Assembly: GCA_964636275.1 (NCBI GenBank)
Contig: CAZWRN010000003.1
Coordinates: 4,423 to 68,422, forward strand
DNA from: an uncultured Gammaproteobacteria bacterium
Lineage (GTDB): Bacteria > Patescibacteriota > Microgenomatia > Daviesbacterales > UBA10151
Direction of reading: 5' to 3'
DNA length: 64,000 bases
In this document: one piece after another, positions 1-64,000 of the stretch
Layout of the letters: every line of letters starts with the position of its first letter
Position numbering within the stretch: the first letter of the stretch is position 1
Program-made: the position numbers and the translations under genes
The notes under the pieces: model-generated
The model's input: the letters and a program-made list of their open reading frames with translations, nothing else
What the model was told of the DNA's origin: nothing
The model's database searches: none

Positions 1-50
1 TCATCGATAAATTATAGTCGAAACAGCCAGCTAGTTCAAACTATAAGTTA

Positions 51-682
51 TTATATTTTGCCGGCGAGGGGATTTTTGGCACGGATCTCTTTATTGGTAA
101 TTTTGCCCGAACTATCTACCTCATACACATAGGCTTCTCCTATGCCAAATTCAAGCGCCATCAGTTGATCTATAGATAAATCTTCCAAATACTTCACTAA
201 AGCGCGTAGTGAGTTGCCATGAGCAGCTAAAATCACATTTTTACCCTCTTTTAAAAGCGGTAATACGGTATCTTCATAAAAAGGAACTACTCTTTCATAA
301 ACTTTTTTCATGGTTTCACCTTCAGGAATTGGATGTTCCCAGCCTCTTCGGATATTTTGAAACTCTTCCTCCCCCACCTCTTCTTTAACTTCCCATTTAT
401 TTTTGCCGGTATATATTCCGTAATCTCTTTCATTTAAAGCTGCTGTTTGAGTAGTTGGCACATTAGTCTGGCCAATTTCATTAAATATGATTTCAAGTGT
501 TTGCTGAGCTCTTTTAAGTTTTGATACAAAAGCTTGATCGATCTGGATATCTTTTAAAGCCTCTGCTGTTGTTTTAGCGTCCTCTCTACCCTGATCATTC
601 AGGTCAACATCAGTCCAACCAGTCCATTTTCCCAACACATTCCATTCAGATTTAGAATGTCTCACGAGAATCAATTTAGCCA

Positions 683-683
<1 letters not shown>
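51..683 (-). CDS. gpmA: 2,3-bisphosphoglycerate-dependent phosphoglycerate mutase
   Basis: N-terminal LVRHSKSEWN histidine-phosphatase motif and dPGM-like length (210 aa). Its ATG overlaps the eno stop codon (TAATG). Confidence 0.85.
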
Positions 684-1978
<1,295 letters not shown>

Positions 1979-2017
1979 CTATAATAGTCCTGTCATTTAA
2001 ATTTGGCAACCCAGAAT

Positions 2018-3442
2018 TTAAAAATACTGATCTGGCAGGTCATTTTCAATCAAAATCACTGCATCTTTTTGAGCATTTTTATAAACAAAATCCAGAGCAT
2101 GAGAAGTGGATGACAGAAAATGAGCTTGATCCATCGGAAATGATCCCTCATTGAGTCCTTGCTTAAGTGCCTCTCTGGCGTATTCTCCTACGACAATAAC
2201 TAAATCAGCAACTTGAGCGATCTCTTTTCCTAGTAATCTATTTTCTACTTCACTCTGCTCACCTAGTTCAACTAGACCCGGTGTGATGACTATTTTCTGG
2301 CTACCGGGAGTAGATTTAAGCAGTTTAAGAGAAGCTCGAGCTGCTGTTGGATTGGTATTGTAAGAGTTATCAATAATTGTGAGATGACCAGCTTTTTTCA
2401 CTTCCAGACGGTGCTCAGTCGGCAAAATAAGTGCGGCTCGCTCCTGAATAGTTTTTAGTGGCAATCCCAACTGATAGGCAATGGCTGCTGCCGCTGCAAA
2501 ATTTATCGCATGATTTTCTCCAGCTAGAGGTAATTCAATCTTCAGCTTTTCATTTTTTACTCTGAGAATAAATTGAGTTGAATTGGTGTGCACTTTAATA
2601 TCCAGTGCTTGGACATCTCGGCCTTCTTTGGCTCCAAAAAAGACCTGTTTAATCCCGTCATATTCAGGATAAAGCTGATTAGTCCATTCATCATCAGCAT
2701 TTAAGAAAAGAAATCCATCCGAAGGGATCGCCTTTGCGAGTTCAAATTGAGTTTTAGCCAAGGCTTCCATTGAGCCAAATCTCTCCAAATGTTGTGCTCC
2801 AATAGCGGTAATAATCCCTAAGTTTGGCCTAATAATTGAACAGAGTTTTTTGATCTCACCAGGATGATAGGCATCCATTTCAACAATAAATATTTGGGTT
2901 GTCTCTTTGACATCCCGCAAAAAAGACCGGGCAATACTGACTTCAGTATTATAACTTTTCGGTGTTTTGACCGTATAAAAGTCTTTCCAAAGCAATGTAT
3001 ACAGCATATTTTTAGTACTGGTTTTGGCAAATGAACCTACTATAGCTACCACCTTAAGATCTCTTAGTTGTTTTTGCTTATGACGAACTGAGCGAAAAAG
3101 TTTATTTTTTGAATACGACTCCAATGGAGCAAAAATCAGATTGGCAAATACCAAAAAAAATGGACTAAAAGCTGTATATAACAACAGAAAAAAAGGCAGC
3201 ATCACGAGGCTTTTAAATTGAGTAATACTGGAAGCAAAGGCAAAGAAAATTATCAAGATACAGGAAACAAGATACAAAATGCGGGCTTTAGAGGTCCAAA
3301 CTAAGGTGTGCTTTCGCTGTAAGCCGCGTTTAAACGGATACTTAAAAAACCACTTGATAAAATCCCCGGCTTCATATTCATAGAGCTGATAAATATACAG
3401 ATGATCTGCTATTGGCAATAGTTGGTTAATTAGTTTTCTCAT
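2018..3442 (-). CDS. murF: UDP-MurNAc-tripeptide--D-Ala-D-Ala ligase (MurF-like) with an N-terminal two-TM hydrophobic domain
   Basis: Mur-ligase P-loop GSFAKTSTKN and the MurF C-terminal IDNSYNTNP motif are present. The first ~120 aa contain two predicted TM helices instead of the usual soluble N-domain. Confidence 0.7.
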   Translation of the reverse strand: MRKLINQLLPIADHLYIYQLYEYEAGDFIKWFFKYPFKRGLQRKHTLVWTSKARILYLVSCILIIFFAFASSITQFKSLVMLPFFLLLYTAFSPFFLVFANLIFAPLESYSKNKLFRSVRHKQKQLRDLKVVAIVGSFAKTSTKNMLYTLLWKDFYTVKTPKSYNTEVSIARSFLRDVKETTQIFIVEMDAYHPGEIKKLCSIIRPNLGIITAIGAQHLERFGSMEALAKTQFELAKAIPSDGFLFLNADDEWTNQLYPEYDGIKQVFFGAKEGRDVQALDIKVHTNSTQFILRVKNEKLKIELPLAGENHAINFAAAAAIAYQLGLPLKTIQERAALILPTEHRLEVKKAGHLTIIDNSYNTNPTAARASLKLLKSTPGSQKIVITPGLVELGEQSEVENRLLGKEIAQVADLVIVVGEYAREALKQGLNEGSFPMDQAHFLSSTSHALDFVYKNAQKDAVILIENDLPDQYF

Positions 3443-3519
3443 GTTTACTTTCTGCCTTCAGTTGTCGGCTATCAGCGTCTCTTTTTTTCTGCTAACTGCG
3501 GAAAGCTGATGGCTGATTG

Positions 3520-4272
3520 CTAATTCGCAAAATCTTTCACCCAATAAACAAACATTTTGGGATTATCCAGATGCGGATGATGCCCAGCGCCTTCTATCAT
3601 TTCAAATTTAGATTTTGGAATCATTTTGTATATCTTTCTTCCATTTGCAAGCGATGCTTCCATAGTTGGATCATTTTCGCCCCATAAAAGCAGAGTTTCT
3701 GTTTGGATTTTTTTAATTTCTTTGGTTAAATCTTCATCCAGAATCAATTTAAGTGTCTCTTTCAACTGTCCAGCATTCAAGTAGTCAGATTCAATATTTT
3801 TATAAAAAAAATGTCTGACCAGCTTTTTAATCCCCCAAATTTCCGGAAATAAAACATTAAAAATTTTAGCGCCCATGTAGGCAATAGACTTAAAACCATC
3901 TCGTTTTGGCTTTATACCAGCTGAATCCTCCAAGATTATCTTCTCCGCAATCTCCGGATATTTTGAAACTAGCTTGATGGTAGTACGTCCTCCATGAGAA
4001 TGTCCTAGTATTACTGGTTTTTTGATTTTTAATTCCTCCAAGAAAGCTTTTACTGTTTCAGCATAATCACTGACAGTAAATGGTTTTTTTGGCATTTCAC
4101 TCCGGCCAAAACCAGGCAAATCTACCAGCCAAACTGTAAAATCCTCTTTCAGATCCTGAGCTACCTGCCAAAAAGATGACACATCATTGGCCCAGCCATG
4201 CAGCATGACTAAATCTTGACCCTTACCGATTTTTTGATAATAAACTTCTTGATCATTTACTGTAGTAAACAT
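3520..4272 (-). CDS. alpha/beta-fold hydrolase
   Basis: LVMLHGW...HSHGG nucleophile-elbow pattern; 250 aa. Confidence 0.7.
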   Translation of the reverse strand: MFTTVNDQEVYYQKIGKGQDLVMLHGWANDVSSFWQVAQDLKEDFTVWLVDLPGFGRSEMPKKPFTVSDYAETVKAFLEELKIKKPVILGHSHGGRTTIKLVSKYPEIAEKIILEDSAGIKPKRDGFKSIAYMGAKIFNVLFPEIWGIKKLVRHFFYKNIESDYLNAGQLKETLKLILDEDLTKEIKKIQTETLLLWGENDPTMEASLANGRKIYKMIPKSKFEMIEGAGHHPHLDNPKMFVYWVKDFAN

Positions 4273-4423
4273 ATCTTTATTCTAAATAACTCGCATCAAA
4301 TAATATAGTGCTCTAAACTTTAAAGCTATAGTTTTTGAAATGTAATTATAATACAAAAAGCTTGTTGGATAAAGCTAAATTGGGTAATTGACAACCGCTC
4401 TTCAATAGGAGAATAATAAATAC

Positions 4424-4795
4424 ATGTTCTCACAACTCGGCAATTTTGGTTATAAAAGAACCGCACTTCAAGCCGTTGGTTTTTATATTGCTTATCTAGT
4501 TTTCACTATCATTACTGCTGCCTTAGCTGGCATGGTATTGGGAGGAGTCACTGGAAATAATGATTTTGAATTTGGCAAGAAAGTTGGCATAGTGGTAGCT
4601 ATAGTCATGACACTGGTTTTTTCTTTCCTCATTCTTCAAGCTAAGAAAATGACAAACAACTATATGTATCTGCTTTTGGCAGTAGTTGTTGGTATATTGT
4701 CTTTTGTGGGTGGTGGTCTACTCGGATTAATAATTCCGGCTTATCTGACAACACGAGGTAGCGATTCTTCATCAAAGAAAAAAGGTAAAAAATAA
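4424..4795 (+). CDS. small membrane protein (3 predicted TM) with a Lys-rich C-terminus
   Basis: Hydrophobic segments; AGGAG Shine-Dalgarno sequence 14 nt upstream; no recognisable family. Confidence 0.4.
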   Translation: MFSQLGNFGYKRTALQAVGFYIAYLVFTIITAALAGMVLGGVTGNNDFEFGKKVGIVVAIVMTLVFSFLILQAKKMTNNYMYLLLAVVVGILSFVGGGLLGLIIPAYLTTRGSDSSSKKKGKK

Positions 4796-4805
4796 TCTGT
4801 AAATC

Positions 4806-5219
4806 TTATCTGGCAGTCTCTAGACCTCTCAGAAAAGCAACTTTCCAACCTCTTTGTTCAAGTTTAACAGGAAACTGAAAATGGAGATCAATTGTTGGAG
4901 TGGCAATTGTAGCCGAATCAATTAAAGCATATGTTCTTCCCAGAACTTCACGATGTGTTAACTCTTCTACACTGATAACGTTAAAATGACTCAGTCTGCC
5001 CCCTACCGCAAGCGACATCAAATCCTCAAAGGAAGGTAATGACAAACTTCTTTGATCCTCATCTGTGATCAAATCATAAGCTCTTCTGGCCGGACCTCTT
5101 CTGTTTACATATCCTCCTATACCTGATTCTAACGATGAAACCCATTGATAGCCAAATTCAGATAAGACTCTTTTGGCCGATTCTTCACTTGGTTTTAAAA
5201 GACGATCCGGATGTATCAT
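4806..5219 (-). CDS. hypothetical protein (start trimmed to the internal Met to avoid overlap with murD)
   Basis: The ORF-track call 4806..5339 overlaps the murD 3' end by about 100 nt in another frame. An internal ATG at 5219 leaves a 14-nt overlap. No family recognised. Confidence 0.35.
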   Translation of the reverse strand: MIHPDRLLKPSEESAKRVLSEFGYQWVSSLESGIGGYVNRRGPARRAYDLITDEDQRSLSLPSFEDLMSLAVGGRLSHFNVISVEELTHREVLGRTYALIDSATIATPTIDLHFQFPVKLEQRGWKVAFLRGLETAR

Positions 5220-5232
5220 TGTTGAGGTGAGT

Positions 5233-6552
5233 CTACCGAAAGATTCTGTCAATTGCAAGATTAAACTTTCTTCCGCGGTCAAATTCATTTTGAAAGAAAT
5301 TAAAAGAGGTCGCACCAGGTGAAAAAAGAACGGTATCACCTTCTTTTGCTTCTAGCCTCAAATCTTTGAGCAAAGCATCAAAATCGATATAAGTACTTCT
5401 TTGGATACCGCGATGCTCTATCAGAGGCTTTAGTTTATCGGTAGCTGTCCCATCGATAAAATAGACTGCTTTGACCCGCCGGTCGATTTCATGAGCCAGT
5501 TTCTCATACGGCAACCCTTTATCCATCCCTCCAACGATTAAAATTGGGCTTTTGATCGCCTCCAAAGCCTTGATGGTGGAGTCAGGCATGGTGGATGCTG
5601 AATCATTATATATTTTAATTCCATTTATTTTTTTTATCAGTTGCAGACGAAACTCATTTCCTTCAAACTGATTCATTGATTCCAATGCTTGCTCTTGGCT
5701 TAAACCAAGTTGTAAGGCTACTTTTAATGCTGCAGCATAATTTGCTAAATTGTGATCTCCCAATAAAGTTGGTTCAAAATCCTCAGGCAGATCATCAACT
5801 GAAAAACGGGTGATTTGAGATTTTATTTCAGCTAAAAACTGTTTAGTATCGACCATTGAATCATCCTTTTGAATAAATAACCAGTCTTGAGATGTCTGAT
5901 ACAAACCGATTACTTTTTTAGCCTCTGAGTACTCATCCATTGAGGAATAATAATTGAGATGATCAGGTAAAATATTAGTTATCACAGCAATGTGAGGTGA
6001 GACATGGTGTTTTGCACAAGCTTCTAACTGAAAAGAAGAGAGCTCCAACACAACTTTTGTTTGATCTGAGATAACATCCAGTGAGTCTAAGACACTTTTG
6101 CCGATATTTCCAGCTAATATGACTTCCGGAAAAGCCTCTTTCAAAGCATAATAAATCAGGCTAGAAGTGGTTGACTTACCTTTTGTGCCTGTGACTCCAA
6201 TCATTTGAGATGGTGAGACAAATTGTAAAAAGATGCCGACATCTGTTTCAACAGGTTTTCCAGACTTTTCCGCATAGACTCGGTATTCATTGTCTGGACG
6301 CAATGCTGGATTGCGAATAATAATATCCGCCCAATCAATATCCTCATAGCGATGTTCACCCAAAATATATTGGATATCAGGAAATTCGCCCAGTTTGTCT
6401 AATGAACTTTTAAGAACTTCACGGGTTTTAAGATCTGTAACTCTGACCTGGGCTCCATTTTTGGCAAAAAATCTGGCACTCCCCACTCCCCCTTCATTGA
6501 GTCCAAGCCCTAATATAAGTATTTTTTTGTCTTTAAACTTATCAGTTTGCAT
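5233..6552 (-). CDS. murD: UDP-N-acetylmuramoylalanine--D-glutamate ligase
   Basis: Rossmann-like N-terminus (KILILGLGLNEGG), GVTGTKGKST P-loop; 439 aa. Confidence 0.85.
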   Translation of the reverse strand: MQTDKFKDKKILILGLGLNEGGVGSARFFAKNGAQVRVTDLKTREVLKSSLDKLGEFPDIQYILGEHRYEDIDWADIIIRNPALRPDNEYRVYAEKSGKPVETDVGIFLQFVSPSQMIGVTGTKGKSTTSSLIYYALKEAFPEVILAGNIGKSVLDSLDVISDQTKVVLELSSFQLEACAKHHVSPHIAVITNILPDHLNYYSSMDEYSEAKKVIGLYQTSQDWLFIQKDDSMVDTKQFLAEIKSQITRFSVDDLPEDFEPTLLGDHNLANYAAALKVALQLGLSQEQALESMNQFEGNEFRLQLIKKINGIKIYNDSASTMPDSTIKALEAIKSPILIVGGMDKGLPYEKLAHEIDRRVKAVYFIDGTATDKLKPLIEHRGIQRSTYIDFDALLKDLRLEAKEGDTVLFSPGATSFNFFQNEFDRGRKFNLAIDRIFR

Positions 6553-7099
6553 CTTCTAATTCTTTCAAATACCTACCCAATTTTTCAACCGCCTGCCGCC
6601 TGGGAGACGTTAATGTATATTCATCTTCAGTCATTTCGCCACGAGTTTTATCATAACCATCAGGAATAAATGTCGGATCCCAACCGAAACCACGATCCCC
6701 TTTTGGCTTGGGAGCAATAATCCCTTTCATTACACCCGAAAATATTTTAACTTCTTTACCATCATAATACCCAAAATTAACGCTTGCTGTAGCAGATTTA
6801 TCGGGATAATTATTTACTAACTTACAAATACCTTCTGTTCCTAATTCATGAAGGAAAAATTTGATAAACGGTCCTGGTAGTTTTCCTAAGGCATGATACA
6901 CTACAAAAGTATCCTCCACGACTACTGGTTTTTTTAATTGAGAATATGCTTCTTTTACTTTATGGGTAACAACATCCTCTACATCCAGTGACTGGATTTC
7001 TGTCAAATCAAGCTTAATATGCTCAATTTCAACCCCCAGGTACTTAGACATCAAGTCGGCTTTATTTTTATTACCTGTTACAAATGTGATCTTAGTCAT
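6542..7099 (-). CDS. rdgB: non-canonical purine NTP pyrophosphatase (RdgB/HAM1 ITPase)
   Basis: FVTGNKNK N-terminal motif and the GFGWDP motif characteristic of Ham1/RdgB. Confidence 0.8.
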   Translation of the reverse strand: MTKITFVTGNKNKADLMSKYLGVEIEHIKLDLTEIQSLDVEDVVTHKVKEAYSQLKKPVVVEDTFVVYHALGKLPGPFIKFFLHELGTEGICKLVNNYPDKSATASVNFGYYDGKEVKIFSGVMKGIIAPKPKGDRGFGWDPTFIPDGYDKTRGEMTEDEYTLTSPRRQAVEKLGRYLKELEDAN

Positions 7100-8397
7100 T
7101 GTTTCAAATAATTTCTGGCGATAGCATCAATATCTCCCGCTCCCATGCAAATGACAACATCCATCTGATCCAATCCGATCTCATCCGATTTATCTGATTT
7201 CATCTGTCTCAAGGCTTCTTCAACATCTGATACATAAGTAACTGTTCCCATACCAATTGCCTCCACTAACATTCGTGAACTGATGGTTCCTGGATCGTTT
7301 TCGCGCGAAGCAAAAATATCGGTAATAATGATCTGATCTATCGGGGCTCGCTGTAAAACATCGACAAAATCATCAAACAGCAGCTTGGTTCGAGAGTAAA
7401 GATGAGGTTGAAAAATAAGTCCAATTTTTTTATTCGGATGTTTCTCTCTCGCCGCTTCCAATGTCACAAAGACCTCTCGTGGATGATGTGCAAAATCGGA
7501 ATAATACACCTGTCCGTCTTTTTCACCAATTTTTTCAAACCGCCGACCAATCCCAGTAAAGGAATTAAGGCTCTCTATCATTTGTGATGGCTCAATTTCG
7601 AGCAACAACCCTGCCTGAAAAGCGGCTTTGGCATTGGCGATATTAAACTCCCCTGGCACCTTCAGATCAAAGTCGACATCAATCTTATTAAAATCCATTA
7701 CCTCAATTGAGGATTTTTTCATCGCCCATTTCACCACTTCAGCTACATGAATATCAATCATGTAGGCTACCACCACCTCTTTGGTTTTTACTAAAAAGTC
7801 TTCAAAAGACTGCTCAATATGCTCCATATCTTTAAAAAACTCTAAATGATCTATATCAATGTTGGTGACAATAGTCAGATTGGGCTGATATGACATAAAA
7901 TTGTTGTTGTATTCATCTGCTTCCACTATCAGAAATTTGGACTTCCCTATCCGGTAGTTGGTCCCCCATTCTTTGATTTTAGCGCCAATAACTACAGTTG
8001 GATCCAGCTGGGCATCTGCTAAAATTTTCGCCACCATCGCCGTAGTCGTAGATTTACCATGTGTCCCACAGATAGCAATCACATATTTGTCTTTGGCTAA
8101 ATAAGTTCCTAAAAACTGCTGCCAGGTCATAATCGGCAGCTTGAGCTCTTTAGCAGCCTGCAGCTCAGCATTGTGAGGATCAGCGATTTCGATAGCCGGG
8201 GAAACTATCACCATATCTACCCCTTTCAAATGCCCCATCGAGTGTTCTACAAAAATAGATTCGGGTGTAAATAATGATGAGTATTCCCCTGTCAGATGTC
8301 GGTCACAACCTGTTACTATAAAACCTTGTTCTTTAGCCAAAGCTGCCACAGCTGAGGCTCCGCTTCCTTCGATACCGATAAAATGTAGATGATTCAT
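7096..8397 (-). CDS. murC: UDP-N-acetylmuramate--L-alanine ligase
   Basis: HFIGIEGSGASAVA N-terminus, CGTHGKSTTT P-loop; 433 aa. Confidence 0.85.
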   Translation of the reverse strand: MNHLHFIGIEGSGASAVAALAKEQGFIVTGCDRHLTGEYSSLFTPESIFVEHSMGHLKGVDMVIVSPAIEIADPHNAELQAAKELKLPIMTWQQFLGTYLAKDKYVIAICGTHGKSTTTAMVAKILADAQLDPTVVIGAKIKEWGTNYRIGKSKFLIVEADEYNNNFMSYQPNLTIVTNIDIDHLEFFKDMEHIEQSFEDFLVKTKEVVVAYMIDIHVAEVVKWAMKKSSIEVMDFNKIDVDFDLKVPGEFNIANAKAAFQAGLLLEIEPSQMIESLNSFTGIGRRFEKIGEKDGQVYYSDFAHHPREVFVTLEAAREKHPNKKIGLIFQPHLYSRTKLLFDDFVDVLQRAPIDQIIITDIFASRENDPGTISSRMLVEAIGMGTVTYVSDVEEALRQMKSDKSDEIGLDQMDVVICMGAGDIDAIARNYLKQ

Positions 8398-8454
8398 ATA
8401 GTAAATAGAAATTAGTGATTAGTGATTAGTTTAAATTTTTTTATTCTCTAATCT

Positions 8455-9201
8455 CTATTTACTAATCTCTTTATATAGCCTATTCGCTTCGGCTAATTCT
8501 TCTGGTGTATTCACCCCAAACCATTCTGATTTATTTTGCAGCAGATAAATATTAATCTTTTTCCCCTGATCTTTAGCCATATTCATCAGCTCTGTCAGAT
8601 AATACTCCCCTTTGGTTGAATTTTTTTCAATCTTATCAATATGTTCTTTCAACCAGCTGTAATCAAATAAATAGACTCCGCAATTGACCTCTGAACTAGT
8701 CAGATTGAGCTGAGAATAATCCGAGTATTCTAAAAGCTGGTCAAACTCTCCATTTGCCTTTCGAAAAACTTTGCCCATCCGCTCTTTCTCAGGATCAACC
8801 AGAGTCATCATTGTAATGACTGATTTGGAATCTTCATGCGAAGATATCAACTCACGAAGTGTTGAAGGTGAATAAAAAGCTGAATCATCGCCTCCCACCA
8901 CCAATATCGTTTGGTAGTTGTTTGTCATTTTCTGAATAGCACTTCTGACAGCATCGCCTGTGCCCAATGGTTCAAGTTGCTGGGCAAAATTTACATTAAA
9001 GATCGGTGCGATAGCATCCACAACCTCTTGGGATTTATATGAAACAACAGTAAAAATGTCTGATATCCCTAAAGCCTGAATATTACGAATAGTATGAAAA
9101 ATCATCGGTTCTCCACCAATCTCGTGGAGGACTTTAGGTTTCTCAGATTTCATTCTGGTTCCTTTTCCACCAGCCATTATTACTGCTGCAATCTTTTGCA
9201 T
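8455..9201 (-). CDS. sugar-1-phosphate nucleotidyltransferase resembling only the N-terminal (uridylyltransferase) domain of GlmU
   Basis: MAGGKGTRM and QLEPLGTGDAV motifs plus the EYYLTE signature of the GlmU pyrophosphorylase domain. At 248 aa there is no LbH acetyltransferase domain. Confidence 0.65.
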   Translation of the reverse strand: MQKIAAVIMAGGKGTRMKSEKPKVLHEIGGEPMIFHTIRNIQALGISDIFTVVSYKSQEVVDAIAPIFNVNFAQQLEPLGTGDAVRSAIQKMTNNYQTILVVGGDDSAFYSPSTLRELISSHEDSKSVITMMTLVDPEKERMGKVFRKANGEFDQLLEYSDYSQLNLTSSEVNCGVYLFDYSWLKEHIDKIEKNSTKGEYYLTELMNMAKDQGKKINIYLLQNKSEWFGVNTPEELAEANRLYKEISK

Positions 9202-9264
9202 AAATCAGATTATACTCTTTTTTAGGCTTAAAATAACAATAGATAATTTGGGGAAAGTAGTAGA

Positions 9265-11316
<2,052 letters not shown>

Positions 11317-11442
11317 TTAAGTGGTAAGTGATTAGTTAACAGTAAAAAGTCTAAAAAATCAAGTGAGTGGAGTGTAACAGACTGAAAAAGATTATGCAAC
11401 ATCTTTATGGTAGATTATCCCATTACAACAAGACAATCACCT

Positions 11443-12069
11443 CTATTTTTTAGCTACAGTAAGACTTACCATTAAAAAATCGCTTACAGCTTTAGCCGAA
11501 ACATTTTGATTTATCCATTTCAAACATGTAAGTACTTGTTGTAAATCAGGCATCAACTCCGGATGCTTCGGCAGTTGATCATAATAATAGCTTGCTAGGG
11601 ACTCAACAATACCTTTACGATCCTCTTTTTTCTCAATTTTATCCAATCGATCTTCGATTGAAAGAGAAAGTAAATCAAAGACACCAGATGTATCAATTTT
11701 TATATTATTATCAGACAAATAACGTATCTCACAACGAGACAGTACTGTTGGTAATAGTAAGGTATCAGTAGCAATACCAAGTAATATCAAACAATCACCA
11801 ACTGGTTCTTCAAGAATTTTCAACAAACCATTTTGAGCATCCAATGAGATTGATTCAACTGATTGAAATATAATCACCTTCTTAGTACTACCAGTGCTTT
11901 TCCAAAGCAAATGGCTGCCAATTTTTTTAATCTGTTCAACCCCTATTTTATCTGAAAATACCAAAACATCCGGGTGATTAATATTTAGTCCGTATAAAGT
12001 CAGTTCCTGAGAAATAGCCTGGTTTGTTTGATTTAAATCTGGGCTGATAAAAATGATCGGAAGAGGCAT
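11443..12069 (-). CDS. holB: DNA polymerase III delta-prime-like clamp-loader subunit (short, lacks the Walker A region)
   Basis: LLKILEEP ... LSRC sensor motifs typical of HolB; only 208 aa. Confidence 0.55.
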   Translation of the reverse strand: MPLPIIFISPDLNQTNQAISQELTLYGLNINHPDVLVFSDKIGVEQIKKIGSHLLWKSTGSTKKVIIFQSVESISLDAQNGLLKILEEPVGDCLILLGIATDTLLLPTVLSRCEIRYLSDNNIKIDTSGVFDLLSLSIEDRLDKIEKKEDRKGIVESLASYYYDQLPKHPELMPDLQQVLTCLKWINQNVSAKAVSDFLMVSLTVAKK

Positions 12070-12098
12070 TGTGGTATAAACAACTTATACTACACACA

Positions 12099-12127
12099 TT
12101 GACAGATATAAAGCCCCCTTCCATAAT
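12099..12127 (+). promoter_or_regulatory. sigma70-like promoter (TTGACA-N17-CATAAT) for the pil operon, followed by a 5-bp stem hairpin in the 5' UTR (12139-12153)
   Basis: Hexamers TTGACA at 12099-12104 and CATAAT at 12122-12127. The ACCCG-ttctt-CGGGT hairpin lies just before the pilB ATG. Confidence 0.4.
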
Positions 12128-12159
12128 GTATTAAGACCCGTTCTTCGGGTTTCTGCCTT

Positions 12160-13869
12160 ATGGATGAATCACAATTATCGGTCGCTGACATACTGACCAA
12201 TCAAGGGATACTGAGCAAGGATCAACTATCTCAGATCAAGCTGGAAAGTATCAACTCCAATATTCCTCAGGAGAAAATTTTGCACGATCGGGCACTCGCC
12301 TCTCCACAGCAAATAGCCCAAGCCAAAGCTCAAATCATGGGTATTCCTTACATCGAACTAGAGGGTATGGATAGTGCAGGTATATCACCGGAGGTGCTCA
12401 ATTTGATCCCGGAACAGGTTGCCCGCAGATACAAACTTATCCCTTTTAAATCTGAAGGTGATGTCTTATCAGTTGCTATGGCCGATCCACTGGATTTACA
12501 GGTAACTCAATTTTTGGAGAAAAAAACTAATCATCGAGTCAAACGCTTCTATGCCTTAGAAGATGATATCCAAAAATCAATTTACAATCAGTACTCACAA
12601 AACCTCACAACCGATGTCGAATCAGCTCTTAAAGAGGTATCTATCCAAACAACAGATGAGAAAAAAGCTTCAGATTTAGACCAAACTGAGGTGATTCGTG
12701 AAGCGCCTGTGGCAAATATTGTAACTCAGCTTTTAGAATATGCCGTTAAATCAAAAGCTTCGGATATTCATATTGAACCAGAGGAAAATCAAACCCGTGT
12801 CCGATATCGAATAGACGGCATACTGCATGAAAAAATTCTGCTACCCAAAAAAGTTCATGATGCGGTGATATCGCGAATCAAAATCATGTCAAATTTGAAA
12901 ATAGATGAACGTCGTTTACCTCAGGATGGAAGATTTAGTTTCACTGCTCGTAACACCAGTTTTGATCTTCGGGTATCCTCCTTACCAACTGTTTTTGGCG
13001 AAAAAGTTGTGATGCGACTTTTACCAAAAGCCGATACACCACCAACGTTACAGGATCTAGGATTAAGGGCAACTGCACTTAAAACACTCGAAACGCAATT
13101 AACCAGGACACACGGTATTATTTTAATCTGCGGACCAACTGGATCAGGTAAAACTACAACATTGTATTCCGTTCTTTCACGCCTCTCCACTACTAAAGTC
13201 AACATTCTGACAGTAGAAGATCCTGTTGAGTATCACATCATGGGGGCCAACCAAGTACAGGTTAATCCTTCAATTGGGCTGACTTTTGCCTCCGCTTTGC
13301 GATCATTCTTGCGCCAAGACCCCAACGTAATATTGGTAGGTGAGATTCGGGATGCTGAAACAGCCGATCTAGCTGTCCAGGCTGCTTTAACTGGACACCA
13401 GGTTTTTTCTACCCTCCATACCAATACTGCAGCCGGTGCGTTACCGCGTCTTTTAGATATGGGGATTGAACCTTTCTTAATCGCGTCATCGGTTAATGCT
13501 ATCCAGGGGCAACGAATTTTAAGAAAAATTTGTGATCACTGTAAATATCCTTATAATCCACTTCCTGAGATAATACAGAGTATTCAATACGTCTTAGGAC
13601 CATTATTAACCAAAAAAAGCTTTCAACTATATAAAGGAAAAGGCTGTAATGAATGCGGCAATTTAGGCTATCAGGGTCGGGTCGGTATTTTTGAAGTTTT
13701 ACCAGTTTCAGAAAAAATCATGCGCCTAATATTGGAGCGAGCATCTGCAGCAGAAATAGAAAAACAGGCGGTTGCTGAAGGGATGATCACTATGAAACAA
13801 GACGGGTATTTGAAAGTCTTAGATGGCCTCACATCTATCGAAGAGGTACTTCGTGTAGCCCAAGACTAG
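12160..13869 (+). CDS. pilB: type IV pilus assembly ATPase PilB (GspE family)
   Basis: N-terminal T2SSE_N-like domain, Walker A GPTGSGKTTT, and the tetracysteine (CDHC...CNEC) motif. Confidence 0.9.
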   Translation: MDESQLSVADILTNQGILSKDQLSQIKLESINSNIPQEKILHDRALASPQQIAQAKAQIMGIPYIELEGMDSAGISPEVLNLIPEQVARRYKLIPFKSEGDVLSVAMADPLDLQVTQFLEKKTNHRVKRFYALEDDIQKSIYNQYSQNLTTDVESALKEVSIQTTDEKKASDLDQTEVIREAPVANIVTQLLEYAVKSKASDIHIEPEENQTRVRYRIDGILHEKILLPKKVHDAVISRIKIMSNLKIDERRLPQDGRFSFTARNTSFDLRVSSLPTVFGEKVVMRLLPKADTPPTLQDLGLRATALKTLETQLTRTHGIILICGPTGSGKTTTLYSVLSRLSTTKVNILTVEDPVEYHIMGANQVQVNPSIGLTFASALRSFLRQDPNVILVGEIRDAETADLAVQAALTGHQVFSTLHTNTAAGALPRLLDMGIEPFLIASSVNAIQGQRILRKICDHCKYPYNPLPEIIQSIQYVLGPLLTKKSFQLYKGKGCNECGNLGYQGRVGIFEVLPVSEKIMRLILERASAAEIEKQAVAEGMITMKQDGYLKVLDGLTSIEEVLRVAQD

Positions 13870-13920
13870 GTGACAGCAAGTTTAATCTACTTGCTCCATC
13901 TATTGAAAAAAATAATAAAA

Positions 13921-14988
13921 ATGTTGACAACTATCTATCAGTTATTACAGCTTACAATTGAAAGAAATGCTTCAGATTTGCATTTGATTGTGGGTAATCA
14001 ACCAACACTTCGAATAAATGGAGAGTTGATACCTGTTCAATCAACTGAAAAATTAACCAATAAATCTATCGAAGAGTTGTTTTTCCCCCTTCTGACACCT
14101 ACCCAAAAGCAAATCATGATTGATACTTGGGAGCTTGATATGGGTTTAGATTATGAAGATAAAGCCCGATTCAGAGTCAATATTTATCGTCAAAGAAACA
14201 GTTGGGCTGTAGCTTTTCGTCTAATTCCTCGAAAGATTCGTTCACTCGAAGAAACTGGACTTCCGGCTGTAGTTGGCAAACTGACCGAAATCAAACAGGG
14301 TTTAGTGCTGGTCACAGGGCCTACCGGACATGGAAAATCAACCACGCTCGCCTCTTTTACAAATACGATTAACTTAAACAGAGCAGCCCATATTGTGACC
14401 GTTGAAGATCCAATTGAATATGTATACCCTCAAGGTAAGTCTCTAATCTCCCAAAGAGAGCTCAATATCGACACTAAATCGTGGGGGAACGCATTAAAAG
14501 CTGCTCTTAGGGAGGACCCGGATGTGGTACTAATTGGCGAGATGCGAGATTTAGAGACTATTCAGGCAGCCTTAACCATTGCTGAAACAGGACATTTGGT
14601 TTTTGCCACTTTACATACCAATTCTGCTTCTCAGTCAATTGATCGTATTATTGATGTTTTTCCACCACTCCAACAATCACAAATTAGATTGCAACTGGGA
14701 TCTGTGCTGGAAGCAATTATTTCTCAAAGATTAATTCCCACCATTGAGCCTGGAAGAGCTTTAGCTTACGAAATATTATTCTCCAACTCAGCAGTTAAAG
14801 CTCAAATTAGAGAAGATAAAACATACATGCTGGACAATTTAATTCAGACTTCAGCAGAAGGTGGAATGATAAGTTTGGAATCATGTCTCGCAACTTTGGT
14901 TAGAGAAGGAAAGGTTACCACCGAAATGGCTGTTAATTATGCAGCACATCCAGAAGTCCTCAATAAATTATTACGTATAGGAAACTAA
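13921..14988 (+). CDS. pilT: twitching-motility retraction ATPase PilT
   Basis: ASDLHL N-terminal motif and GPTGHGKST Walker A. The ATG at 13921 was chosen over the GTG at 13870 given by the ORF track. Confidence 0.85.
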   Translation: MLTTIYQLLQLTIERNASDLHLIVGNQPTLRINGELIPVQSTEKLTNKSIEELFFPLLTPTQKQIMIDTWELDMGLDYEDKARFRVNIYRQRNSWAVAFRLIPRKIRSLEETGLPAVVGKLTEIKQGLVLVTGPTGHGKSTTLASFTNTINLNRAAHIVTVEDPIEYVYPQGKSLISQRELNIDTKSWGNALKAALREDPDVVLIGEMRDLETIQAALTIAETGHLVFATLHTNSASQSIDRIIDVFPPLQQSQIRLQLGSVLEAIISQRLIPTIEPGRALAYEILFSNSAVKAQIREDKTYMLDNLIQTSAEGGMISLESCLATLVREGKVTTEMAVNYAAHPEVLNKLLRIGN

Positions 14989-14989
14989 T

Positions 14990-16198
14990 ATGCCTCTTTT
15001 TATATATAACGCGAGAGATCTTGGTGGGGTTGATCACAAAGGAACTATCGAAACCACTGACTCTTCAGGAGTTGCTCGCATTCTCAGCAAAAAAGGGCTA
15101 ATTGTCACCTCAATTAAAGAAAAAAAAGAAACAAATCTAAAATTTTTTGAGAAATACTTCAATAAAGTTGCTTTCGAAGATGTGGTGGTTGCTACAAGAC
15201 AACTAGCCACCATGATTGAATCTGGATTGGTTTTGTCTGAGGCAATGGATATATTAGTAGAGCAACAATCAAATAAAAAATTAAAAACTGCACTTGAAGA
15301 GATATCACGTGACATAAAAAATGGTCTCGATTTGACATCGGCGATAAAAAAACATCCAGATATTTTTCCTCCTTTGTACGGAAATTTGATCAAATCCGCC
15401 GAACAAGCTGGAAACCTAGATGTAGTTTTAGTTCAAATGGCCGATAATATGGAGAAAGAACGAGAATTTCGTAGCAAAGTTCGTGGTGCAATGATATATC
15501 CACTGATTATTTTTTTAATGATGGGTGCTGTTATGGCCATTATGGTATTTTTCGTAATACCTCGTCTAACCTCATTGTATTCACAGTCAAATATTGATTT
15601 ACCCCTACCAACTAAAATACTCATTGGAATCTCTGATTTCGCCCTTAGCTTTTGGTGGGTTATGGTCTTGATGGTAATTGCAATCGCATTTGGATTAAAC
15701 AGATTATTATCAAATCCAGAAGGAAAATATATATTTGATGCCTTTTTACTTAAAGTCCCAGTGGTGGGTAAAATTATCAGAGGCACTGTTCTGACCAACT
15801 TTACTCGCACTTTTGGACAACTATCTTCAGCCGGTGTACCTATTTTAGAAGCTTTACAGACAATCAAGGATATTACCTCAAACAGAGTTTACAAAAAAGC
15901 GCTAGAGGATACATATTCAGGAGTAGAAAGAGGTTTAACTTTTTCCGCTCAGCTGGATGCGGTAGGAGTTTTTCCTAAAATTATTTCTCAAATGTTTAAA
16001 GTCGGTGAAGAAACTGGAAAAATTGATAAAGTAGCTTTTAAGTTAGCTGACTATTTTGAATCTGAGGTCGATAATATGCTTAAAAATCTAACAGTCTTAA
16101 TCGAACCAATTGTTTTAGTTGTTTTGGGTGTGGGAGTTGGATTTATCGTCCTCTCAGTCATATTACCAATTTACAAGCTCACGACCTCATTTTCTTAA
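14990..16198 (+). CDS. pilC: type IV pilus inner-membrane platform protein PilC (GspF family)
   Basis: Two GspF repeats and three TM segments; 402 aa. Confidence 0.85.
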   Translation: MPLFIYNARDLGGVDHKGTIETTDSSGVARILSKKGLIVTSIKEKKETNLKFFEKYFNKVAFEDVVVATRQLATMIESGLVLSEAMDILVEQQSNKKLKTALEEISRDIKNGLDLTSAIKKHPDIFPPLYGNLIKSAEQAGNLDVVLVQMADNMEKEREFRSKVRGAMIYPLIIFLMMGAVMAIMVFFVIPRLTSLYSQSNIDLPLPTKILIGISDFALSFWWVMVLMVIAIAFGLNRLLSNPEGKYIFDAFLLKVPVVGKIIRGTVLTNFTRTFGQLSSAGVPILEALQTIKDITSNRVYKKALEDTYSGVERGLTFSAQLDAVGVFPKIISQMFKVGEETGKIDKVAFKLADYFESEVDNMLKNLTVLIEPIVLVVLGVGVGFIVLSVILPIYKLTTSFS

Positions 16199-16254
16199 AT
16201 AACTTTCTGCTTGACTCCATACCTGACTTTGTGTCTATATTAAGGCACTACAAA

Positions 16255-17154
16255 ATGGAACGTATAATTTTTGGCCTTGTTTTCGGACTAGTAATTGGCA
16301 GCTTTATTGACTGCATTGCAAACCGTTCATTCACAAAACAATCTTTTTTAGGCCGGTCATTTTGTGACCACTGCAAAAAAACCTTGCCATGGTACACACT
16401 AATACCTGTAATTTCATTTTTGTTTTTACGCGGTAAATGCCATTCATGTAAAGAAAGAATTAGTCCTGAGTCTACACTAGTTGAAATAATTATTGGTCTT
16501 TTAACGGCCTTTATTTTATTTACCTACCTGCCACTTGGCTTTTCATCTTTGCAGTGGGAAGCCCAGTTAATTATTGTATTAGATATTTTGTTCAAACTTT
16601 TTGCCATATATATCTTTTCAATTGTATTTATAACAGATATCAAAAGCGGACTAATACCTGACCGAATCACATACCCGGCAATTATAATTGCGGCCGTTTA
16701 CCTAATTACTAGCACCGCGTTTAAAACTGGGGTGTTTTATTTGTCGCTAAAAAACAGCCAACTTGGCCAGTATCTACTTCCCCCTCATTCAGATTATTTT
16801 TATCGGCATGTGATGAGTTTAATTGAAACAGTCGGCTGGACATTTGCATCAGGTATCGGGGTTGGGTTATTTTTTCTTATTTTAATTTTAGTAACCAAAG
16901 GTCGAGGTATGGGAGGTGGAGATATGAAACTGGGAATATTCATAGGTTTAATTCTTGGTTTTCCAAATTCAGTTGCTGCCATAATGCTGGCCTTCTTACT
17001 GGGTTCTGTATTCGGTATCGTTTTAATTCTTTCTCGAGTCAAAAAATTTGGCCAAACAATCCCATTTGGTCCTTTTTTATCTCTTGCCTCAGTCGTAACA
17101 ATTTTATGGGGAGATCAAATAATCAATTGGTACTTAAATTTTCGACTCTTTTAA
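16255..17154 (+). CDS. pilD: prepilin peptidase (A24 family) PilD
   Basis: N-terminal CxxC...CxxC zinc motif (CDHCKK ... CHSCKE) and a polytopic membrane domain. The ATG at 16255 was preferred over the GTG at 16231. Confidence 0.85.
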   Translation: MERIIFGLVFGLVIGSFIDCIANRSFTKQSFLGRSFCDHCKKTLPWYTLIPVISFLFLRGKCHSCKERISPESTLVEIIIGLLTAFILFTYLPLGFSSLQWEAQLIIVLDILFKLFAIYIFSIVFITDIKSGLIPDRITYPAIIIAAVYLITSTAFKTGVFYLSLKNSQLGQYLLPPHSDYFYRHVMSLIETVGWTFASGIGVGLFFLILILVTKGRGMGGGDMKLGIFIGLILGFPNSVAAIMLAFLLGSVFGIVLILSRVKKFGQTIPFGPFLSLASVVTILWGDQIINWYLNFRLF

Positions 17155-17161
17155 TCCACTC

Positions 17162-17191
17162 ATTGACCCCTTGAAAGAAAACTTTTTATAA
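17162..17191 (+). promoter_or_regulatory. internal promoter TTGACC-N18-TATAAT immediately upstream of the major pilin gene
   Basis: Near-consensus hexamers. Only ~13 nt lie between the -10 element and the pilin ATG and there is no Shine-Dalgarno sequence, so the transcript would be near-leaderless. Confidence 0.4.
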
Positions 17192-17204
17192 TGAAATTAC
17201 AACC

Positions 17205-17741
17205 ATGAAGAAAACAGGTGGATTTACTCTGATAGAGATCATGATCACAATCGCAATTGTGGCAATTACTTTTGGTGTAATTATTACTTCAGCCAGTAGT
17301 GTCAGAAAAAGTGGTCGAGACGGCCAAAGGCAAGCAGATCTACTTTCTTTAAAGTCGGCACTTCAACAATTTTATGCAGATCAAAATTATTTTCCAAACA
17401 ATGCAGGTACTACGACTAGTACAGACATAACTTCATGGACATCACTCACCAACTGTACGGGAGCTCCTACAAATCCCGCATGCACAGTGTCCAAAACATA
17501 TTTACAAACAATTCCAGTTGATCCTTCGGGTGTGACTTATAAATACAAACCTAAATTAGATGGTACTACTACCAACACAGCTTCACAATGCAATGGAACA
17601 ACCAATACCAATCAGTGCCACTACTATATACTTTGTGCAGATATGGAAGGAAATACCCCTCAATCTTCCAGTCAAAATAGCGCCTGTACTGATTCAACGA
17701 ATGGTTTTGGTTCAACCTACAATTACCAGGCTAACCCCTAG
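17205..17741 (+). CDS. type IVa major pilin (prepilin leader MKKTGG|FTLIEIM)
   Basis: Class III signal peptide with G-1/F+1/E+5. The C-terminal domain is Ser/Thr/Asn-rich and has 6 Cys. It sits first in the pilin array and has its own promoter. Confidence 0.8.
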   Translation: MKKTGGFTLIEIMITIAIVAITFGVIITSASSVRKSGRDGQRQADLLSLKSALQQFYADQNYFPNNAGTTTSTDITSWTSLTNCTGAPTNPACTVSKTYLQTIPVDPSGVTYKYKPKLDGTTTNTASQCNGTTNTNQCHYYILCADMEGNTPQSSSQNSACTDSTNGFGSTYNYQANP

Positions 17742-17777
17742 TTCACTTTAGCTTCACTTTATGGTACCGTTTAACTA

Positions 17778-18344
17778 ATGTCCAAATGGTTTTTACCCTT
17801 TTCTACAAAGTTAAACACTCAGTTAGGATTAACACTAATTGAGATCCTTATTGCTATTGTTATCATCAGTCTGATCGGAATAACTTTTTTTCCAAATTTA
17901 AGAAAGTTTAATAGTGATCAACAGTACCGAAATGAGTTAAGCAATTTAAAAAGTTCTATTGAAAGTTCTAAAAATATGTTTAGTTCGGGGACTTACTGTA
18001 CTACTGCTAAACCATCGACGGGTTGGTCTGTCGTAATCAGTATTACATCCAATATTCCCACTTCATTCAATCAAAAAGGTTCATGTATCACATCAGCAGG
18101 GGTGACTACAACTGAAAGTATTAACACCAATCCACTTAGTAATTTAACTTTGCAAAGTTCAAGTTGTGCATCTCCTGTTACCTCTATTGAAATGAAGTTT
18201 GATAAAAATGGATTTAGCTATGCTTGCAATGGAAGTAGTACTTTTATTGCAGGTACATTTAGTATGCAACTACAAAATAAAAATAACACTTCTCAAATTT
18301 CAACAATTTCTATTAATACGTCCGGGACTATCAGTCAAAATTAA
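17778..18344 (+). CDS. minor pilin (prepilin-type, long 17-aa leader, GLTLIEIL)
   Basis: Class III signal motif followed by a hydrophobic helix. Confidence 0.6.
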   Translation: MSKWFLPFSTKLNTQLGLTLIEILIAIVIISLIGITFFPNLRKFNSDQQYRNELSNLKSSIESSKNMFSSGTYCTTAKPSTGWSVVISITSNIPTSFNQKGSCITSAGVTTTESINTNPLSNLTLQSSSCASPVTSIEMKFDKNGFSYACNGSSTFIAGTFSMQLQNKNNTSQISTISINTSGTISQN

Positions 18345-18347
18345 AAC

Positions 18348-18881
18348 ATGAAAGAAGCTGGCCAAACCTTAATTGAACTTATTATCTCAATTGCACTTAT
18401 CCTGATTATCATCACTGGGGTTACAATCCTAACGGTAAAAGGCTTACAAAACAGTCAGTTTTCCCGCAATCAGGTTCAGGCCACCAAACTAGCTCAGGAA
18501 GGAATTGAAAAAATGCGAACCATTAGAGATAACAATTATACAGTTTGTGGATGGTCAGCGAGCGCTAACGCAGTAGCTCCAAATGGACTCTGGAGTGCTG
18601 CTTGTCCCACAGCTTGCAGATACACCATTGAACAAACTTCTGGGACCTGTAATAGTACAATCACCTCATCTTTGTGGATCAAATACACTGCTAGTTCAAC
18701 TACTGTTGAAAATATACCAGTTGGCGGAGTGACATTTAAAAGGTATGTTCTGGTGAATAATGCCAACGACTTGTCTGGAACAGCCTCAACCAATATTAAA
18801 AATATCGATGTAGTTGTTTCTTGGACCGATTCCTCCGGAACTCATGAATCAAAAGTGTCTACAGTCTTAACCAAAATATGA
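18348..18881 (+). CDS. minor pilin (AGQ|TLIELI, atypical +1 residue)
   Basis: Prepilin-like N-terminus with E+5. Confidence 0.55.
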   Translation: MKEAGQTLIELIISIALILIIITGVTILTVKGLQNSQFSRNQVQATKLAQEGIEKMRTIRDNNYTVCGWSASANAVAPNGLWSAACPTACRYTIEQTSGTCNSTITSSLWIKYTASSTTVENIPVGGVTFKRYVLVNNANDLSGTASTNIKNIDVVVSWTDSSGTHESKVSTVLTKI

Positions 18882-19498
18882 TGAAAAAAAGTACCGGTTT
18901 TTCACTAATAGAAGTTCTTGTAACAGTCACAATACTGACCATCATTGGGGTTGCCATATCAACTATTGTGACCAGATCTTTTCAAGGTAACAGTAAAACT
19001 GAACTAATAGGTAATGTTAAACAAAATGGTCAAGCCGCACTTGCTATAATGGAAAAAGACATCAGGGAAAGTGATACTGTCGTCTGTCCAATATCTGGTA
19101 CATCCAATTTAATAACTGTTTTAACTAAAAACCAAGGGATATATATCCGGTTTACGATGGTTCCAGAAGCAAATAATACAAATGGGGCCATTTATAAAGA
19201 TACCTTTACCTTTCAATTTCTACCCGCCAGCCCTGATAAACTTTGTGATCTCAATGTGTTCGCTCTCAATAATCAAGGAACTCAAACAGCTTTGATTGAT
19301 TTTAATTCAAAATCGGGAATATCACTTAAAAATGTTTCGGGCAATGGATTTACTGTGGTTAAAAATGCCGGATTTAAAGATACAGTTAAAGTTCAGTTTG
19401 ACCTTGGTCCTTCAACTACCAATCCGGCAAATTTTGAAGACTCATTAGGCGGAGCAAATAATTCGATTCCATTTCAAACAACCATACAGGTAAGATGA
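18878..19498 (+). CDS. minor pilin (STG|FSLIEVL)
   Basis: Canonical prepilin motif. There is a 4-nt overlap with the genes on either side. Confidence 0.7.
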   Translation: MMKKSTGFSLIEVLVTVTILTIIGVAISTIVTRSFQGNSKTELIGNVKQNGQAALAIMEKDIRESDTVVCPISGTSNLITVLTKNQGIYIRFTMVPEANNTNGAIYKDTFTFQFLPASPDKLCDLNVFALNNQGTQTALIDFNSKSGISLKNVSGNGFTVVKNAGFKDTVKVQFDLGPSTTNPANFEDSLGGANNSIPFQTTIQVR

Positions 19499-20430
19499 AA
19501 AACAACCAGTCAGGACAAATAATTGTGGTCTTATTACTAGTTATGCTAGTTGTACTTTCAGTTGTTTTGGCTATTACCCAACGTTCAACAACTGATTTGT
19601 CATCATCTACTGAAACTGAACAATCAACCAGAGCATATTCAGCAGCAGAAGCTGGTCTGGAACAAGCTTTACAAAGAGGAACCACTAATCCAGGAGCATC
19701 CCCCATTGCTTCTCAAACATTCAACCTATCAGGTAATTCATCTTCAGCCACTATCGTTAATTCAGGATTACTACCAGTCGCTGGAAGTCAGATTGCTATT
19801 GAATATCCACCCGTAGGCAGAGAGTCAATTGCTCAGTTTTGGCTAGTAGATGCTACTACTCCAGCCAATAACTATAACCGCAATACTTATGCTATCTACT
19901 TCGGAAATCCTACTTCTATAAAAGCTTATGATGATGCAGCTGGAGCCGGATCTCAAAACATTACCCCAGCGATTGAGGTTACTACGGTAAAACAAACGAC
20001 CAATGGATCAGCAGTCACTTATGAAACTCAAAAAAATTTCTATGACGCTCTTGCATCTCGAGCAGTTACAAATAAATTTGTTACCACCACATCCCCCTCG
20101 ACACCTCTTACATGTGGAGGACAAACAGTAGCAACAATTTTGAAAAACTCTAGCGAATTTCTCTGTCGGGTCAATGTCACAATTTTAAACTGTGATTTAT
20201 CAAATTGTGTACCACAATTGGTAAGAGTTCGTTTACTTTATGGTAATGTAAATCACAAAATAGCACTGGCCCCAGCTAGTGGTGCTTCACTGCCGCCTCA
20301 AGTTGAGCTATATACCTCAACGGGCAAAGCAGGTCAAAGTATTAAAACTTTACAAGTTTTTCGAATTAAAGATATGCTCCCCCCCTGGCTCGATTTTGCT
20401 ATTTTTTCTGTCAATGACATTGTGAAATGA
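19495..20430 (+). CDS. PilX/GspK-like minor pilin lacking Glu+5 (SGQIIVV)
   Basis: Pilin-like N-terminal helix without E5, and a PilX_N-like AEAGLEQAL segment; 311 aa. Confidence 0.5.
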   Translation: MKNNQSGQIIVVLLLVMLVVLSVVLAITQRSTTDLSSSTETEQSTRAYSAAEAGLEQALQRGTTNPGASPIASQTFNLSGNSSSATIVNSGLLPVAGSQIAIEYPPVGRESIAQFWLVDATTPANNYNRNTYAIYFGNPTSIKAYDDAAGAGSQNITPAIEVTTVKQTTNGSAVTYETQKNFYDALASRAVTNKFVTTTSPSTPLTCGGQTVATILKNSSEFLCRVNVTILNCDLSNCVPQLVRVRLLYGNVNHKIALAPASGASLPPQVELYTSTGKAGQSIKTLQVFRIKDMLPPWLDFAIFSVNDIVK

Positions 20431-20843
20431 AAAAAATAATTGGCTTCAACTACAATAGAGGGTTTTCTTTAATTGAGCTTTTATTAGTCATTTTAGTGGC
20501 TGGGATGGTTTTAGTTACCTTAACCAATCTGACTCCAGTATTTAATCTGCTTCAAAATAGCAGTCGTGAAAATATTGCGCGCCAAATAGTATCAAAAAGG
20601 ATAGAAGATATTCGTACCCAGGGTTATGATAATTTAGCAAATGGGACAAACACTTTTACTGACACCCGACTTACTCAATTGCCTCAAGCAAATGCAGCTA
20701 CCACTATTGAAGACTGTCCAACAGATATTTGCATTCATAGTGAACCAATCAAAAAAGTAACAATCCAGGTAGATTGGGTTGAAAACGATAAATCTCAGAG
20801 TTTTAGTATTACTACTTTAGTCTCTAAAGGGGGTATTCGATGA
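20427..20843 (+). CDS. minor pilin (RG|FSLIELL)
   Basis: Prepilin motif; 138 aa. Confidence 0.65.
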   Translation: MKKIIGFNYNRGFSLIELLLVILVAGMVLVTLTNLTPVFNLLQNSSRENIARQIVSKRIEDIRTQGYDNLANGTNTFTDTRLTQLPQANAATTIEDCPTDICIHSEPIKKVTIQVDWVENDKSQSFSITTLVSKGGIR

Positions 20844-21424
20844 CTCGAAAACTACAAAAAGGATTTACTTTAATTGAGATTTTGATAGTTATGGCGTGTT
20901 CTGCAATCATTGGTACAATTTTAGTAACAATTTTAGTTCAGGGGAGCTCTATTTTTAGTGATCAAACCACCAAAGTAAATCAAAATCTTTCACTCAATAG
21001 TGCTAGCAATCAAATAGATCAAACTGTCCAATATGCTTCTCAAATATCAGCTAATTACATCGACGGATCTACTACCTACACCACCAGTGACAAAGTATTA
21101 ATTGGTAAACTTCCTGCTATTGATTCCTCAGGTAATGTTATTGAAAGTAAATTTGACACATTTATACTGATGCAAGATCCGGTAAACAGCGCCTATTTAA
21201 AAAAGCTGATTATTCCTGATCTTTTAAGTAGCAGAAAAAGTGAAGATATGACTTTACTAAACCAAATGACCTTTCTGCAATTTGTATATCTCAACGATAG
21301 TGCGGTGGTAACTACCCCTCAAACCGCTTCAAAAATAGATTTTGTTATTAAAGTGGCCGAAAAATCCGGTAACGGTATCAAAGAAAGCTCCATTAGCGGG
21401 CGAATAAATTTAAAAAATATATGA
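20840..21424 (+). CDS. minor pilin (KG|FTLIEIL)
   Basis: Prepilin motif; 194 aa. Confidence 0.7.
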   Translation: MTRKLQKGFTLIEILIVMACSAIIGTILVTILVQGSSIFSDQTTKVNQNLSLNSASNQIDQTVQYASQISANYIDGSTTYTTSDKVLIGKLPAIDSSGNVIESKFDTFILMQDPVNSAYLKKLIIPDLLSSRKSEDMTLLNQMTFLQFVYLNDSAVVTTPQTASKIDFVIKVAEKSGNGIKESSISGRINLKNI

Positions 21425-23247
21425 AAATCAGCCTATCTGAAAATGGACAAACTATCATCTTTGCTCTAGTTGTACTTACAGTGGTAATTGTAGGTGTTTT
21501 GGTGATGATTTCCGGATCTTTCACCTCAAAACAAAACAGTCGCTATAGTTTGGATTCACTTGATGCTTCCTCAATTGCTGAAGCCGGAATAGATAAAGCC
21601 GTGGCAACACTCAATAAAACAGCTGGTCAGTATAATGGCGAAACTGAAACTCAGCTTGGAAATGGTTCATATATCGTAAAAATCACTCCGATCGATGCCA
21701 ACACTTTTCAGGTTGAATCAACTGGATACGTCCCGTCTGTCCAAAATTATAAATCAAAACGAACAGTTTCTGTCCGGGTGGAAAGAGGTGATGGTATGGC
21801 ATTTGCCTATGGGGTGCAAGTTGGGGATGGCGGCTTTAGTATGAGTGGCGGGTCCCGTATTAACGGTTCTGTTTATTCAAATAACGATATTAATATCTCT
21901 GGTGGATCAATAATTACCGGAGATGCTTATGTGGCAGGAGGAACTCAACCGACTGCTGACCAATTATCCACCTGTACCCCGCCAAATTGTCTTGATTATT
22001 TATTTGGTAAAACAGTTTCAGGAAATACAATTTTAGATTTAGCCCAAAGTTTCCGGCCATCTACAACTGCGGCTATCAATAAAGTGGCGGTAAATGTCAA
22101 AAAGTTTGGCTCTCCACCCAATGTCACCGTTCGCATATTAGGTGATAATAATGGTAAACCCAACAAAAATGATGTACGAACCTCAGGTACATTGAATGCA
22201 AACTTAGCTAGTTCACAGTATGGATTTGTTGAGATTGGACTTCTGCCTTCAGCCTCGTCGACTTTAACAGCCAATAATGTATATTGGATTGTCATTGATA
22301 CATCATCTGATGCAACAAATTACTGGAGCTGGCAAATTGACTCTTTAAGCGGATATACCACTGGTTCAGCCAGTTGGTCTCCCAACTGGCAGGCAAATGG
22401 AAATCCAGTTTGGAACCCTGTCTCTGGAGATTTGCTCTTTAAAACATTTATGGGTGGCAAGATCAACAAAATTGCTGGTATAGGATCCTCAACTATTAAC
22501 GGAAACGCATATGCCAATACCTTAACTGGTGACAATCCATCTGCCCTTCAAATAGGACTGGATGCTTATTATCAAACTGAATCAAGTATTAGAGTTTCTG
22601 GACAAAACTGTTCAAATAATACTCACTGTCATCCGGGATCACCTGATCTGCCAGCTTTACCACTACCTGTTTCAGAAGCCAATATCGCTGAATGGAAATC
22701 ATTTGCCGATGATGTAGTCCAAACAGGTGATCTAAATATACAATGGCCATGCACCACTACATTAGAAAAGAAAAAATATGTCGGCAACGTCACAGTTGGT
22801 GGCGGTTGTAGTATACAAATCGACACTCCTGTTTGGATTACCGGAAATCTTACATTAGGTGGTGGAGCCAGTGTCAAACTTAAAACAAGTTATGGTTCTA
22901 GTTCAGGGATCATTGTAGTAGATGGGGTTACATCACTTGCCGGAGGAAGTACATTAAAAGGCTCAGGAAGTACGGGATCTTATATGATGGTAATTTCAAC
23001 TAACAATAACCTGGTTAGTCCTTATGCGATTAGCATAAATGGTGGAAACAGTTCTTCTATTTTATATGCCCCCTATGGAGCAATCTATTTATCAGGCGGA
23101 AGTAATTTAAGAGAAGCATCGGCATATAAAGTTGTGATGGACGGTGGGGCTATTCTAACCTACGAAACAGGTGTTGCAAATCCATTTTTTTCATCTGGGC
23201 CTTCTGGATCATTTAGTGTTGTTAAAGGAACCTACCAAAGTAAATAA
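21421..23247 (+). CDS. large pilin-like protein (E5-less N-terminal helix NGQTIIFAL plus PilX_N-like segment) fused to a ~550-aa Gly/Ser-rich, beta-helix-like domain; candidate pilus tip adhesin
   Basis: N-terminal pilin-like TM helix and AEAGIDKAV segment. Repetitive GGS...SGG...GG blocks are spread through the C-terminal region. Confidence 0.5.
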   Translation: MKISLSENGQTIIFALVVLTVVIVGVLVMISGSFTSKQNSRYSLDSLDASSIAEAGIDKAVATLNKTAGQYNGETETQLGNGSYIVKITPIDANTFQVESTGYVPSVQNYKSKRTVSVRVERGDGMAFAYGVQVGDGGFSMSGGSRINGSVYSNNDINISGGSIITGDAYVAGGTQPTADQLSTCTPPNCLDYLFGKTVSGNTILDLAQSFRPSTTAAINKVAVNVKKFGSPPNVTVRILGDNNGKPNKNDVRTSGTLNANLASSQYGFVEIGLLPSASSTLTANNVYWIVIDTSSDATNYWSWQIDSLSGYTTGSASWSPNWQANGNPVWNPVSGDLLFKTFMGGKINKIAGIGSSTINGNAYANTLTGDNPSALQIGLDAYYQTESSIRVSGQNCSNNTHCHPGSPDLPALPLPVSEANIAEWKSFADDVVQTGDLNIQWPCTTTLEKKKYVGNVTVGGGCSIQIDTPVWITGNLTLGGGASVKLKTSYGSSSGIIVVDGVTSLAGGSTLKGSGSTGSYMMVISTNNNLVSPYAISINGGNSSSILYAPYGAIYLSGGSNLREASAYKVVMDGGAILTYETGVANPFFSSGPSGSFSVVKGTYQSK

Positions 23248-23299
23248 TTCAGTAGATCTAGTATAAATATTCAATCTGTTCTACAATAAAACTGATCAA

Positions 23300-23333
23300 A
23301 TCAGAGTAAGTATCTGCTCTCATCTGATTTTAA
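23300..23333 (+). terminator. possible weak intrinsic terminator or attenuator between the pilin block and pilM
   Basis: Imperfect stem AAATCAGAG...CTCTcaTCTGATTT followed by TTTT. Confidence 0.25.
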
Positions 23334-23340
23334 CCGAATT

Positions 23341-24381
23341 ATGGCTGCCCAAAACCGTGTTGGTATTGATATTGGTGTCTCATCTATAAAGCTGGCTGTG
23401 CTCTCAAAAAACCAGGAAAATGCTCGTTTAATATCCCTTGGCCATATCCCCTCACCCATTCCAGGCATAGCATCGGAAGCAGAACTTGACTTAGAAGCAG
23501 TAGCAACAGCTTTAAAAAAATTATATGAGGAGGTCAATCCTCCAACTCGTGATGTAGCAGTCGCTTTACCCGAATCTAAGATATTCACCCGAGTGATTTA
23601 CGATTTACCATATTTGTCTGATGATGAACTAGCTCAAGCGATCCGTTATGCTGCAGAAGAGTTTGTCCCTATGCCTATGAAAGATGTCAATTTGTATTAT
23701 CAAGTCATCTTTCGTTCACCAAAAAAGGAACCAAACAGTCGTACTGTAGTTTTTGTAGTTGCAGCTCCAAAAAATCTGATTGATAAGTACTTAAAGGTGT
23801 TGCAAAGTGCCAACTTAAGGGTAGTTGCAATTGAAACTGAAGTTCTAGCTACAGCTAGATCTCTGGTAACTTTTAATACTTTTTCACCTACTACCCTGAT
23901 TATTCAACTTGGCGCATCAAATACTGACTATGCTGTCATATCAGAAGGGTTAATTCTACTTACCAGATCTATAGCCACAGGTGGTAATACTCTGACACGA
24001 TTAATTGCTCAAAATTTTAATTTTGAAGGTGTTCAGGCTGAAGAATATAAAAAAGTATATGGTGTCCTGGAAGATCAATTAGAAGGTAAATTATTTAGAA
24101 CTTTAAAACCGGTTATTGATGTGATCGTTACGGAGGCTAAAAGAGTAATACTGGCTCATGAGATGCAAAACAAACAGAGACCTATTAAACGCGTCGTTTT
24201 AACTGGAGGTGGTGCTAGAATGCCTGGTCTAGTTAGGTATTTTGCCAGTTTCTTAGGTCTCGAAGTCGCTGAAGCTGACCCTTGGGGAGCAGTCGAAGTT
24301 GATCCAACTTTAAAACAGAAACTAACAGCCGAAGCACCTTTTTACTCTGTTGCCGTAGGTTTAGCCCTTAAAGATGTCTAA
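23341..24381 (+). CDS. pilM: type IV pilus assembly protein PilM (actin-like ATPase fold)
   Basis: N-terminal GIDIGVSSIKLAV and an FtsA/PilM-like architecture. Confidence 0.85.
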   Translation: MAAQNRVGIDIGVSSIKLAVLSKNQENARLISLGHIPSPIPGIASEAELDLEAVATALKKLYEEVNPPTRDVAVALPESKIFTRVIYDLPYLSDDELAQAIRYAAEEFVPMPMKDVNLYYQVIFRSPKKEPNSRTVVFVVAAPKNLIDKYLKVLQSANLRVVAIETEVLATARSLVTFNTFSPTTLIIQLGASNTDYAVISEGLILLTRSIATGGNTLTRLIAQNFNFEGVQAEEYKKVYGVLEDQLEGKLFRTLKPVIDVIVTEAKRVILAHEMQNKQRPIKRVVLTGGGARMPGLVRYFASFLGLEVAEADPWGAVEVDPTLKQKLTAEAPFYSVAVGLALKDV

Positions 24382-24392
24382 ATAAACCACTT

Positions 24393-24956
24393 ATGGATCG
24401 TATCTCCATTAATTTATTACCAATAGATTTAAAAGAAAACAAAAAACTGCTTTATAAAAAAAAGCTCGTAAATTTAATCAGCTCAATAACTGTGGTTATA
24501 CTTATAGTAGTGACAGGTATATTGGTCATACTGTCGGTAATCCAAAATAGTCAGGTTGGTAAGGAAGAAACAGATATTTCAAGGCTTGAAAACACACTCT
24601 CATCCTTGAAAGAAAAAGAAGCATCTGTAGTGATATTAAAAAAAAGATTGGCCAGCATATCTCAAGTTATCAAACATAAATATCCACAGACGGATTCATT
24701 TCTTTTAGTCTCATCACTCTTGCCAGAAAATGTAACACTTCAAAATTTTGTTGCTGAACAGCCCAACACAGTAACTCTTCAAGGCATCGCCGCCAACGCA
24801 GCATCACTGCAGCATTTTTTTGACAATTTAACCGATCCAAAAATCAATGAGGGTAAGATTACAAAAACAGTTATTTCCAATCTAAACAGAGGCAATTCCC
24901 CGCAACTTAACTTTGATTTAGAGGTGTCAGTCAAGGTAGAAGGAGGGAATAAATAA
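24393..24956 (+). CDS. pilN: type IV pilus assembly protein PilN (single TM + periplasmic domain)
   Basis: Position after pilM, N-terminal TM segment, and size. Confidence 0.55.
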   Translation: MDRISINLLPIDLKENKKLLYKKKLVNLISSITVVILIVVTGILVILSVIQNSQVGKEETDISRLENTLSSLKEKEASVVILKKRLASISQVIKHKYPQTDSFLLVSSLLPENVTLQNFVAEQPNTVTLQGIAANAASLQHFFDNLTDPKINEGKITKTVISNLNRGNSPQLNFDLEVSVKVEGGNK

Positions 24957-25697
24957 ATGGATCAGGTATTAAAAACTTTTAGACAGTATCAGGTTATTAT
25001 ACGTCGCAATCCTCTCTATGCTAAATACAGTCTTTTTATCATCCCAGCCATAACTATAATTATAAGCGTGTTAATTCTTGTATTAGTAACTATTCCTCAG
25101 ACGTTTAAACTCATTAAAAATAATCAGCTGGTTGAAGAACTAAAACAGCAAAAAACTGCATATCAATCTAAAATTACAACACTCAATAAAGTTGACACAA
25201 CCCAATATAAAACAGATTTAAACAACGTTCTAACGATCCTGCCAAACGAGAAAGAAATCCCCTCCGCAATTAATAGTATTTTACAAGTGATATCTCTATC
25301 CGGTCTTACTCTAACAAATTTTTCAATAGGTAATAGTGGAACACCAATAAATGGAGTTGAAAATTTTATTGTAAGTATTGATGTAACCGGATCTGCAAAC
25401 CAAATTAAAGAGTTGATAAATTTCGCGGATCGATCTTCAAGATTGATCAAAATTACCAGTCTAAGTTTGAACTATGGTTCAGACGGGGTTTCCCAAACGA
25501 CTATTGATGTTTTGGTTTTCTATGCTCCTCTGGATACCTCAATCAAAACAGATGATTCACAAGCCATAACTCTACTTTCTTCTGATGATCAAACTTTACT
25601 TGATAAAATCAAACAAAACACCCAAAGTATATCTTCATCTCAAACTACCCCCCCTATCCTAGATAGCCCGACAGGCAAAGATGATCCATTTAATTAA
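24957..25697 (+). CDS. pilO: type IV pilus assembly protein PilO-like
   Basis: Position, single TM segment, coiled-coil. Confidence 0.5.
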   Translation: MDQVLKTFRQYQVIIRRNPLYAKYSLFIIPAITIIISVLILVLVTIPQTFKLIKNNQLVEELKQQKTAYQSKITTLNKVDTTQYKTDLNNVLTILPNEKEIPSAINSILQVISLSGLTLTNFSIGNSGTPINGVENFIVSIDVTGSANQIKELINFADRSSRLIKITSLSLNYGSDGVSQTTIDVLVFYAPLDTSIKTDDSQAITLLSSDDQTLLDKIKQNTQSISSSQTTPPILDSPTGKDDPFN

Positions 25698-26358
25698 TCA
25701 GGTCAGGACGATTTTTTTTCGTTTTTTCCAGAGAAGTTTGCTCCCGCCACTCGGCAATTTTTTTGTGATCACCAGAGGTTAATACAGCCGGAACTGTTAC
25801 TCCTTCAAATTCAGCAGGGCGGGTGTAATGTGGATGTTCAAGTAAGCCATTTTCATAACTTTCATTTTGAGTAGCTTCAACTTTTTCCAACACACCTGGT
25901 ATCAACCGGGTTATCGAATCTGCTATTACCATCGCCGGAAGCTCTCCGCCCGTCAAAACATAGTCACCAATAGATACCTCCTCGTCAATATAATGATCTA
26001 TAAAACGCTGATCTACTCCTTCATAATGACCACAGACAACAATCAGATGATCCATCTGAACGAATGCTCTAGCTTTTTTCTGGGTATATGTTTTCCCCGA
26101 GGCTGATGTGAGTATAACCCGAGATTTAGCAGTTTTGACCGACTTTACCGCTTGGGAGAGGACTTCTGGTTTGAGAACCATTCCAACCCCACCACCATAG
26201 GGGGTATCGTCGACTACTAGATGGTTGCCAATACCAAAATCACGAATATTCACAATGTCGTATTCGACCAATCCTTTACTTTGGGCCCTGCCTAAAATAG
26301 ATGATGACAAAATTGGGGTAAAAATTTCCGGAAAAAGAGTTAAAAAAGTAATTTTCAT
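25690..26358 (-). CDS. trmD: tRNA (guanine37-N1)-methyltransferase
   Basis: SPOUT/TrmD motifs (FLTLFPEIF, VVCGHYEGVDQR). Confidence 0.9.
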   Translation of the reverse strand: MKITFLTLFPEIFTPILSSSILGRAQSKGLVEYDIVNIRDFGIGNHLVVDDTPYGGGVGMVLKPEVLSQAVKSVKTAKSRVILTSASGKTYTQKKARAFVQMDHLIVVCGHYEGVDQRFIDHYIDEEVSIGDYVLTGGELPAMVIADSITRLIPGVLEKVEATQNESYENGLLEHPHYTRPAEFEGVTVPAVLTSGDHKKIAEWREQTSLEKTKKNRPDLIN

Positions 26359-26366
26359 CGGCTCGT

Positions 26367-26624
26367 TTAAGCTTCAGATTCACCCTGGATACCATTATCG
26401 ACTAAATGCAGATACACTCGCGCTCCCTCATTCATTGCCCTAACTGCCAGTATTTTACGAATTGATTTGATTGTCTGACCACTTTTACCAATCACAATAC
26501 CCATATCCTCAGGGGCAACAGTCAAATGCAAAACCATTCCACCTTCATCTTGACCTTCCTCAATAGATACAGCATCAGGTTGAGTGACAAGTTGTTTAAC
26601 GATATATTCGACAAGATCTTTCAT
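26367..26624 (-). CDS. KH-domain RNA-binding protein (YlqC/UPF0109 family)
   Basis: GxxG KH motif IGKSGQTIKSIR. Start trimmed to the ATG at 26624 to abut rpsP. Confidence 0.7.
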   Translation of the reverse strand: MKDLVEYIVKQLVTQPDAVSIEEGQDEGGMVLHLTVAPEDMGIVIGKSGQTIKSIRKILAVRAMNEGARVYLHLVDNGIQGESEA

Positions 26625-26628
26625 ATAC

Positions 26629-27087
26629 TTATTCTGGTTTTTCCTCAGCTGATTTTTCAGTTGTATCGTCATTTGAAGCTTCTACTGGTGTCTCCTGTAC
26701 TTCAGGAGCTGATGCTTCAGCCTCTGAAGTAACTGTTTCTACTGGAGATTCATCAACTGCTTCAGGAGCTTTCTCTTCAGCTACAGGTGCTGCTGCAGCA
26801 GCCGCAGCACTCGATTCACCGCGATCTTTCTTTGGCTTTCGAGGCAATCTTTGTGGAGCTTTACCAATTATTCTTAAAAAACCAGTGGAAAGCTGAGCAC
26901 CGTTTTTAACCCAGGCATCGATTCGATCTTGTTGTAAATTGATCTCTTTGGGAGTAGTTAATGGATTATAGGTACCCAAAAGCTCAAGGTAACTACCTGT
27001 TCGTTTTTTTCGCTCATCAACAGCTACCACTCGGTAGAACGGTCTTCCTTTAGCACCTATTCGCATTAATCGGACTTTTACTGCCAT
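26629..27087 (-). CDS. rpsP: 30S ribosomal protein S16 with a ~65-aa Ala/Glu/Pro-rich acidic C-terminal extension
   Basis: MAVKVRLMRIGAKGRPFYRVV N-terminus; 152 aa against the usual ~85. Confidence 0.9.
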   Translation of the reverse strand: MAVKVRLMRIGAKGRPFYRVVAVDERKKRTGSYLELLGTYNPLTTPKEINLQQDRIDAWVKNGAQLSTGFLRIIGKAPQRLPRKPKKDRGESSAAAAAAAPVAEEKAPEAVDESPVETVTSEAEASAPEVQETPVEASNDDTTEKSAEEKPE

Positions 27088-27089
27088 AT

Positions 27090-27190
27090 TGGTTAATTTC
27101 TAATTTCTAATTTCAAATTTCTAATGTCTAAATAAAAAAAATCCTAATTATTAGAAATTAGGTCAATTAGAGCACTTAGAAATTTCTATC
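27090..27190 (-). repeat. 5'-UTR octamer-repeat element (TTAGAAAT/TTTGAAAT tandem) upstream of rpsP
   Basis: In mRNA sense the sequence reads ...ATTAGAAATTTGAAATTAGAAATTAGAAATTAACCAAT-ATG. It belongs to a recurring family (see 38490, 41160, 42555, 58930). Confidence 0.6.
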
Positions 27191-27196
27191 CTCGTA

Positions 27197-27226
27197 AGTA
27201 TACCTAATTTGAGGCTAACTAGTCAA
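27197..27226 (-). promoter_or_regulatory. sigma70-like promoter TTGACT-N18-TATACT for the rpsP operon
   Basis: Hexamers read on the minus strand: agtcaa at 27221-27226 and agtata at 27197-27202. Confidence 0.4.
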
Positions 27227-27248
27227 CCGCTAAGATTAATCTAAAAAA

Positions 27249-27920
27249 TTATGGGTTTAATGTCTTGAGAGCATCTGATGCAGCAGCTTCTTCAGCAATT
27301 TGTTTGGAAGAACCTTCCCCTTCTCCGATCTGTTCACCTTGCAAAAAAACTCCTACTTTAAATTCTTTGGCGTGATCCGGTCCTACAGTCGCCAAAATCT
27401 TGTATTTTGGTGATTGCTTGGTTTTGGTTTGAGCCAACTCCTGTAGTGAGGATTTTGCATCTTTTGGTGGCCCACTCTTTAGCTCCTCTTCAAATAAAGG
27501 CAACAGTGAATCGAAAACAAACTCTTTGGCTTTTTCCAATCCTTCAACTAAAAATATTGCCCCAAGAAATGCTTCAAATGTATTGGCTAAAAGCTGAGTA
27601 TTCTCACGTCCTCCACCCATCTCCTCTCCTTTTGAAAGCCGCAAATGCTCGCCTAATCCCAGTATCTGAGCAGCTTTGGCAAGTGAAGTCGTTTTTACAA
27701 TATATGAACGTAAATTAGTCAGATCACCTTCTGCATCATGGGGACGAAGATGAAAAAGTTCGGTTGCAACAATTAAAGATAAAACTGAATCACCTAGAAA
27801 TTCCAACCTCTCATTGGACTCTTTGACTTCAGGAGATTCGTTTAAAAAAGAACGGTGAGTAAACGCCGTCAAAAATAATGGATTTGAATCAATCTTTTGT
27901 ATTAAATCTATCTTATTCAT
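27249..27920 (-). CDS. rnc: ribonuclease III
   Basis: RNase III signature ERLEFLGDS and a C-terminal dsRBD. Confidence 0.9.
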   Translation of the reverse strand: MNKIDLIQKIDSNPLFLTAFTHRSFLNESPEVKESNERLEFLGDSVLSLIVATELFHLRPHDAEGDLTNLRSYIVKTTSLAKAAQILGLGEHLRLSKGEEMGGGRENTQLLANTFEAFLGAIFLVEGLEKAKEFVFDSLLPLFEEELKSGPPKDAKSSLQELAQTKTKQSPKYKILATVGPDHAKEFKVGVFLQGEQIGEGEGSSKQIAEEAAASDALKTLNP

Positions 27921-27962
27921 GGTAATTAGGCAGAGAAATGTATTTGGTTGAAAGACTCGGGT

Positions 27963-28193
27963 TTATTCAAGACTCAGATCTTCAATAGCCACTACCAAAT
28001 CATTTACAGTTCTAAGGCCTTCTATATCAGCTCGATGAAACGTGACTTGAAACTTTTCTGACATATAGTTGATCAGATCAGCCATTTCAACCGGGCCAAT
28101 ACCTAGATCTTCTGCCAATGAAGCACTAAGATCGATGTCTTGTGGGGTGACACCCAAATGTTTAGCAAATTCAGCAATAACTTGTTTTTGCAT
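27963..28193 (-). CDS. acyl carrier protein-like (phosphopantetheine attachment site DLGIGPVE)
   Basis: ACP-like 76-aa helical protein with a Ser in a DLGxxS-type motif. Confidence 0.55.
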   Translation of the reverse strand: MQKQVIAEFAKHLGVTPQDIDLSASLAEDLGIGPVEMADLINYMSEKFQVTFHRADIEGLRTVNDLVVAIEDLSLE

Positions 28194-28281
28194 GTGAAAT
28201 CCTTTCTATATCTATCCATTATGATTGGACAGTGATTTTAAATTAGTTGATTGGTAGTCTGCTGTCAACCCTGAAATTTGC

Positions 28282-28662
28282 TCAGACTACTTCCGATGGA
28301 TGAGTATCAATCAGTTTACCCAAAACTCCATTGACAAAACTGCCAGATGATTCAGATCCATACTCTTTAGCCAGCTCAACGGCTTCATCTACCACCACTT
28401 TAGTGGGAGCTTTTCTGGAATAAAAAAGCTCATAAATCCCTAGGCGTAAAACTGCTAAATCAACTTTATTGATCTTGTCTACTGGCCAGCTTGGAGCGGC
28501 TTCAGTAATCAAAGCGTCAATCGCCTCTATCTTCTCAATAACTGCCTGAGAAGCGGCTGAGAATTCCCGTTCAGAGGTATTAGCTTTGCCAAACTCCACA
28601 GAAAAAAGCTCCTGCATAGTTTTAGCTCGCTCAATGTGTCTAGGATCTTTTGATGTTTTCAT
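28282..28662 (-). CDS. nusB: transcription antitermination factor NusB
   Basis: NusB-fold motifs (RLGIYELFY, NGVLGKL). Confidence 0.8.
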   Translation of the reverse strand: MKTSKDPRHIERAKTMQELFSVEFGKANTSEREFSAASQAVIEKIEAIDALITEAAPSWPVDKINKVDLAVLRLGIYELFYSRKAPTKVVVDEAVELAKEYGSESSGSFVNGVLGKLIDTHPSEVV

Positions 28663-28699
28663 AGAGGTATATTAACTAATTTACGGAAAAATAACTAGT

Positions 28700-28894
28700 T
28701 TAAGCTCGGGTAACAGTAGTGACATCAGTGGCTTTTTTGCCAGCATAAAAACCACATGAGCGGCAGGCCATGTGAGCTAGAGTTTTAGCATTACAATTTT
28801 TGCACACTTCAAGTGGCATGGCGTTTAAAATTATTGATGCTCGTCGTGTTCTTTTTGCCGCTTTGGAATGTCGGCGCTTTGGTTCATGAGGCAT
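28700..28894 (-). CDS. rpmF: 50S ribosomal protein L32
   Basis: Basic N-terminus (KRRHSKAAKRTRR) and a CxxC...CxxC zinc ribbon. Confidence 0.8.
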   Translation of the reverse strand: MPHEPKRRHSKAAKRTRRASIILNAMPLEVCKNCNAKTLAHMACRSCGFYAGKKATDVTTVTRA

Positions 28895-29053
28895 AGTGAG
28901 AGTATTTTATCACACCTGAAGCTAAATATGCTAGCCTCTAGTTTGAAACGATAAATTATAAATTGCAAAGCAATTTTCAAGCTTCGCTTATAAAGTAAAA
29001 ATTATAAAACGAGAAAAAAGTCTTATACTTTATCTTTTATACTTTATAATTCT

Positions 29054-31147
29054 CTAGTCGGGTGCTGCCTGAGCAGCAATTTTAGCCAATTCCTGTGCTA
29101 TCAGTGGGTGATTTTTTAGTTCTGGATCTTCCTGAAGCAATTTTCTGGCAGCTCCGCGAGTTTTTTCGATCAACTCTAAATCAGCAAATGAGGCAATTTT
29201 CAGATCAACTCGTCCGGACTGCTCTTTGCCAAAAATCTGACCACTCCCGCGAATTTTTAAGTCTAATTCAGCCAATTTAAGCCCATCACTAATCGTTTCC
29301 AGGTTTTTTAAACGGTTGTATACATCATTTTCTTCCACCCCAGAAAATAAGAAACAATATGATTGCTTGACTCCCCTGCCCACCCGACCTCGCAACTGAT
29401 GAAGTTGAGCTAAACCAAATCGTTCAGCATTTTCAATCAGCATAATAGTGGCATTTGGCACATCCACGCCCACCTCAATCACAGTAGTTGAAACCAAAAT
29501 ATCAAGTAAATGATTTTTAAAATCCTGCAGCACCTGATCTTTTTCTTTTGGTTTTAGCCGGCCATGCAATAACCCCATCCGTAAATCAGGAAAAATCTCT
29601 TTTTGCAGCCGTTCAAATTCATGAATAGCTGCTTTTGCAGAGGCCAGCGTTTCAGAGACCTCAATCAGTGGAGTAATAATATAGACCTGATCACCAGCTT
29701 TGACCTGTTTATGTAAAAAAGCATAGGCATCATCACGTTTTTTCTTCGGAATCACATGAGTTTTAATCTCCTGACGACCTTTTGGCAATTCATCTATAAT
29801 CGACAAGTCTAAATCCCCATAGAGTGTCAAAGCCACAGTTCTCGGAATAGGAGTAGCTGTCATGGTTAAAAAATGCGGCACTTTGGCTTTATTACGTAGT
29901 ACACTACGTTGCTCAACCCCAAATCGCTGCTGTTCATCAACTATAATCAGCCCGACATTTTCAGTTGACAATTTATCAGACAACAAAGCATGAGTACCAA
30001 CGATCACCTCGGGATTCCTATCATTTGATACTTTTGATACTTCTGATATCTTTCCCCCCTTCTTCTTAGTAAACTTCTTCGACCCTGTATACAACCCGAC
30101 ATAAATACCATAAGGCTCTAGCAAACGCTGTAAATTGGCCTGGTGCTGAAAAGCCAAAATTTCTGTTGGGGCCATGTACATCGAGCGAAAACCATTCAGA
30201 TGTGCAATATACGCTATCACAGCTGCCACCACAGTTTTACCAGAACCCACCTCTCCCTGAACCAGACGGTTCATAGGTTGTTCTCGACTTAAATCTTCAC
30301 CTATTTCAGAAATCACCCGTAACTGAGCATTAGTTAAACTAAAAGGTAAATTAGCGATAAAATCGGCAATCTGAGCTTTATCTACTTTAAAAGGGCTGGT
30401 CAGAGGCTTTTTTTGCCATTCCAGGCGGGTTTTTGCAGTAGCTAGCTGAATATAGAAGTGCTCATCAAAACCAAGTCTATCGCGGGCTTTTTGAGCCATT
30501 TTTAAAGTTTCTGGCTGATGAATTGTTTTAATGGCCTCTTTCAAGCTCAGCATCTCTCCCCGGATATCGTCTGACAATGGATCCTGAATTTCCTCGATCA
30601 CTTGAGGCAAAAAGAGATTGATCTTCGTCCGAAGCCATTTGGAAGACAATCCTTCAGTTTCCGGATAGACCGCCACCAATCTACCGGTATGTAAACTCTC
30701 CTTCTCAAGCTGATGACTGACGACTGACGACTGCTGACTTAAAACATCCAGTTTTTCCCAAACCGGAGCAATGATCGACAACTTATTTTTATATTTACTA
30801 AGCTTTCCTGAAATCTGCAGTCTATCCCCCACCTTAATCGATTTAATCAAAAACTGAGAATTAAACCATGTCAACTGAATTGGTACTGTCCCATCATTAA
30901 AAACAGCCATTGTCAGAATCTTGCGGGTTTTGGTGTAAATATTGCGAATCGACCAAATCTCACCCTGTAGGGTGACTTTTTCTCCTACCTGAGCTTCTAA
31001 GCTGTTTGTCACATTGGAAAAATCATCGTAACGAAAAGGAAAGTGATAAATCAGATCCTTGACCGATAAAAGGCCTAAATTTTCCAATCTTTTGGCAAAA
31101 GTATAGCCAATACCACTGATGGAAGATAAATAAGTATCAAGCTGCAT
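29054..31147 (-). CDS. recG: ATP-dependent DNA helicase RecG
   Basis: N-terminal wedge domain and SF2 helicase motifs (GEVGSGKT, DEQQRFG). Confidence 0.9.
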   Translation of the reverse strand: MQLDTYLSSISGIGYTFAKRLENLGLLSVKDLIYHFPFRYDDFSNVTNSLEAQVGEKVTLQGEIWSIRNIYTKTRKILTMAVFNDGTVPIQLTWFNSQFLIKSIKVGDRLQISGKLSKYKNKLSIIAPVWEKLDVLSQQSSVVSHQLEKESLHTGRLVAVYPETEGLSSKWLRTKINLFLPQVIEEIQDPLSDDIRGEMLSLKEAIKTIHQPETLKMAQKARDRLGFDEHFYIQLATAKTRLEWQKKPLTSPFKVDKAQIADFIANLPFSLTNAQLRVISEIGEDLSREQPMNRLVQGEVGSGKTVVAAVIAYIAHLNGFRSMYMAPTEILAFQHQANLQRLLEPYGIYVGLYTGSKKFTKKKGGKISEVSKVSNDRNPEVIVGTHALLSDKLSTENVGLIIVDEQQRFGVEQRSVLRNKAKVPHFLTMTATPIPRTVALTLYGDLDLSIIDELPKGRQEIKTHVIPKKKRDDAYAFLHKQVKAGDQVYIITPLIEVSETLASAKAAIHEFERLQKEIFPDLRMGLLHGRLKPKEKDQVLQDFKNHLLDILVSTTVIEVGVDVPNATIMLIENAERFGLAQLHQLRGRVGRGVKQSYCFLFSGVEENDVYNRLKNLETISDGLKLAELDLKIRGSGQIFGKEQSGRVDLKIASFADLELIEKTRGAARKLLQEDPELKNHPLIAQELAKIAAQAAPD

Positions 31148-31179
31148 GGAGCGATTATACTATGAGAAAAAAAATAAGT

Positions 31180-31275
31180 TTAATAAACACCAAAAAGCGG
31201 TAGCATTGAGAACATCAGAATTGCGATCACTCCAATGACTGACAAAACTATAAATATTGGCCGATACTTGGTCAT
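31180..31275 (-). CDS. candidate 31-aa single-TM micro-protein (MTKYRPIFIVLSVIGVIAILMFSMLPLFGVY) 32 nt upstream of recG
   Basis: ATG...TAA ORF found by manual translation; not in the ORF track because it is under 60 aa. Fully hydrophobic core. Confidence 0.25.
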   Translation of the reverse strand: MTKYRPIFIVLSVIGVIAILMFSMLPLFGVY

Positions 31276-31330
31276 TAATTTATCCACATATATATTCTAC
31301 ATTGATTTTTAGATAAAAAAAAGCTAGAGT

Positions 31331-31654
31331 GTGAGCATGTTTGCAGGCGATAGAACTTCAGAACATCATTGGATCCCACGCAAACAACGAAAACCACTGA
31401 TTCCTTCATGGTCAGAAACACATAGACTTTTTTATCTTCGAGCGACATCTGCAATTATAGGTGCAGGAGCTGCATATGAAACAACAAAAGTTTTGAATAC
31501 TTTCAACAAGCTTTTGATAGGTCAATTATTTCCTGATAACTTAGAATTTCTTTCAAGATTCGAACCGACTGGTTTGGGATTATCCGTTCTAGGTGGAGCT
31601 TTAGCCGGGTACACAGTTTACGAAATAGCCCGAAGACACAATACTACTTCCTAA
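31331..31654 (+). CDS. hypothetical protein (107 aa)
   Basis: ORF only; overlaps the tyrS 3' end by 11 nt; no recognisable family. Confidence 0.3.
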   Translation: MSMFAGDRTSEHHWIPRKQRKPLIPSWSETHRLFYLRATSAIIGAGAAYETTKVLNTFNKLLIGQLFPDNLEFLSRFEPTGLGLSVLGGALAGYTVYEIARRHNTTS

Positions 31655-32747
31655 TCAGACTTTCCAATTTTTCTAGCGCCGCTTTTCTATCGGGTTGTTC
31701 AAAATACTTTCTGGCCGGTTCCAATTTATTGATCAACCACTCGGCAACAGCCATTTTCAGATCCTGAGGATGAAGCATTTTAGAAGCATAATCTTTTTCC
31801 AGTGCTTCATAGTCGGTGTATTCTAAATTACCTCCCCATTTTTCCGGACGATTAATTACAAATGAAGTTGGACTGTAAAAAATTAAATGTTTCACCCAGT
31901 CTAGAATTGGATTAAATTCAACTACACCCTCTGGCGCATAGGCTGCATTAATTTTACGTTTAATCTCAGCAGGATCATCATGGATAAAAATAGCACTATC
32001 TGGCTTGGATTTACTCATTTTCGCGGCCTCCATATCCATCTCTTCTTTGCCAGTATCCGGATTTTTAGTCAAAACAGGTGCTAACAGACCTTGTAACAAA
32101 TGCGCATGCAGCCCTACTGGCTTTTTATATCCAAGCTCATTTGCTGCTTCCCTGGCGACAATATGAACATTACGCTGATCTGTTCCTGCATGAGCTAAAT
32201 CAATATCCATCATAAATATATCGGCCGATTGCATCGAAGGGTATATCAACATCGCTGAATCTGTCACTTCTGACTCTTTTCGTCCCATTATCGTAGTAGA
32301 TCGAATCATTCGAGACAAGGTCGTTGCTTTGGCTACTCTAACTACTGTGGCCCAATAATCTGATCCCATTTTGTCATAGAGTTCACTACCTAAAATAAAT
32401 TTAATTTTATCTGGATTTGCTCCAACACATAAAGCTCCGGCTTTAAACGCTTCGATCAGGTAATTTTTCCCAATCCAGGTAGCAGTTTCCAGCTTTCCAT
32501 CAAGTTTTTTATTGAGCCAGGCATGCCAATCAGCAATAAAAACGATAGTATGGACACCGGCATCCTGCAGATCTTTAATTTTCATCAGGGTATACAACCC
32601 CTGGCCAATGTGGAGTTTACCTGATACTTCATACCCAATATAGTGTCTCAGCTCTTTACCAGAATCAACCAAAGCACTAAGTTCTTCTTTAGTTAAAGTT
32701 TCCTCCAAATTTCTGGTGATCAGATCAATTTTTTCTTCATTCGTCAT
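31644..32747 (-). CDS. tyrS: tyrosyl-tRNA synthetase, archaeal/eukaryal type
   Basis: Recalled resemblance to Methanocaldococcus TyrRS (GYEVSGKLHIGQ ... IADWHAWLNKK ... KMSKS ... NRPEKWGGNL), not computed. It is not the bacterial TyrS type. Confidence 0.85.
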   Translation of the reverse strand: MTNEEKIDLITRNLEETLTKEELSALVDSGKELRHYIGYEVSGKLHIGQGLYTLMKIKDLQDAGVHTIVFIADWHAWLNKKLDGKLETATWIGKNYLIEAFKAGALCVGANPDKIKFILGSELYDKMGSDYWATVVRVAKATTLSRMIRSTTIMGRKESEVTDSAMLIYPSMQSADIFMMDIDLAHAGTDQRNVHIVAREAANELGYKKPVGLHAHLLQGLLAPVLTKNPDTGKEEMDMEAAKMSKSKPDSAIFIHDDPAEIKRKINAAYAPEGVVEFNPILDWVKHLIFYSPTSFVINRPEKWGGNLEYTDYEALEKDYASKMLHPQDLKMAVAEWLINKLEPARKYFEQPDRKAALEKLESLIRK

Positions 32748-32785
32748 AGGGATATCTTACGTTCTAGGCTGTAAAAAGACAAGCT

Positions 32786-33463
32786 TTAAGGCAAAGTAGT
32801 AAAGGTATTATCTCCTGAAGTTGTGGAGTTATTGGCATTATCTTTAGATGTGACCCTGAAATGATAAGTTGTATTTGGCTCTAAATCAGTAATTTCCAGT
32901 GAATGAGAACTTTTTTTGTCACTGCTATCTTTATTGGAACTATAGGAAGTATCTTTCCCGTACTCGACTTTACTATCTGAGTCTTCATTGGTCTTCCATT
33001 CAATAGTGACCTTATTATTTCCAATGTTTACCGATTTTATCTCTGACAAAACCGGGCCACTAGTATCGGTATTTGAAGGCGAATTACTTGGACTGGGGCT
33101 TGGGCTGGGACTAGGTGAAGGTAAAGGACTGGGTGACAATGATGGTGACACTACAGGGCTTGGAGATATCTTAGCTGTTGGAGAAGGTGACTGAGTAGGT
33201 ATACTCTGTGGTTTATCCGGCCCTATAGCAGCCGCCTGTTCAGATATGATTCCTGGTTGCTGGGTTTGAGAATTTTTTGATTGCGCTCCTAAAACAGAAG
33301 CATAATCAGTAGGAGTGGGACTGGGTAAACCCTGAGGTGTATCAGATCCCATAGAAGCTAGAAACACGACCAAACCAAAAACAGACAAAATTGCTGCTGT
33401 TATTGCTACAGAATAGATATATATATTGCTATTTTTTAGTTCGCTCTTTAACTGATTCCACAT
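32786..33463 (-). CDS. membrane-anchored Pro/Ser-rich protein with a C-terminal fibronectin-III-like domain
   Basis: N-terminal TM segment, (SP)n low-complexity linker, then an FN3-like region (TIEWKT...YHFRVTSKDNANN). Confidence 0.6.
   Translation of the reverse strand: MWNQLKSELKNSNIYIYSVAITAAILSVFGLVVFLASMGSDTPQGLPSPTPTDYASVLGAQSKNSQTQQPGIISEQAAAIGPDKPQSIPTQSPSPTAKISPSPVVSPSLSPSPLPSPSPSPSPSPSNSPSNTDTSGPVLSEIKSVNIGNNKVTIEWKTNEDSDSKVEYGKDTSYSSNKDSSDKKSSHSLEITDLEPNTTYHFRVTSKDNANNSTTSGDNTFTTLP
33060..33180 (-). repeat. SPSPSP-encoding low-complexity nucleotide repeat
   Basis: Reiterated gg(a/g)ct(g/a)gg units on the + strand. Confidence 0.6.
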
Positions 33464-33534
33464 CAGAGGTATTCTACCAAAAAAATCCCGCCGTATCAGG
33501 CGGGATTTTAAATAATTTCTGCTGAATTTTTCAG

Positions 33535-33741
33535 CTATTTTTTAGCGCAGATTTTACATTCAGATTTATGAGTCATCAGTACATACACACCTGAAGCGCC
33601 AACTAAAAGATATACAATACTCTCCAAACCAGGCATTCCACCCAGCAACATATTTACTAAATTGTAGCCCAAAGCAGTCAGACCCCAGTTGATAGCACCA
33701 ACTGCAGTTAAAAGGAAGGCAACCATATGCAGCATTTTCAT
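33535..33741 (-). CDS. DUF378-family small membrane protein
   Basis: LLTAVGAINWGL ... LVGASGVY two-TM pattern. A strong AAGGAGGTGA Shine-Dalgarno sequence lies 7 nt upstream. Confidence 0.7.
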   Translation of the reverse strand: MKMLHMVAFLLTAVGAINWGLTALGYNLVNMLLGGMPGLESIVYLLVGASGVYVLMTHKSECKICAKK

Positions 33742-33832
33742 TACTCATCACCTCCTTATTCAACTATAGTTCGGCCCTCTAAAACAAGTCAATAGCAGGC
33801 CCCCTTCCCCCTACCAAATCCCACAAAATACT

Positions 33833-33859
33833 AGCTACTAGATACCAGCTACTAGATAC
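33833..33859 (+). promoter_or_regulatory. tandem direct repeat AGCTACTAGATAC x2 in the divergent region upstream of the small Cys ORF
   Basis: Exact 13-mer repeat separated by 1 nt. Confidence 0.3.
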
Positions 33860-33873
33860 TCTATACTTCACTC

Positions 33874-34062
33874 ATGTGTTACAACTGCGGATGCCATATG
33901 CCAGAAGACGATATGGGACTTGGCTCGGCCGGTAAAGACCCTAAAGGTAAATCCATAACCGAAGAAACTTTCAAAGCAGCAGCTGAATCTCAGGGAATGA
34001 CCGTTAAAGAAGCAAAAGAAGAAACTTTAAAATTACTTAAAAAAGAGCTTGGTTATAAATAA
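33874..34062 (+). CDS. small Cys-motif protein (MCYNCGCH..., 62 aa)
   Basis: N-terminal CxxCxC, then a charged helical tail. No Shine-Dalgarno sequence, so coding status is uncertain. Confidence 0.3.
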   Translation: MCYNCGCHMPEDDMGLGSAGKDPKGKSITEETFKAAAESQGMTVKEAKEETLKLLKKELGYK

Positions 34063-34083
34063 TATTTCAAACCCTCGCCTGTT

Positions 34084-35169
34084 CTATTCTATATCGCAGC
34101 GGTTCTCACGATAGTTTTTGGTATATCCGATATTACAACTCCAACCATCTGTGTTCATCTCTAAATGCGCATTGTCTGGTAAACTTACTTTCCGGCAAAC
34201 TTGAGAACCAAAATCTTTGATATATCCTAATTTACAAGTCCAAGAGCTTCCTTGCCAGACTATATGCTCAGTCGTAAACTTCTCACATTTATCACCTTTT
34301 CTGATATAACTACTAATACAACTCCAGCCATCAATCGATGAATTATCAAGTCTCGCATTTTCAGGGACTACGACCTTCACACACTTTCTAAGCTCTTCAT
34401 TTCGTTTATAGCCTGATTCACAGTAAAACTGGCTCCCATGTTCATAAAATGTGCCATGCTCAACTACTTCTACTTTGACGCATCGATCACTTTGTTTATC
34501 GTATCCGGGATCACACTCAAATCCTTCTGCGGTGACTTGACCATAATGCGGTACAAAGATTGATTCACAGCTATTTTTTTCACGATTTTTCACAAAACCT
34601 TTATTACATTGCCAATCATTACCTAAATACGTCAAATGAGCATTAGCAGGGATTTCAAACTTTTTACATTCACTCCCCTCTTTTCTAAATTGATTGTTAC
34701 AGTACCAGTCAAAACCCTGGTCAAAAAATTTAGCATCCTTAGGCAGTTCAACTTTGACACATTTGTCTTCAATTCTCTGATAAGTAGCTATACACGTCCA
34801 ATCATTACCAGTCGCTTCAAGCACCGCATTTTCTGGCAATCTTAATTCGTTACACTGATCATTTTCTCGGATATAGCCCCGTTCACAAACAAAATCATCA
34901 CCTGAATAATTAAGTTTAGCATGCTCTGGAATCACTACTTTTTGACATAGATTTTGAGAAGCAATTTTTTTATACCCTACCTGACAGAGCCAATCTGTTT
35001 TTTGAGAGTTTAAAACACCATTCTCCGGTATGTTTATCTTTTCACACTCCCCACTCGCAAAGTTAAACTTTTGCTCCGAAGGACAGCTGACAGCGAAAGT
35101 AGGATGAGGAAATATAAAATTTATAACGACAATAAAAATTATAATAGTTATATTTAGTAAGTAATTCAT
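34084..35169 (-). CDS. secreted Cys-rich tandem-repeat protein (about 10 repeats of 31-33 aa, two Cys each), translationally coupled to the RND pump gene
   Basis: Signal-peptide-like N-terminus (MNYLLNITIIIFIVVINF). Repeats follow the pattern C-x-K/E-V-x-I/L-P-x-N/H-A-x-L-x5-DW-x-C-x2-GY. The ATG overlaps the RND stop codon (ATGA). Confidence 0.7.
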   Translation of the reverse strand: MNYLLNITIIIFIVVINFIFPHPTFAVSCPSEQKFNFASGECEKINIPENGVLNSQKTDWLCQVGYKKIASQNLCQKVVIPEHAKLNYSGDDFVCERGYIRENDQCNELRLPENAVLEATGNDWTCIATYQRIEDKCVKVELPKDAKFFDQGFDWYCNNQFRKEGSECKKFEIPANAHLTYLGNDWQCNKGFVKNREKNSCESIFVPHYGQVTAEGFECDPGYDKQSDRCVKVEVVEHGTFYEHGSQFYCESGYKRNEELRKCVKVVVPENARLDNSSIDGWSCISSYIRKGDKCEKFTTEHIVWQGSSWTCKLGYIKDFGSQVCRKVSLPDNAHLEMNTDGWSCNIGYTKNYRENRCDIE

Positions 35170-38100
35170 TTGCGAGCGGGTGCTTTGGGAGCAAAGATCA
35201 AATAATAAACCACGGGGATGAAAAACAACATTATAGTTCCAGAGAAAGTTAAACCCGCGATGATCGCTCCTCCCAAACCTCTCCACAGAGGATCCGAGAT
35301 AGTTATTGGAATCAGTCCAGCAATGGTACAGACTGAAGTTAAAGCAATTGGCTCAAGTCGGGAGGCTGCTGCATCAGCAACCGACTCTGAAAACTCCATA
35401 CCAGATTCCTGATTGATCAAAATCTTATCAACCACCAAGATCGAATTTTTCACCACTATTCCGAATAAAGCTAAAATACCGATCAAAGCTGGGAATGACA
35501 GCGGAATCTGAGCCATTGCAAAGATAATAAATACACCAGATATAGAAAGTGGGATAACAAGCATGACTATCAATGCCCGTCTAAAAGATTTAAACTGCAG
35601 CACCATCGTGATAATAATCAGTAAAAATGACAAAATCATCGCTCGTAGTATCGAGTTTACGGATTCCTGATTTTCTTCATTCACCCCACCGGTAGCCCAA
35701 CCATATCCAGTCGGTAAATTGAGTGAGTTCGCATACTCTTCTAGTTTGGTGTTAATATCAGCTAGCACATATCCTTCTTGAACACCAGCTGAAACAGAGA
35801 TCGTTCTTTTACCATCTTCTCGAGTAATCAACGTTGGATTGGTAGCAAGCTCCAGTTTACCCAAAGCTGAAAGATGCACTGTTCCACCGGTTTGGGTTGG
35901 AATAACAAGTGTTGTGATATCTTCCACAGTTTGGGTTCCAGATCCCAAACGGATAGTGACATCTTCAGTCAGATCTTGGTCACCAGAAAACTTTAGCTCA
36001 TCTGCCTCAAAACCAGAGGCATACAATCGTAGCCAAAAACCAAGCTGATCAACCGTGATATTATTTTCAGCCAGCTTAGCTCGATCTGGTACAAAAGTCA
36101 GCTTACTCGTGCCTGGTTTAATGGATTTATTGATATTATTTACACCAGCTTGCTGTGACAAATAATCCTGAATACTGTTGGCGTATTGATCCAGTGTCTT
36201 CAGATCCGGTCCAAATAGCTTGATCTGTAAATCTGCACCAGCTGGTGGACCTCCTGAAATCTCCTGAACAGAAAGAGTACCTTTAGTATAATCTGCAAAG
36301 TTATTGCGCAAATGTTGGGCTATCTCGGCGGAAGTCTGATCACGCTCTTCATATAAAGCCACTGAATAAAGGAAACTGTTTGCTCCTGACCCAGACGGCC
36401 CACCGAAATCAGCTCCATAACCTCTCCCAAGCTCCAACGTAACGGTTTCCATGGCCGGAGTAGATTTAAACCGCTCCAACAATCCCAGAGCCTCTTGTTT
36501 TGCAGTCTGAATATTTGTTCCAGAAGGCAGCTCTACTGATACGTAAATGGTATTTTCATCTGAGCCTGGGAAAAATTCTGACTTTACTAGACCGAGTGGA
36601 ACCAAAGCATATGAAAATAGTGAAAAGATAACCACCATAATTATGGTGTTTCTTCTGGCTTTTTTAGAGACCAGGATCCGATGAATAAGTTTGTTGTAGG
36701 AACGTTCGATCCCATGGAAACTAATTAATCCATTGTCCATCACCTGACTAAGTCGAGCTTTAGCACCAGGTGAGCGTAGAAAACCTTTGGTGAGTGCTCC
36801 AAGTAAAGCATCCCGTACCAGATACACAATCAAAACAAATGCCACCAACACAATCAGCTGTGGTACTAGCAAAGTTCCTTTGGGAATCAGGAAGTAAAAA
36901 CCGGCAACTATGCCCAGCAACAACAATACTCGAGTTAGTACTACGACTCGAAAAGGTATTTGCGGCTTCAACAGGAAGATCATTAAAGGCAAAATAATAA
37001 ATAAAGCCACAAAAATTGAAGCAATCAGGGTCGCCGATACGATAATAGGGATTGGTTTAATAAACTCACCAATGATTCCGGTTGAAAGAAGCAACGGAAT
37101 AAATGCCCAAACGGTCGTAATCGTGGTAGTTAAAATAGCTACCCAAAAATCTTTCCATACCAACAATCCGGTTTGCAAAGGGGTAAATTTACCTGAACGG
37201 TAATAAGCTGTCATAGCTGAAATCACCACGATTGCATCATCTACCAAAAGTCCTAGCGACAAAAGAAGTGAAAAAGTAGCCAAAAATGACAAAGCAATCC
37301 CAGTAAACTGCATGACAACAAAGGTGATTAAAAAGGTCAGTGGAATAGATAACATTGAAACAAATGCCTGCCTGATACCTAGGAAAAGCAAAAGAACAAT
37401 AAATACTAGTGTGATCACAATTGTGATATCACGCTGCAGATGATCAAAAGATTCGTCCACCTGTTCAGCAGTATTTACGATAGTAAAAACCTGAAAACCA
37501 TTACCACTGTGCGCCAATTTTTCCTTTACTTTTTCTTCAGCCTCTTTATTGGCTACATCAAAATTAACCCCTGAAACTCGATACACGGAAAAGGTCACTG
37601 CCGAACTTACTTCATGATCATGCAGCAAGAAAGACTCTGTTTGGTCTGGTTTTGAGATCTCCCTAATCTCAGCAATTTCTACCAATGACACAACTTGGCC
37701 ATCTAAATTAACTTTGGTTTCACGCAGCTGATCAATCGAACTGACCGCAGGATCAATAGTCAAAGAAAATATAGAGTTATCAGTTTTTACATTTCCTGCA
37801 GGATATGAACTAATCGAGCTTTTAATTGCTCCCATTAAAACCTGTGGGTTGACTCCATAAGTTGTAATTGCCGTGGGCTTAACTACGATCTGAACCTCTT
37901 GTTCATCAAGTCCGGTGATCTCAACATTATCAATACTGGCTAGATCTTCCAGCTCTTTCTGCAAATCTCGAGAAAATCGGATCAGACTTCCCCGATCTTT
38001 AGCTCCTGCCAAAGAAAACGTCCAAATAGGTTGATTTTCAAAATCAAGTTTTTGAACATTTGGATCCAAAGCATCTTCTGGTAAGTCGCCAACTGCATCC

Positions 38101-38489
38101 ACTGCCGACTGCACATCTGATTTAGCTTTATCAGCATCATATCCAGATTCAAATTCGATTTGAACTACAGATGCAGATTCACGAGATGTTGAAGTTACCG
38201 TCTTTACTCCATCTACACCTCTCACTGCATCCTCTACCGGTACAGTGATCAGTGATTCAATATCAGCTGGATTTGCTCCCGGTAATACAGTGGAAATAAT
38301 AACAATCGGTATCTTAATTTCTGGATTGAGGGTTCGCGGTAGAGCAAAGTAGGCCTGGGTACCAAAAGCAATAACACCCAAGACGATTAATACCAAAAAT
38401 CGGAGGTTGGTTAGATAACTGGCAACCCACCCAGCTAGCAACCTTGGATCAAATTTGAGTTTGCTTAAATACGTTGATGCAGTATCCAT
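35166..38489 (-). CDS. RND-superfamily efflux transporter (AcrB/HAE-like, 12 TM)
   Basis: 1107 aa, the typical 2 x (1 + 5 TM) topology, and large periplasmic loops. Confidence 0.9.
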   Translation of the reverse strand: MDTASTYLSKLKFDPRLLAGWVASYLTNLRFLVLIVLGVIAFGTQAYFALPRTLNPEIKIPIVIISTVLPGANPADIESLITVPVEDAVRGVDGVKTVTSTSRESASVVQIEFESGYDADKAKSDVQSAVDAVGDLPEDALDPNVQKLDFENQPIWTFSLAGAKDRGSLIRFSRDLQKELEDLASIDNVEITGLDEQEVQIVVKPTAITTYGVNPQVLMGAIKSSISSYPAGNVKTDNSIFSLTIDPAVSSIDQLRETKVNLDGQVVSLVEIAEIREISKPDQTESFLLHDHEVSSAVTFSVYRVSGVNFDVANKEAEEKVKEKLAHSGNGFQVFTIVNTAEQVDESFDHLQRDITIVITLVFIVLLLFLGIRQAFVSMLSIPLTFLITFVVMQFTGIALSFLATFSLLLSLGLLVDDAIVVISAMTAYYRSGKFTPLQTGLLVWKDFWVAILTTTITTVWAFIPLLLSTGIIGEFIKPIPIIVSATLIASIFVALFIILPLMIFLLKPQIPFRVVVLTRVLLLLGIVAGFYFLIPKGTLLVPQLIVLVAFVLIVYLVRDALLGALTKGFLRSPGAKARLSQVMDNGLISFHGIERSYNKLIHRILVSKKARRNTIIMVVIFSLFSYALVPLGLVKSEFFPGSDENTIYVSVELPSGTNIQTAKQEALGLLERFKSTPAMETVTLELGRGYGADFGGPSGSGANSFLYSVALYEERDQTSAEIAQHLRNNFADYTKGTLSVQEISGGPPAGADLQIKLFGPDLKTLDQYANSIQDYLSQQAGVNNINKSIKPGTSKLTFVPDRAKLAENNITVDQLGFWLRLYASGFEADELKFSGDQDLTEDVTIRLGSGTQTVEDITTLVIPTQTGGTVHLSALGKLELATNPTLITREDGKRTISVSAGVQEGYVLADINTKLEEYANSLNLPTGYGWATGGVNEENQESVNSILRAMILSFLLIIITMVLQFKSFRRALIVMLVIPLSISGVFIIFAMAQIPLSFPALIGILALFGIVVKNSILVVDKILINQESGMEFSESVADAAASRLEPIALTSVCTIAGLIPITISDPLWRGLGGAIIAGLTFSGTIMLFFIPVVYYLIFAPKAPARK

Positions 38490-38618
38490 ATGTTTAAAAA
38501 ATTCGAAATCCTAACTTCTAAATTCGAAACAATATCTAAATTCAAAATTAAAAACCTTTTGTCTTGATTTATTATTTCTAATTTTTCGGATTTCGTGATT
38601 CTAATTTCGAATTTATAC
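38490..38618 (-). repeat. intercistronic octamer-repeat element (TTCGAAAT/TTAGAAAT/TTTGAATT) between the MFP and RND genes
   Basis: In mRNA sense it ends ...TTTCGAATTTAGAAGTTAGGATTTCGAATTTTTTAAAC-ATG. Confidence 0.6.
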
Positions 38619-40079
38619 TTAAGGTTTTACTTGTACTTGATCTCCTTCAACCACAGTTCGAGATAAAATCACTTCATCATTGGCTCCGATCCCATCGGTT
38701 ACTGCTACAAAACGACCCTGTACTTGTCCCAACTGGATTTTTCTAGATTTAGCTTTACCTTCACTAACAATATAAATCACGGACTCATCCTGAGTCTGAA
38801 AAATAGCATCAAGTGGGATAAATGGCACCACTGAGTTTGTATCTGGAGCACCAACTGGAATATCAATTTGAACAAATGATTTATCAGTAAAAAGCTCTTT
38901 ATATTCATCACCCAATACATATAACACTGAATACATTTGGCCGTTTGTGGCTTCAGAGGAAACATAGTATGGAGCCAAATCCAAAGTCTTTTCACCAATA
39001 TGAATAGTGGATTTTTCAAATTTCGAAATATTTTTAGCTGTTGATGCAGGCACCAAGGCATTTAAAACAATATCATCAGTGGTTTGATTTAAAGTAGCTA
39101 AGACGGTTCCAGGATTTACCGATTCTCCTACTCGAACATGAATTCGCTCAATAGTAGCGGCAAAAGGAGCCGCCGGATACATTTGAGCTTCAGTAATTTG
39201 CGACGCTAAGAGAGACAGATTGGAGATTTGTCTATTTGCCTCTAAAGATTTTTCTTGGATATCTAGATTTTTTAAAGTAATTTCCCTTCCCAAATCAGAC
39301 AATTGAGCTGGTGGTCGATCAGAAGCTGATTGATATTCAGCTTGACGAATTCCCTGTTTCAACTGATTGATAGCACCTAAAAATTGAGCTTTTTGACCAT
39401 TTAAACTAGCCTGAGCGGAACCAGTTGATTGCGAAATCTGTGCATCCAGAGAAGCTAACAAAGACTCATTTAAATCCAGCAAAGACCGAGATTCTTCTAA
39501 AGACCTGTTGGCAATATCACGAAGCTGATCAGCATTAGCATCGGTTCTTTCAGCAACTTCTCTTTGTTTTGAGATTAGATCTTTCTGAGTATCATATGTT
39601 TGATTGGAAAGATTATTTTGTGTCTGAGCAATTTGTCTGGCCACTGACAAAGCGTTTCCACCTTGGTAATTTGAGGCTAAACCGATCAGATTTTGACCTT
39701 TGCTGACAACATCTCCTTCAATTACATTGATATATGAAACAATACCAGGCATCTGGGCTACTACTTTAATCACTCCACTTTTTTCAACCTGAGCCTGTGT
39801 AGAGATTTTTGGTGAAGAACCTATTTTGAAAGTTTGAACAGATTTAACAGTCGCCTGTTTTGGTTGCTCTGTAGGTTTGGCTTTAAAAACAGTACTTCCT
39901 AACACAATCAAAGCTAATAAAATGATAAGTGATAAAAGAAAACTAACAAATGGACGCCTGGAAATAAATTTTGAAATTCTTTGAACACTTTTCTTACCCA
40001 AATAACCAATTCTGGAAAAAAAAGTTTTTACTTTAAGTAAGGATTGATTCATTGATAATTGTTTGTTTGAATTTGCCAT
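38619..40079 (-). CDS. periplasmic adaptor / membrane fusion protein (HlyD-like) of the RND pump
   Basis: N-terminal TM segment, biotin-lipoyl-like segments, and a long coiled-coil. Confidence 0.8.
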   Translation of the reverse strand: MANSNKQLSMNQSLLKVKTFFSRIGYLGKKSVQRISKFISRRPFVSFLLSLIILLALIVLGSTVFKAKPTEQPKQATVKSVQTFKIGSSPKISTQAQVEKSGVIKVVAQMPGIVSYINVIEGDVVSKGQNLIGLASNYQGGNALSVARQIAQTQNNLSNQTYDTQKDLISKQREVAERTDANADQLRDIANRSLEESRSLLDLNESLLASLDAQISQSTGSAQASLNGQKAQFLGAINQLKQGIRQAEYQSASDRPPAQLSDLGREITLKNLDIQEKSLEANRQISNLSLLASQITEAQMYPAAPFAATIERIHVRVGESVNPGTVLATLNQTTDDIVLNALVPASTAKNISKFEKSTIHIGEKTLDLAPYYVSSEATNGQMYSVLYVLGDEYKELFTDKSFVQIDIPVGAPDTNSVVPFIPLDAIFQTQDESVIYIVSEGKAKSRKIQLGQVQGRFVAVTDGIGANDEVILSRTVVEGDQVQVKP

Positions 40080-40089
40080 ATTTTGAAAA

Positions 40090-40116
40090 TTGTATAGAAC
40101 GACAGACTTTATACAA
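40090..40116. promoter_or_regulatory. inverted repeat TTGTATA-N13-TATACAA in the divergent MFP / atpB control region
   Basis: Perfect 7-bp arms at 40090-40096 and 40110-40116. Confidence 0.3.
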
Positions 40117-40240
40117 TATTTTGTACCACGTCAAGATAGAAGAGCCAGTATATATTATTATAGGTCCAAAGTCAATCTCAGTTGTCTTCATTTACGGATC
40201 TATTGCGCCTCAGACTCATTTTTACTACAATTACCGCGTT

Positions 40241-41155
40241 ATGGACGTCCATGCTACAAAAACAAATATTGATCACAATGTACCCAGTGATCTCTCAGAA
40301 CAAATAATTCAAGAAGAACATACTATTGAAAACAATCAACATGCAGCTTCTACTGAAGGTCATCCGACAGGAACTACCGAACATGCTGTCGAAGGAGGCC
40401 ATGGTGAAGGAGGCTCTTCACATATCGTTTTAGCTCCTGAAACATTGGGATATCTTGGACCTTTGCCAGTTACAAACACTTTACTTGTATCATGGATCGT
40501 AATGGCTATTTTGATCGCTTTAAGTATTGCTGCCACCAGAAAAACAGCCTTAGTCCCTGTTTCCCGGCTTCAAGGGATGTTTGAAATAGTGATTGATGCT
40601 GTTTATACCTTAGCCAAAGATTTAGCAGCCGATAAGGCCAAAGTTTTCTTTCCTATTGCACTGACTTTCTTTCTATTCATTTTTACAGCCAATTTATTAG
40701 GGCTTTTTCCAGGATTTGCCACCATTGGATTCAACCGAGTTGAAGAAGGTCATACCGTCTGGATTCCACTTCTGCGTTCTATGGGATCAGATCTAAATAT
40801 GACTTTAGGTCTAGCTTTAGTATCAGCTGGACTCACACACTACTACGCAGTTAAATACCTTGGTGTTGGTGGCTATCTCAAAAAATGGTTTTCTCTCAAT
40901 CCAATAATGCTTTTTGTGGGAGTTTTAGAGCTAGTTTCCGAAGTTACAAAGGTAGTCTCGCTTTCTTTCAGACTTTTTGGTAACATATTCGCCGGAGAGG
41001 TAGTATTAGCCACCATCTCAGGATTACTGGCCTTTATTGCTCCTCTACCGTTTTATTTTCTGGAATTAATTGTTGCATTTGTTCAGGCAGCTGTGTTTAT
41101 GATGCTAACACTAGTATTTATGGCTTTACTGTCTGAAAAACACGAAGCACACTAG
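40241..41155 (+). CDS. atpB: F0F1 ATP synthase subunit a
   Basis: Five TM helices; C-terminus with a conserved Arg/helix-5 pattern. Start trimmed from the spurious 40052 ORF extension. Confidence 0.8.
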   Translation: MDVHATKTNIDHNVPSDLSEQIIQEEHTIENNQHAASTEGHPTGTTEHAVEGGHGEGGSSHIVLAPETLGYLGPLPVTNTLLVSWIVMAILIALSIAATRKTALVPVSRLQGMFEIVIDAVYTLAKDLAADKAKVFFPIALTFFLFIFTANLLGLFPGFATIGFNRVEEGHTVWIPLLRSMGSDLNMTLGLALVSAGLTHYYAVKYLGVGGYLKKWFSLNPIMLFVGVLELVSEVTKVVSLSFRLFGNIFAGEVVLATISGLLAFIAPLPFYFLELIVAFVQAAVFMMLTLVFMALLSEKHEAH

Positions 41156-41190
41156 TAAATAAGCACGAAGCACTAATTTCGAAGCACGAA
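41137..41190 (+). repeat. direct repeats (A)AGCACGAAGCAC x3 spanning the atpB stop codon
   Basis: aaacacgaagcacactag / taagcacgaagcactaa / tcgaagcacgaaataa. Confidence 0.5.
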
Positions 41191-41299
41191 ATAAATTCGA
41201 AATCAAAAAAATTAAATTTAAAACTTTTAATTTTATATTTTGAATTTGTTTCGAATTTCGAGATTCGAATTTCGAATTTATAAAGAAAGGAGTTAATAA
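41160..41299 (+). repeat. intercistronic octamer-repeat element upstream of atpE
   Basis: ...TTTTGAATTTGTTTCGAATTTCGAGATTCGAATTTCGAATTTATAAAGAAAGGAG...ATG. Confidence 0.6.
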
Positions 41300-41500
41300 A
41301 TGGAACTTAATGCTTCATTTACTATTGCTATTGGTGGTATTGCACCAGCTTTGGCAATCGGTTTAATTGGTATGAAAGCTATGGACGCCATCGGACGCAA
41401 TCCTGATGCGCAGTCTAAAGTTCTGCCAGCGATGCTTTTGGGCATGGCTTTTGCAGAAGCTATTGCGATTTACGCTTTAGTTATCGCTTTCACCATGTAA
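41300..41500 (+). CDS. atpE: F0F1 ATP synthase subunit c
   Basis: 66-aa hairpin proteolipid with the conserved carboxylate in FAEAIAIYALV. Confidence 0.9.
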   Translation: MELNASFTIAIGGIAPALAIGLIGMKAMDAIGRNPDAQSKVLPAMLLGMAFAEAIAIYALVIAFTM

Positions 41501-41590
41501 TTCGCTACACAAAAATGGTCATTCTGGTGAGTAGTAGCGGCTCCAGATGTAAATCTGAAATCCAGGATGGCTTAGTTTCAAAAATTTAAC

Positions 41591-42079
41591 GTGGATAAAT
41601 TTATTAGTGATTTTGGGATTCAGCCCATTCTACTTCTAGCACAGATCGTCAATTTTGCGATCTTACTTTTCTTGCTCAAAAAGTTTCTTTATGGCCCAAT
41701 CATTAAAGTATTAGACAAAAGACGTGACACTATTGAGGAAAGTCTCAAAAACGCTGAAGAAATCGAACTAAAACTTGCAAAAACTGAGGAAGAATACCAA
41801 AAAAGAATTGATAAAGCATCTAAAGAATCTCGCGATATGATTGAAGAAACATCCAAAGCCACTCAGCACATGATGGCTGATGCCAAAGCTCAGGCAACTC
41901 TGGAAATGCAGGATATTTTAAAAAAGGGTCAAGAGTCTATTCAAATGGAAAGACAAAAAATGCAACAAGAGATGCGTTCTGAACTCACTCAATTAGTTAT
42001 CAATACACTCGAACAAGTCACTGGTAAAGTAGTATCGAAAAAAGATCAGATCGATATTATTGAAAAAGCAGTTAAATAA
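41591..42079 (+). CDS. atpF: F0F1 ATP synthase subunit b (GTG start)
   Basis: N-terminal TM segment followed by a long charged helix. Confidence 0.75.
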   Translation: MDKFISDFGIQPILLLAQIVNFAILLFLLKKFLYGPIIKVLDKRRDTIEESLKNAEEIELKLAKTEEEYQKRIDKASKESRDMIEETSKATQHMMADAKAQATLEMQDILKKGQESIQMERQKMQQEMRSELTQLVINTLEQVTGKVVSKKDQIDIIEKAVK

Positions 42080-42084
42080 GTGGC

Positions 42085-42161
42085 AAGTCGCCAGAGTCAA
42101 GTGACAAGGATTTTTTTAGTCACCCTAGACTCTTGACTCTAGTCACTTGAAACTAAATCTT
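42085..42161 (+). promoter_or_regulatory. structured intercistronic element: AGAGTCAAG(TGAC) can pair with either CTTGACTCT or GTCACTTGA, and the element ends CACTTGAAACTAAATCTT-ATG
   Basis: 9-bp complementarity 42093-42101 / 42132-42140, or alternatively 42097-42105 / 42142-42150. A near-identical element flanks the four-helix-bundle gene. Confidence 0.5.
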
Positions 42162-42554
42162 ATGAAAAAAAATAAAAAATTAGACAAAATCATCACTCAG
42201 GCCGTCCAGGCTTCTATCAAAAATGGAGCTATTGACCAGACCAAAGTAGCCCAATTTACAAAAAACTTTAAATCTTTCTCTCTCGAAGATGCTGTCTATA
42301 GTCTCAAAAAATACCAAAAAGGGCTGAAAAATTTTATCAGCCAACACACTATGACTATTTTTGCAGCTACTGAACTACCTAAAGAAACTTTAACCAAGAT
42401 TAAAAATTCATACAATTCTAATTCGAAATTAGAAGTTAGAAATTTGAAATTTCATTTAGACTCTTCCCTTTTGGCTGGGTTTAAGTTTAAAATTGGCGAT
42501 GAAGTATATGACAGCTCTCTAAGGAGATCTCTAGAAAAGCTAAAGATCCAATAG
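42162..42554 (+). CDS. atpH: F0F1 ATP synthase subunit delta (OSCP), short form
   Basis: Position between atpF and atpA, helical; 130 aa from the ATG at 42162. Confidence 0.55.
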   Translation: MKKNKKLDKIITQAVQASIKNGAIDQTKVAQFTKNFKSFSLEDAVYSLKKYQKGLKNFISQHTMTIFAATELPKETLTKIKNSYNSNSKLEVRNLKFHLDSSLLAGFKFKIGDEVYDSSLRRSLEKLKIQ

Positions 42555-42667
42555 CTGTCAAAATTCTGATAACTAATTTCTAAAATCTAAACAATTAAAA
42601 TTTTAAAAGTTTAGGTATTTGGATTTATTTAGAAATTAGAAATTCGGATTTAGAAATTTATAAATAT
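42555..42667 (+). repeat. intercistronic octamer-repeat element upstream of atpA
   Basis: ...TTTAGAAATTAGAAATTCGGATTTAGAAATTTATAAATAT-ATG. Confidence 0.6.
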
Positions 42668-44155
42668 ATGGCAAATATTATAGAAGATATTGAAAAAGAT
42701 ATTAAAAACCTGAAGCTAAAAGCTTCCAAGCAAAACGTGGGTACTGTCACTGAAGTTGGTGATGGTATCGCCCGTATTGAAGGACTTTCACAGGTCCAGG
42801 CTTCTGAATTACTAGACTTTGGCAAAGGAATTTTTGGTTTAGCCCTCAATTTAGAAGAATACAATGTTGGTGCTGTTATCTTTGGTGATTACACCCAGGT
42901 AAAAGAAGGTCAGCAAGTCACCACAACCGGAAGAATTTTGGAAGTTCCAGTTGGTGATGAGCTGATTGGCCGAGTTGTTGACCCGCTTGGTCAGCCTCTT
43001 GATGGCAAAGGTCCTATTAAAACCAAAAAAATGTATCCAGTTGAAAAAATTGCTCCTGGTGTGATTACCCGAAAATCAGTCACTGTACCTCTCCAAACTG
43101 GTATTAAAGCAATTGACGGCATGATTCCAGTCGGACGAGGCCAGCGAGAACTGATCATTGGGGATAGAAATACCGGTAAAACAACTATTGCTGTAGATAC
43201 TATCATCAATCAGAAAGATGTGATCTGTATTTATGTGGCAATTGGTCAAAAAGTCTCCAAAATTGCTCAAATCGTAGCTAAACTAGAAGAAACTGGTGCA
43301 ATGAAACATACCGTTGTAGTCCTAGCATCTGCTTCAGATCCAGCACCTTTGCAATTTTTGGCTCCTTACTCTGGTACTTCAATGGGCGAATACTTCATGG
43401 ATCAAGGCCAAGATGCTTTGATTATTTATGACGATTTATCCAAACACGCCAATGCCTACAGACAGATGTCTCTGCTTCTCAGACGCCCTTCCGGACGTGA
43501 AGCTTACCCAGGTGACGTTTTTTACCTGCACTCTCGACTTTTGGAAAGATCAGCTCGACTAAATGAAGATTATGGCGGTGGTTCACTCACAGCTTTGCCA
43601 GTGATTGAAACCCAAGCTGGTGATATTTCAGCTTATATCCCCACCAATGTGATCTCCATTACCGATGGTCAGATCTTTTTAGAGCCGGATCTCTTTTTTG
43701 CCGGCGTCAGACCAGCTATTAGTGTCGGTCTGTCAGTTTCTCGTGTCGGTGGATCAGCTCAAACCAAAGCGATGAAGTCTGTAGCTGGTAAATTAAAGCT
43801 GGAACTGGCTCAGTATCGTTCGTTGCAAGCTTTTGCTCAGTTTTCATCTGATCTTGATCCGCAAACCAGAGCTCAGCTCGAACGAGGAAAAAGAATGTCC
43901 GAGCTCCTCAAACAACCAGCTTATTCCCCTATGCCAATGGAAGAGCAAGTAGTTGTCTTCTGGGCTGCTACCAATGGCTATTTGGACAATATCCCAGTTG
44001 AAAAAGTTCGCGATTTTGAAGTCCGACTTCTCCAAGACATGAAAGCCAGATACAAAAAAGTCATTTCTGAGATTGCAGAAAAAAAGGTTCTGGATGAAAA
44101 ACTAACTAAGGAATTGGAGAAAATCCTTAAAGACTTCACCAAGTCCTTCAAATAA
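42668..44155 (+). CDS. atpA: F0F1 ATP synthase subunit alpha
   Basis: Walker A GDRNTGKT; 495 aa. Confidence 0.95.
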
Positions 44156-44159
44156 ACTC

Positions 44160-45062
44160 ATGCCTAATACCAGAGAACTCAGACGACGGATCAGATCTGT
44201 CAAAAATACCGCTCAGATCACCAAAGCGATGCAAATGGTCGCTGCTACCAAGATGCGCAAAGCCCAAAACCAAGCTATGGCCGGTCGACCTTACAATTTG
44301 ACACTTAATGAAGCCATGACTCTTCTATTACCCAAACTTAAAGACAACAACCATCCACTTCTCAAAGAGCAAACAAAAGGCAATTCAGCAGTGTTACTCC
44401 TTTCAACTGACAAAGCTCTTTGTGGTTCTTTGAATACCAATTTATTTAGAGCGACTCTCAATTTTATGAAAGATCAAAAAAATAATGTTTTTTACACTCT
44501 TGGTAAAAAAGGTCGACAGTTTTGCGTCAGGTCTGGCTATGATCTAGCTGCAGATTTTGAAAATTCGGACTTAGTCACCTTTAGAACAGCTTCACAAATT
44601 GCTAGACTCGTCACCAAGAGCTTTTTGTCCGGTGAAATAAAAGAGCTTTATATTGTCTACCCGGATTTTGTCTCAGCTCTCAGACAGGAGCCCAAAATCG
44701 TTCGTATTTTACCGGTCGATTTTCAAAACTTAGTTCAAACGCTTACTCCAGAGTTAGCTAACAAAAGTCGTCAGTCGTCAGTCGTCAGTCATCAGCAAAA
44801 CAACTCCGAGTTTCTGTTTGAACCCTCCATTGATGAACTACTGGATTTCATCTTAAACCACTTTGTTCAGGTCAAAATATTCCAGGCTATGATGGAAACC
44901 AAAGCCTCTGAACACTCAGCTAGGATGATCGCCATGCAAAATGCGACAGATAATGCAAAGGAGCTTGTATCTGACCTCACTCTTGCGTATAATCAGACAC
45001 GACAGGCTGCAATTACCAGTGAATTGTTAGAAATAACATCAGCCCAAGCAGCGTTAGAATAG
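44160..45062 (+). CDS. atpG: F0F1 ATP synthase subunit gamma
   Basis: N-terminal RIRSVKNTAQITKAMQMVAATKMRKAQ and a C-terminal helix. Confidence 0.9.
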   Translation: MPNTRELRRRIRSVKNTAQITKAMQMVAATKMRKAQNQAMAGRPYNLTLNEAMTLLLPKLKDNNHPLLKEQTKGNSAVLLLSTDKALCGSLNTNLFRATLNFMKDQKNNVFYTLGKKGRQFCVRSGYDLAADFENSDLVTFRTASQIARLVTKSFLSGEIKELYIVYPDFVSALRQEPKIVRILPVDFQNLVQTLTPELANKSRQSSVVSHQQNNSEFLFEPSIDELLDFILNHFVQVKIFQAMMETKASEHSARMIAMQNATDNAKELVSDLTLAYNQTRQAAITSELLEITSAQAALE

Positions 45063-45098
45063 AGTCAAGTCGCAAGGATCAAGAGTCAAGGATAAGGG

Positions 45099-46854
<1,756 letters not shown>

Positions 46855-46857
46855 CAT

Positions 46858-47523
46858 TTAATACAATTTTAAGAACAAACCTGCTGCGAATGCGATGGAT
46901 GTAAGAATTTGTAGAAATATCTTCTCTCTATTACTAATAAATCCAAAAAGATGAAAAGCACCCAAAATTACGTATAAACTTTGTGTAAAAAATAAATATA
47001 TATAAAAATTCAGCGATAGTGATTTAGCTAGGTTATCTAGTGACAAAATAAGCACAAAATTAACAAAGTATGTATGTAATATATCAATAAAGATTAATTT
47101 CAGTTTTCTTTTTAATTCATTTTTAGACCTTTCAACAAAATATTTATCACCAATTGTATATGCAAGCAGTAAGAGAGGAAAAGTTAAATATTTCAAATAA
47201 CTCCAAAATTCTGTGGTAAATGTTTCATAAGTAAATCTATATAAATTAAAAAGAAAAACTAATATGACTGTTCCAAACACACTGCTAAGAGACCTGCTAA
47301 TACCAGTTTCTTTTATATTGATAAAAAAAATAATCCAAAATGAAATAATAAAATATGTTATTTCCAAACTTAATAAAACTAGTAATAGAAATTGGATGAA
47401 TCTTAAAGGAGAACCACCGAAACCCTGAATTTGCAAAAATAACGCACAAACTACGGCTGTGAAACCAATTAAATCAATCAGTATTTTTTGACCATTATAA
47501 AAAGCAGTTATTTTTTGTTCCAT
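46858..47523 (-). CDS. polytopic membrane protein (about 6 TM), unknown function
   Basis: Hydrophobicity pattern only. Confidence 0.45.
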   Translation of the reverse strand: MEQKITAFYNGQKILIDLIGFTAVVCALFLQIQGFGGSPLRFIQFLLLVLLSLEITYFIISFWIIFFINIKETGISRSLSSVFGTVILVFLFNLYRFTYETFTTEFWSYLKYLTFPLLLLAYTIGDKYFVERSKNELKRKLKLIFIDILHTYFVNFVLILSLDNLAKSLSLNFYIYLFFTQSLYVILGAFHLFGFISNREKIFLQILTSIAFAAGLFLKLY

Positions 47524-47602
47524 AGAATATGATACGGAGTTTCTCCTTTTAGAAAGGGGAAATCAAGATGGACTATATACATTTGGTATATAAAATGGAT
47601 AA

Positions 47603-48358
47603 TTACACAACTTTTTGAAAAACACACCAGTGGTGCCGGCAGTTATACTTTTTTTCAAAGAAAGTGGCCATTTTGGCTACTCTTTCGTGTTCGATGAGCT
47701 TAACTCCACTATACATCTCCTCTATCTCATCCAGATCAAAAGTTTTTTCAAATTTACCTGTTTTAGGATGTAAAAAAGCCCCTTTTTCGGATGCAGGGGA
47801 CTCTTTGATAGTCTGAGCATGGTATTCGTCCTGTGGGGAGAGCAAATAAGCTAAAAGATATCCACCTGGTTTGAGGATTCTGACCATTTCTGTAGCGGCA
47901 AACTTTCTACCAGTGGCATCTTCAATGTCAGTCGTAGCAAAACAATCGATTACTAGATCAAATGAACTGTCAGGAAAATCCCATGGAGTAGTTGCATCAT
48001 GATAATAAAACTCGGTTTTATCTTTCAGTCCAACTCTTTCAGCCCGCTTTTTAGCCTCCTCTATCGCCGTTTTTGAAAAATCTATACCTGTTGAATAAAT
48101 CCCCTGCTTGGCTAGCCAAATAACATTTCTCCCTTTGCCACAGCCAATTTCAATGGCTTTTAAGTTTTTGTAATCATTTTTATTAGCTTTTAACCAGTCG
48201 AGAAATTTAATTATGCCACTCGATCCTTTTTCAGAATCCATTTGCAGTAAGGAGAATGGTTGTGAGTGCTCTTTTTCCCAAATATCCTGCTGGTCTTGAT
48301 GAGAGATATGCTTTGACATTGATCTAAAGATTTTGCGCTTTTGGGGCTGGATATTCAA
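47603..48358 (-). CDS. class I SAM-dependent methyltransferase
   Basis: Motif I IEIGCGKGRN and an acidic residue after beta-2 (GIDFS). Confidence 0.75.
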   Translation of the reverse strand: MNIQPQKRKIFRSMSKHISHQDQQDIWEKEHSQPFSLLQMDSEKGSSGIIKFLDWLKANKNDYKNLKAIEIGCGKGRNVIWLAKQGIYSTGIDFSKTAIEEAKKRAERVGLKDKTEFYYHDATTPWDFPDSSFDLVIDCFATTDIEDATGRKFAATEMVRILKPGGYLLAYLLSPQDEYHAQTIKESPASEKGAFLHPKTGKFEKTFDLDEIEEMYSGVKLIEHERVAKMATFFEKKYNCRHHWCVFQKVV

Positions 48359-48404
48359 GAGGGATGATATATATGTAGTATATACTACGTATAACTATAC
48401 AATT

Positions 48405-49322
48405 TTACTCTTCGCCGTGGAGTTCACTTGGGATAATGCTTAAAACGGCATGTAAAGTATTTAAAAATGTTAATGGATCTTCTTTATGACTTGTTGGCAA
48501 GCCCCAATTTTGAGCATTTTCAGCATGTTCACGCCCATCAAATCCTGGCCAACTTCGGACAAAAATACCTCTTCCAGCATCAAAACTAAGATCAGTAGAG
48601 GTATATTTTCGCACATATCTTTCAAAGACAGCTAAGTTAGTAGTTAAACGATAATTTTCTAAATCCCAAATAGCTGAATATGAAAATTCAGCTAGTTTGT
48701 CTGAACGATCTGATTCAATTGTTGGGGTAAAATTGGTACTCATGAAATCCGCAAATGACGCCCCACCTCTTTGAGTAGCAAAGTTATCCATTTGTTCACG
48801 AGTTTGTTGAGATCCCGAAAAATGAATCTCACGCGGAAAGTTTTGTGCTCCATAGCGAATATAAAGCCGATGACTTGCTGGAAAACCAGGTAGGAGAGCA
48901 TATTTGGCATCATACTGGTTCATTTCAATAAAAGTTTTTTTGATATCTTCAAATTTGAAACATTGAGTTAAAGTTGGATCATCCGGATCTACCAAATCAC
49001 CAGTCTCCCATTTTCTAACTAAATTCTTTCCTCGCAACCAATCAATTTTGTCTTTCCAAGATGGATTAGGTTCAGTATCATGAGCTTCTTTCCATAAATA
49101 AGCAGAACCAATAAGTATCTCTGTTGAAGGTTTAAAAACCTCTGCAACTGCTTCACCCATCAATCCTCGGTTTCCAGGAGCTGCCATACTTCGCCTTACT
49201 ACTTCTCGAATTTCCACTGGACTTGTGCCCTTTAAAATAGGCACTGCAAATTCATTGCTTCTTGGGATATCTGGAAAGTTCGACATATAGTGTATTATAC
49301 TACTATAAGTCTTTTTTTGCAA
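48405..49322 (-). CDS. hypothetical protein (305 aa), no recognised family
   Basis: Long ORF with consistent codon usage; no motif recognised. Confidence 0.5.
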   Translation of the reverse strand: MQKKTYSSIIHYMSNFPDIPRSNEFAVPILKGTSPVEIREVVRRSMAAPGNRGLMGEAVAEVFKPSTEILIGSAYLWKEAHDTEPNPSWKDKIDWLRGKNLVRKWETGDLVDPDDPTLTQCFKFEDIKKTFIEMNQYDAKYALLPGFPASHRLYIRYGAQNFPREIHFSGSQQTREQMDNFATQRGGASFADFMSTNFTPTIESDRSDKLAEFSYSAIWDLENYRLTTNLAVFERYVRKYTSTDLSFDAGRGIFVRSWPGFDGREHAENAQNWGLPTSHKEDPLTFLNTLHAVLSIIPSELHGEE

Positions 49323-49383
49323 AAAAGCTTGGCATTACAGGCTCACAATAAAACTAAAAATCAAATTTTTCATATCAAAAAAG

Positions 49384-51015
49384 TTAATGTTTTTTGAGAT
49401 ACGCTAGAGCATCTTCTGTAGATTTGAAAACCAGATGCTGTTTTTTAAGATCATTGTAGCCCTCACACTCTCTGGCTAGTACTTTAACTACCTGATTGTT
49501 GATACTTGAGATCAAAACTTTTTTCCCTTGTTCATGAACGATATCTATTATTTCATCCAAAGCATCAACTCCGTCAGTATCAATAAAATGTAGCTCTCTA
49601 AGGCGCAAAATGACGTTTTTATACCCATTTAGACCGGTGCTGAACCTTGCAACGTGTGCATGTCCATTGATATAAGCTAATGCTCCATTAAAAGAATAAA
49701 CCAGAGTATCATGCTCCGCGATAGCTGACAGCTCTGTTTCCTCTGTCAAGCGTTTGACGACACCTTTTTTATGATCGTTGATAGTCACTTCATATTGACC
49801 CTGAGATATTTTATTAACAAAAATCAGCAGTGATATAGTCGTACCTACTAAGATACCAATCAAAGGATCTGCATAAATAGTGATTGCAAAAACAATCAAA
49901 GCTAGCCCCAAACCCCATTTATCATGTCTAATCAAACTTTTTAATTCATGAACTTCAATCATCCTTACTGCCGCAAAAACTAAAATTGCCGCGATCACCG
50001 CCATCGGAATGTATTTGAAAAATCCAAGTAAAAAGACGCAGATCACAGCAATCGAAACAGAGCTGATGATAGCTGAGACATTGCTGGTAGCGCCTGATTT
50101 GGCATTGACCGAAGTTCTCGCCAAAGCCGCTGTGGCCGGAATCCCTCCCATCAGACCAGACGCAATATTAGCCAGACCCAAACCAAACATCTCTTTTCGA
50201 GGTTTGTGCTTGGTTTTGGTCATCCCATCGGCAATTTTGGCTGAGATCATCGTTTCTAATATAGCTACCACCGCCACTGTCACAGCAGCCGATAAAACAG
50301 AATAATCAATAAAAAATTTGGGAGCTGTAAACAATGTTAACTGCAAATCCCCATACCGTGAACCCAAAGTCTCCAAACTAAATGGCAGTAAATGCATAGT
50401 CGTCAGATATCCTAAAGCGATACCAAATGGAGTCAGTGTGATCGCTCCAGGCACTTTTTTCATATATTTGGCCAAAATAAACAACCCTGCTAAAAAGATC
50501 GCAAATACAGCCACTGAACTCAAAGAAGATTGCGACAGATGAAGAAGCGATTCTTTGACATTTTCCAAAAAATGTTCATGTTTTTCAAGACCTGACAGAC
50601 CAAAAATAAAATTTAGCTGATTGAATGCAATGATAAACGCTACACCCAGCGTAAACCCTTGAATGGTGGATCCTGGGACATAATTTAAAAACTTTTCCAA
50701 TCTCAAAAGATATGACACTAATATCAGCACACCGGAAACAATTGCCAAAGTTGGCAGAGTATCTGCACCGTGAATAATGGCAAAAGTGCCTAAAATACCG
50801 GAGAGTGCCCCAGTCGGACCAATAATATTGTAATTACTCCCTCCAAAGATAGCTGCCACCAAACCTGCCCAGACTGCAGTTATAATTCCCGCCAAAGGAG
50901 AAGTTTGAGAGGCAATTGCCAAGGATATCGATAAAGGGATCGACACCAAAGAGACAGTAATCCCCGACTTCCAGTTTTGTTTCAATCGAGCCAAAAACAA
51001 ATCAATTTTATCCAT
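49384..51015 (-). CDS. SulP-family anion (sulfate/bicarbonate) transporter with a C-terminal STAS domain
   Basis: SulP N-terminal signature (GITVSLVSIPLSISLAIAS) and STAS-like tail. Confidence 0.85.
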   Translation of the reverse strand: MDKIDLFLARLKQNWKSGITVSLVSIPLSISLAIASQTSPLAGIITAVWAGLVAAIFGGSNYNIIGPTGALSGILGTFAIIHGADTLPTLAIVSGVLILVSYLLRLEKFLNYVPGSTIQGFTLGVAFIIAFNQLNFIFGLSGLEKHEHFLENVKESLLHLSQSSLSSVAVFAIFLAGLFILAKYMKKVPGAITLTPFGIALGYLTTMHLLPFSLETLGSRYGDLQLTLFTAPKFFIDYSVLSAAVTVAVVAILETMISAKIADGMTKTKHKPRKEMFGLGLANIASGLMGGIPATAALARTSVNAKSGATSNVSAIISSVSIAVICVFLLGFFKYIPMAVIAAILVFAAVRMIEVHELKSLIRHDKWGLGLALIVFAITIYADPLIGILVGTTISLLIFVNKISQGQYEVTINDHKKGVVKRLTEETELSAIAEHDTLVYSFNGALAYINGHAHVARFSTGLNGYKNVILRLRELHFIDTDGVDALDEIIDIVHEQGKKVLISSINNQVVKVLARECEGYNDLKKQHLVFKSTEDALAYLKKH

Positions 51016-51247
51016 AATGTATTTAAATGATTTAAGTTAAGATTTAATCCGGTGATTACTCAGAGGGTTAAAAGACACTACAAAAAACAATCAGTTTTAC
51101 TTCCTGCAGATGTCCAAACACCTGCAATTTGCAATTTTAACAAGATAATTCTTACATTTCAATCTGGCTAAAATAGAGGTGACAAATAGTTTATCTGGTG
51201 ATACTATACGCAGAAGTTAATCAAAAAACTGGCGATTATTGATATTT

Positions 51248-53191
51248 ATGGAAAAACACACTATCATCGGCACAATTTTATTTTTCTGCCTTTTTTTTAC
51301 TCTGAGTTCACTATTTCAGCTTTTTAGTAATAAAACCAGTTTTCCATATACAGTAGCACTACTTCTTGGTGGACTATCCACTCAATTTTTTTTCAAAATT
51401 TTCGGTATTCATGCTGATTTTACTCTGGATCCAAATTTTATTTATTTCATCCTTCTGCCTTTATTGCTATTTGAAGCTGGAATGAAAATTGATATTCATC
51501 AGTTTAGATTGCAGTTTTGGACGATCACGTTTATGTCTACTTTTGGACTATTAATCTCGATGTTTGTAGTCGGACTGGGACTTTTTTACCTACTCGGATT
51601 TCCTTTGGAAGTAGCCTTGCTTTTCGGAGCTCTGATTTCGGCAACTGATCCAATAGCTGTATTGTCGATATTCAAAAGTCTGGGGGCTCCTAAAAGATTA
51701 TCTTTGGTAGCTGATGGTGAAAGTATGTTTAACGATGCAACAGCAGTGATTGCATTTAAGGTTGTGGCAGTTTTTGCTTTAGGGACAGTGGTTCATGCCT
51801 CTCAACACCCTTTATTTACTTTATGGCAGTTTAACTATGTCTTCTTTGGCAGTATTTTAGTAGGAGGGCTTTGCGGCTGGCTAGCATCGGAACTAATTAA
51901 ACGTATCAAAAATGATCCAGTCGTAGAATCTACGATTACACTGACTCTGGCTCTCGGTTCATTTATGTTAGGTGACCATCTGATTCATCTCTCAGGAGTA
52001 ATTACCTCAGTTTCTGCAGCCCTTATTTTTGGTCAGTTCAGTAAGACTCGCATCTCACGCGGTGTTAAACATTTTGTACATGAACTATGGAATTATATCT
52101 CTTATATCTCAGTCTCGTTGGTATTTTTCTTTGCAGCTTTTCAGCTAAATATTTCTCAAATTCTAAACCAGTTGCCATCACTTCCCTACGTTATTGGGTT
52201 GGTTTTACTAGGCCGAGCTATTTCTGTCTATGTTAGTTTTGCCATTACCAATCGGGCCAAAATTTTCAATTCTGAGCCGGATATCCCCCTCAGTTGGCAG
52301 CATATCTTAAATTGGGGTGGTTTACGTGGAGTAATTCCTTTGGTTTTAGCTTATACTCTACCTTTTGATTTTGCCTATCGAGAAGTCATTATCAGCTTCA
52401 CCCTAGCTTCATTTATATTTACTTTACTGATTAATGCGTTAACAATTCGCTGGCTTCTTGTTAAGCTAAGACTGCATTTACCCAAAAAAGAAGAAGAGAT
52501 CAATCAAACAGAAAAAAAACTCTATCAACTTGAACAAAAATTACTTACTTTATCTTATATTCCTGATAAAAAAATTAAACATTTAACTGAAGACAAATTG
52601 ATACAAGAAATTCAAGCTCAAAAGAAATATTTAGCTACTCAAACTGATCTAACACTGCTAAAACTTGCCTTCTCACTTCAAGCTCTGGATATCATTCGTA
52701 CCAAACTACAATTACTCTATGACGACGGGTTTATTAATGAAGGAGTTCTGATCGAATATGAAGCTCAACTTGATCTACAACAAGATAGCCTAGAATATCC
52801 TGATGTCTACTCAGGTCGAGGTTTTAACCAAGGCCGCTTACCAAATCGTAAATTATTTAGACAGCGAGTCATTTTCTGGCGACAACTAATTAAAAACTAT
52901 CCAATCTTTAAACTATTCTTTAAAAATACCGAAGATGAAGTAATAACTGAACGAATTATGATGCTTAAAGCTAAAGATATCTGTGCTCAAATAGTTTTAC
53001 GCTATCTAAATCGATTAAAAACCGTATTTAAGACCAGTAAACAGGTATTAGTGTTAATTAAGGAAATTGAATCAGACTACAGTCAAAGATCACAGGAATA
53101 CCAAACTGATTTAGCAGACTTAGCATCAAAATATGATTTACTCTTCAGTAAATACCAAAAAAACATCGCTTCTCAAATTGTTTATTCATAA
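51248..53191 (+). CDS. CPA1-family Na+(K+)/H+ antiporter (NhaP-type) with a long cytoplasmic C-terminal domain
   Basis: 10-12 TM segments and a SATDPIAVL-type motif. Confidence 0.8.
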   Translation: MEKHTIIGTILFFCLFFTLSSLFQLFSNKTSFPYTVALLLGGLSTQFFFKIFGIHADFTLDPNFIYFILLPLLLFEAGMKIDIHQFRLQFWTITFMSTFGLLISMFVVGLGLFYLLGFPLEVALLFGALISATDPIAVLSIFKSLGAPKRLSLVADGESMFNDATAVIAFKVVAVFALGTVVHASQHPLFTLWQFNYVFFGSILVGGLCGWLASELIKRIKNDPVVESTITLTLALGSFMLGDHLIHLSGVITSVSAALIFGQFSKTRISRGVKHFVHELWNYISYISVSLVFFFAAFQLNISQILNQLPSLPYVIGLVLLGRAISVYVSFAITNRAKIFNSEPDIPLSWQHILNWGGLRGVIPLVLAYTLPFDFAYREVIISFTLASFIFTLLINALTIRWLLVKLRLHLPKKEEEINQTEKKLYQLEQKLLTLSYIPDKKIKHLTEDKLIQEIQAQKKYLATQTDLTLLKLAFSLQALDIIRTKLQLLYDDGFINEGVLIEYEAQLDLQQDSLEYPDVYSGRGFNQGRLPNRKLFRQRVIFWRQLIKNYPIFKLFFKNTEDEVITERIMMLKAKDICAQIVLRYLNRLKTVFKTSKQVLVLIKEIESDYSQRSQEYQTDLADLASKYDLLFSKYQKNIASQIVYS

Positions 53192-53754
53192 TTGAGTTTA
53201 TTTTTTATAATCTCAACAATTTCCGGAAATTCCAGCTTATTGATCGGATAACCATAGTGTTGCTGATTGGTATCTTCAATATATTCACTTGCCAAATTCT
53301 TTTGAACAAATCTAGCCTCTTCAATTGGGATCAAAGGGTCATCAGTTGAATGAAACTGAACTATCCACTTTTGATTGGTACGAATCTTCTCCCATTGCCA
53401 CGGTGTATCATAGTAGCCACTTATTCTTTCACTCGCCATTCCAAGATCAGTATGACAGGCTGATACTAAAATCGTTCCCAATAATTGATGACTTTCAGCA
53501 TATCTCATGGCAGCCACAGCACCAGAAGAGTGACCAATCAATATTGTATCTTCATCAGCACCCAGCTTTTCCAAAAAAGGCAGCCAATACTCTTTTCTAG
53601 CAAAAACCGGATCAGGGAAATTTTGTGAGATTACCTGAATTCCAGCTTTTTCCAGCTCTTTTTTAACCCAAGGAAACCAACTATCTGGAGCATTAATATC
53701 CCCTCCCCCATTTCCAGGGATAAAAATTACTTTAACCAGATCACGATTTGTCAT
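53182..53754 (-). CDS. serine hydrolase of the RBBP9/YdeN alpha/beta-hydrolase family
   Basis: IPGNGGG ... GHSSGA nucleophile; 190 aa. Confidence 0.6.
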   Translation of the reverse strand: MTNRDLVKVIFIPGNGGGDINAPDSWFPWVKKELEKAGIQVISQNFPDPVFARKEYWLPFLEKLGADEDTILIGHSSGAVAAMRYAESHQLLGTILVSACHTDLGMASERISGYYDTPWQWEKIRTNQKWIVQFHSTDDPLIPIEEARFVQKNLASEYIEDTNQQHYGYPINKLEFPEIVEIIKNKLNYE

Positions 53755-53829
53755 TTATCGATTATACCAGCTTCAGTCTTTATACTACCCTCTTGTAAGC
53801 CGTTTAGCCTTTCATGTTACACTTTATAT

Positions 53830-54426
53830 GTGGATGAACTGCTCAGCACCCTCAAAGAAAAATCCATAATTCGCTCTTATATCATCTCAGAGTCACTGAT
53901 CTGGTCGGCTTGGAATGCAGTATTTCCTATTATGGCTATTTACATCACTTCCAAAGTGACTGGTGGAACTATTGAATCAGCAGGTATCGCTTACAGTATT
54001 CATTTAGTTTTTAGGGTCATTTTTGAGCTTTCGGTTGGAAAAATTTTACACAATGCTACAGACCGCAAAAAGTTTGCCATCTCAGTAATTGGTTTGACAC
54101 TAATGAGTATTGCTTACGCGGGTTTTGTTTTCTCCAAAAATATCTGGTTCGTTTTTGGTCTTTACGCTATGCTTGGAACAGGAATAGGTATCGCCAGCCC
54201 AGCCAAAAACAGTTTATTTGCTATGCATCTAGACAAGCATAAATCAGCCGGCCAATGGGCTTCCTACGATGCCATCACTTTTTTATGTACCGCCATCGCC
54301 TCAGCAGTCGGAGGAATGTTTGCCACCAAATTTGGCTTTGATGCCCTTTTTGCAGTAGTAGCTCTACTAAATTTTCTGGGGATTATTCCTTACATCTATA
54401 AAAAACACGTTTTGGAGTATATTTAA
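53830..54426 (+). CDS. 6-TM membrane protein resembling the C-terminal half of an MFS transporter (GTG start); possibly a gene fragment
   Basis: Six hydrophobic helices, an MFS-like inter-helix loop, weak start codon, and no N-terminal half nearby. Confidence 0.4.
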   Translation: MDELLSTLKEKSIIRSYIISESLIWSAWNAVFPIMAIYITSKVTGGTIESAGIAYSIHLVFRVIFELSVGKILHNATDRKKFAISVIGLTLMSIAYAGFVFSKNIWFVFGLYAMLGTGIGIASPAKNSLFAMHLDKHKSAGQWASYDAITFLCTAIASAVGGMFATKFGFDALFAVVALLNFLGIIPYIYKKHVLEYI

Positions 54427-54475
54427 ACGAAAAGCACAATTTGCTAAACAAAATACCTTATAGTATAATTAAATC

Positions 54476-55369
54476 GTGTCATCCCCTGATTTTAAAAAAA
54501 CACTTCCCATCTCTATTTCCACTGATATCAGAGGAGGCTTAGGTTCAGCTGAACAAAGACTGTTTCAAATTGCTGAAGCAGGATTTACTCATGTTTTATG
54601 GTGTCACTACTCTGGTCGGGAAGATTATAACTACAGTAAAACAGAAATCCAAGGAATTAAGCAAAATTTAAGAGATTCAGGTTTACAGTTACTAGATCTT
54701 CATGCCCCTCGTGGTTCTAATGATCAATGGACATCACTGGTAGAAGAAGAACGCCTAGCTGGAGTGAATACAGTAGCCAATCGAATGAGAATGACCGCTG
54801 AACTAGGTGGAGGGGTTGTCATGAATCACTGGTATCCACAGCCAATGGTTAACACTCCCGAACTGGCTACTGCTTATTGGGATGCTTCTAGAAGAACATT
54901 TGATGATTTAGAAAAAGTTAGTCGTGAAACAGGTGTAAAGTTAGCAACTGAAAATATGGATGATGAAATCGATACATTTCCCTATTTAAAAACCCTTTTC
55001 AACTTATATTCCCCAGAGTATTTAGGACTTTGCTATGATTCAGGGCATGGAAATATCCACGGAGACGGTATAGACCGTTTAGAAGAGGTTTCAGATCGAT
55101 TAATTTCTGTCCATTTAGGTGACAACTATGGTTTTCAGCGTGATTCAAGCCGTGGCGATCATCACACCTTACCATTTGACGGAACAGTCGATTGGGATAA
55201 ATTAACTACAGCTGTAGCTAACTCAGCCTACAAAGGACCAGCTAGTTTTGAACTCTTAATGCGGAAATATCCTGATATGGAAGTCGAAGCGTATCTTGCA
55301 GAAGCCTATAAAAGATCAATGATCCCCACACAGATGTTAGAAGATAAACGTCAATTATTAACTAAATAA
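54476..55369 (+). CDS. sugar-phosphate isomerase/epimerase (xylose-isomerase-like TIM barrel)
   Basis: TIM-barrel metal-binding pattern (E...D...H...E) with HLGDN. Confidence 0.65.
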   Translation: MSSPDFKKTLPISISTDIRGGLGSAEQRLFQIAEAGFTHVLWCHYSGREDYNYSKTEIQGIKQNLRDSGLQLLDLHAPRGSNDQWTSLVEEERLAGVNTVANRMRMTAELGGGVVMNHWYPQPMVNTPELATAYWDASRRTFDDLEKVSRETGVKLATENMDDEIDTFPYLKTLFNLYSPEYLGLCYDSGHGNIHGDGIDRLEEVSDRLISVHLGDNYGFQRDSSRGDHHTLPFDGTVDWDKLTTAVANSAYKGPASFELLMRKYPDMEVEAYLAEAYKRSMIPTQMLEDKRQLLTK

Positions 55370-56083
55370 AAAGTTAGCTTTGGCGTAATCTTCGTGAGTG
55401 TCTATTTCCACCCAATTTAAACCAGTTATATCTGCAGCTCCGAAAGGAATACCTTTTTCTACCAAAGTAGTGTAAGTATCGTCATAATATTCTTTCCAAT
55501 TGGCAGTATCTTGCATCAGTTTTTCTAGTTCATCAAAGAAGACTTTCCCACCCTCTGGACCTAGCTTTTCAATACCTATAGATTCACCAGATGCTTTATG
55601 TGGATCGAGTTTTTTACCAACTTCCAGTACCTGACCTTTATCATCAAGTGTCACTTTCACTTCTTCAGCTTCTAGATTGATATTGGTATCAATACAAAGA
55701 CAATTTTCAAATGGATTGGAAATCAATTTTTCTAAGACAGCTTTTTCAAACACTACATCACCGTCAAATTTGAGGAAAGTATCATTGCCAACAAAATCCC
55801 TGGCTAAAAGAACTGAATAACCAGTATTGGTGTCTAAATATTTATCGTTATGAATAAAAGTAGTTTTTAAACTAGGGAAATTTTCTTTAACAAAGTTTTG
55901 AATATCATCTGCTCTGTATCCTGTGATAAAAGCCACTTCTTCAATTCCTACAGCCTGAATATTCTCCAGCATTCTTTGTAGGATTGGTTTACCACCACCT
56001 ACTTTAAGGAGTGTTTTATGATTATTGTCAGTCAAAGGACGAATCCTTGAACCAATCCCAGCAACAAGTATTACAGCTTTCAT
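55358..56083 (-). CDS. LicC-family CTP:phospho-(alcohol/phosphonate) cytidylyltransferase
   Basis: MKAVILVAGIGSRIRPLT ... FIHNDKY ... VEIDTHEDY. Recalled resemblance to pneumococcal LicC, not computed. Confidence 0.7.
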   Translation of the reverse strand: MKAVILVAGIGSRIRPLTDNNHKTLLKVGGGKPILQRMLENIQAVGIEEVAFITGYRADDIQNFVKENFPSLKTTFIHNDKYLDTNTGYSVLLARDFVGNDTFLKFDGDVVFEKAVLEKLISNPFENCLCIDTNINLEAEEVKVTLDDKGQVLEVGKKLDPHKASGESIGIEKLGPEGGKVFFDELEKLMQDTANWKEYYDDTYTTLVEKGIPFGAADITGLNWVEIDTHEDYAKANFLFS

Positions 56084-56132
56084 AATTCGAAATATTATAC
56101 TTCCAAATGGCCAAAGCTACAAGATTATATTC

Positions 56133-56933
56133 TTATTTACGCATTGGAAGTAGCAATCTATCCGACTGTGTATGGGTCTGGTAACCTCTTTCGGCAAGCC
56201 TAAATAGCCCAACAATGATATTTATGACAGTAAAAAGTAACAAGGCTATATCCAGTCTGTTAAAAATAGCAGCAATTGCTGTCAGAAAAATAAACTCTCC
56301 TTCATCAAGTAAAAAGATAATCCGATTTTTAAGCCACAAACTTTTCAACCATCCACCAGCTGTTTTCCGTAGATCAGCATGCATTTTTTGATACTTTTCA
56401 TACAAATCAAGTCTTATAGCTTTACTTTTTTTCAAATAATCAGGATCATCAGCAAACCCAGAATAAACTGTTTCTAGCTTGATGTAATATCTGAACATAA
56501 AAAAGAAACAAGATGTAAATCCAGCAATTATCCACAAAACATTGCCTGTTTGAAAATAAACTGCCAAACTAAGCGCTAAATTTATCTGATAAATTTTTAA
56601 TACATCAAGAGTTTTATCTAAATAATTACCAATTAAAGAAGATAACTTTTTAGTTCTAGCTAACTGACCATCCATACAATCTAATATATAAGATGCTGGA
56701 AATAGAAAAGCTGCAACATATAAATGATATGGCAAATCAGCAACCAAAAGGACACAAGCAATGACATGAAATCCATAAGATACCAAAGTTAGTAAATTTG
56801 GAGTTATAAAATTGAAAGGAGTAACTACTGGGATCAAACTATTGGCTAGTTTAGGCATAAATTGATCAACCCAATTGCTAAAATAATGTGGTTCTATAAT
56901 AAAAGGTGCTTGAGTAGTTTTTTTGGTATCCAT
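56133..56933 (-). CDS. CDP-alcohol phosphatidyltransferase-family membrane enzyme
   Basis: D-G-x2-AR...G-x3-D-x3-D signature in ILDCMDGQLARTKK...GNYLDKTLD; polytopic. Confidence 0.75.
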   Translation of the reverse strand: MDTKKTTQAPFIIEPHYFSNWVDQFMPKLANSLIPVVTPFNFITPNLLTLVSYGFHVIACVLLVADLPYHLYVAAFLFPASYILDCMDGQLARTKKLSSLIGNYLDKTLDVLKIYQINLALSLAVYFQTGNVLWIIAGFTSCFFFMFRYYIKLETVYSGFADDPDYLKKSKAIRLDLYEKYQKMHADLRKTAGGWLKSLWLKNRIIFLLDEGEFIFLTAIAAIFNRLDIALLLFTVINIIVGLFRLAERGYQTHTQSDRLLLPMRK

Positions 56934-56938
56934 AAGGA

Positions 56939-58129
56939 TTAATTATACAATGAGGAGTTATCTTTAAACCGTGAAGGATGTTTTGACAGATTATTAACCA
57001 TCTGATTAACTGGAGTTCTATATTGATTGATAACTGTTTCAAAAGCAACTTTAAATTCCTGAATTTGATCAAAAGTAATTTCTCCAATACTGGCTATCTG
57101 GAAAACTTTATCTTTTAACGGACCTTTTCCTTCATATATCACAAATCCAAGCGATTTAAGCGCATTTTTTAAATCAGAAGCCAGCAAATAATCAGGTAAG
57201 CTAAATGTTGTTAACATAGAAGACATCAGATACTTTGAATCAAGCAATGGATGTATATCCATTTGCTTTAAAGTTTTTCTGATTAAAAGAGCTTTCTTTC
57301 TTAAATCAGCTCTTAAATTTTCAACTTTGTTTATTAAAATATTATTTAGTGCCTGTTCCAGAGCACCAAACAACTGAACTGCCGGAGTATTTGGAGTTTG
57401 TTTTAAATCTTTAGCGTAACGATAAAATTTATATAAATTAAGATATGCTGTTCTTGGTGGAATATCTTTGATAGATTCAAAAGATTTATTTTTTCCAATC
57501 ACAATTGATAAACCGGGAATTGAACCTAAAGCTTTTGAAGAAGAAGTAGTTAAAAAATCAATATTCGAATCTTCAATTTCAATTTTGTCAACACCAGCGC
57601 TACTTACAGCATCAACATGAAACATAAGGCCAAATTCTTTAACTATTTTTCCGACTTTAAAAATCGGATTTAACATTCCTGTTGATGTTTCATGATGAAC
57701 CATAGAAATCATCTCAATATTATTCTCTTTAACAAATTTTCGGATCTGAGAAAGATTAAAAGGTGTTCCCCATTCAAGTTTAATTTGAAAAGTATTTGGG
57801 TTATGAATTCTCGAAATATCTCCCAACCTTTGACCAAATTCCCCATTAGAGATGATTAATATCTTCTTTTGTCCGACCACAGAAGAAAGTACTGCCTCAT
57901 TTGAAGCACTACCAGAACCGGTAATGATAACCGACTGATATTTACTTTGCTCTCTAATTTCAAAAACATCTAACAATTTACTATTGACACTTTTGAAGAG
58001 GACTGAAAACTCTTTCTCTCTGTGACCAATCTCCAAAGTAGCAACAACCTGTCGAACATTTTCAGCCACGTTTACAGGCCCTGGGCAAAAAAGTTTATGT
58101 GATGATTTTAAATACATTGTTGTTTTCAT
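56939..58129 (-). CDS. class V aminotransferase most similar to 2-aminoethylphosphonate:pyruvate transaminase (PhnW)
   Basis: PGP..., ITGSGSASNEAV, MVHHETSTGMLNPI, TTSSSKALGSIPGL, FVIYEGKG. Resemblance to PhnW is recalled by eye, not computed. Confidence 0.6.
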   Translation of the reverse strand: MKTTMYLKSSHKLFCPGPVNVAENVRQVVATLEIGHREKEFSVLFKSVNSKLLDVFEIREQSKYQSVIITGSGSASNEAVLSSVVGQKKILIISNGEFGQRLGDISRIHNPNTFQIKLEWGTPFNLSQIRKFVKENNIEMISMVHHETSTGMLNPIFKVGKIVKEFGLMFHVDAVSSAGVDKIEIEDSNIDFLTTSSSKALGSIPGLSIVIGKNKSFESIKDIPPRTAYLNLYKFYRYAKDLKQTPNTPAVQLFGALEQALNNILINKVENLRADLRKKALLIRKTLKQMDIHPLLDSKYLMSSMLTTFSLPDYLLASDLKNALKSLGFVIYEGKGPLKDKVFQIASIGEITFDQIQEFKVAFETVINQYRTPVNQMVNNLSKHPSRFKDNSSLYN

Positions 58130-58468
58130 AGTCTTATAGTTATTTACTTCAGGATACTACAAGTTAGAATTGTACACCCTTTGTAAGCTTTTGTCTAGTC
58201 TATGTCTGGTTTATGTCTAAAAAATAGTTTGTAAAAAAACTTCAGCTTATTCTCAGCTAATATCTTTATTATCAAAATGGTCAAACTATTAAATCCTAAA
58301 ACAAATAACCTCGAAGAGTCAGCTTGTACTTCCTCACTTTTTTTGGGGAGCCGCTAGTTGGCTTTCTTTTTGACTGTAAAAATATTATACACCTCTTATG
58401 CAAGTCCCTGCTTTAGCCTCAAAAGATAAAGATTGAATTGCAACTCCAAATTTATTACACTACACTCC

Positions 58469-58906
58469 ATGGCTGAACTAATTCCGTCAGGAAGCAAGGT
58501 TTCCTTACATTTAAAAATTGTTACACCAGAGTCTCAAGTTCGGGATGAAATGGTTGATCAAGTCAACGTTGCGACCACTCAAGGAGAGATTGGTATTCTT
58601 CCCCATCATGCTGATTTGATCTCAAAAATTGTTCCGGGAGAACTCAAAATCAAAAAAGGCTCTAAAGTCGAATATTTTGCCACAGGTGACGGTTTTTTGC
58701 AGGTGACAAATAATGTTTTGACAATCATGACTGATCTAGCTGAATCCGCTGCCTCTATTGACGAGCGGGCTGTTGAACAGGCGAAAAAACGCGCCGAAGA
58801 AGCTTTGGAACAAAAACTTGGCGATGAAGAATACGCTGAAACACTGGCTATTTTGGAAAAATCTCTAGCTCAGCTCAAAGTTAAGCGACGCCACCGCAAT
58901 ATTTAG
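58469..58906 (+). CDS. atpC: F0F1 ATP synthase subunit epsilon, about 11.6 kb from the rest of the atp operon
   Basis: TTQGEIGILPHHADLI ... DERAVEQAKKRAEEAL ... AQLKV; start trimmed to MAELIPS. Confidence 0.85.
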   Translation: MAELIPSGSKVSLHLKIVTPESQVRDEMVDQVNVATTQGEIGILPHHADLISKIVPGELKIKKGSKVEYFATGDGFLQVTNNVLTIMTDLAESAASIDERAVEQAKKRAEEALEQKLGDEEYAETLAILEKSLAQLKVKRRHRNI

Positions 58907-58929
58907 CTTCTGATCCGTTGTAGATTCAT

Positions 58930-59075
58930 AGTATTCAGGGTATTATGAGTTTAAATTCGAATATCAAAATCCGAAATACGAAACAAATTCTAAATTCAAA
59001 TAGTAAAAAGCATTTTGAATTTCTTATTTGGAATTTAAAGATTATTTCGATTTTAGTACTTCGGATTTCGAATTT
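58930..59075 (+). repeat. octamer-repeat element upstream of the first GT2 gene
   Basis: ...AAATTCGAATATCAAAATCCGAAATACGAAAC...TTTTGAATTTC...CTTCGGATTTCGAATTT-ATG. Confidence 0.6.
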
Positions 59076-59990
59076 ATGTCCTCAACTTACGACTTATCAA
59101 TCATTATTCTTTCCTATAATGTTAAAGATCTGCTGATCAAATGCATCGACTCTATCTATTCCAATAAAACCAAAGCCGACAACTGGCAAATTATTGTGGT
59201 CGACAACAATTCGACCGATCATTCACTAGAAGCAGCTAAAGATCGCTTTCCAAAAATCGAAGCTATCCAAACTAGTAAAAATCTGGGATTTTCTGGCGGC
59301 AACAATGCAGCAATTCCTTATGTCACAGCAGACTATGTTCTATTTCTAAATCCCGACACTGTAATCATGGGCGATGTGATTCAAAAATCGCTTGCCAAAC
59401 TAAAAGCAGATTCTCAAATTGGAGCTTTGGGCTGCCGAATCGAATTTCCCAACAATTCTGGGCTAGATTACTCAGCCCACCGAGGTTTTCCGACTCCTTG
59501 GAACGCACTAATGTATTTTACTGGCCTAGCCAAACTATTTCCTAAATCCAAACTATTTGCCGGTTACACCGCGACCTATCTTGATATCAGTAAAACTCAT
59601 GAAATGGATTGTGGTACTGGTGCTTTTATGATGCTACCAAAAAAAGTTGGTGATCAGGTCCACTGGTGGGACACTGATTATTTCTGGAACGGTGAAGATA
59701 TCGAATTTTTTTACCGAATCAAAGAGAAAGGCTATAAAGTGATCTATTTTGCCGATGGAAAAATTATTCATTATAAAGGTTCATCCTCAGGGCTCTGGAA
59801 GACAGCCAAAATCAAAGTTGATCCAGCTGTTAAATTAAAAGCGGCCAGAAATGGCGCCAAAGCGATGCGTATTTTTTATATGAAACATTACTATAAAAAG
59901 TATCCACCGGTGATCCGTGAAGTAGTACTGCTGGGAATTGCTATACTGGAAAAGTATCGTCTGTTTAAGATAAAAGCAGGGTTAAAATAA
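59076..59990 (+). CDS. family 2 glycosyltransferase
   Basis: ILSYN, DNNSTD and DXD-type motifs; start trimmed from 59028. Confidence 0.8.
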   Translation: MSSTYDLSIIILSYNVKDLLIKCIDSIYSNKTKADNWQIIVVDNNSTDHSLEAAKDRFPKIEAIQTSKNLGFSGGNNAAIPYVTADYVLFLNPDTVIMGDVIQKSLAKLKADSQIGALGCRIEFPNNSGLDYSAHRGFPTPWNALMYFTGLAKLFPKSKLFAGYTATYLDISKTHEMDCGTGAFMMLPKKVGDQVHWWDTDYFWNGEDIEFFYRIKEKGYKVIYFADGKIIHYKGSSSGLWKTAKIKVDPAVKLKAARNGAKAMRIFYMKHYYKKYPPVIREVVLLGIAILEKYRLFKIKAGLK

Positions 59991-60011
59991 TAAGCTTAGT
60001 AAGTTCTTAAT

Positions 60012-60088
60012 ATTTTTCGAGTGATTAGCGAGAAACTTCCTTTTAAATATTATATTTTTAAGGTAATTTCTCACTTCGTTCGAAAAAT
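60012..60088. promoter_or_regulatory. ~77-nt imperfect palindrome (ATTTTTCGA...TCGAAAAAT arms) containing a GTGATTAG motif, between two GT2 genes
   Basis: 9-bp perfect outer arms and an AT-rich palindromic centre. Confidence 0.35.
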
Positions 60089-60136
60089 AATTAATTCCTG
60101 AGCGAGCAGAGCGAGTCGAAGGATTACATTAAATAC

Positions 60137-61054
60137 ATGAACTTAGACCTATCTATTATCTACGTCAGCTACAACACCAAAGACACTACTTTGGAATCTT
60201 TGGGGTATTTAAAAAAATCGATTGATTTTGCTCAGAAAAAACTGGGAAACCAGATTGAAGTAATCATGGTTGATAACGACTCCAAGGACGGTTCAGTTGA
60301 AGCTGTAAAAAAAGAGTTTCCTTGGGTCAAAGTCATTGAAACTCATGAAAACAAAGGCTACGGAGTTGGCAACAACATTGGCATAAAACAGGCTAAACAT
60401 CCGTATATTTTACTGCTCAATACTGATGCTTTTGTTAAAGAAGACACCCTGGCTGATTCACTGGAATATATGCAGTCTCATCCAAACATAGATGTGTTAG
60501 GGCCCAAACTACTCTTCAAAGATCAATCCTTTCAGCCAAATGCCGGGTTTCTCCCTAACCCATTTGCCACCTCCGTCTGGCTGCTTGGACTCGAAGCAAT
60601 TCCCGGAATGAAATCAGTGTTTCCTTCAGTTCATAAGCGAAATCGTAGCTTTTACAAATCAGCTCAGCAGGTTGATTGGGTAATGGGCGCCTATTTTTTG
60701 CTCAAACAAGAAGTCTATGAAAAAACTGGCGGCTTTGACGAAAAGATCTTTATGTATATGGAAGAAGTTGAATGGTGTATGCGTATTAAAGAAGCTGGTT
60801 TTAAAGTCGGATACACACCTACCATCTCCCTCGTTCATGTTGGTGGCGCCTCCAGTGGTGGCGATATCTCAGTCCCTTTATTTCGCGAAATGGAAGGACT
60901 ACTCTATGTCTACAAAAAACATTATCCCGGACTAGTCTGGTACTTAAAACTAATTATTATGCTAGGATGTCTAATGAGGATAGTTGCATTTACTCTTTTA
61001 GGTAAAACCAACCGAGTAAAAGCCTATCTTCAAGTTTTAAGCAAACTAAATTAA
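60137..61054 (+). CDS. family 2 glycosyltransferase
   Basis: IIYVSYNT ... VDNDSKDGS ... LLNTDA motifs. Confidence 0.8.
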   Translation: MNLDLSIIYVSYNTKDTTLESLGYLKKSIDFAQKKLGNQIEVIMVDNDSKDGSVEAVKKEFPWVKVIETHENKGYGVGNNIGIKQAKHPYILLLNTDAFVKEDTLADSLEYMQSHPNIDVLGPKLLFKDQSFQPNAGFLPNPFATSVWLLGLEAIPGMKSVFPSVHKRNRSFYKSAQQVDWVMGAYFLLKQEVYEKTGGFDEKIFMYMEEVEWCMRIKEAGFKVGYTPTISLVHVGGASSGGDISVPLFREMEGLLYVYKKHYPGLVWYLKLIIMLGCLMRIVAFTLLGKTNRVKAYLQVLSKLN

Positions 61055-61134
61055 TGTCAAATACTACCAGTGCCCAATGTCAAATTCCCAGTTTCCTATT
61101 TCAGTGGGCATTCAGCATTAGACATTAAATCTTT

Positions 61135-62883
61135 ATGAAAATCGCTATTATTACAGTCAACTACAACGGCTCTGACGATACTATCGAATTCCTTGACTCA
61201 CTAAAACTCCTACCAACTACAACCTACCAACTACTAACTATTGTAGTCGATAATGGATCAAGTGATAATTCTGTAGAAAAAATACTTAAAAAGCATCCTG
61301 ATGTTGATTTGCTCCAGACAGGTGAAAACAAAGGTTTTGCTGGTGGGTACAATCGCGGTATTGAACACGCCATGATCTGGGGTGCTGATTATCTGCTGAT
61401 TATCAACAACGACACTCTGATATCCGATCCCCACCTTTTAACTAAACTCGCTAAAACACTGGATGAAAATCCCAAAGCTGGCATCGTTGCACCCAAAATT
61501 TACTTCGCTCCAGGATTTGAATTTCATAAAGAAAAATACACCAAAGAAGATTCTGGCAAAGTCATCTGGTATGCCGGTGGTGAATTTGACTGGAACAATG
61601 TCTATTCCGTCCACCATGGTATGAACGAAGTTGACCAGGGACAATATGACAAAGAAGAAGCCGTTTCTTTTGTCACTGCCTGCTGCTGGATGATCAAAAG
61701 AGAGGTCATCGAAAAAGTCGGAATGTTTGAAGAGGATCTCTTTGCCTACTTTGAAGACAATGACCTCTGTATGCGAATTCAGACAGCTGGGTATAAACTT
61801 TATTACAACGGACACACCTCTCTTTTCCATAAAGTGTCCAGAACTTCTGGCATTGGCTCCAGTTTTGGCGACTATTTAATGACCCGCAATCGGCTCTATT
61901 TCGGTATGAAATACGCCTCCGGCCGCACCAAATTTGCGCTTTATCGAGAAGCGCTCAAGTTTCTCTTATTTGGTAGACAGGCACAAAAAGAGGGCGTCTG
62001 GGCCTATTTTCAGGGTAAAAAAGGGCCTCAACATCCTCAGACAACCAAAAACCCTGGCTATCAGATCAAGCTGTCAGTCGTGACTTTAAACTACAACACA
62101 CCGGATCTGATCGACAACTTTTTGAAAAGTATTTTTAAGCAGGATTCAGGTTACAGCAAGCAATCAACAGAAGTAATCGTGCTAGATAACGGATCTGAAC
62201 TTGGCTGTGCGGATGTGGTCAAAAAATATCCGGAAGTCAGATTCATTCAAAACCCGGTTAACACCGGCTTTACCGGCGGCAATAATAAAGCTTTTAAATA
62301 CTCCCGCGGTGAATACATCCTAATGCTCAATTCAGATATTGAGTCATTGGAAAATTCTCTGAGTGACCAGCTAGCTGCCGCTGAAAAGTACCATGGTAAT
62401 GCAGTAACATCTGGAGCACTCTATTTTCCAGACGGCACTCTCCAAGATTCAATTTTCTATCTTCCAACCACCTGGGGAGCCATCAAAGAATATTTCCTCC
62501 GTATCAAAGGCTCTTTCTTTATGTATGCACCGCCCCAAGACCGCGATACCAAAGTCGAAGCTGCCGCTATGGCTTGCTTTATGATTCCAAGAAAAATATT
62601 AAACAAAGTAGGATTTTTAGATGAAAGACTTTTTACATACTTTGAGGATGTCGATTTCTGCAGACGTTGCAAAAGATTAGGAATCCCAATTTATTACACT
62701 CCCAAAGCCCGTTTCCTCCACCTGCATGGTGCCACCAGTAAACGCCTCAAACAAGGCAAAGCCTATGAATTACTCGTCAACGCATCGAAACTGTATCATG
62801 GAAAGCTTAATTATCATTTGCTAACCTTTACTCTAAAAGTTGCTCAAAAGATTTCCGGCACTCAAACCCCTGTAGCAAGATAG
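61135..62883 (+). CDS. tandem double-domain family 2 glycosyltransferase (two GT2 modules)
   Basis: Two copies of the GT2 N-terminal motif (ITVNYNG...DNGSSD and VVTLNYNT...DNGSE), each followed by DXD-type motifs. Confidence 0.8.
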   Translation: MKIAIITVNYNGSDDTIEFLDSLKLLPTTTYQLLTIVVDNGSSDNSVEKILKKHPDVDLLQTGENKGFAGGYNRGIEHAMIWGADYLLIINNDTLISDPHLLTKLAKTLDENPKAGIVAPKIYFAPGFEFHKEKYTKEDSGKVIWYAGGEFDWNNVYSVHHGMNEVDQGQYDKEEAVSFVTACCWMIKREVIEKVGMFEEDLFAYFEDNDLCMRIQTAGYKLYYNGHTSLFHKVSRTSGIGSSFGDYLMTRNRLYFGMKYASGRTKFALYREALKFLLFGRQAQKEGVWAYFQGKKGPQHPQTTKNPGYQIKLSVVTLNYNTPDLIDNFLKSIFKQDSGYSKQSTEVIVLDNGSELGCADVVKKYPEVRFIQNPVNTGFTGGNNKAFKYSRGEYILMLNSDIESLENSLSDQLAAAEKYHGNAVTSGALYFPDGTLQDSIFYLPTTWGAIKEYFLRIKGSFFMYAPPQDRDTKVEAAAMACFMIPRKILNKVGFLDERLFTYFEDVDFCRRCKRLGIPIYYTPKARFLHLHGATSKRLKQGKAYELLVNASKLYHGKLNYHLLTFTLKVAQKISGTQTPVAR

Positions 62884-63174
62884 TTAACGAAGTTTTAAAT
62901 TAGAGGCTGTATCTTGGATCTTTCTCAGCCTTCTAACAACTCCATCGGGACCTTTTATCCACACGCCTCTTTTTACAGCAATTAGATACTTGTTATCAGA
63001 TGCATCTAATATCACTCCTGTCATACCTCGGATAGAACTGGCAGTTCCAGTTGCAGCATCTATCAATGAGGGTTTAATCGCCGGATTACTTGCTAAAAAC
63101 CTCACTTTGTCTCCCCTCTCAAAAGTATTCATAAATATAAAACTATTAAACATCGAATGACTAGAAAAAAACAA
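62884..63174 (-). CDS. hypothetical small protein
   Basis: ORF only; possible beta-barrel-like C-terminus (GVWIKGPDGVV). Confidence 0.3.
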   Translation of the reverse strand: MFFSSHSMFNSFIFMNTFERGDKVRFLASNPAIKPSLIDAATGTASSIRGMTGVILDASDNKYLIAVKRGVWIKGPDGVVRRLRKIQDTASNLKLR

Positions 63175-63210
63175 GAATTATATAAAAAAGCAGATTTAAA
63201 AAAAATTTAG

Positions 63211-63293
63211 TCCGGAGAATAGGATTTGAACCTATGTAGCCGAAAGGCGACAGATTTACAGTCTGTTGTGATTGACCACTCCACCATCTCCGG
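63211..63293 (-). tRNA. tRNA-Tyr (anticodon GTA), type II with a long variable arm; CCA not encoded
   Basis: Cloverleaf: acceptor CCGGAGA/TCTCCGG, anticodon stem ACAGA/TCTGT with loop CTGTAAA, variable arm, T-arm ATAGG-TTCAAAT-CCTAT. Confidence 0.8.
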
Positions 63294-63305
63294 AGGAATT
63301 AATGT

Positions 63306-63334
63306 ATTTTATCAGGTTCAGGCACAAGAAGCAA
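63306..63334 (-). promoter_or_regulatory. putative promoter TTGCTT-N17-TAAAAT for tRNA-Tyr
   Basis: Hexamers read on the minus strand about 12 nt upstream of the tRNA 5' end. Confidence 0.35.
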
Positions 63335-63448
63335 AGATGAAAGGTGATTTAATGGATCCTCGCTTTCGCGGGGATACGATACACAGAAATTCATCAATCG
63401 AACACTTCAACAACTAATTAACCACTATCTATTATTCACTATTGTTAT

Positions 63449-63516
63449 TCTCAGAAAGGTCTCACCTTGCAAGGCGTGGCCTTGCGAAGCTAAAAAGATC
63501 AGTTATTAATGGATCC
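63449..63516. other. two GC-rich 6-bp/5-nt-loop hairpins (GCAAGG-cgtgg-CCTTGC and CCCGGA-tcaag-TCCGGG) about 35 nt apart
   Basis: Direct inspection; no flanking U-tract. Confidence 0.3.
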
Positions 63517-63615
63517 CGGATCAAGTCCGGGATAAGGTACCCAACAATTCAACAATTTATCTCATTAACTGATTAACTAATCCACTAATTACCCCCTTTA
63601 TGCTATGATTTATCT

Positions 63616-64000
63616 ATGCCACTGCGCAGATTTCATCGTGCACCAGATTACTCATCCGCCCGTAAAGTAAAATGGCTGTCTTTAATATCTAAATGGGGTT
63701 TGGGGATCATCTTTGTTGGACTGGTTGTATTTCTGGGCGTGATCATCTACTTTTTCACTCAAATTCCTTCTCCAGATGAACTATCCAATCGTGATGTAGC
63801 CGCTTCAACTAAAATCTTCGATCGCAACGGAGAGCTTTTATACGATATCTTCCAAAACCAAAATCGTACCCCGGTCAAGTTTGAAGATATTCCTGAGGTC
63901 ATGAAACAAGCTACAATTGCTATAGAAGATAAGGATTTTTACAAACATCAGGGTTTTGATATCACTGGTATTATCCGTTCCGCCTGGAAACTGGCGATCC
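63616..64000 (+). CDS. class A penicillin-binding protein (transglycosylase domain), 5' part only; runs off the window
   Basis: N-terminal TM segment and the GT51 motif EDKDFYKHQGFD. An extended -10 element TGCTATGAT lies 7 nt upstream. Confidence 0.8.
   Translation, partial: MPLRRFHRAPDYSSARKVKWLSLISKWGLGIIFVGLVVFLGVIIYFFTQIPSPDELSNRDVAASTKIFDRNGELLYDIFQNQNRTPVKFEDIPEVMKQATIAIEDKDFYKHQGFDITGIIRSAWKLAI

Follow-up and report, generated by a model that had tools for sequence, protein, structure and literature searches.

Five short repeat tracts that lie directly before start codons in the window, by which we mean the whole stretch of 64,000 nucleotides that was analysed, are one local family (TTTCGAA/TTTAGAA) of hairpins built from heptanucleotide simple-sequence repeats, a class of bacterial repeat that is known yet little understood. 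We consider this assignment, together with the evolutionary behaviour that goes with it, to be very probable. That the hairpins also have a role in RNA processing or stability is a tentative idea, drawn by analogy, and the complete account, in which class, evolution and RNA-level role are taken jointly, is one toward which our judgement leans slightly. Among close relatives, the elements have been exchanged or lost, and comparison indicates that they do not represent a conserved regulatory site.

Heptamer arrays before five start codons

The five elements are the following:

27088..27182, minus strand: rpsP 5'-UTR element, an imperfect hairpin of TTAGAAA/TTTGAAA-type heptamer arrays
38490..38618, minus strand: MFP/RND intercistronic element, core 38499-38614, AAATTCGAA...TTCGAATTT
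41156..41282, plus strand: atpB/atpE intercistronic element, AAGCACG units (41161-41190) grading into TTCGAAA units
42555..42667, plus strand: atpH/atpA intercistronic element, TTAGAAA/TTCGGAT type
58948..59075, plus strand: GT2 5'-UTR element, core 58953-59075, AAATTCGAA...TTCGAATTT

The initial annotation had singled out these loci, and both the clustering and the gene identities that it proposed are real. Pfam recognises S16, an AcrB-type RND pump, an HlyD-type MFP, ATP synthase c and GT2 among the downstream and adjacent genes, and AtpA is confirmed through its homologues. Matches to TT[C/A/T]GAA[A/T]T on both strands cluster at 27096-27183, 38500-38613, 41176-41278, 42576-42657 and 58954-59074. 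Each locus holds 4-8 of them, against 0.3-0.85 expected from 1000 dinucleotide-preserving shuffles of the same AT-rich locus (rpsP, 6 vs 0.29; RND, 7 vs 0.67; atpE, 8 vs 0.85; atpA, 4 vs 0.33; GT2, 6 vs 0.62), and the observed count is reached in 0-1 of the 1000 shuffles at each of the five. A sixth, small cluster (42414-42450) lies within the atpH coding sequence. Over the whole window, the count of the 8-mer is barely higher than chance (62 vs 49 +/- 6.7): the signal is clustering, not overall frequency.

The arrays had been described as tandem octamers; their actual period is 7. TRF reports TAATTTC x5.4 in the rpsP element (27094-27131), TTTCGAA x4.4 in the 3' arm of the atpE element (41249-41279) and TTAGAAA x4.3, and self-identity at lag 7 is 0.52-0.54 at all five loci, against 0.33 +/- 0.04 in shuffles, while lag 8 is unremarkable. 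The window contains five period-7 arrays and none of period 5, 6 or 8-11; the first 80 atpA loci (1.43 Mb) contain 18 period-7 arrays and at most 6 of any other period. In all the loci compared, 63 of 103 period-7 arrays are intergenic, in sequence of which only about 12% is intergenic. Tandem 7-nt units in at least three copies, an excess of period 7 and variation of the same junction among relatives are the marks of the heptamer long simple-sequence repeats (LSSR/STRR), and all three are found here.

A perfect 12-mer palindrome, AATTTCGAAATT, was said to form many of the copies; it has no exact occurrence in the 64-kb window and five matches with one mismatch. The shorter palindrome TTCGAA is present 2-5 times per element at three of the five loci; the rpsP and atpA copies have no TTCGAA at all, their units being TTAGAA or TTTGAA, and many of the units of the family are of these non-palindromic forms.

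Hairpin architecture and likeness among the copies

The initial annotation did not mention that the arrays are organised as inverted repeats. At each locus, TTCGAAA-type units occupy the 5' half and TTTCGAA/TTTAGAA units the 3' half, with 3-5 degenerate units per arm, forming an imperfect hairpin of 95-130 nt that ends 0-22 nt 5' of the ATG. With arms that are complementary to each other, a long mismatched AU-rich stem-loop can form in the mRNA and in either DNA strand, and the orientation of the element, being symmetric, is uninformative.

Predicted folds have z-scores from -1.2 to -6.1. The atpE element has the best hairpin (-33.7 kcal/mol, z = -6.1); the others are atpA (-21.4 kcal/mol, z = -3.6), GT2 (-26.5 kcal/mol, z = -2.9; inverted repeat I1, with 49-nt arms), rpsP (-16.6 kcal/mol, z = -2.5) and RND (inverted repeat I3), whose hairpin is of weak significance (-19.3 kcal/mol, z = -1.2); the rpsP leaders of relatives have modest predicted folds as well (z = -1.65 and -1.9). 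Sense and antisense folds are predicted to be about equally stable, with no consistent strand bias, so that nothing in them favours selection on an RNA over a DNA palindrome, and each orthologous element is represented by only two diverged lineages, too few for covariation. An insulating role, in which the element would prevent pairing of the start codon, was also considered; accessibility of the start codon (-8 to +12) exceeds that of shuffled leaders at two of the five loci, rpsP and RND.

The elements run up to their genes. The RND element fills its spacer, from 4 nt past the stop of MFP until 9 nt ahead of the ATG of RND; the last base of the GT2 element directly precedes the ATG (59076); and the final TTAGAAAT unit of the rpsP element (27096-27103) stops 8 nt short of the rpsP ATG (27087-27085). 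Similar endings near the ATG had been noted, and they are there: GGATTTCGAATTT terminates 9 nt before the ATG in RND and directly at it (0 nt) in GT2, and GATTTAGAAATTT terminates 8 nt before that of atpA. So is the block reported about 50 nt upstream in three copies, TTTTGAATTT, which terminates 48, 52 and 53 nt before the ATG in RND, atpE and GT2 respectively.

These three copies have common landmarks, AAATTCGAA...TTTTGAATTT...TTCGAATTT, at fixed distances, and are mutually 63-74% identical; over all pairs of copies, identity ranges from 56 to 74%, where shuffled and reversed controls give about 50%. The termini AAATTCGAA and TTCGAATTT are at the same time just a repeat unit and the complement of it. 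The RND, atpE and GT2 copies can fairly be called a small dispersed repeat family. The AAGCACG units of the atpE element, for their part, echo the 3' end of atpB.

Other arrays in the window

Nearly all sizeable co-directional spacers of the window are hairpins of like architecture. Besides the five elements there are further arrays, which the initial annotation did not mention; all but the one inside atpH are built from other units:

8398..8466, minus strand: Mur-ligase leader hairpin, ATTAGTG/CACTAAT units, ending about 2 nt before the ATG
42078..42156, plus strand: atpF/atpH hairpin, GAGTCAA/CTAGACT units
42420..42452, plus strand: atpH intragenic array, TTAGAAA-type heptamers within the coding sequence
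45063..45486, plus strand: inverted short-period arrays GAGTCAAG / CTAGACTC that flank a PF05635 ORF between atpG and atpD
61055-61134: a further hairpin of the same architecture, with another unit

The Mur-ligase hairpin (inverted repeat I11) is 87% complementary, with z = -5.7 and a TRF array ATTAGTG x2.9; the atpF/atpH hairpin (inverted repeat I7) has z = -3.9. The PF05635 ORF (45099-45461; Pfam 23S_rRNA_IVP, 1.6e-32) encodes a 23S rRNA IVS protein, and its flanking arrays occupy 45063-45098 and 45455-45486. This is the only 23S-IVS-type feature, and it is separate from the five TTCGAAA elements, none of which contains an ORF. Heptamer arrays are also found inside the coding sequence of atpG. 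Hairpins of this architecture thus precede atpH, a Mur ligase, glycosyltransferase genes and the IVS-protein ORF, and the suggested association with highly expressed genes does not hold.

The seven convergent junctions of the window have spacers of 0-10 nt and no arrays. A preference for start over stop codons was considered and rejected: when loci from many phyla are pooled, arrays are found against either end of a co-directional spacer, and at convergent junctions as well.

Transcription and translation context

Three of the elements are intercistronic, inside operons, and two are in 5' UTRs behind promoters. The relevant neighbouring features are:

27197..27226, minus strand: rpsP sigma-70-type promoter (TTGACT, 18 nt, TATACT), directly 5' of the element
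27249..27920, minus strand: rnc, RNase III
41283..41299, plus strand: atpE Shine-Dalgarno block AAGAAAGGAGTTAATAA, with GGAG at 41289-41292, outside the variable element
58918..58946, plus strand: GT2 promoter-like site (TTGTAG, 17 nt, TATTAT), a consensus match alone, just 5' of the element

Both hexamers of the rpsP promoter are invariant in L172-L177 (relatives are designated by L numbers), species that are only about 78% identical in nucleotides, and since this promoter is directly 5' of the element, the element is transcribed as a leader. Directly upstream of both lies rnc (Pfam Ribonucleas_3_3, 3.6e-34, plus Ribonuclease_3 and dsrm), so that a double-stranded RNA endonuclease is encoded in the genome; CPR bacteria keep RNase III, RNase J and PNPase (PMC12641178).

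A consensus scan of region 38300-42800, which has fewer promoter-like sites than its shuffles, finds no sense-strand sigma-70 promoter with hexamers 16-18 nt apart, and no terminator-like site of a G+C-rich stem and a T-run, within the RND, atpE and atpA elements, whose stems are AU-rich. Promoter and terminator readings were dropped on this result, which agrees with the earlier remark that the elements are not simply promoters: they are transcribed spacers directly before start codons. Rfam 15 has no match at the element loci, at gathering thresholds or at E <= 1; its matches across the window are a tRNA-Tyr and two sub-threshold ones away from the elements.

The host is a Daviesbacteria-like Patescibacterium (CPR), in which Shine-Dalgarno-like sites are found in only 9 of 64 genes; they are absent at four of the five downstream genes. 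At atpE, every relative retains the Shine-Dalgarno block AAGAAAGGAGT(T/A)(A)ATAAATG, the sequence 5' of which has been exchanged. Many genes look leaderless; in 14 of the 64, a TATAAT-like box stops 4-12 nt short of the start codon.

Comparison with relatives

Close relatives were gathered by protein search followed by contig look-ups; an exact-match look-up of AtpA gave no hit, and two scans of public collections found no relative closer than 77%. Nucleotide identity to the window is no more than 72-83% for three of the genomes used below, L164, L166 and L169, and for this reason the idea of rapid replacement among close relatives was toned down. Truly close are only L172, with identical flanks, and L179, with 94% identity in atpA.

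L172 is essentially identical to the window over flanks of about 1.5 kb, yet it has a different rpsP leader of about 100 nt. At the same place, L171 agrees with the window over the 35 nt that precede the ATG, and L173-L177 have a TTCGAAA-type variant, with a 6-nt indel inside the array between L173 and L174.

The other junctions are just as variable. Between MFP and RND, relatives have spacers of 67-71 nt with unrelated TTAACTA/TGATTCA-type units. The atpB/atpE spacer is identical in L082 and L083, of TTAACTA type in L164, L166, L167 and L169, and of CTAGACT type in L081: this junction has a short-period hairpin in every genome examined, from three unit families. Among the relatives compared, only the window lineage has the RND and atpE copies. 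Junction atpF/atpH has an xxxCGCT-type hairpin in L166 and L167, and no spacer in L164 and L169. Junction atpH/atpA has an element 96.5% identical in L164/L165, a 152-nt variant in L166-L168, and likewise in L081 as far as its contig reaches, a different 82-nt cassette in L179, and no spacer in L169, where the genes are 4 nt apart and the flanks diverged. At atpG/atpD, unit families differ among L164 and L166-L168; L164 has the PF05635 ORF and its flanking arrays, and L166-L168 have a 43-nt ATAATCA-type spacer instead. Even the array inside atpH changes its units, which are TTAGAAA in L169, ACATTxx in L164, ACGCTxx in L166, L167 and L081, and AATTCAx in L179. Since the spacer is absent in some relatives (L169 at atpH/atpA; L164 and L169 at atpF/atpH), any function must be dispensable.

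The likeness of the atpA element to that of L164 has a simple origin, seen in a window-by-window alignment:

42455..42760, plus strand: recombination tract shared with L164, about 300 nt, 95-97% identical, with flanks at 67-83%

The tract includes coding flanks and carries the atpA element along. Precise mobility of the atpA cassette between species was therefore rejected: the 96.5% identity reflects homologous recombination.

The GT2 element is identical in L178, whose contig begins inside its 5' terminus; public assemblies also break at the element in L170 and L171. A TTTCGAA-type hairpin is found in a distant Patescibacterium (L010) as well.

Discussion

Comparative patterns and published work suggest that the arrays arise and turn over through slippage-type expansion, contraction and homogenisation of 7-nt units, and that whole cassettes pass between lineages by homologous recombination anchored in conserved flanks; the TTCGAAA family would have taken over several junctions in the window lineage. 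At the RNA level, the elements may act as leader hairpins whose exact sequence is indifferent. RNase III (27249-27920) would be able to cleave the double-stranded hairpins, and structure near the 5' end may shield the downstream cistron from 5'-to-3' decay. The outcome would be a tuning of the expression of cistrons that have neither a Shine-Dalgarno site nor a leaderless start and, because repeat number and unit change fast, this tuning would be evolvable rather than fixed.

There is a rival, which we hold to be doubtful: the arrays could be a functionless by-product, mutational or selfish, of slippage and template switching, tolerated only where it is harmless, that is, in the few transcribed spacers. 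Proximity to start codons would then be a trivial consequence of a compact genome. Unrelated, absent or fast-changing alleles at the same junction fit this reading well, as do elements that fill the entire spacer and abut stop codons as closely as start codons, arrays that invade the coding sequences of atpH and atpG, and folding that has no sense-strand bias. In 2.5 Mb of loci from many phyla, moreover, the share of arrays per junction type follows the available bases, and convergent junctions have heptamer arrays in rough proportion to theirs, which fits a neutral mutational origin. However, the convergent junctions of the window are free of arrays, although a hairpin would be harmless there; atpB/atpE keeps a hairpin through three unit families; spacers of 100-150 nt have survived in a genome that is otherwise tightly packed, in a lineage known for genome reduction; and the analogous hmw leader has an experimentally proven function (PMC12721329).

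It is also conceivable, if unlikely, that the element is MITE- or REPIN-like: a non-autonomous unit of about 115-125 nt, with AAATTCGAA / TTCGAATTT as terminal inverted repeats, mobilised in trans into spacers. The landmarks shared by RND, atpE and GT2 look more like copies of one element than independent slippage products, and their spread within the genome is unexplained by the slippage model. Pairwise identities above the controls, copies specific to the window lineage, assemblies that break at the element and the hairpin of distant L010 all count on this side. The idea of a small repeat family, already put forward, is thus retained for these three copies but not the traits of a classical MITE: no target-site duplication is recognisable at the element ends. 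Furthermore, the copies are diverged rather than near-identical, and the body is made of tandem units, the atpE array even grading into local sequence (AAGCACG). The elements take the place of the earlier spacer instead of interrupting it, and nothing is left of the ancestral TTAACTA-type sequence; at orthologous sites there are other cassettes, and the sole empty site (L169, atpH/atpA) has diverged flanks. Finally, the one cassette shared between species that was examined (atpH/atpA, L164) travelled in a recombination tract with coding flanks, and no transposase or RAYT was seen within the 64-kb window.

Another reading, in which the elements stand in for the Shine-Dalgarno site as A/U-rich translational enhancers or by providing ribosomal protein S1 with a landing pad, is improbable. 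An A/U-rich enhancer lies upstream of atpE in E. coli, which speaks for it, as do the scarcity of Shine-Dalgarno sites, both in the genome and at four of the five genes, and the U-rich 3' arms that abut the AUG. The same idea has been proposed for the TAACTGA repeats (PMC4679880) and for the heptamers of Nostoc. But base pairing is predicted for the U-rich arm, which would then not be single-stranded; sister strains or species use unrelated, less A/U-rich units at the same place (GAGTCAA, ACGCTAA, CTAGACT); atpE has its own conserved Shine-Dalgarno site 3' of the element; atpA makes do with a 4-nt spacer in L169; and the link to highly expressed genes fails. In its general form, the enhancer suggested in the initial annotation retains a small probability. 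Its sequence-specific form is contradicted by the L169 gap and by L172, where identical flanks surround a wholly different rpsP leader, so that any enhancer must be independent of this sequence.

We would give a similarly small chance to a bolder conjecture, in which the hairpins are ORF-less cassettes of IVS type, exchanged by recombination and excised by RNase III from polycistronic mRNAs, exposing AUGs in a leaderless-like manner. The PF05635 gene between inverted arrays in the atp operon may be the ORF-bearing form. Cutting may create a fresh 5' end a few nucleotides upstream of an AUG without a Shine-Dalgarno site, after which internal cistrons may be translated like the promoter-proximal leaderless-looking genes of this genome, and cassette swaps may tune expression from strain to strain.

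An operator array for a dimeric regulator of TTCGAA palindromes, which the palindromic TTCGAA of three loci had suggested, is hardly credible: two copies have no TTCGAA and many units are not palindromic, the claimed 12-mer is absent, three copies, being intercistronic, are far removed from any promoter and the other two, in 5' UTRs, lie downstream of one, and orthologous junctions carry unrelated units or no spacer.

Returning to heptamer hairpins that may act on RNA, the window presents the phenomenon in a streamlined CPR genome with few Shine-Dalgarno sites and many leaderless-looking genes, and its natural allele swaps, with identical flanks and differing leaders, are ready-made experiments. 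Should RNase III or RNase J use the hairpins as control points, this would go some way to accounting for operon stoichiometry in organisms with minimal RNases and translation-initiation signals. If they are slippage debris only, they are a warning for gene callers, since arrays are swallowed into ORFs, and for assemblers, since contigs break at them, and they could serve as sensitive strain markers.

Comparison with known systems

Short tandemly repeated heptamers (STRR) of cyanobacteria were reportedly described by Mazel in 1990. According to published work, no other long simple-sequence repeats are as abundant as heptamers, and a given junction differs among closely related species. In Nostoc, (TTTTGAA)3 is found near start codons (Rehm 2015, PMC4692102; Pradhan 2022, bioRxiv 10.1101/2022.06.06.494920), and TTTTGAA is a unit variant also found in the window. 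The heptamers of cyanobacteria and Xanthomonas (PMC4692102; bioRxiv 10.1101/2022.06.06.494920) share with ours an intergenic over-representation, some inverted stem-loop pairs, and junctions that vary in length and sequence among related species. Unlike those of the window, the GGGAATC-type units of Xanthomonas and Nostoc are G-rich, with quadruplex potential, and the genomes in question are large and rich in intergenic space; no connection with a Shine-Dalgarno-poor, leaderless-rich genome has been described for them. The claim that the element was previously undescribed is thus true only of this unit in this phylum, since start-codon heptamers have been published (PMC4679880; bioRxiv 10.1101/2022.06.06.494920; PMC12721329).

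The TAACTGA repeats lie a few nucleotides upstream of start codons in genomes where ribosome-binding sites are rare (MacGregor 2015, PMC4679880). As here, they are short heptamer arrays near the starts of genes without a canonical ribosome-binding site, found before ribosomal-protein genes and inside ORFs, with no functional pattern among downstream genes; the roles proposed for them, all speculative (S1, Csp, CsrA, leaderless-like translation), are the same ones as here. Their hosts are marine Beggiatoaceae, cyanobacteria and Bacteroidetes, so that both unit and phylum differ from the TTTCGAA/TTTAGAA of the window. Those arrays are mostly single, direct and in one orientation, with one dominant unit per genome, whereas ours are inverted pairs that form hairpins, from several coexisting and mutually replacing unit families.

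In the IVS of Coxiella burnetii, the S23p ATG is directly preceded by tandem heptamers, with an RNase III site at the first of them (PMC4990558). The PF05635 ORF in the atp operon (45063-45486), between inverted arrays, is similar to this 23S IVS, which has an extended flanking stem; the five TTCGAAA elements, unlike it, are ORF-less and in mRNAs rather than rRNA. With MITEs, REPINs and ERIC the elements have in common imperfect palindromes of about 100-130 nt, transcribed spacers as sites, dispersed loci and presence/absence differences; they differ in having no conserved unique core, the body being a degenerate tandem array.

Start-codon heptamers have been noticed in several phyla, and only those of hmw in Haemophilus have been explained experimentally. 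In Haemophilus influenzae, the (ATCTTTC)n repeats of the hmw 5' UTR fold into a long hairpin that is cut by RNase III; expression goes up, and change in repeat number depends on this cleavage (PMC12721329). There, cleavage and its effect on expression are proven; here, rnc is present and both are putative. The hmw repeats are in the left arm only, paired with a G-rich right arm, and hmw is a single phase-variable adhesin locus with at least 11 units, where the window has many housekeeping junctions. Still, the likeness to hmw1A/hmw2A extends to 7-nt tandem units in a transcribed leader, a long imperfect hairpin 5' of the start codon, a repeat number that varies between strains, and an RNase III encoded in the genome.

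Heptamer arrays before five genes

The motif TT[C/A/T]GAA[A/T]T, counted on both strands of the window, has 62 matches, an unremarkable total (49 +/- 6.7 in shuffles), but their distribution is uneven: 36 of them fall in six tight clusters. Five clusters are exactly the loci singled out by the initial annotation, whose gene names are confirmed by Pfam; the sixth lies inside atpH. Local density is high, with 4-8 matches per locus against 0.3-0.85 in shuffles, and at most one in 1000 dinucleotide-preserving shuffles of each AT-rich locus itself reaches the observed count. The unit, first read as an octamer, is a heptamer: TRF gives TAATTTC x5.4, TTTCGAA x4.4 and TTAGAAA x4.3, and all five loci reach a self-identity of 0.52-0.54 at lag 7 (shuffles, 0.33), with nothing special at lag 8. 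The "perfect palindrome" AATTTCGAAATT has no exact occurrence in the window. The two shared motifs hold up: TTTTGAATTT ends 48-53 nt 5' of the ATG in the RND, atpE and GT2 copies, and GGATTTCGAATTT or GATTTAGAAATTT ends 0-9 nt 5' of the ATG in GT2, atpA and RND.

Two arrays in inverted orientation make up each element: the 5' half consists of TTCGAAA-type units and the 3' half of the complementary TTTCGAA/TTTAGAA units, which makes the spacer an imperfect palindrome 95-130 nt long. Predicted RNA folds range from -17 to -34 kcal/mol, sense and antisense strands being about equally stable in the five elements:

27088-27182 (-), rpsP element, fold z-score -2.5
38490-38618 (-), RND element, -1.2
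41156-41282 (+), atpE element, -6.1
42555-42667 (+), atpA element, -3.6
58948-59075 (+), GT2 element, -2.9

All five are transcribed spacers. The three intercistronic ones begin a few nucleotides past the stop codon of the preceding gene and reach to within 8-22 nt of the ATG. A consensus scan of 38300-42800 found no sense-strand promoter and no terminator within the RND, atpE and atpA elements, and no Rfam family matches any of the five. The sites that precede two of them are:

27226-27197, rpsP promoter (TTGACT-18-TATACT), directly 5' of the rpsP element
GT2 promoter-like site (TTGTAG-17-TATTAT), before the GT2 element
27249-27920 (-), RNase III gene (rnc), directly upstream of the rpsP promoter and hairpin

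The rpsP promoter is invariant among species only ~78% identical in nucleotides. L173-L177 keep the gene order L32, NusB, ACP, rnc, S16, KH-domain protein, TrmD. The epsilon subunit gene atpC (58433-58906, +) stands apart from the atp operon: it lies just before the GT2 element, ~11.5 kb downstream of atpD.

Turnover of the spacers between relatives

AtpA places the window in Patescibacteria, the nearest sequences being Candidatus Daviesbacteria MAGs (76-77% amino-acid identity). Relatives gathered through exact-protein look-ups and homologue searches form a graded series:

L082, L083, L170, L171, L178: same-strain contigs
L172: flanks essentially identical to the window
L179: atpA 94% identical in nucleotides
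L164-L169, L173-L177, L081: other species, 72-83% nucleotide identity

Between MFP and RND, the relatives have spacers of 67-71 nt made of TTAACTA/TGATTCA-type units. The atpB-atpE junction shows three unit families across genomes, with a conserved Shine-Dalgarno block; atpF-atpH has three states, one without spacer; at atpH-atpA, L179 has an unrelated 82-nt cassette and L169 a gap of 4 nt, the other states being the window element and a 152-nt variant; and atpG-atpD holds either a 43-nt array or a PF05635 ORF flanked by inverted arrays. The clearest contrast is at the rpsP leader, where L172 matches the window over ~1.5 kb of flanks but has unrelated sequence in the ~100 nt from the -10 box to the ATG. 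Between L173 and L174, the array of this leader differs by a 6-nt indel.

Window and L164 are 96.5% identical in the atpA element but 67-83% identical in its flanks. Fine mapping puts the element in a recombination tract of ~300 nt (42455-42760, L164 9790-10095) that is 95-97% identical, has its left edge at the atpH heptamer array, and looks like a short inter-species import. Together, the junction differences, the swapped rpsP leader and this tract indicate labile cassettes whose particular sequence is dispensable and which move by homologous recombination. At two junctions, RND and atpE, the TTCGAAA family has displaced other families within the window lineage. Pairwise identity among the RND, atpE and GT2 copies is 63-74%, against ~50% in controls, and all three resemble diverged versions of a single element, roughly 90-125 nt in length.

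In public short-read data, assemblies of the same strain are interrupted within elements or at their margins (L170 1-2, L171 1-35, L178 1-120); one contig begins at the rpsP ATG, while the first bases of another are TTCGAATATC, part of the GT2 element. The elements behave as assembly-breaking repeats. L169 carries a different family (2494-2661 and 15673-15800), GC-rich and MITE-like, with CGTCATTCCCGCGAAAGCGGGAATC-type inverted termini.

In the window atpA and atpG are 4 nt apart; unrelated small ORFs of 98, 112 and 53 aa, with no Pfam match on record, separate them in L164 (11508-11804), L169 (11488-11826) and L179 (2358-2519). The atpE-atpF spacer (41501-41590, +; L081 1385-1477) is non-repeat and conserved between species; it holds a possible 24-codon ORF (MVILVSSSGSRCKSEIQDGLVSKI), one between-species difference being synonymous, and could be a small-protein gene or a conserved RNA.

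Arrays elsewhere in the window and in other phyla

Nearly all longer co-directional spacers share the inverted-array architecture, with other units, and two arrays lie in frame within essential genes; three of the spacers and both of these arrays are:

8398-8466, ATTAGTG-unit spacer
42078-42156, GAGTCAA/CTAGACT-unit spacer
61055-61134, CATTAGA-unit spacer
42420-42452, in-frame heptamer array inside the atpH CDS
44764-44796, in-frame heptamer array inside the atpG CDS

Nearly all relatives differ in their atpH unit (TTAGAAA, ACATTxx, ACGCTxx, AATTCAx), and an identical substitution recurs in each unit, which implies concerted change within a coding region. All seven convergent gene pairs are 0-10 nt apart or overlap, and therefore have no space for terminators. 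Shine-Dalgarno sites are scarce in this genome: among the 64 gene starts of the window, only 9 have a Shine-Dalgarno-like tetramer. At 14, the end of a TATAAT-like box lies 4-12 nt 5' of the start codon, a hint of leaderless mRNAs. In the long spacer 33464-34083 lie the gene of a small DUF378 membrane protein (-) and a Cys-rich ORF of 54 codons (MCYNCGCHMPEDD...) that is also conserved in L164-L169. Upstream of this ORF come a 14-nt tandem repeat (CTACTAGATACCAG x2.3) and, 6 nt from the ATG, a TATACT box. There is also a weak Leu_leader match (E = 0.027) at 33480-33540, probably no more than a terminator-like hairpin.

Period 7 is uniquely enriched in the window and in the first 80 atpA-centred loci (many phyla, 1.43 Mb). 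Inverted heptamer pairs occur in an acidobacterial MAG (L040), an uncultured alphaproteobacterial MAG (L075) and other CPR loci, and in Bradyrhizobium (L070) with one arm detected; start-codon-adjacent TTAGAAA-/TTTCGAA-type arrays recur in the Patescibacteria-like loci L010, L093, L106 and L136. The leader elements are real, and more general than the initial annotation saw.

Between atpG and atpD, a PF05635 (23S rRNA intervening-sequence protein, bAvd-like) ORF (45099-45461, +) occupies the loop between inverted GAGTCAAG/CTAGACTC arrays (45063-45098 and 45455-45486); L164/L165 have this insertion and L166-L169 lack it. Further PF05635 ORFs lie in or near the atp operons of L137, L133, L118, L117 and L031. 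Short tandem repeats stand 5' of all seven PF05635 ORFs found among the compared loci (periods 7-8; 21 nt in L117), with an inverted complement 3' in at least three, which links the hairpins to IVS-type elements.

Possible role and known systems

We consider the class of the repeat and its evolutionary behaviour, as described above, to be very likely. The arrays would arise by slippage-type processes, the published explanation for heptamer excess, and the leaders may then act at the RNA level, as double-stranded targets and 5'-proximal structure. Three precedents suggest such a role. RNase III cuts an (ATCTTTC)n heptamer hairpin in the Haemophilus influenzae hmw 5' UTR, and expression rises; changes in repeat number depend on this cleavage (PMC12721329). 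Heptamers also stand before the S23p ATG in the Coxiella IVS, with an RNase III site at the first repeat (PMC4990558). The core RNases retained by CPR bacteria include RNase III, RNase J and PNPase (PMC12641178). A role in RNA processing or stability is, on this analogy, a tentative conjecture.

Against a required function stand the relatives without a spacer at the same junction, the lack of strand bias in folding, a start-codon accessibility that is not consistently improved, and the spread of arrays across phyla over junction types, about proportional to available bases. That the arrays are a pure by-product seems rather unlikely to us. An A/U-rich translational enhancer, as first proposed, is a less likely candidate and cannot depend on this particular sequence; the operator array for a TTCGAA-binding dimer fails its tests. 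On present evidence this is not a new class of regulatory element. Our literature searches turned up no account of elements of this kind from CPR bacteria.

A MITE-like family, as first proposed, fits in part: like MITEs and REPINs, the elements are dispersed, and the RND, atpE and GT2 copies end in TIR-like termini, which equally represent the repeat unit and its complement, but they lack target-site duplications and near-identical copies, and their body is a tandem array. Closest in kind are the hmw repeat hairpin of Haemophilus influenzae, the TAACTGA repeats of Beggiatoaceae (PMC4679880), the cyanobacterial and Xanthomonas heptamers (PMC4692102; bioRxiv 10.1101/2022.06.06.494920), and IVS elements.

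Follow-up and report, generated by a model that had tools for sequence, protein, structure and literature searches.

The locus described here raises the question of what, if anything, completes an MFP-RND efflux pump in a cell without an outer membrane, and whether a secreted Cys-rich protein encoded directly behind the permease fills that place. HAE-1/AcrB-like RND permeases work with an outer-membrane factor (OMF) (PMC8277102), and it is acknowledged that knowledge has a gap as to how MFP-dependent pumps operate where there is no outer membrane (PMC4338810). Within the 64,000-nt stretch of DNA that we analysed (the window), three genes lie on the minus strand in the order MFP, RND and a third gene, hereafter gene 3: the ORF of the MFP adaptor at 38619-40079 (-; 486 aa), that of the RND permease at 35166-38489 (-; 1107 aa), and gene 3 at 34084-35169 (-; 361 aa from an internal ATG at 35169). 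At the junction (...cgcaaATGAatt), the ATG of gene 3 (35169-35167) overlaps the TGA of the RND gene (35168-35166), forming an ATGA at 35166-35169 (-); the gene order and overlap given in a first-pass annotation of this DNA could thus be read directly from the sequence. The third ORF at full length spans 34084-35286 (-), but its 400-aa GTG-start version was rejected as gene 3, as the N-termini of homologs align at the ATG at 35169 and the 361-aa start agrees with the N-termini of all of them. The start of the MFP gene is ambiguous, the public protein P0179 from the same contig having 477 aa and being 9 codons shorter. Upstream of it, a consensus scan found a sigma-70-like sequence, TTGACT-17-TATACT, at 40147-40175 (-) with 10 of 12 consensus matches, which we treat as a candidate promoter only, because the total of promoter-like sites across the region was not above shuffle expectation. 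A small convergent ORF at 33874-34062 (+) closes the unit beyond gene 3, which is most likely the last cistron of the MFP-RND transcript.

The window comes from a CPR-type member of the Patescibacteria (Microgenomatia-like), with relatives among MAGs of Daviesbacteria, Levyibacteriota, Moranbacteria, Curtissbacteria and Roizmanbacteria. The Patescibacteria/CPR clade is treated as monoderm (bioRxiv 10.1101/2021.05.31.446380), therefore one would not expect an outer-membrane factor. Sweeping the window with Pfam, over ORFs of at least 100 aa other than mere overlaps of longer genes, turned up neither OEP/TolC nor Secretin; the atp-operon ORFs at 44160-45062, 45099-45461 and 45433-46854 as well as 41591-42554 stood outside the sweep and were assigned by position only, and the absence of TolC applies to the 64,000 nt of the window. 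The type IV pilus locus at 12160-25697 comprises only PilB/T/C/D, pilins and PilM/N/O and is secretin-less, and Mur ligases are encoded in the window. Hence, the earlier statements that a TolC-like gene and a pilus secretin are missing were borne out within the window, and the proposal of a cell without an outer membrane agrees with the host clade and its description in the literature.

The permease itself has the full-length ACR_tran architecture of 12 TM segments and two large extracytoplasmic loops. It scored 507 bits on PF00873 (ACR_tran), with two stretches reaching profile position 1020 of 1021, and its hydrophobic segments cluster at residues 32-50, 354-558, 616-634 and 946-1104, which fits a 1+6 / 1+5-6 TM layout. 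The nearest solved chains were MexK, a TriC-like protein, MdtB and AcrB. The alignment with MexK covers residues 27-1102 and sets the TM4 motif GLLVDDAIVV against GLLVDDAII of MexK, so that the Asp-Asp pair, the proton relay of RND pumps, is kept. Since its scores fall below the NCBIfam subfamily cutoffs (431 bits versus 1250 for the best model, NF033617, and 253 versus 940 for TIGR00915), the permease is, as far as its sequence tells, a divergent lineage of the superfamily, of AcrB type (HAE-1-like).

The adaptor matched HlyD_3 and Biotin_lipoyl_2 in Pfam and scored 78 bits on TIGR01730, under the cutoff. Besides a TM anchor near the N-terminus (aa 43-63), it has split lipoyl, beta-barrel and membrane-proximal domains as well as an alpha-hairpin that is very long, with helices at 143-217 and 221-298. 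Its AlphaFold2 model (pLDDT 78.8) has the four-domain adaptor fold, for which Foldseek returned TMexC, AcrA, MacA, MexA and EmrA (E 1e-17 to 1e-13, probability 1.0); a PDB sequence search with the same protein gave a lipoyl-domain match only. Adaptor hairpins engage an OMF through the RLS tip motif (R-x3-L-x6-S), a motif that neither the window MFP nor any of 19 orthologs matched. Compared with AcrAB-TolC and MexAB-OprM (HAE-1), the locus thus shares a full-length ACR_tran permease with the TM4 Asp-Asp pair, an adaptor of the four-domain AcrA/MexA fold and the order MFP then RND. It differs in that the OMF partnership of this class is missing, with no OEP gene in the window and a monoderm host clade, that the adaptor has a TM anchor and hairpin arms of ~75 residues without the RLS tip motif, and that MFP and RND both fall below the NCBIfam subfamily cutoffs.

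Because these arms are ~75 residues long, the model suggests that the adaptor alone may form the exit duct. In such a pump, the RND trimer would be proton-driven, the TM4 Asp-Asp pair being retained, and the arms, which would measure roughly 110 Å at 1.5 Å per residue, could assemble as a hexamer of MFP hairpins into an exit tube through the wall zone, in the way proposed for the adaptor hexamers of MacB-type pumps in Gram-positives; in a single-membrane cell, an MFP-RND pump of this kind would need no outer-membrane factor. Gram-positives indeed have MFP-dependent pumps without an OMF, in which the hairpin is conserved (PMC4338810), and MacA-like hexamers are formed by YknX and Spr0693 (PMC8277102). 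Our locus resembles these MacB-type pumps (YknXYZ, Spr0693) in an adaptor that keeps its alpha-hairpin without an outer membrane, and homologs of the window MFP match PF25989 (YknX_C); however, those pumps are energised by MacB-type ABC transporters, whereas here an AcrB-type RND permease is used. The very long coiled-coil hairpin is also shared with the EmrA/HlyD adaptors, EmrA (4tko) being among the structural matches with an rmsd of 9.2 Å, the lowest of the top 20. Yet EmrA and HlyD pair with MFS or ABC transporters without a large periplasmic domain and dock TolC, while the window adaptor pairs with an RND permease and no OMF.

What, then, is the protein encoded by gene 3? It is predicted to be Sec-secreted, with a putative signal peptide at 35092-35169 (-) that comprises aa 1-26 and would be cleaved after TFA. 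Its sole strongly hydrophobic 19-mer is residues 3-21 (Kyte-Doolittle 2.38), and the N-terminus is modelled as a helix (residues 3-19) followed by TFA and, beyond the cleavage site, VS. The homologs keep an N-terminal MK(Y/F)LK...(F/S/Q)A, cut before (S/T), with n-region, hydrophobic core and small-x-A site, and this conservation upholds the description of the third gene as one for a signal-peptide protein. A lipoprotein was considered and rejected: AVS-C in the window protein could pass for a loose lipobox, yet homologs do not conserve it (for example VQASQ-C, VSASE-C). The mature product (34084-35091, -) has about 38.6 kDa, a pI of 5.6 and no C-terminal anchor, and is made of an N-terminal cap and 10 tandem repeats of 31-34 aa with two Cys each, whose consensus is (I/L/V)-P-x-N-A-x(5-7)-G-x-D-W-x-C-x2-G-Y-x(5-8)-C and whose mean pairwise identity is 30%. 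The 22 Cys are spaced by 11/13 and 17-21 residues in strict alternation, far beyond chance.

The AlphaFold2 model of gene 3 (pLDDT 86.7) is a rod of short beta-hairpins. In Pfam it matched PF12946 (EGF_MSP1_1) only, with 42.8 bits versus a gathering cutoff of 27, and all close homologs have a precomputed match to the same model; no NCBIfam model matched, and neither did any PDB sequence at E<=1. Foldseek placed EGF arrays and the TNFR1 cysteine-rich domain at the top, although these matches are weak (E 2e-4 to 0.1, TM-score <0.2). EGF domains hold six cysteines (three disulfides) per ~40 aa. Thus, although gene 3 resembles EGF arrays (PF12946; NELL2, Delta-like, Pfs25/Pvs25) in its Pfam score above the cutoff and its C-x2-G-Y-x(5-8)-C motif resembles the EGF C5-C6 loop, a unit of 31-34 aa with two Cys instead of six, and with such weak structural matches, is more aptly called a bacterial two-Cys hairpin repeat on which the EGF_MSP1_1 model happens to score. 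The even number of cysteines, their conserved pairs, the rigid EGF-like pattern and folds resembling disulfide-rich arrays fit structural disulfides rather than free thiols.

This bears on the reading that gene 3 encodes a substrate- or metal-binding chaperone which is located in the periplasm or wall and feeds the pump, with its cysteines as thiolate ligands, as does CusF, the periplasmic metallochaperone of CusCFBA. A predicted secreted protein with 22 Cys would suit such a role, homologs of the adaptor give weak or faint CzcB/CusB-type domain matches, and the CusA/CzcA model gives the permease 258 bits. However, its score on multidrug models is higher (431 bits), its AcrB-type GLLVDDAIVV is retained, the even, paired cysteines of gene 3 fit disulfides, and gene 3 resembles neither CusF nor any metal-binding family in Pfam, NCBIfam or PDB sequences, where PF12946 is the only match; we hold a CusF-like function to be very improbable.

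Still less can be said for gene 3 as a wall-spanning channel that replaces the OMF, or as exported cargo of the pump, both of which had been put forward in the first-pass annotation and to which we give almost no credence. The one argument for either is that gene 3 stands third in an MFP-RND operon without an OMF. OMFs (TolC/OEP), though, are proteins of about 450 aa with PF02321 OEP repeats and an alpha/beta-barrel fold, whereas gene 3 has no OEP match in Pfam or NCBIfam and so does not belong with them, and its model is a thin rod of two-Cys beta-hairpins with neither barrel nor lumen, which makes a conduit unlikely. As cargo it is equally unlikely, since its own predicted Sec-type signal peptide means that no pump is needed for its export, and RND pumps of the HAE type extrude small molecules, not folded 38-kDa proteins.

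The distribution of gene 3 separates it further from the pump. While all 25 related loci retain MFP together with RND, and MFP lies upstream of the RND gene wherever upstream DNA is available, gene 3 follows in 12/12 loci whose RND is at least 72% identical and is absent from 14/14 orthologous operons in which RND identity is 45-62% and the sequence continues downstream, which also counts against a channel or cargo. There, the RND gene is followed by SIMPL, MutY-like, DsrE-like or convergent genes, mutually unrelated. The expectation that gene 3 is a conserved third partner, and that homologous MFP-RND pairs are always followed by a Cys-repeat gene, therefore failed outside the closer clade, through the very outcome that the first-pass annotation had named as refuting it. 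Nor is translational coupling, from which stoichiometric co-expression had been concluded, conserved across relatives: the gap between RND and gene 3 ranges from -4 to +321 nt, the ATGA overlap (-4) occurring in four loci (the window, L014, L023 and L039) and the 8 other loci with gene 3 having gaps of +17 to +321 nt. Long, stable palindromic hairpins (-30 to -62 kcal/mol), for which Rfam gave no match, occupy the longer gaps in several relatives.

Within the clade, however, the two genes keep together, and this is an argument for the reading that gene 3 is a lineage-specific accessory subunit. As such, the rod-shaped extracellular protein would bind the tube of the MFP or the periplasmic domain of RND and there lengthen or direct the way out through the wall/S-layer, or else modulate adaptor assembly in the manner of YknW in YknXYZ or YbjP in AcrAB-TolC. 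In 12/12 clade loci gene 3 lies next to RND on the same strand, at gene 3 identities down to 39% and with the genes downstream of it reshuffled, a pattern that selection for co-expression would produce; the ATGA overlap in four loci and purifying selection on gene 3 (dN/dS about 0.11 against L014 and L015) point the same way. Precedents exist in YknW, an accessory fourth component of YknXYZ (PMC4338810) to which gene 3 has no similarity, and in YbjP, which is bound to AcrABZ-TolC and MacAB-TolC (PDB 9tg4, 9v53, 9qgy). Against a subunit stand the orthologous pumps that do without gene 3, gaps of up to 321 nt with strong hairpins, which argue against a fixed stoichiometry, a repeat number that varies among homologs from about 6 to about 12, and the use of the two-Cys repeat in many unrelated proteins. 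The adaptor, too, offers little: no clade-specific indel was found between MFPs of lineages with and without gene 3, so that an insertion as docking site was rejected, and the hairpin tip varies by indels even inside the clade with gene 3. On balance, we consider an accessory subunit possible but doubtful.

The repeat itself reaches far beyond this clade. A profile of gene 3 homologs matched 1,806 cluster representatives (1,114 with E<=1e-10), and the tandem P-x-N-A ... W-x-C-x2-G-Y ... C unit recurs in example sequences of the family, whose members combine tandem motif units with a signal peptide or an extracytoplasmic fusion, as gene 3 does with its predicted signal peptide. Homologs have 230-436 aa, with 14-22 Cys where these were counted (ORFs of 232-362 aa), and fusion partners in relatives include PG_binding_1, Pkinase, Peptidase_C14 (caspase), TerB, MORN and PEGA. 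Near non-CPR relatives, RND genes were found in 0/3 contexts and 0/80 metagenome loci, the metagenome scan having used an alignment of the non-CPR subfamily as query. Searches of the literature on PF12946/EGF_MSP1_1 in bacteria, and on RND pumps in CPR, yielded nothing specific. Judged by these matches, the two-Cys repeat is a generic bacterial extracellular module of an uncharacterised family. Secreted Cys-rich proteins of CPR bacteria have been proposed to serve in attachment and vary between strains (PMC4736985). Compared by description, those of Peregrinibacteria are likewise CPR proteins with a signal peptide, Cys-rich, strain-variable and of proposed attachment function, but they are about 1,655 aa on average and have Myxococcus-like Cys-rich repeats (PMC4736985).

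Taking these observations together, we favour, with moderate confidence, a two-component monoderm MFP-RND pump whose genes are co-transcribed with that of a lineage-specific repeat protein which is not a pump component. The protein would be a Sec-secreted, disulfide-stabilised rod, most likely a surface- or wall-associated binding protein, acquired or retained behind the pump in one sub-lineage only; an adhesin-like role is suggested by its architecture and by the domain partners in relatives. Because the link to the pump is narrow in lineage and the repeat family is widespread and extracellular, gene 3 probably encodes a surface or wall protein that is carried along in the operon and does not substitute for the missing outer-membrane channel. 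What speaks against a mere passenger is the adjacency in 12/12 loci, the ATGA overlap in four of them, and the extracytoplasmic SIMPL that follows the pump in part of the sister clade, perhaps a sign that some third envelope partner, though not always the same one, is favoured.

On the boldest reading, one Microgenomatia sub-lineage would have recruited a two-Cys rod as extracellular third component of an RND-adaptor pump independent of an outer membrane, an idea that we regard as unlikely. Were it true, the rod might dock on the unusually long adaptor tube and carry efflux through the wall/S-layer or toward a host cell, making it the first third partner other than an OMF to be described for a monoderm RND pump. 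On the reading that we prefer, no new class of pump component comes to light with gene 3. What the locus adds is an AcrB-type RND permease with a TM-anchored, long-hairpin adaptor, a pair conserved across many Patescibacteria. Gene 3, in turn, is useful for annotation, as it concerns bacterial repeats which Pfam files under a Plasmodium EGF model, and is a modest lead for the surface and attachment biology of CPR bacteria.

The three minus-strand ORFs lie where the first-pass annotation had placed them, namely the MFP gene for the HlyD-like adaptor (38619-40079, 486 aa), the RND gene for the AcrB-type permease (35166-38489, 1107 aa), and a third ORF (34084-35286) whose internal ATG at 35169 yields a 361-aa product. 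The overlap of this ATG with the RND TGA was likewise confirmed, being read directly in ...cgcaaATGAatt. A promoter-like site lies ahead of the MFP gene, and the unit is ended by a small ORF convergent on the third gene (62 aa, 33874-34062 of the plus strand, start MCYNCGCHMPEDD), which matches no Pfam family and is conserved in the related loci L014 and L015. Envelope proteins abound in this neighbourhood, two of them being encoded just downstream by the minus-strand genes at 32786-33463 and 33535-33741. One is a small membrane protein of the DUF378 family, whose gene is syntenic in most relatives; the other, found in the closest relatives (L001, L014, L015), is anchored in the membrane and combines an fn3 domain with a Ser/Pro-rich linker. 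With a dN/dS of ~0.11 against two relatives, the third gene is a real gene. Its exact product (361 aa, 34084-35169) is missing from a 15-billion-protein collection (best match 87% identical) that does include both pump proteins of the source NCBI contig; the source record may have no call for this gene, or a different one.

A word-indexed homolog search with this product retrieved 31 proteins only. All homologs at least 39% identical and with enough upstream DNA were encoded directly behind an RND gene, in twelve distinct loci (window, L014, L015/L001, L003, L004, L031, L013, L016, L017, L023, L039, L040/41) that form one syntenic block: a divergent atp operon, then MFP, RND and third gene, and further on DUF378, the fn3 protein, a class Ib (Trp/Tyr-type) tRNA synthetase and RecG. 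Within this clade the adjacency is invariant though the genes downstream of the third gene are reshuffled, which is the main argument for a functional link to the pump, and a true accessory pump component is conceivable, if rather doubtful. In the adaptor, no indel particular to the clade points to a docking site, the third-gene homologs are 230 to 436 aa long, and the distance between RND stop and third-gene start is -4 nt in four loci and 17, 17, 42, 45, 78, 105, 168 and 321 nt elsewhere. Furthermore, the proposal of a conserved partner of the MFP-RND pair failed outside the immediate clade, as a similar gene was missing, by BLAST and motif scan, in all 14 orthologous operons with downstream DNA present (RND identity 45-62%). 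Convergent genes for a polyprenyl synthase (L021, L026), an MFS protein (L034) or an ATP-grasp protein (L025) stand behind the RND gene there, and in L037 a DsrE-like protein follows it. More distant, non-CPR homologs (25-33% identity) are carried on contigs lacking an RND gene, and 430 kb of flanks from 80 metagenome loci of this subfamily contained neither RND nor MFP genes.

In a sister clade (RND ~60% identical), some but not all members encode a membrane-anchored SIMPL/DUF541 protein behind the pump, another extracytoplasmic protein at the third position, either directly after the RND gene (L019:10354-11142; L028:4068-4841) or after a MutY-like gene (L024:11182-11967; L022:11182-11970).

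The pump itself appears ordinary. The first protein belongs to the HlyD/RND-MFP adaptors by Pfam and NCBIfam, and the second to ACR_tran by Pfam (507 bits); the latter keeps the TM4 motif GLLVDDAIVV, has MexK, a TriC-like pump, MdtB and AcrB as closest solved relatives over its full length, and is HAE-1-like, scoring under every NCBIfam subfamily cutoff. The adaptor fold was confirmed with a model built from a 40-sequence alignment (pLDDT 78.8; Foldseek E down to 1e-17 against TMexC, AcrA, MacA, MexA and EmrA). The model shows the usual beta domains, places the TM helix at residues 43-63, and predicts a hairpin of helices 143-217 and 221-298, ~110 A long at 1.5 A per residue. Such an arm is roughly twice that of AcrA and closer to EmrA or HlyD. 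The tip motif R-x3-L-x6-S, described for adaptors engaging an outer-membrane factor (OMF; PMC8277102), is missing from the window MFP and 19 orthologs, among which the hairpin tip differs by indels. Gram-positives possess MFP-dependent transporters without an OMF, which retain the hairpin and assemble into MacA-like hexamers (PMC4338810; PMC8277102). By analogy, the adaptor hexamer alone would span the wall zone as exit duct, and the pump would need no third conduit protein; that the third gene encodes a conduit, or the cargo, we consider exceedingly unlikely.

The premise of a cell without an outer membrane, and hence without an OMF, is reasonable, since CPR bacteria have been placed in a monoderm clade (bioRxiv 10.1101/2021.05.31.446380) and a Pfam sweep of non-overlapping ORFs of at least 100 aa found neither Secretin nor OEP/TolC in the window. 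Secretin is also lacking in the type IV pilus locus (12160-25697), which is complete and of the monoderm type, encoding PilB/T/C/D (PilD being the prepilin peptidase), PilM/N/O and seven proteins that are N-methyl pilins or resemble pilins; a 608-aa ORF inside it (21421-23247) has no Pfam match. The sweep also recovered Mur ligases and an F-type ATPase, with the atp-operon ORFs 44160-45062, 45099-45461 and 45433-46854, plus 41591-42554, assigned by position only. The epsilon subunit gene (58433-58906, plus strand) lies ~11.5 kb from the remaining atp operon (40052-46854, plus strand). An RND-protein scan of species-representative genomes gave 25 loci, and those informatively titled were Patescibacteria (Daviesbacteria at 71% identity, Levyibacteriota at 60%, Moranbacteria and Parcubacteria at ~50%); MFP homologs bore the names Curtissbacteria, Roizmanbacteria and Patescibacteria. 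Many TPA MAG contigs (L014-L038) are titled 'uncultured Gammaproteobacteria bacterium', with plainly Patescibacteria-type gene content and pump orthologs 48-83% identical; this naming seems to reflect a default or mistaken taxonomic label. An Aminotran_5/CDP-OH_P_transf/NTP_transferase(DUF6564) trio at 55358-58129 of the minus strand recurs at L008:4559-7348, directly upstream of the gene for the distant repeat-protein homolog P0029, on a different contig without an RND gene, which may be coincidence.

The RND gene of the window is a recombination mosaic. Compared with L018 over 35891-41020 (the L018 contig ends at window position 35891, ahead of the third gene), identity is ~96% at 41020, towards atpB, and stays so across the MFP gene up to a sharp breakpoint inside the RND gene at ~38020, beyond which it is ~70%; against L014, atpA is 94.5% identical and the RND and third genes only 76%. 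Related strains have exchanged the greater part of the RND gene. In L013 (3349-3414), L015 (10400-10550, equal to L001:7839-7989) and L016 (3970-4057), a long imperfect palindrome fills the gap before the third gene, once per locus and at this junction only, with a similar form in L040 (1093-1413). It has conserved termini (GTCATTCC ... AGGATGAC(G/A)AAA), a folding energy of -30 to -62 kcal/mol and no Rfam match; the window, with its overlapping genes, does not have it. The palindrome may serve in processing, attenuation or stability between the cistrons, or be a small repeat element that was inserted there; it would uncouple translation and could bring about differential expression.

The third protein consists of an N-terminal cap and ten units of 31-34 aa with the consensus (I/L/V)-P-x-N-A-x5-7-G-x-D-W-x-C-x2-G-Y-x5-8-C, its 22 Cys strictly alternating in spacing between 11/13 and 17-21 residues. 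Secretion is predicted from the sole strongly hydrophobic segment, at the N-terminus (a helix in the model, then TFA|VS), and from the classical MK..LK, hydrophobic core and small-x-A pattern of the homologs. A lipoprotein was rejected, as the loose lipobox fit of the window protein (AVS-C) is not conserved in homologs. Its only Pfam match is PF12946 EGF_MSP1_1 (42.8 bits, cutoff 27), and NCBIfam gave none; with two Cys per unit, whereas EGF has six, the unit is not a canonical EGF domain, and PF12946 captures its C-x2-G-Y...C hairpin. The AlphaFold2 model (32 sequences) is confident (pLDDT 86.7) with a low pTM (0.41) and predicts short beta-hairpins only, as expected of a flexible repeat rod. 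The best PDB matches in Foldseek were EGF arrays (NELL2, Delta-like 1, Pvs25/Pfs25/Pfs28) and the TNFR1 cysteine-rich domain, all weak (E 2e-4 to 0.1, TM-score at most 0.18). A metal chaperone is very unlikely. Among 1.84 billion cluster representatives, a profile search returned 1,806 relatives (1,114 at E<=1e-10), examples of which span 190-1010 aa, and fusions to PG_binding_1, protein kinase, caspase, TerB, MORN and PEGA. This makes the repeat a generic module of extracytoplasmic proteins in bacteria, of which we found no characterisation in the literature.

Thus, the observation of the first-pass annotation stands, and its interpretation, a partner in place of an outer-membrane channel, is supported only in part. 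We lean towards an MFP-RND pump of the ordinary monoderm kind, with a secreted two-Cys repeat protein encoded at the tail of its operon in one sub-lineage. Most likely this product is a surface or wall binding protein, which would agree with the Cys-rich secreted proteins, variable between strains, described from other CPR genomes (PMC4736985).

Follow-up and report, generated by a model that had tools for sequence, protein, structure and literature searches.

Immediately downstream of an AcrB-like RND permease gene, this genome codes for a cysteine-rich tandem repeat protein, and the locus poses three questions: to what family the repeats belong, how their cysteines are paired, and whether the protein has any part in the workings of the exporter. 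The explanation that we favor, with confidence somewhat better than even, is that the protein is a Sec-secreted, all-beta rod of ten and a half PF12946 modules, that its gene is the last in an operon with a membrane-fusion protein (MFP) and the RND permease, and that it has a presumed role in the envelope together with the exporter. The family assignment, the signal peptide, the repeat register and the synteny are the firm elements of this explanation; the role of the protein is put forward more tentatively.

The repeat protein gene and its putative operon

The repeat protein gene (REP) occupies positions 34084-35169 on the minus strand of the 64,000-nucleotide stretch of DNA analyzed here (the window), and was taken from the list of open reading frames. 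Its stop codon is at 34084-34086, and an exact-sequence look-up of the 361-residue product found no record. The longest reading frame, of 400 aa, begins at a GTG at 35286 and was rejected; we chose the ATG at 35169 because the orthologues align from this internal methionine and translation from the GTG would run 120 nt into the RND gene. Residues 1-26 (35092-35169, minus strand; MNYLLNITIIIFIVVINFIFPHPTFA, followed by VS after the probable cleavage point) are a Sec-type signal peptide, which we infer to be cleavable from its conservation across the orthologues, each having a hydrophobic N-terminus and then small residues at -3 and -1 (TFA, VQA, IFA, VSA, VNA). There is no conserved lipobox among the aligned orthologues, on which ground a lipoprotein was rejected, and neither an anchoring domain nor a sortase signal is detectable in REP, for which Pfam returns PF12946 alone. 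The preliminary description of this region had proposed an extracellular protein, and the signal peptide bears out an extracytoplasmic location.

The two genes upstream of REP are on the same strand. The putative operon begins with the gene (38619-40079, minus strand) for a 486-residue membrane-fusion (periplasmic adaptor) protein that has HlyD_3 and Biotin_lipoyl_2 domains; it matches TIGR01730 (RND_mfp) with 78 bits, below the cutoff of that model, and its orthologues carry YknX_C. It is followed by the 1107-residue AcrB-like RND permease (35166-38489, minus strand; PF00873, E=8.4e-152), which lies directly upstream of REP. In NCBIfam the permease matches only generic multidrug permease models and, with 258 bits, the CusA/CzcA model TIGR00914; the multidrug models score higher, and all of the scores are far below the cutoffs. 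The RND stop codon and the REP start codon overlap in an ATGA at 35166-35169 (minus strand; TGA at 35168-35166, ATG at 35169-35167), which points to translational coupling of the two genes, and an abutting or overlapping arrangement of RND and REP is also seen in two further loci (L007 and L061). REP is thus the putative last gene of an MFP-RND-REP operon. A promoter-like site, TTGACT-17-TATACT, is located upstream of the MFP gene (40147-40175, minus strand) and has 10/12 matches in a consensus scan, but promoter-like sites are no more frequent in the region than shuffling would give, which makes this one weak evidence for a promoter; no terminator-like site was found 3' of REP on its strand.

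The window also contains genes for enolase, Mur ligases, GyrB, TrmD, RNase III, RecG and TyrRS. It has an ATP synthase operon as well, and its type IV pilus genes (PilB, PilT, PilC, PilD, pilin and PilM) are clustered at a single locus. Its GC content is ~38%, and an Rfam search of it returns one tRNA and nothing else. There is no OEP-type (TolC-family) gene among the annotated window reading frames. We note that five of the closest genome loci are labelled as uncultured Gammaproteobacteria (all of them TPA metagenome-assembled genomes) and one as Patescibacteria group. Judging by the gene content and the YknX-type adaptor, the host, a low-GC bacterium with a small genome, more probably belongs to the Patescibacteria.

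Register and age of the repeat array

REP contains 22 cysteines, and the gaps between them alternate strictly, 11-13 residues and then 17-21 residues. The array extends over aa 29-358 (nt 34096-35085) and consists of ten full units of 29-33 aa each and one extra cysteine hairpin at the N-terminus. This half-module, a lone hairpin C29-x12-C42 (35044-35085, minus strand), is delimited by its cysteine spacing and is present in only 9/25 orthologues. The ten full modules (34096-35043, minus strand) follow the register xKVxLPENAxLx3-5GxDWxCxxGYx6-8C or, with the variants at position 5 included, xKVx[LIV]PENAxLx3-5GxDWxCxxGYx6-8C. Numbered from the N-terminus, and all on the minus strand, these are module 1 (aa 43-75, nt 34945-35043), module 2 (aa 76-106, nt 34852-34944), module 3 (aa 107-137, nt 34759-34851), module 4 (aa 138-168, nt 34666-34758), module 5 (aa 169-201, nt 34567-34665), module 6 (aa 202-230, nt 34480-34566), module 7 (aa 231-263, nt 34381-34479), module 8 (aa 264-295, nt 34285-34380), module 9 (aa 296-325, nt 34195-34284) and module 10 (aa 326-358, nt 34096-34194).

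The preliminary description had reported ten tandem units of ~32 aa with two cysteines per period. We find all of the peptides that it quoted in the translation, and aligning the units with MAFFT reproduces its consensus. It had placed the array at 34090-34990 without giving the strand; the right end is ~95 nt short, so that the first unit (starting at nt 35046) and the half-unit that precedes it are cut off.

The units have diverged considerably, with pairwise identities in the MAFFT alignment of 33% on average (range 20-50%). Nonetheless, an HMM made from the units of distant, non-orthologous proteins only scores 224.4 bits on mature REP, against a best score of 6.5 bits on 1000 residue shuffles of it. 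The array-coding region shows no repeat at the DNA level in Tandem Repeats Finder, whose sole match in the gene is an AT-rich period-9 stretch (35113-35152) in the part that encodes the signal peptide. The modules are closer to the orthologous modules of other proteins (43-72% identity) than to their neighbors in the same protein (33%), and by these two lines of sequence comparison the array is old and positionally stable, in agreement with the age that had been proposed from the divergence of its nucleotide repeats. In the orthologues the number of hairpins varies from 7 to 11; the six C-terminal modules are present in 25/25, gain and loss are confined to the N-terminal modules, and the most conserved module is the C-terminal one (GYTKNYRENRC).

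Relationship to PF12946 and the probable disulfide register

Searched as a whole, REP matches Pfam PF12946 (EGF_MSP1_1), the family of the first EGF-like domain of Plasmodium merozoite surface protein 1 (MSP1), with 42.8 bits (E=5.4e-11), above the gathering score of 27 bits. The family covers REP in five stretches, the best of which aligns aa 136-168 with profile positions 1-36 of 37. No NCBIfam model matches REP, and phmmer with the full-length protein finds nothing among PDB sequences even at E<10. Precomputed PF12946 matches are present on 27 of the 31 word-index homologues, and when 1.84 billion cluster representatives are searched exhaustively with a profile, 1583 proteins match at E<=0.001, 198 of them at E<=1e-30; 91 of the top 120 family representatives match PF12946 (best E=5.6e-23). 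Nine of these 120 also have a PG_binding_1 domain, which fits an envelope location for the repeat family. A two-unit profile search returned only unnamed fragments of 60-118 aa.

Since the REP repeat, like most related proteins, is already covered in Pfam, it does not form a new family. The proposal that it was unnamed is accordingly not upheld, and it does not survive the Pfam search that had been suggested as its check, though the only function annotated for PF12946 is that of Plasmodium MSP1. On the bacterial members we found no literature under PF12946, EGF_MSP1_1 or 'MSP1 EGF domain' proteins.

To avoid circularity with the Pfam model, we built a unit profile (A2) from bacterial sequences only and searched it against all PDB sequences. 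The best match is Plasmodium knowlesi MSP1-19 (1n1i; E=0.0016), in which the segment 'NVPENAACYRYLDGTEEWRCLLGFKEVGGKC' is aligned with 'evPeNAhl..nysGndWeCnrGYkkngdkC' of A2; two more MSP1 chains match with E=0.075-0.15, and there are no canonical EGF chains among the PDB sequences matched at E<10. The similarity of A2 to MSP1 is borderline yet specific. The two cysteines kept in the bacterial module align with C5 and C6 of the MSP1 EGF domain, and the bacterial sequences have leucine at the position of the third cysteine and tryptophan at that of the fourth, where P. knowlesi already has tryptophan. Crystal structures of MSP1-19 from P. cynomolgi and P. knowlesi lack the second disulfide of the first EGF-like domain (PMC5052570), so that the bacterial modules would carry further a loss of disulfides that MSP1 already displays.

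REP and MSP1 EGF domain 1 (PDB 1n1i and 1b9w) share the motif VPENA...W-x-C-x-x-G-[FY]-K-x-x-G-x-K-C, an equal spacing from C1 to the proline, the C5-C6 hairpin and, with P. knowlesi, the tryptophan at C4. They differ in that the MSP1 domain has six cysteines and three disulfides (four and two in P. knowlesi and P. cynomolgi), whereas REP has two cysteines per period and one predicted disulfide per module; judged by its cysteine pattern REP is a reduced variant of PF12946, and of the three disulfides of a classical EGF domain (C1-C3, C2-C4, C5-C6) only the C5-C6-equivalent pair can form in it. MSP1 is a GPI-anchored eukaryotic protein with a single copy of EGF domain 1 adjoining a second EGF domain. 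REP, by comparison, is a bacterial secreted protein with ten abutting copies sharing boundary cysteines, and the function of MSP1 in erythrocyte invasion is not transferable to it.

The cysteines of REP are very probably paired within the short CxxGYx6-8C segments, the equivalent of C5-C6 of EGF, and each disulfide then straddles a unit boundary as drawn in the preliminary description. Mature REP begins and ends with a short cysteine pair, as do all of its orthologues; five orthologues start with a cysteine-less linker followed by the 'second' cysteine, and the cysteines always occur in even, paired numbers. For the two ends of the array we also compared 152 family members that have three or more units; 151 of them are scorable at each end. 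The upstream cysteine is absent from the first unit in 112/151 arrays, and the closing cysteine is present after the last unit in 149/151. The terminal short pairs, this asymmetry and the alignment to EGF C5-C6 all argue for the short-pair register, and such comparative evidence leads to a map of 11 predicted disulfides: C29-C42, C62-C75, C95-C106, C126-C137, C157-C168, C188-C201, C219-C230, C250-C263, C284-C295, C312-C325 and C345-C358.

Compared with a classical EGF domain, each module has accordingly lost the C1-C3 and C2-C4 disulfides and would keep the C5-C6 hairpin staple (CxxGYx6-8C), with Leu/Ile, Leu and Trp occupying the former C2, C3 and C4 positions. The closing cysteine of each module would stand at the place of C1 of the next, an arrangement in which the modules abut without linkers.

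AlphaFold2 models are consistent with such an arrangement. Full REP, modelled with a 26-sequence alignment, has a mean pLDDT of 84.5 and a pTM of 0.39, the latter being expected for an elongated chain, and a three-module fragment (aa 95-201) has a pLDDT of 90.1 and a pTM of 0.58. The model is all-beta except for the signal-peptide helix, with four short strands per module, and the closing cysteine is within a beta-strand that runs into the next module. Because this strand crosses the boundary and the confidence does not drop there (pLDDT 80-90 throughout the module boundaries), the models suggest a continuous rod, and the beads on a string that had been envisaged are unlikely.

Foldseek searches of the PDB with the full model place NEL/NELL2 at the top (E=2e-5 to 1e-3), followed by Pvs25, Pfs25, Pfs28, DLL1 and MSP1-19. 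With the fragment the same EGF classes lead, none of them at E<=0.001 and with TM-scores of 0.2-0.4, and TNFR and furin-like cysteine-rich repeats are mixed in among the matches. The structure prediction that had been recommended as a check thus returns a confident all-beta model (pLDDT 84-90) for which EGF arrays rank first, with weak matches. Canonical EGF arrays (NELL1/2, Notch/Delta, Pvs25/Pfs25) resemble REP as elongated arrays of small disulfide-stapled beta-hairpin modules, but have six cysteines per module and often calcium sites and inter-module linkers, and the structural match to REP is a weak one (TM 0.1-0.36; E at best 2e-5 for the full model and 1e-2 for the fragment).

Taken as a whole, the preliminary reading of an unnamed family in which a cysteine pair 20 residues apart is bonded within each 32-aa unit, giving beads on a string, is very improbable. 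It is right in having two cysteines per period, and one disulfide per repeat agrees with their number; the empty NCBIfam search and the lack of literature on the bacterial proteins would also suit it. However, PF12946 scores above its gathering score, the parity and asymmetry tests favor the 11-13-residue pair and contradict the 20-residue pair inside the unit, and model confidence stays high over the module boundaries. A degenerate Sushi/complement control protein (CCP) repeat, suggested by weak A2 matches to CCP modules (E=0.02-0.1) through W/Y-x-C-x-x-G-Y-x-x-x-G, is scarcely credible and was rejected, since the matches span only ~13 residues and are weaker than that to MSP1, a CCP module has ~60 aa, four cysteines and an invariant tryptophan where REP has two cysteines in a period of 29-33 aa, Pfam gives PF12946 alone and Foldseek puts EGF arrays first.

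Association with the exporter and possible roles of REP

REP is located directly 3' of the RND gene, and on the same strand, in 13/13 clade loci fetched through REP homologues. Scanning metagenomes with the RND protein as the seed yielded 26 loci. In metagenome loci where the RND protein is 65-74% identical and downstream DNA is present, REP follows RND in 4/4, whereas in 16 loci with RND orthologues that are 47-60% identical and with downstream DNA the MFP-RND pair is kept, REP is found in 0/16, and there is no consistent downstream gene. These 16 pairs imply that the pump does not need REP, and the presence of REP at RND identities of at least 65% and its absence at 60% or below indicate a clade-specific add-on to a pre-existing two-gene pump operon. 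Synteny in the REP-bearing clade extends over the whole neighborhood, from ATP synthase on one side to DUF378, an FN3 protein and TyrRS on the opposite side. The adjacency of REP and RND, real as it is, may thus partly reflect shared ancestry and not selection for linkage.

The repeat family is also found well away from exporters. About 48 homologues from Proteobacteria and other phyla do not adjoin RND genes, and the 49 loci of such homologues have no recurrent neighbor beyond spurious antisense reading frames, a few CRP-like regulators and GroES/EL. These proteins (for example in Steroidobacter, Phyllobacterium, Kordiimonas and Parvibaculum, with the pattern PENA-x-L...W-x-C-x-R-G-Y) share with REP the repeat, the architecture of a signal peptide and an array, and the closing-cysteine rule. 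They differ from it in being encoded by stand-alone genes and in having slightly longer units (22-residue linkers), and some have PG_binding_1 or other N-terminal regions.

The arrangement invites comparison with the tripartite RND operons of AcrAB-TolC and MexAB-OprM, in which MFP, RND and a third exported protein are likewise encoded co-directionally. The RND and MFP are encoded together here, as in all related loci with upstream DNA, and the start of the third gene overlaps the RND stop codon. However, the third product matches PF12946 only and is predicted to be a thin cysteine-stapled rod, not a TolC/OEP channel or other outer-membrane factor; MFP-RND pairs related to this one do without a third gene; and the host is probably monoderm, unlike the diderm bacteria of the tripartite systems. 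In the literature on Patescibacteria or candidate phyla radiation RND pumps we found no such operon.

Adjacency and the ATGA overlap suggest a link between REP and the pump, and we tentatively propose that REP is an envelope-associated structural or adaptor rod working with the MFP-RND exporter of this clade, a role for which our confidence falls somewhat short of even. In a cell that has no outer-membrane channel of the TolC type, REP could provide a spacer or a docking element outside the cytoplasm.

The main alternative, a somewhat unlikely one, makes REP a binding protein in its own right, secreted or at the cell surface, for instance an adhesin or a factor by which an episymbiont contacts its host. 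It would ride on the MFP-RND transcript, and its EGF-like rod would present a binding tip. In eukaryotes, EGF arrays typically serve for interaction or as spacers, related lineages have the pump without REP, and the variation in N-terminal repeat number (7-11 hairpins) with a most-conserved C-terminal module would suit such a protein. REP also diverges faster than RND in the same loci (46-53% against 74-75% identity), but no faster than MFP or TyrRS. The start-stop overlap and the unbroken position after RND wherever the RND gene of the clade has downstream DNA also count against independence, as does the lack of any detectable anchoring domain, sortase signal or lipobox.

The envelope rod proposed above has a more ambitious form, in which a Patescibacteria lineage has recruited REP as a true third extracytoplasmic component of the MFP-RND system, wall-spanning or host-contacting and encoded in the operon slot of TolC; this we consider improbable. 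A role in metal binding, with REP as a CusF-like chaperone or buffer of periplasmic type beside a heavy-metal RND exporter and its 22 cysteines as thiolate ligands, is very unlikely. A cysteine-rich product next to an RND gene might suggest this, and RND does match TIGR00914 and MFP, weakly, CzcB-type models, but RND scores higher on multidrug models and all of the scores are far below the cutoffs. Moreover, the cysteines are at the EGF C5/C6 positions in predicted hairpins, always even in number and paired, and the orthologue alignment has no conserved His, Met or CxxC ligand motif.

With the envelope rod as the preferred reading, what is new here is a module register with a probable disulfide map for bacterial PF12946 repeats, the observation that MSP1 EGF domain 1 is, of all solved structures, the one nearest to the bacterial units in sequence, and the clade-specific attachment of REP to the RND operon. 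In the main these findings correct a gap in annotation, in that ~1600 bacterial clusters at 50% identity are filed under the Pfam name of a malaria antigen, and the closeness of the motif to Plasmodium MSP1 EGF domain 1 raises the question of whether the two descend from a common ancestor, were spread by transfer or have converged. Should the pump link prove functional, REP would be an unrecognized accessory efflux component in the Patescibacteria, whose envelope biology is poorly known, and if it is a true third component, it would represent a previously unknown RND export architecture in a cell without an outer membrane.

Genes flanking the repeat gene

The genes on the 3' side of the secreted repeat protein REP include, on the minus strand, those for a small DUF378 membrane protein and a secreted FN3-type protein (32786-33463 and 33535-33741). 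The secreted protein contains a Pro/Ser-rich linker (SPSPSPSPSPS) and has an FN3/purple-acid-phosphatase-N-like domain at its C-terminus. DUF378 is kept near REP in most of the clade loci – those related to the window with REP directly after the RND permease gene – that reach that far, and the FN3 protein is kept in the closer of them. A 62-aa small ORF (33874-34062, plus strand) is convergent with REP and has a CxxCxC motif at its N-terminus (MCYNCGCHMPEDD), with no match in Pfam; the related loci L001 and L002 have a 54-aa gene at the equivalent position.

Upstream, the membrane-fusion protein (38619-40079, minus strand) has two lipoyl-like halves matching at approximately residues 97-135 and 303-331. 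The insert between them, which presumably forms a long alpha-helical hairpin, is ~165 residues in length and exceeds that of AcrA-type adaptors.

Type IV pilus locus

A compact type IV pilus locus (12160-25697) is transcribed rightwards (plus strand) and encodes PilB-like and PilT-like ATPases, PilC (T2SSF), the prepilin peptidase PilD, PilM, and at least one N-methyl pilin (17205-17741). It also contains several unannotated ORFs of 170-310 aa and a 608-aa ORF (21421-23247) without a Pfam match. None of the scanned ORFs was recognised as a secretin.

Homologues of the repeat protein

A trio of genes encoding Aminotran_5, CDP-alcohol phosphatidyltransferase and NTP_transferase/DUF6564 proteins lies 21 kb from REP (55358-58129, minus strand), and in L062 (4559-7348) and L063 the same trio sits directly upstream of the gene for P0029, a distant homologue of REP. 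Because it does not recur as a neighbour across the remaining non-clade REP loci, its presence in both the window and the P0029 loci is probably a coincidence. The 244-residue homologue P0031, with an N-terminal region matching PF25314, three REP-type two-cysteine units and a Cys-rich C-terminal tail, is a different architecture built on the REP repeat.

RNA genes and taxonomic labels

A tRNA-Tyr gene (GTA; 63210-63293, minus strand) is the single Rfam or ARAGORN match within the 64-kb window. Five of the closest genomes (L007-L012) are third-party-annotated MAGs labelled 'uncultured Gammaproteobacteria bacterium', and one is labelled 'Patescibacteria group bacterium'. The gene content looks Patescibacteria-like, and the Gammaproteobacteria labels on these genomes may therefore be wrong.

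Follow-up and report, generated by a model that had tools for sequence, protein, structure and literature searches.

A putatively mobile three-gene cassette predicted to make and attach an amino-phosphate head group, found inside the ATP synthase operon of a CPR bacterium

We have analyzed three adjacent genes (the trio) in a 64-kb stretch of DNA, referred to here as the window. The host is a CPR bacterium, with an AtpD protein 83-84% identical to that of Ca. Daviesbacteria. The trio encodes a class-V fold PLP enzyme, a CDP-alcohol phosphotransferase and a nucleotidyltransferase (NTase), and a first-pass annotation had read it as a cassette that may salvage a host-derived phosphonate or aminoalcohol for use as a membrane or glycan head group. 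The question raised by this locus is whether the trio works on phosphonates at all and, if it does not, what it makes and where it puts the product.

Layout and setting of the trio

The features of the locus are listed in Table 1. The ORF list of the window agrees exactly with the limits stated earlier for three co-oriented genes (55358-58129), all on the minus strand and transcribed in the order aminotransferase, CDP-alcohol phosphotransferase, NTase, with gaps of 5 nt and 49 nt. The Pfam assignments of all three proteins lie above the gathering cutoffs. The atpC gene, described as next upstream, is indeed adjacent but is oriented away from the trio. The best sigma-70-like match in the region between them is TAGACA-17-TACAAT on the minus strand (58197 to 58169), approximately 40 nt upstream of the start of the first gene; promoter-like sites are not more numerous in this region than in shuffled sequences, and the match is a candidate only. 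The cassette is part of an AT-rich block of 11.5 kb inserted inside the ATP synthase operon, and the GC3 of the trio is ~22%, compared to 34-39% for the neighbouring atp genes of the window.

Table 1. Features of the trio and its immediate surroundings in the 64-kb window
Feature	Position	Strand	Remarks
Half-size MFS protein	53830-54426	+	198 aa; Pfam MFS_1; ~4-6 hydrophobic stretches by hydropathy
Xylose-isomerase-like TIM barrel (AP_endonuc_2)	54476-55369	+	Pfam E 6.5e-26; weak IolE/CbiR/epimerase similarity
LicC/PntC/IPCT-type NTP (probably CTP) transferase	55358-56083	-	241 aa; third gene; Pfam NTP_transferase, E 8e-14
CDP-alcohol phosphotransferase, integral membrane	56133-56933	-	266 aa; second gene; Pfam CDP-OH_P_transf, E 7.4e-15
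Class-V fold PLP enzyme, AepZ-like, distinct clade	56939-58129	-	396 aa; first gene; Pfam Aminotran_5, E 3.7e-22
Divergent intergenic region, trio/atpC	58130-58432		Candidate sigma-70-like promoter inside
atpC	58433-58906	+	Divergent from trio

Two flanking genes had been proposed as members of the same module. The TIM-barrel gene is convergent with the NTase gene, which it overlaps by 12 nt, and the half-MFS protein displays a weak similarity to the LtaA flippase in NCBIfam (32 bits, far under the cutoff). Both accompany the cassette in the subclade of the window and recur beside the trio only there, the TIM-barrel gene in the window, L106/L107, L009 and L077, and the half-MFS gene in the window, L106, L001, L004 and L057. 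The two genes are at most lineage-specific accessories, the half-MFS protein being a possible accessory exporter or flippase.

Families and conserved residues of the three proteins

Profile-HMM searches (Pfam, NCBIfam) and PDB searches sustain the earlier family assignments at the superfamily level, but the PLP enzyme reached the cutoff of none of the PhnW/AEPT models. Its top NCBIfam model is PhnW-AepZ (E 3e-77), at a score below the equivalog cutoff: 260.3 bits for TIGR03301 (cutoff 360.8), 183.1 for TIGR02326 (400.8) and 189.8 for NF010006 (296). A second member of the clade, L085, also falls short (289 vs 360.8). Amino acid identity is 24-35% to true AEPTs (27-29% to PhnW, 1M32), compared to a median of 59% inside its own clade. 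In neighbor-joining trees the trio clade and the AEPT clade are sister groups, each monophyletic in 95 and 81 of 100 bootstraps, respectively. Although trio enzymes are automatically annotated as PhnW by IMG, the identification of the aminotransferase as PhnW/AEPT is not borne out by these scores, by the position of the clade or by the active site.

The fold and the PLP-binding residues are those of PhnW. The PLP lysine K199, the PLP-N1 aspartate D173 and T248 (Lys194, Asp168 and Thr243 in S. Typhimurium PhnW numbering) are present in all 85 trio-type and all 7 AEPT sequences compared, and the HRE, YLNL and QTPxTP motifs are common to the PLP enzyme and biosynthetic AepZ enzymes. The TWD and KWRFTS motifs of PhnW, on the other hand, are missing from the trio clade, and all 85 members have Gln (Gln344 in the window) at the position of PhnW Arg340, which is Arg in all seven AEPT/PhnW sequences and in 2DR1. 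From the structures 1M32 and 1H0C, we take this Arg to be the anchor of the substrate phosphonate or carboxylate, equivalent to Arg360 of AGT. Other changes in the clade are F242N, T15N, V70N and E258N (Asn247, Asn20, Asn77 and Asn263 in the window) and a new invariant residue, Glu97, in the active-site region. Since the canonical Arg is missing, binding of the carboxylate of an amino-acid donor is puzzling, and classical transamination may not be what the enzyme catalyzes.

For the NTase the claim of LicC-family membership stands on the PDB search, where the best matches are LicC (1JYK, 59 bits over the N-terminal 108 residues) and the PntC domain of 6PD1 (57 bits), but not on NCBIfam, where no model reached its cutoff. 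The N-terminal GxGxR...K signature is present, and the catalytic residues R13, K23 and K157, which correspond to Arg15, Lys25 and Lys153 of Tde-PntC, are invariant in 65/65 sequences. The acidic residues D107, D109, E167 and E226 are also conserved, and Asp107, the equivalent of Tde-PntC Glu104, is invariant. In Tde-PntC (Glu104/Glu196) and LicC (Asp105/Asp192), acidic pocket residues bind the primary amine of the substrate (PMC6697681). The retention of the catalytic residues and of much of this acidic pocket suggests that the NTase, which probably uses CTP, acts on a substrate bearing an amine, that is, on the product of the PLP enzyme. Position 205, the equivalent of Glu196, is Glu in 53 of the 65 NTases; as a counterpoint, it is Thr at this amine contact in the window and nine relatives, all of the window's subclade.

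The CDP-alcohol phosphotransferase matches PF01066 with 56.1 bits (gathering cutoff 22). Its motif DCMDGQLARTKKLSSLIGNYLDKTLD, intact from residue 85, fits D(x)2DG(x)2AR(x)8G(x)3D(x)3D, and hydrophobic stretches at ~33-80, 119-151 and 204-250 mark it as a polytopic membrane protein. The nearest solved relatives are AF2299 and IPCT/DIPPS, followed by human CHPT1/CEPT1; since these use soluble CDP-alcohol donors, the enzyme is likely to be of that donor type.

Distribution and unity of the operon

The same operon, with the same gene order, is found in at least 238 species-level genomes of many phyla and on two plasmids. Carriers belong to the Pseudomonadota, Bacteroidota, Actinomycetota, Chloroflexota, Nitrospinota, Chlamydiota and Patescibacteria, and include two MAGs labelled archaeal. 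They include free-living bacteria (Shewanella, Aliivibrio, Beggiatoa, SAR202, SAR324, Bacteroidota, Actinomycetota and others), which argues against the suggestion that the trio is an adaptation of a reduced-genome symbiont. Among the 49 independent loci with enough downstream sequence, 44 have the three genes in this order on one strand, an arrangement far beyond chance; three of the five exceptions keep the NTase together with a CDP-OH transferase of another subtype. Within the operon, conservation is highest for the gene of the PLP enzyme. A trio-type NTase-AT fusion is present in B. thuringiensis and, like the Treponema fusion Tde1415 discussed below, is a precedent for the pairing of these two enzymes. 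No conserved neighbour gene beyond the trio was found across the trio loci, and on a Sulfitobacter plasmid the trio stands alone. Together with the wide spread over phyla and the low GC3 in the window, this speaks for movement of the trio as a unit. A search of the literature and of curated family models found no description of the module.

Some trio operons contain inserted genes for P-loop kinases (uridine-kinase/PRK-like), ATP-grasp ligases or a PssA-like second transferase. The kinases and PssA-like inserts are easier to reconcile with an amino-alcohol carrying a phosphate ester than with 2-aminoethylphosphonate (AEP), for which a kinase is not required and which lacks a hydroxyl group. 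A PssA-like transferase requires an acceptor with a free hydroxyl. The kinases could instead serve CMP/CTP recycling rather than phosphorylation of the head group.

Nature of the head group

A phosphonate product would require that the PLP enzyme make or handle AEP or a related compound, supplied by unlinked ppm and ppd genes or by uptake, and that CMP-AEP then be converted to a phosphonolipid or phosphonoglycan. The closest precedent on record is indeed phosphonate chemistry, since genuine phosphonolipid clusters encode homologs of the whole trio, namely AEPT, PntC and CDP-OH-PT. In the Burkholderiales 'CDP-OH' group 1 cluster (Li & Horsman 2022, PMC8942020; L090, on the Mycetohabitans rhizoxinica megaplasmid), the window proteins match the AT/AEPT with 136 bits, PntC with 60 bits and the CDP-alcohol phosphatidyltransferase with 18 bits (a median of 34 bits for the marine subtype). 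The presumed logic of amine, CMP-activation and transfer is the same, and the pathway outlined in the first-pass annotation, from an amine-phosph(on)ate through a CMP/CDP head group to its transfer, is to that extent reasonable. The Treponema denticola fusion Tde1415 (6PD1/6PD2; Rice et al. 2019, PMC6697681) likewise joins a LicC-like cytidylyltransferase, PntC, to a class-V aminotransferase of the AEPT type, matched by the window NTase with 57 bits and by the PLP enzyme with 128 bits. In a Borg element, a Ppm fusion lies ~11 genes away from a CDP-alcohol phosphotransferase and a fusion of the NT-AEPT-like type, and AEP is abundant in the sea, the habitat of many trio carriers. Together with the PhnW-AepZ profile match and the motifs held in common with AepZ, these points speak for a phosphonate.

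The precedents also differ from the trio. The Burkholderiales cluster, the product of which is itself only predicted, always has Ppm (or a Ppm-NTase fusion), Ppd and a 2OG oxygenase adjoining, and its AEPT has Arg340; Tde1415 is encoded beside ppm and ppd, acts on AEP, and its AT domain, 27.6% identical to the window enzyme, has Arg at the position of Gln344. As had been stated, the window has neither ppm nor ppd: no EDKx5NS motif was found in the 64 kb, and phmmer gave no match to Ppd or to a true Ppm domain. More generally, Ppm, Ppd and PhnX were found near 0 of 85 trio-type loci (~10-kb flanks, ~1.1 Mb, including the window and two plasmids), compared to 6 of 7 genuine AEPT/PhnW control loci (Fisher p ~1e-8), in which PhnW is always beside phnX. 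Salvage of a host-derived phosphonate is poorly supported on this linkage, and also because imported AEP is already aminated and would leave the transaminase without a role. If the trio served phosphonate chemistry, a plasmid carrying it alone would bring no benefit to the ~95% of genomes that reportedly have no ppm (PMC8942020). With the sub-cutoff scores, the sister position of the clade, the Gln and Glu97 substitutions and the ill-suited accessory genes added, we regard a phosphonate head group as decidedly unlikely.

Another explanation is a change in the type of reaction that the PLP enzyme catalyzes. It could, for instance, be a decarboxylase converting phosphoserine to phosphoethanolamine or CDP-serine to CDP-ethanolamine, the trio then being a bacterial CDP-ethanolamine (Kennedy) route to phosphatidylethanolamine (PE) or to phosphoethanolamine decoration. 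Loss of the carboxylate-anchoring Arg throughout the clade is what would be expected if the alpha-carboxylate must leave, a universal precursor would explain the stand-alone operon, and the transferase matches human CEPT1/CHPT1. LicC-type NTases also accept phosphoethanolamine, if weakly (PMC6697681). Our literature search gave no support for such a switch, however, and many hosts, such as Shewanella and Aliivibrio, already make PE via Pss/Psd. In Halopseudomonas, moreover, the genes around a trio-type PLP enzyme (LysR, GS-like, binding protein) look like a cluster for amine catabolism, a setting that suits a transaminase. The AGXT/AEPT subgroup has no decarboxylase known to us, and we consider this reading very improbable.

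Equally improbable is a soluble phosphodiester (a di-myo-inositol-phosphate-like compatible solute or a cell-surface polymer unit), for which CDP-X would be joined to another soluble phospho-alcohol in the manner of IPCT/DIPPS. Among solved structures the transferase is indeed nearest to AF2299 and IPCT/DIPPS, which work on soluble CDP-alcohols, and the top NCBIfam matches are enzymes with a phosphorylated alcohol as acceptor. In NF041135, the IPCT half aligns with the full-length NTase and the DIPPS half with the transferase, and many carriers are marine; but the two scores (78 and 35 bits) are far under the family cutoff of 580 bits, the halves are fused in that family and separate in the trio, no PLP enzyme occurs there, the operon has no conserved phosphatase gene, the NTase keeps much of the acidic amine pocket of LicC/PntC, and an LtaA-like half-MFS protein, the match to a lipid flippase being weak, accompanies the window's subclade.

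The explanation that we prefer is that the trio probably makes an amino-phosphate head group and attaches it to a membrane molecule. The PLP enzyme, presumably a descendant of the AEP-transaminase lineage in which Gln has replaced the anion-binding Arg alongside other polar changes, would convert a common phosphorylated carbonyl metabolite to a small primary-amine phosphate; the LicC/PntC-type NTase, with its catalytic residues intact, would join this to CTP to give CDP-X; and the AF2299/DIPPS-like transferase, with its motif intact, would move phospho-X to a hydroxyl acceptor in the membrane. The simplest acceptor would be diacylglycerol or another lipid, yielding an amino-phospholipid. LicC of S. 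pneumoniae and the Kennedy enzymes CHPT1/CEPT1 follow the same logic, from head-group phosphate and CTP through a CDP-head group to the acceptor. There a kinase makes the head-group phosphate out of an alcohol that has been imported, whereas the trio starts with a conserved PLP enzyme; the partner of LicC is LicD rather than a CDP-OH-PT, and the similarities to the trio are low (59 bits, 22-24 bits). For a Kennedy-type (CDP-alcohol) scheme with a non-phosphonate head group as the predicted product, the chances appear to be close to even. For the first step our best guess is serinol phosphate, formed by amination of dihydroxyacetone phosphate, the CH2OH group of which would be received by the neutral Gln/Asn pocket; in that specific form the proposal is unlikely to be right.

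X and the carbonyl compound from which it would derive are predictions, as are the amino donor and the acceptor, and the cassette as proposed would be independent of C-P bond synthesis. We give somewhat less than an even chance to the trio being a self-contained, horizontally mobile cassette for such a head group.

The trio operon in the window and in other genomes

The first-pass annotation had reported three co-oriented genes in this region, and the ORFs are present on the minus strand at exactly the limits it gave. They encode a PLP enzyme with the class-V aminotransferase fold, a CDP-alcohol transferase and a nucleotidyltransferase (NTase), and the spacers between them measure 5 and 49 nt. 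A TIM-barrel gene is convergent with the NTase gene, with a 12-nt overlap. As also reported, ppm and ppd are missing from the window: the EDKx5NS motif was not found there, and phmmer searches with the genuine Mycetohabitans Ppm and Ppd proteins gave neither gene. Since the ORF limits, the Pfam matches and the Ppm/Ppd searches agree, the initial observation is confirmed, except that atpC, named as the next upstream gene, is divergent from the trio. Two candidates for the missing enzymes were rejected. The sole match to the ThDP motif, tried as Ppd, is a glycine-rich protein of 608 aa with no Pfam family and was judged spurious. The candidate Ppm, a weak phmmer match to a Ppm-NTase fusion, proved to be another nucleotidyltransferase; this second, 248-aa enzyme is of the NTP_transferase/IspD-like type and unrelated to that of the trio.

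Coordinates of the trio and of other features discussed in the text
Feature	Sequence	Position	Strand	Basis
Class-V aminotransferase-fold protein, 396 aa	window	56939-58129	-	Pfam above gathering cutoff
CDP-alcohol phosphotransferase, 266 aa	window	56133-56933	-	Pfam above gathering cutoff
Nucleotidyltransferase, 241 aa	window	55358-56083	-	Pfam above gathering cutoff
atpB-F-H-A-G-D	window	40052-46854
11.5-kb block	window	46858-58129
atpC	window	58433-58906
120-aa ORF	window	45099-45461	+	Pfam call from identical gene in L108
221-aa ORF	window	46858-47523	-
Second nucleotidyltransferase	window	8455-9201	-
Glycine-rich protein	window	21421-23247	+	ThDP-motif match
Aminotransferase locus	L085	8506-13620
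NTase-aminotransferase fusion cluster	pYGD36, NZ_CP019232.1	~10.9-29.5 kb

The window AtpD shares 83-84% identity with proteins of Candidatus Daviesbacteria, and the host is therefore a Microgenomates/CPR bacterium. Its ATP synthase operon is split, with atpC found only past an 11.5-kb block of transporters, a methyltransferase and two unknown genes, at the end of which the trio lies. The same layout is seen in relatives whose aminotransferases are 90% and 56% identical to that of the window. With a GC content of 32-35% and a GC3 of about 22%, the trio is AT-rich; GC3 of the atp genes is 34-39%. Beyond the block, atpC now leads into three successive GT2 glycosyltransferase genes. The 120-aa ORF between atpG and atpD, an odd insertion within the atp operon, is a member of the 23S_rRNA_IVP / bAvd four-helix-bundle family. 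The 221-aa ORF directly after atpD, at the block edge, has no Pfam family, a GC of 25.8% and a GC3 of 18.9%.

The window aminotransferase has relatives in over 120 database clusters, with 47-57% identity; look-ups for exact matches to it and to the protein P0123 gave none. When species-representative genomes were scanned by pattern, a relative was identified in 238 species. All 80 loci fetched encode a protein with 46-52% identity to the window aminotransferase. These loci come from Gammaproteobacteria (Shewanella benthica, Aliivibrio, Thioglobus, Marithrix, Methylobacter), Alphaproteobacteria, Bacteroidota, Actinomycetota, SAR202, SAR324, Nitrospinota, Chlamydiota, Legionellales and several Patescibacteria, and include two MAGs labelled archaeal. 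The order aminotransferase, CDP-alcohol transferase, NTase, on one strand, is conserved in 44 of the 49 non-redundant loci with at least 3.6 kb of downstream sequence; three of the five exceptions have the NTase plus a CDP-alcohol transferase of a different type. When 1,959 flanking ORFs were clustered all against all, no further conserved neighbour emerged, and on a Sulfitobacter plasmid the trio is present alone. The half-MFS and TIM-barrel genes, suggested as further parts of the module, recur beside the trio within the window's subclade alone and are at most accessories of that lineage.

The PLP enzyme and its relation to AEP transaminases

The PLP enzyme of the trio is not an AEP TRANSAMINASE. 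Its top curated model is PhnW-AepZ, but its 260 bits fall short of the cutoff (360.8), and the two PhnW models are missed by a wider margin. A tblastn search of annotated plasmids was bimodal, with two trio-type genes at 43-47% identity and every annotated phnW/AEPT at or below 32%. Within the trio-type clade identity ranges from 38 to 100% (median 59%), while identity to true AEPTs is 24-35%. In a neighbour-joining tree rooted on 2DR1, bootstrapped on a subset of sequences, the trio clade was monophyletic in 95 of 100 replicates and the AEPT/PhnW clade in 81 of 100; the two groups are therefore sisters.

The alignment recovers the known PhnW numbering (D168, K194, T243, R340). We take Arg340 of PhnW, from PhnW and AGT structures, to be the anchor for the substrate phosphonate or carboxylate. 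At this position Gln is present throughout the clade (85 of 85; Q344 in the window), whereas Arg is found in 7/7 AEPT/PhnW proteins and in 2DR1. This Gln for Arg, in the F-R-I-x-x-x-G motif, separates the trio-type enzymes from the PhnW family. In addition, Glu97, beside the PLP-stacking aromatic, is invariant in the trio-type clade, and Asn occupies four further positions at which the AEPTs have T, V, F and E. Substrate recognition has probably changed, since a cationic anchor is lost and an acidic residue and several amides are gained.

Genes of C-P chemistry were also sought around the trio. No Ppm, Ppd or PhnX was found in about 1.1 Mb comprising the window, 82 loci and two plasmids, by the Ppm motif and by phmmer with Ppm, Ppd and two PhnX sequences as queries; a Ppm-fusion query matched trio loci only through its NTase domain. 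By the same method, seven control loci with PhnW/AEPT-type genes (at most 32% identity to the window protein) gave Ppm plus Ppd in three and PhnX in three. The contrast, 0 of 85 trio-type loci against 6 of 7 controls (Fisher p about 1e-8), counts against a phosphonate pathway in which ppm is unlinked.

Predicted pathway and variant loci

The other two enzymes look competent, judging from their conserved residues. In 65 NTases aligned to the sequence of Tde1415, the PntC-AEPT fusion of Treponema denticola, rebuilt from a printed alignment, the equivalents of Tde-PntC Arg15, Lys25 and Lys153 are invariant, as are D107, D109, E167 and E226. Glu196, described for Tde1415 as contacting the substrate amine (PMC6697681), is Glu in 53 of the 65 and Thr in the window's Patescibacteria-type subclade. 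This pattern of conservation suggests that the NTase substrate may carry a primary amine, and would thus be the product of the PLP enzyme. The transferase shows several hydrophobic stretches, and its D(x)2DG(x)2AR(x)8G(x)3D(x)3D motif is complete; its nearest solved relatives, AF2299, IPCT/DIPPS and CHPT1/CEPT1, use soluble CDP-alcohols as donors.

In some lineages the operon contains insertions, among them uridine-kinase/PRK-like or other P-loop kinases, ATP-grasp ligases and a PssA-like second transferase; the window's nearest distinct relative has an MBL hydrolase inserted. The second, PssA-like CDP-alcohol phosphatidyltransferase occurs in five of the compared loci (L053, L041, L071, L017 and L059) and scores 78-91 bits, below cutoff, against the models for PssA and archaetidylserine synthase. 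At L017 and L059 it stands in for the usual transferase, with an ATP-grasp ligase gene next in order. AEP does not have to be phosphorylated and lacks a hydroxyl, so that the kinase and the OH-requiring transferase are both mismatched to it. Together with the linkage contrast, this makes a phosphonate pathway with unlinked ppm unlikely. Salvage of a host phosphonate, as first proposed, fails both on this evidence and on logic: imported AEP is already an amine and needs no amination, although no gene of the operon is better conserved than that of the PLP enzyme.

The operon moves alone between phyla and onto plasmids, and its first substrate is therefore expected to be a common metabolite. On this ground we favour a Kennedy-type head-group cassette. 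The PLP enzyme would yield a small amino-phosphate, the NTase would convert this to CDP-X, and the membrane enzyme would transfer phospho-X from CDP-X to a hydroxyl acceptor. Our tentative guess for the first reaction is conversion of DHAP to serinol phosphate, because the neutral Gln/Asn pocket could hold CH2OH where relatives bind carboxylate or phosphonate, because DHAP is universally available, and because serinol phosphate has the free OH that would be required by a PssA-like partner. A change of PLP reaction type yielding CDP-ethanolamine is improbable, and a soluble DIP-like product equally so. An inositol or aminocyclitol head group, considered in view of the IolE-like TIM barrel and of the affinities to IPCT/DIPPS, was rejected, as the TIM barrel does not recur outside one subclade and neither MIPS nor a dehydrogenase is linked.

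Trio-type enzymes also occur in other settings. Bacillus thuringiensis plasmid pYGD36 (L089 / L091) carries a compact, apparently undescribed cluster. In it, a trio-type NTase-aminotransferase fusion of the Gln type is accompanied by another NTase and two NRPS genes, and by genes for an MFS transporter, a 5'-nucleotidase, a methyltransferase, a PPTase and a NUDIX hydrolase. Neither ppm nor ppd was found on this plasmid, and the gene content suggests that a nucleotide-activated amine feeds a non-ribosomal peptide. The locus of Halopseudomonas aestusnigri (L085) has a trio-type aminotransferase but lacks the two transferases. Its flanking genes encode a LysR regulator, a protein resembling glutamine synthetase (gamma-glutamyl-amine synthetase-like) and a solute-binding protein; this setting looks catabolic and may reveal the free amine on which the enzyme acts. 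IMG/VR viral contigs (L098-L104) encode a third type of aminotransferase, which has an NGAFGER motif and 35-38% identity to the window protein; it lacks the FRI/FQI motif, and no CDP-alcohol transferase, NTase or ppm lies nearby.

Annotation and significance

None of the three proteins is covered by an NCBIfam equivalog, PGAP gives trio-type proteins only generic names, and our literature search found no published description of the operon. The nearest documented systems are Tde1415 (PMC6697681), the phosphonolipid cluster predicted in Burkholderiales (PMC8942020), and a Borg region in which an NT-AEPT-like fusion and a CDP-alcohol transferase have a Ppm fusion nearby. JGI/IMG labels database proteins P0006, P0008, P0013, P0121 and others '2-aminoethylphosphonate-pyruvate transaminase', although the trio-type enzymes so labelled have neither Arg340 nor a phosphonate gene context. 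A marine phosphonate-cycling survey, according to its methods, builds its phnW database from such annotation (PMC9381506). Surveys based on phnW may thus count a gene family without a demonstrated phosphonate link; the Arg to Gln switch is a simple sequence rule for telling both families apart.

As a whole we propose, with low confidence, a Ppm-independent pathway in hundreds of bacterial, and possibly some archaeal, species. It would make a new lipid head group, the simplest candidate being serinol phosphate from DHAP (a 'phosphatidylserinol'-type amino-phospholipid). The first enzyme of the pathway would have branched off from AEP transaminase by neofunctionalisation (Arg340 to Gln) and would be systematically mislabelled PhnW in databases. 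The question is directly testable, since the operon is a small, self-contained unit that occurs in Shewanella, Aliivibrio and Sulfitobacter, all of them cultivable. If true, this would be a new, widely distributed branch of bacterial polar-lipid or cell-surface chemistry, which could explain some of the 'unidentified aminophospholipids' of marine and CPR-associated bacteria. Since CPR bacteria are regarded as dependent on hosts for lipids, a head-group cassette would inform how they may remodel scavenged lipid backbones.
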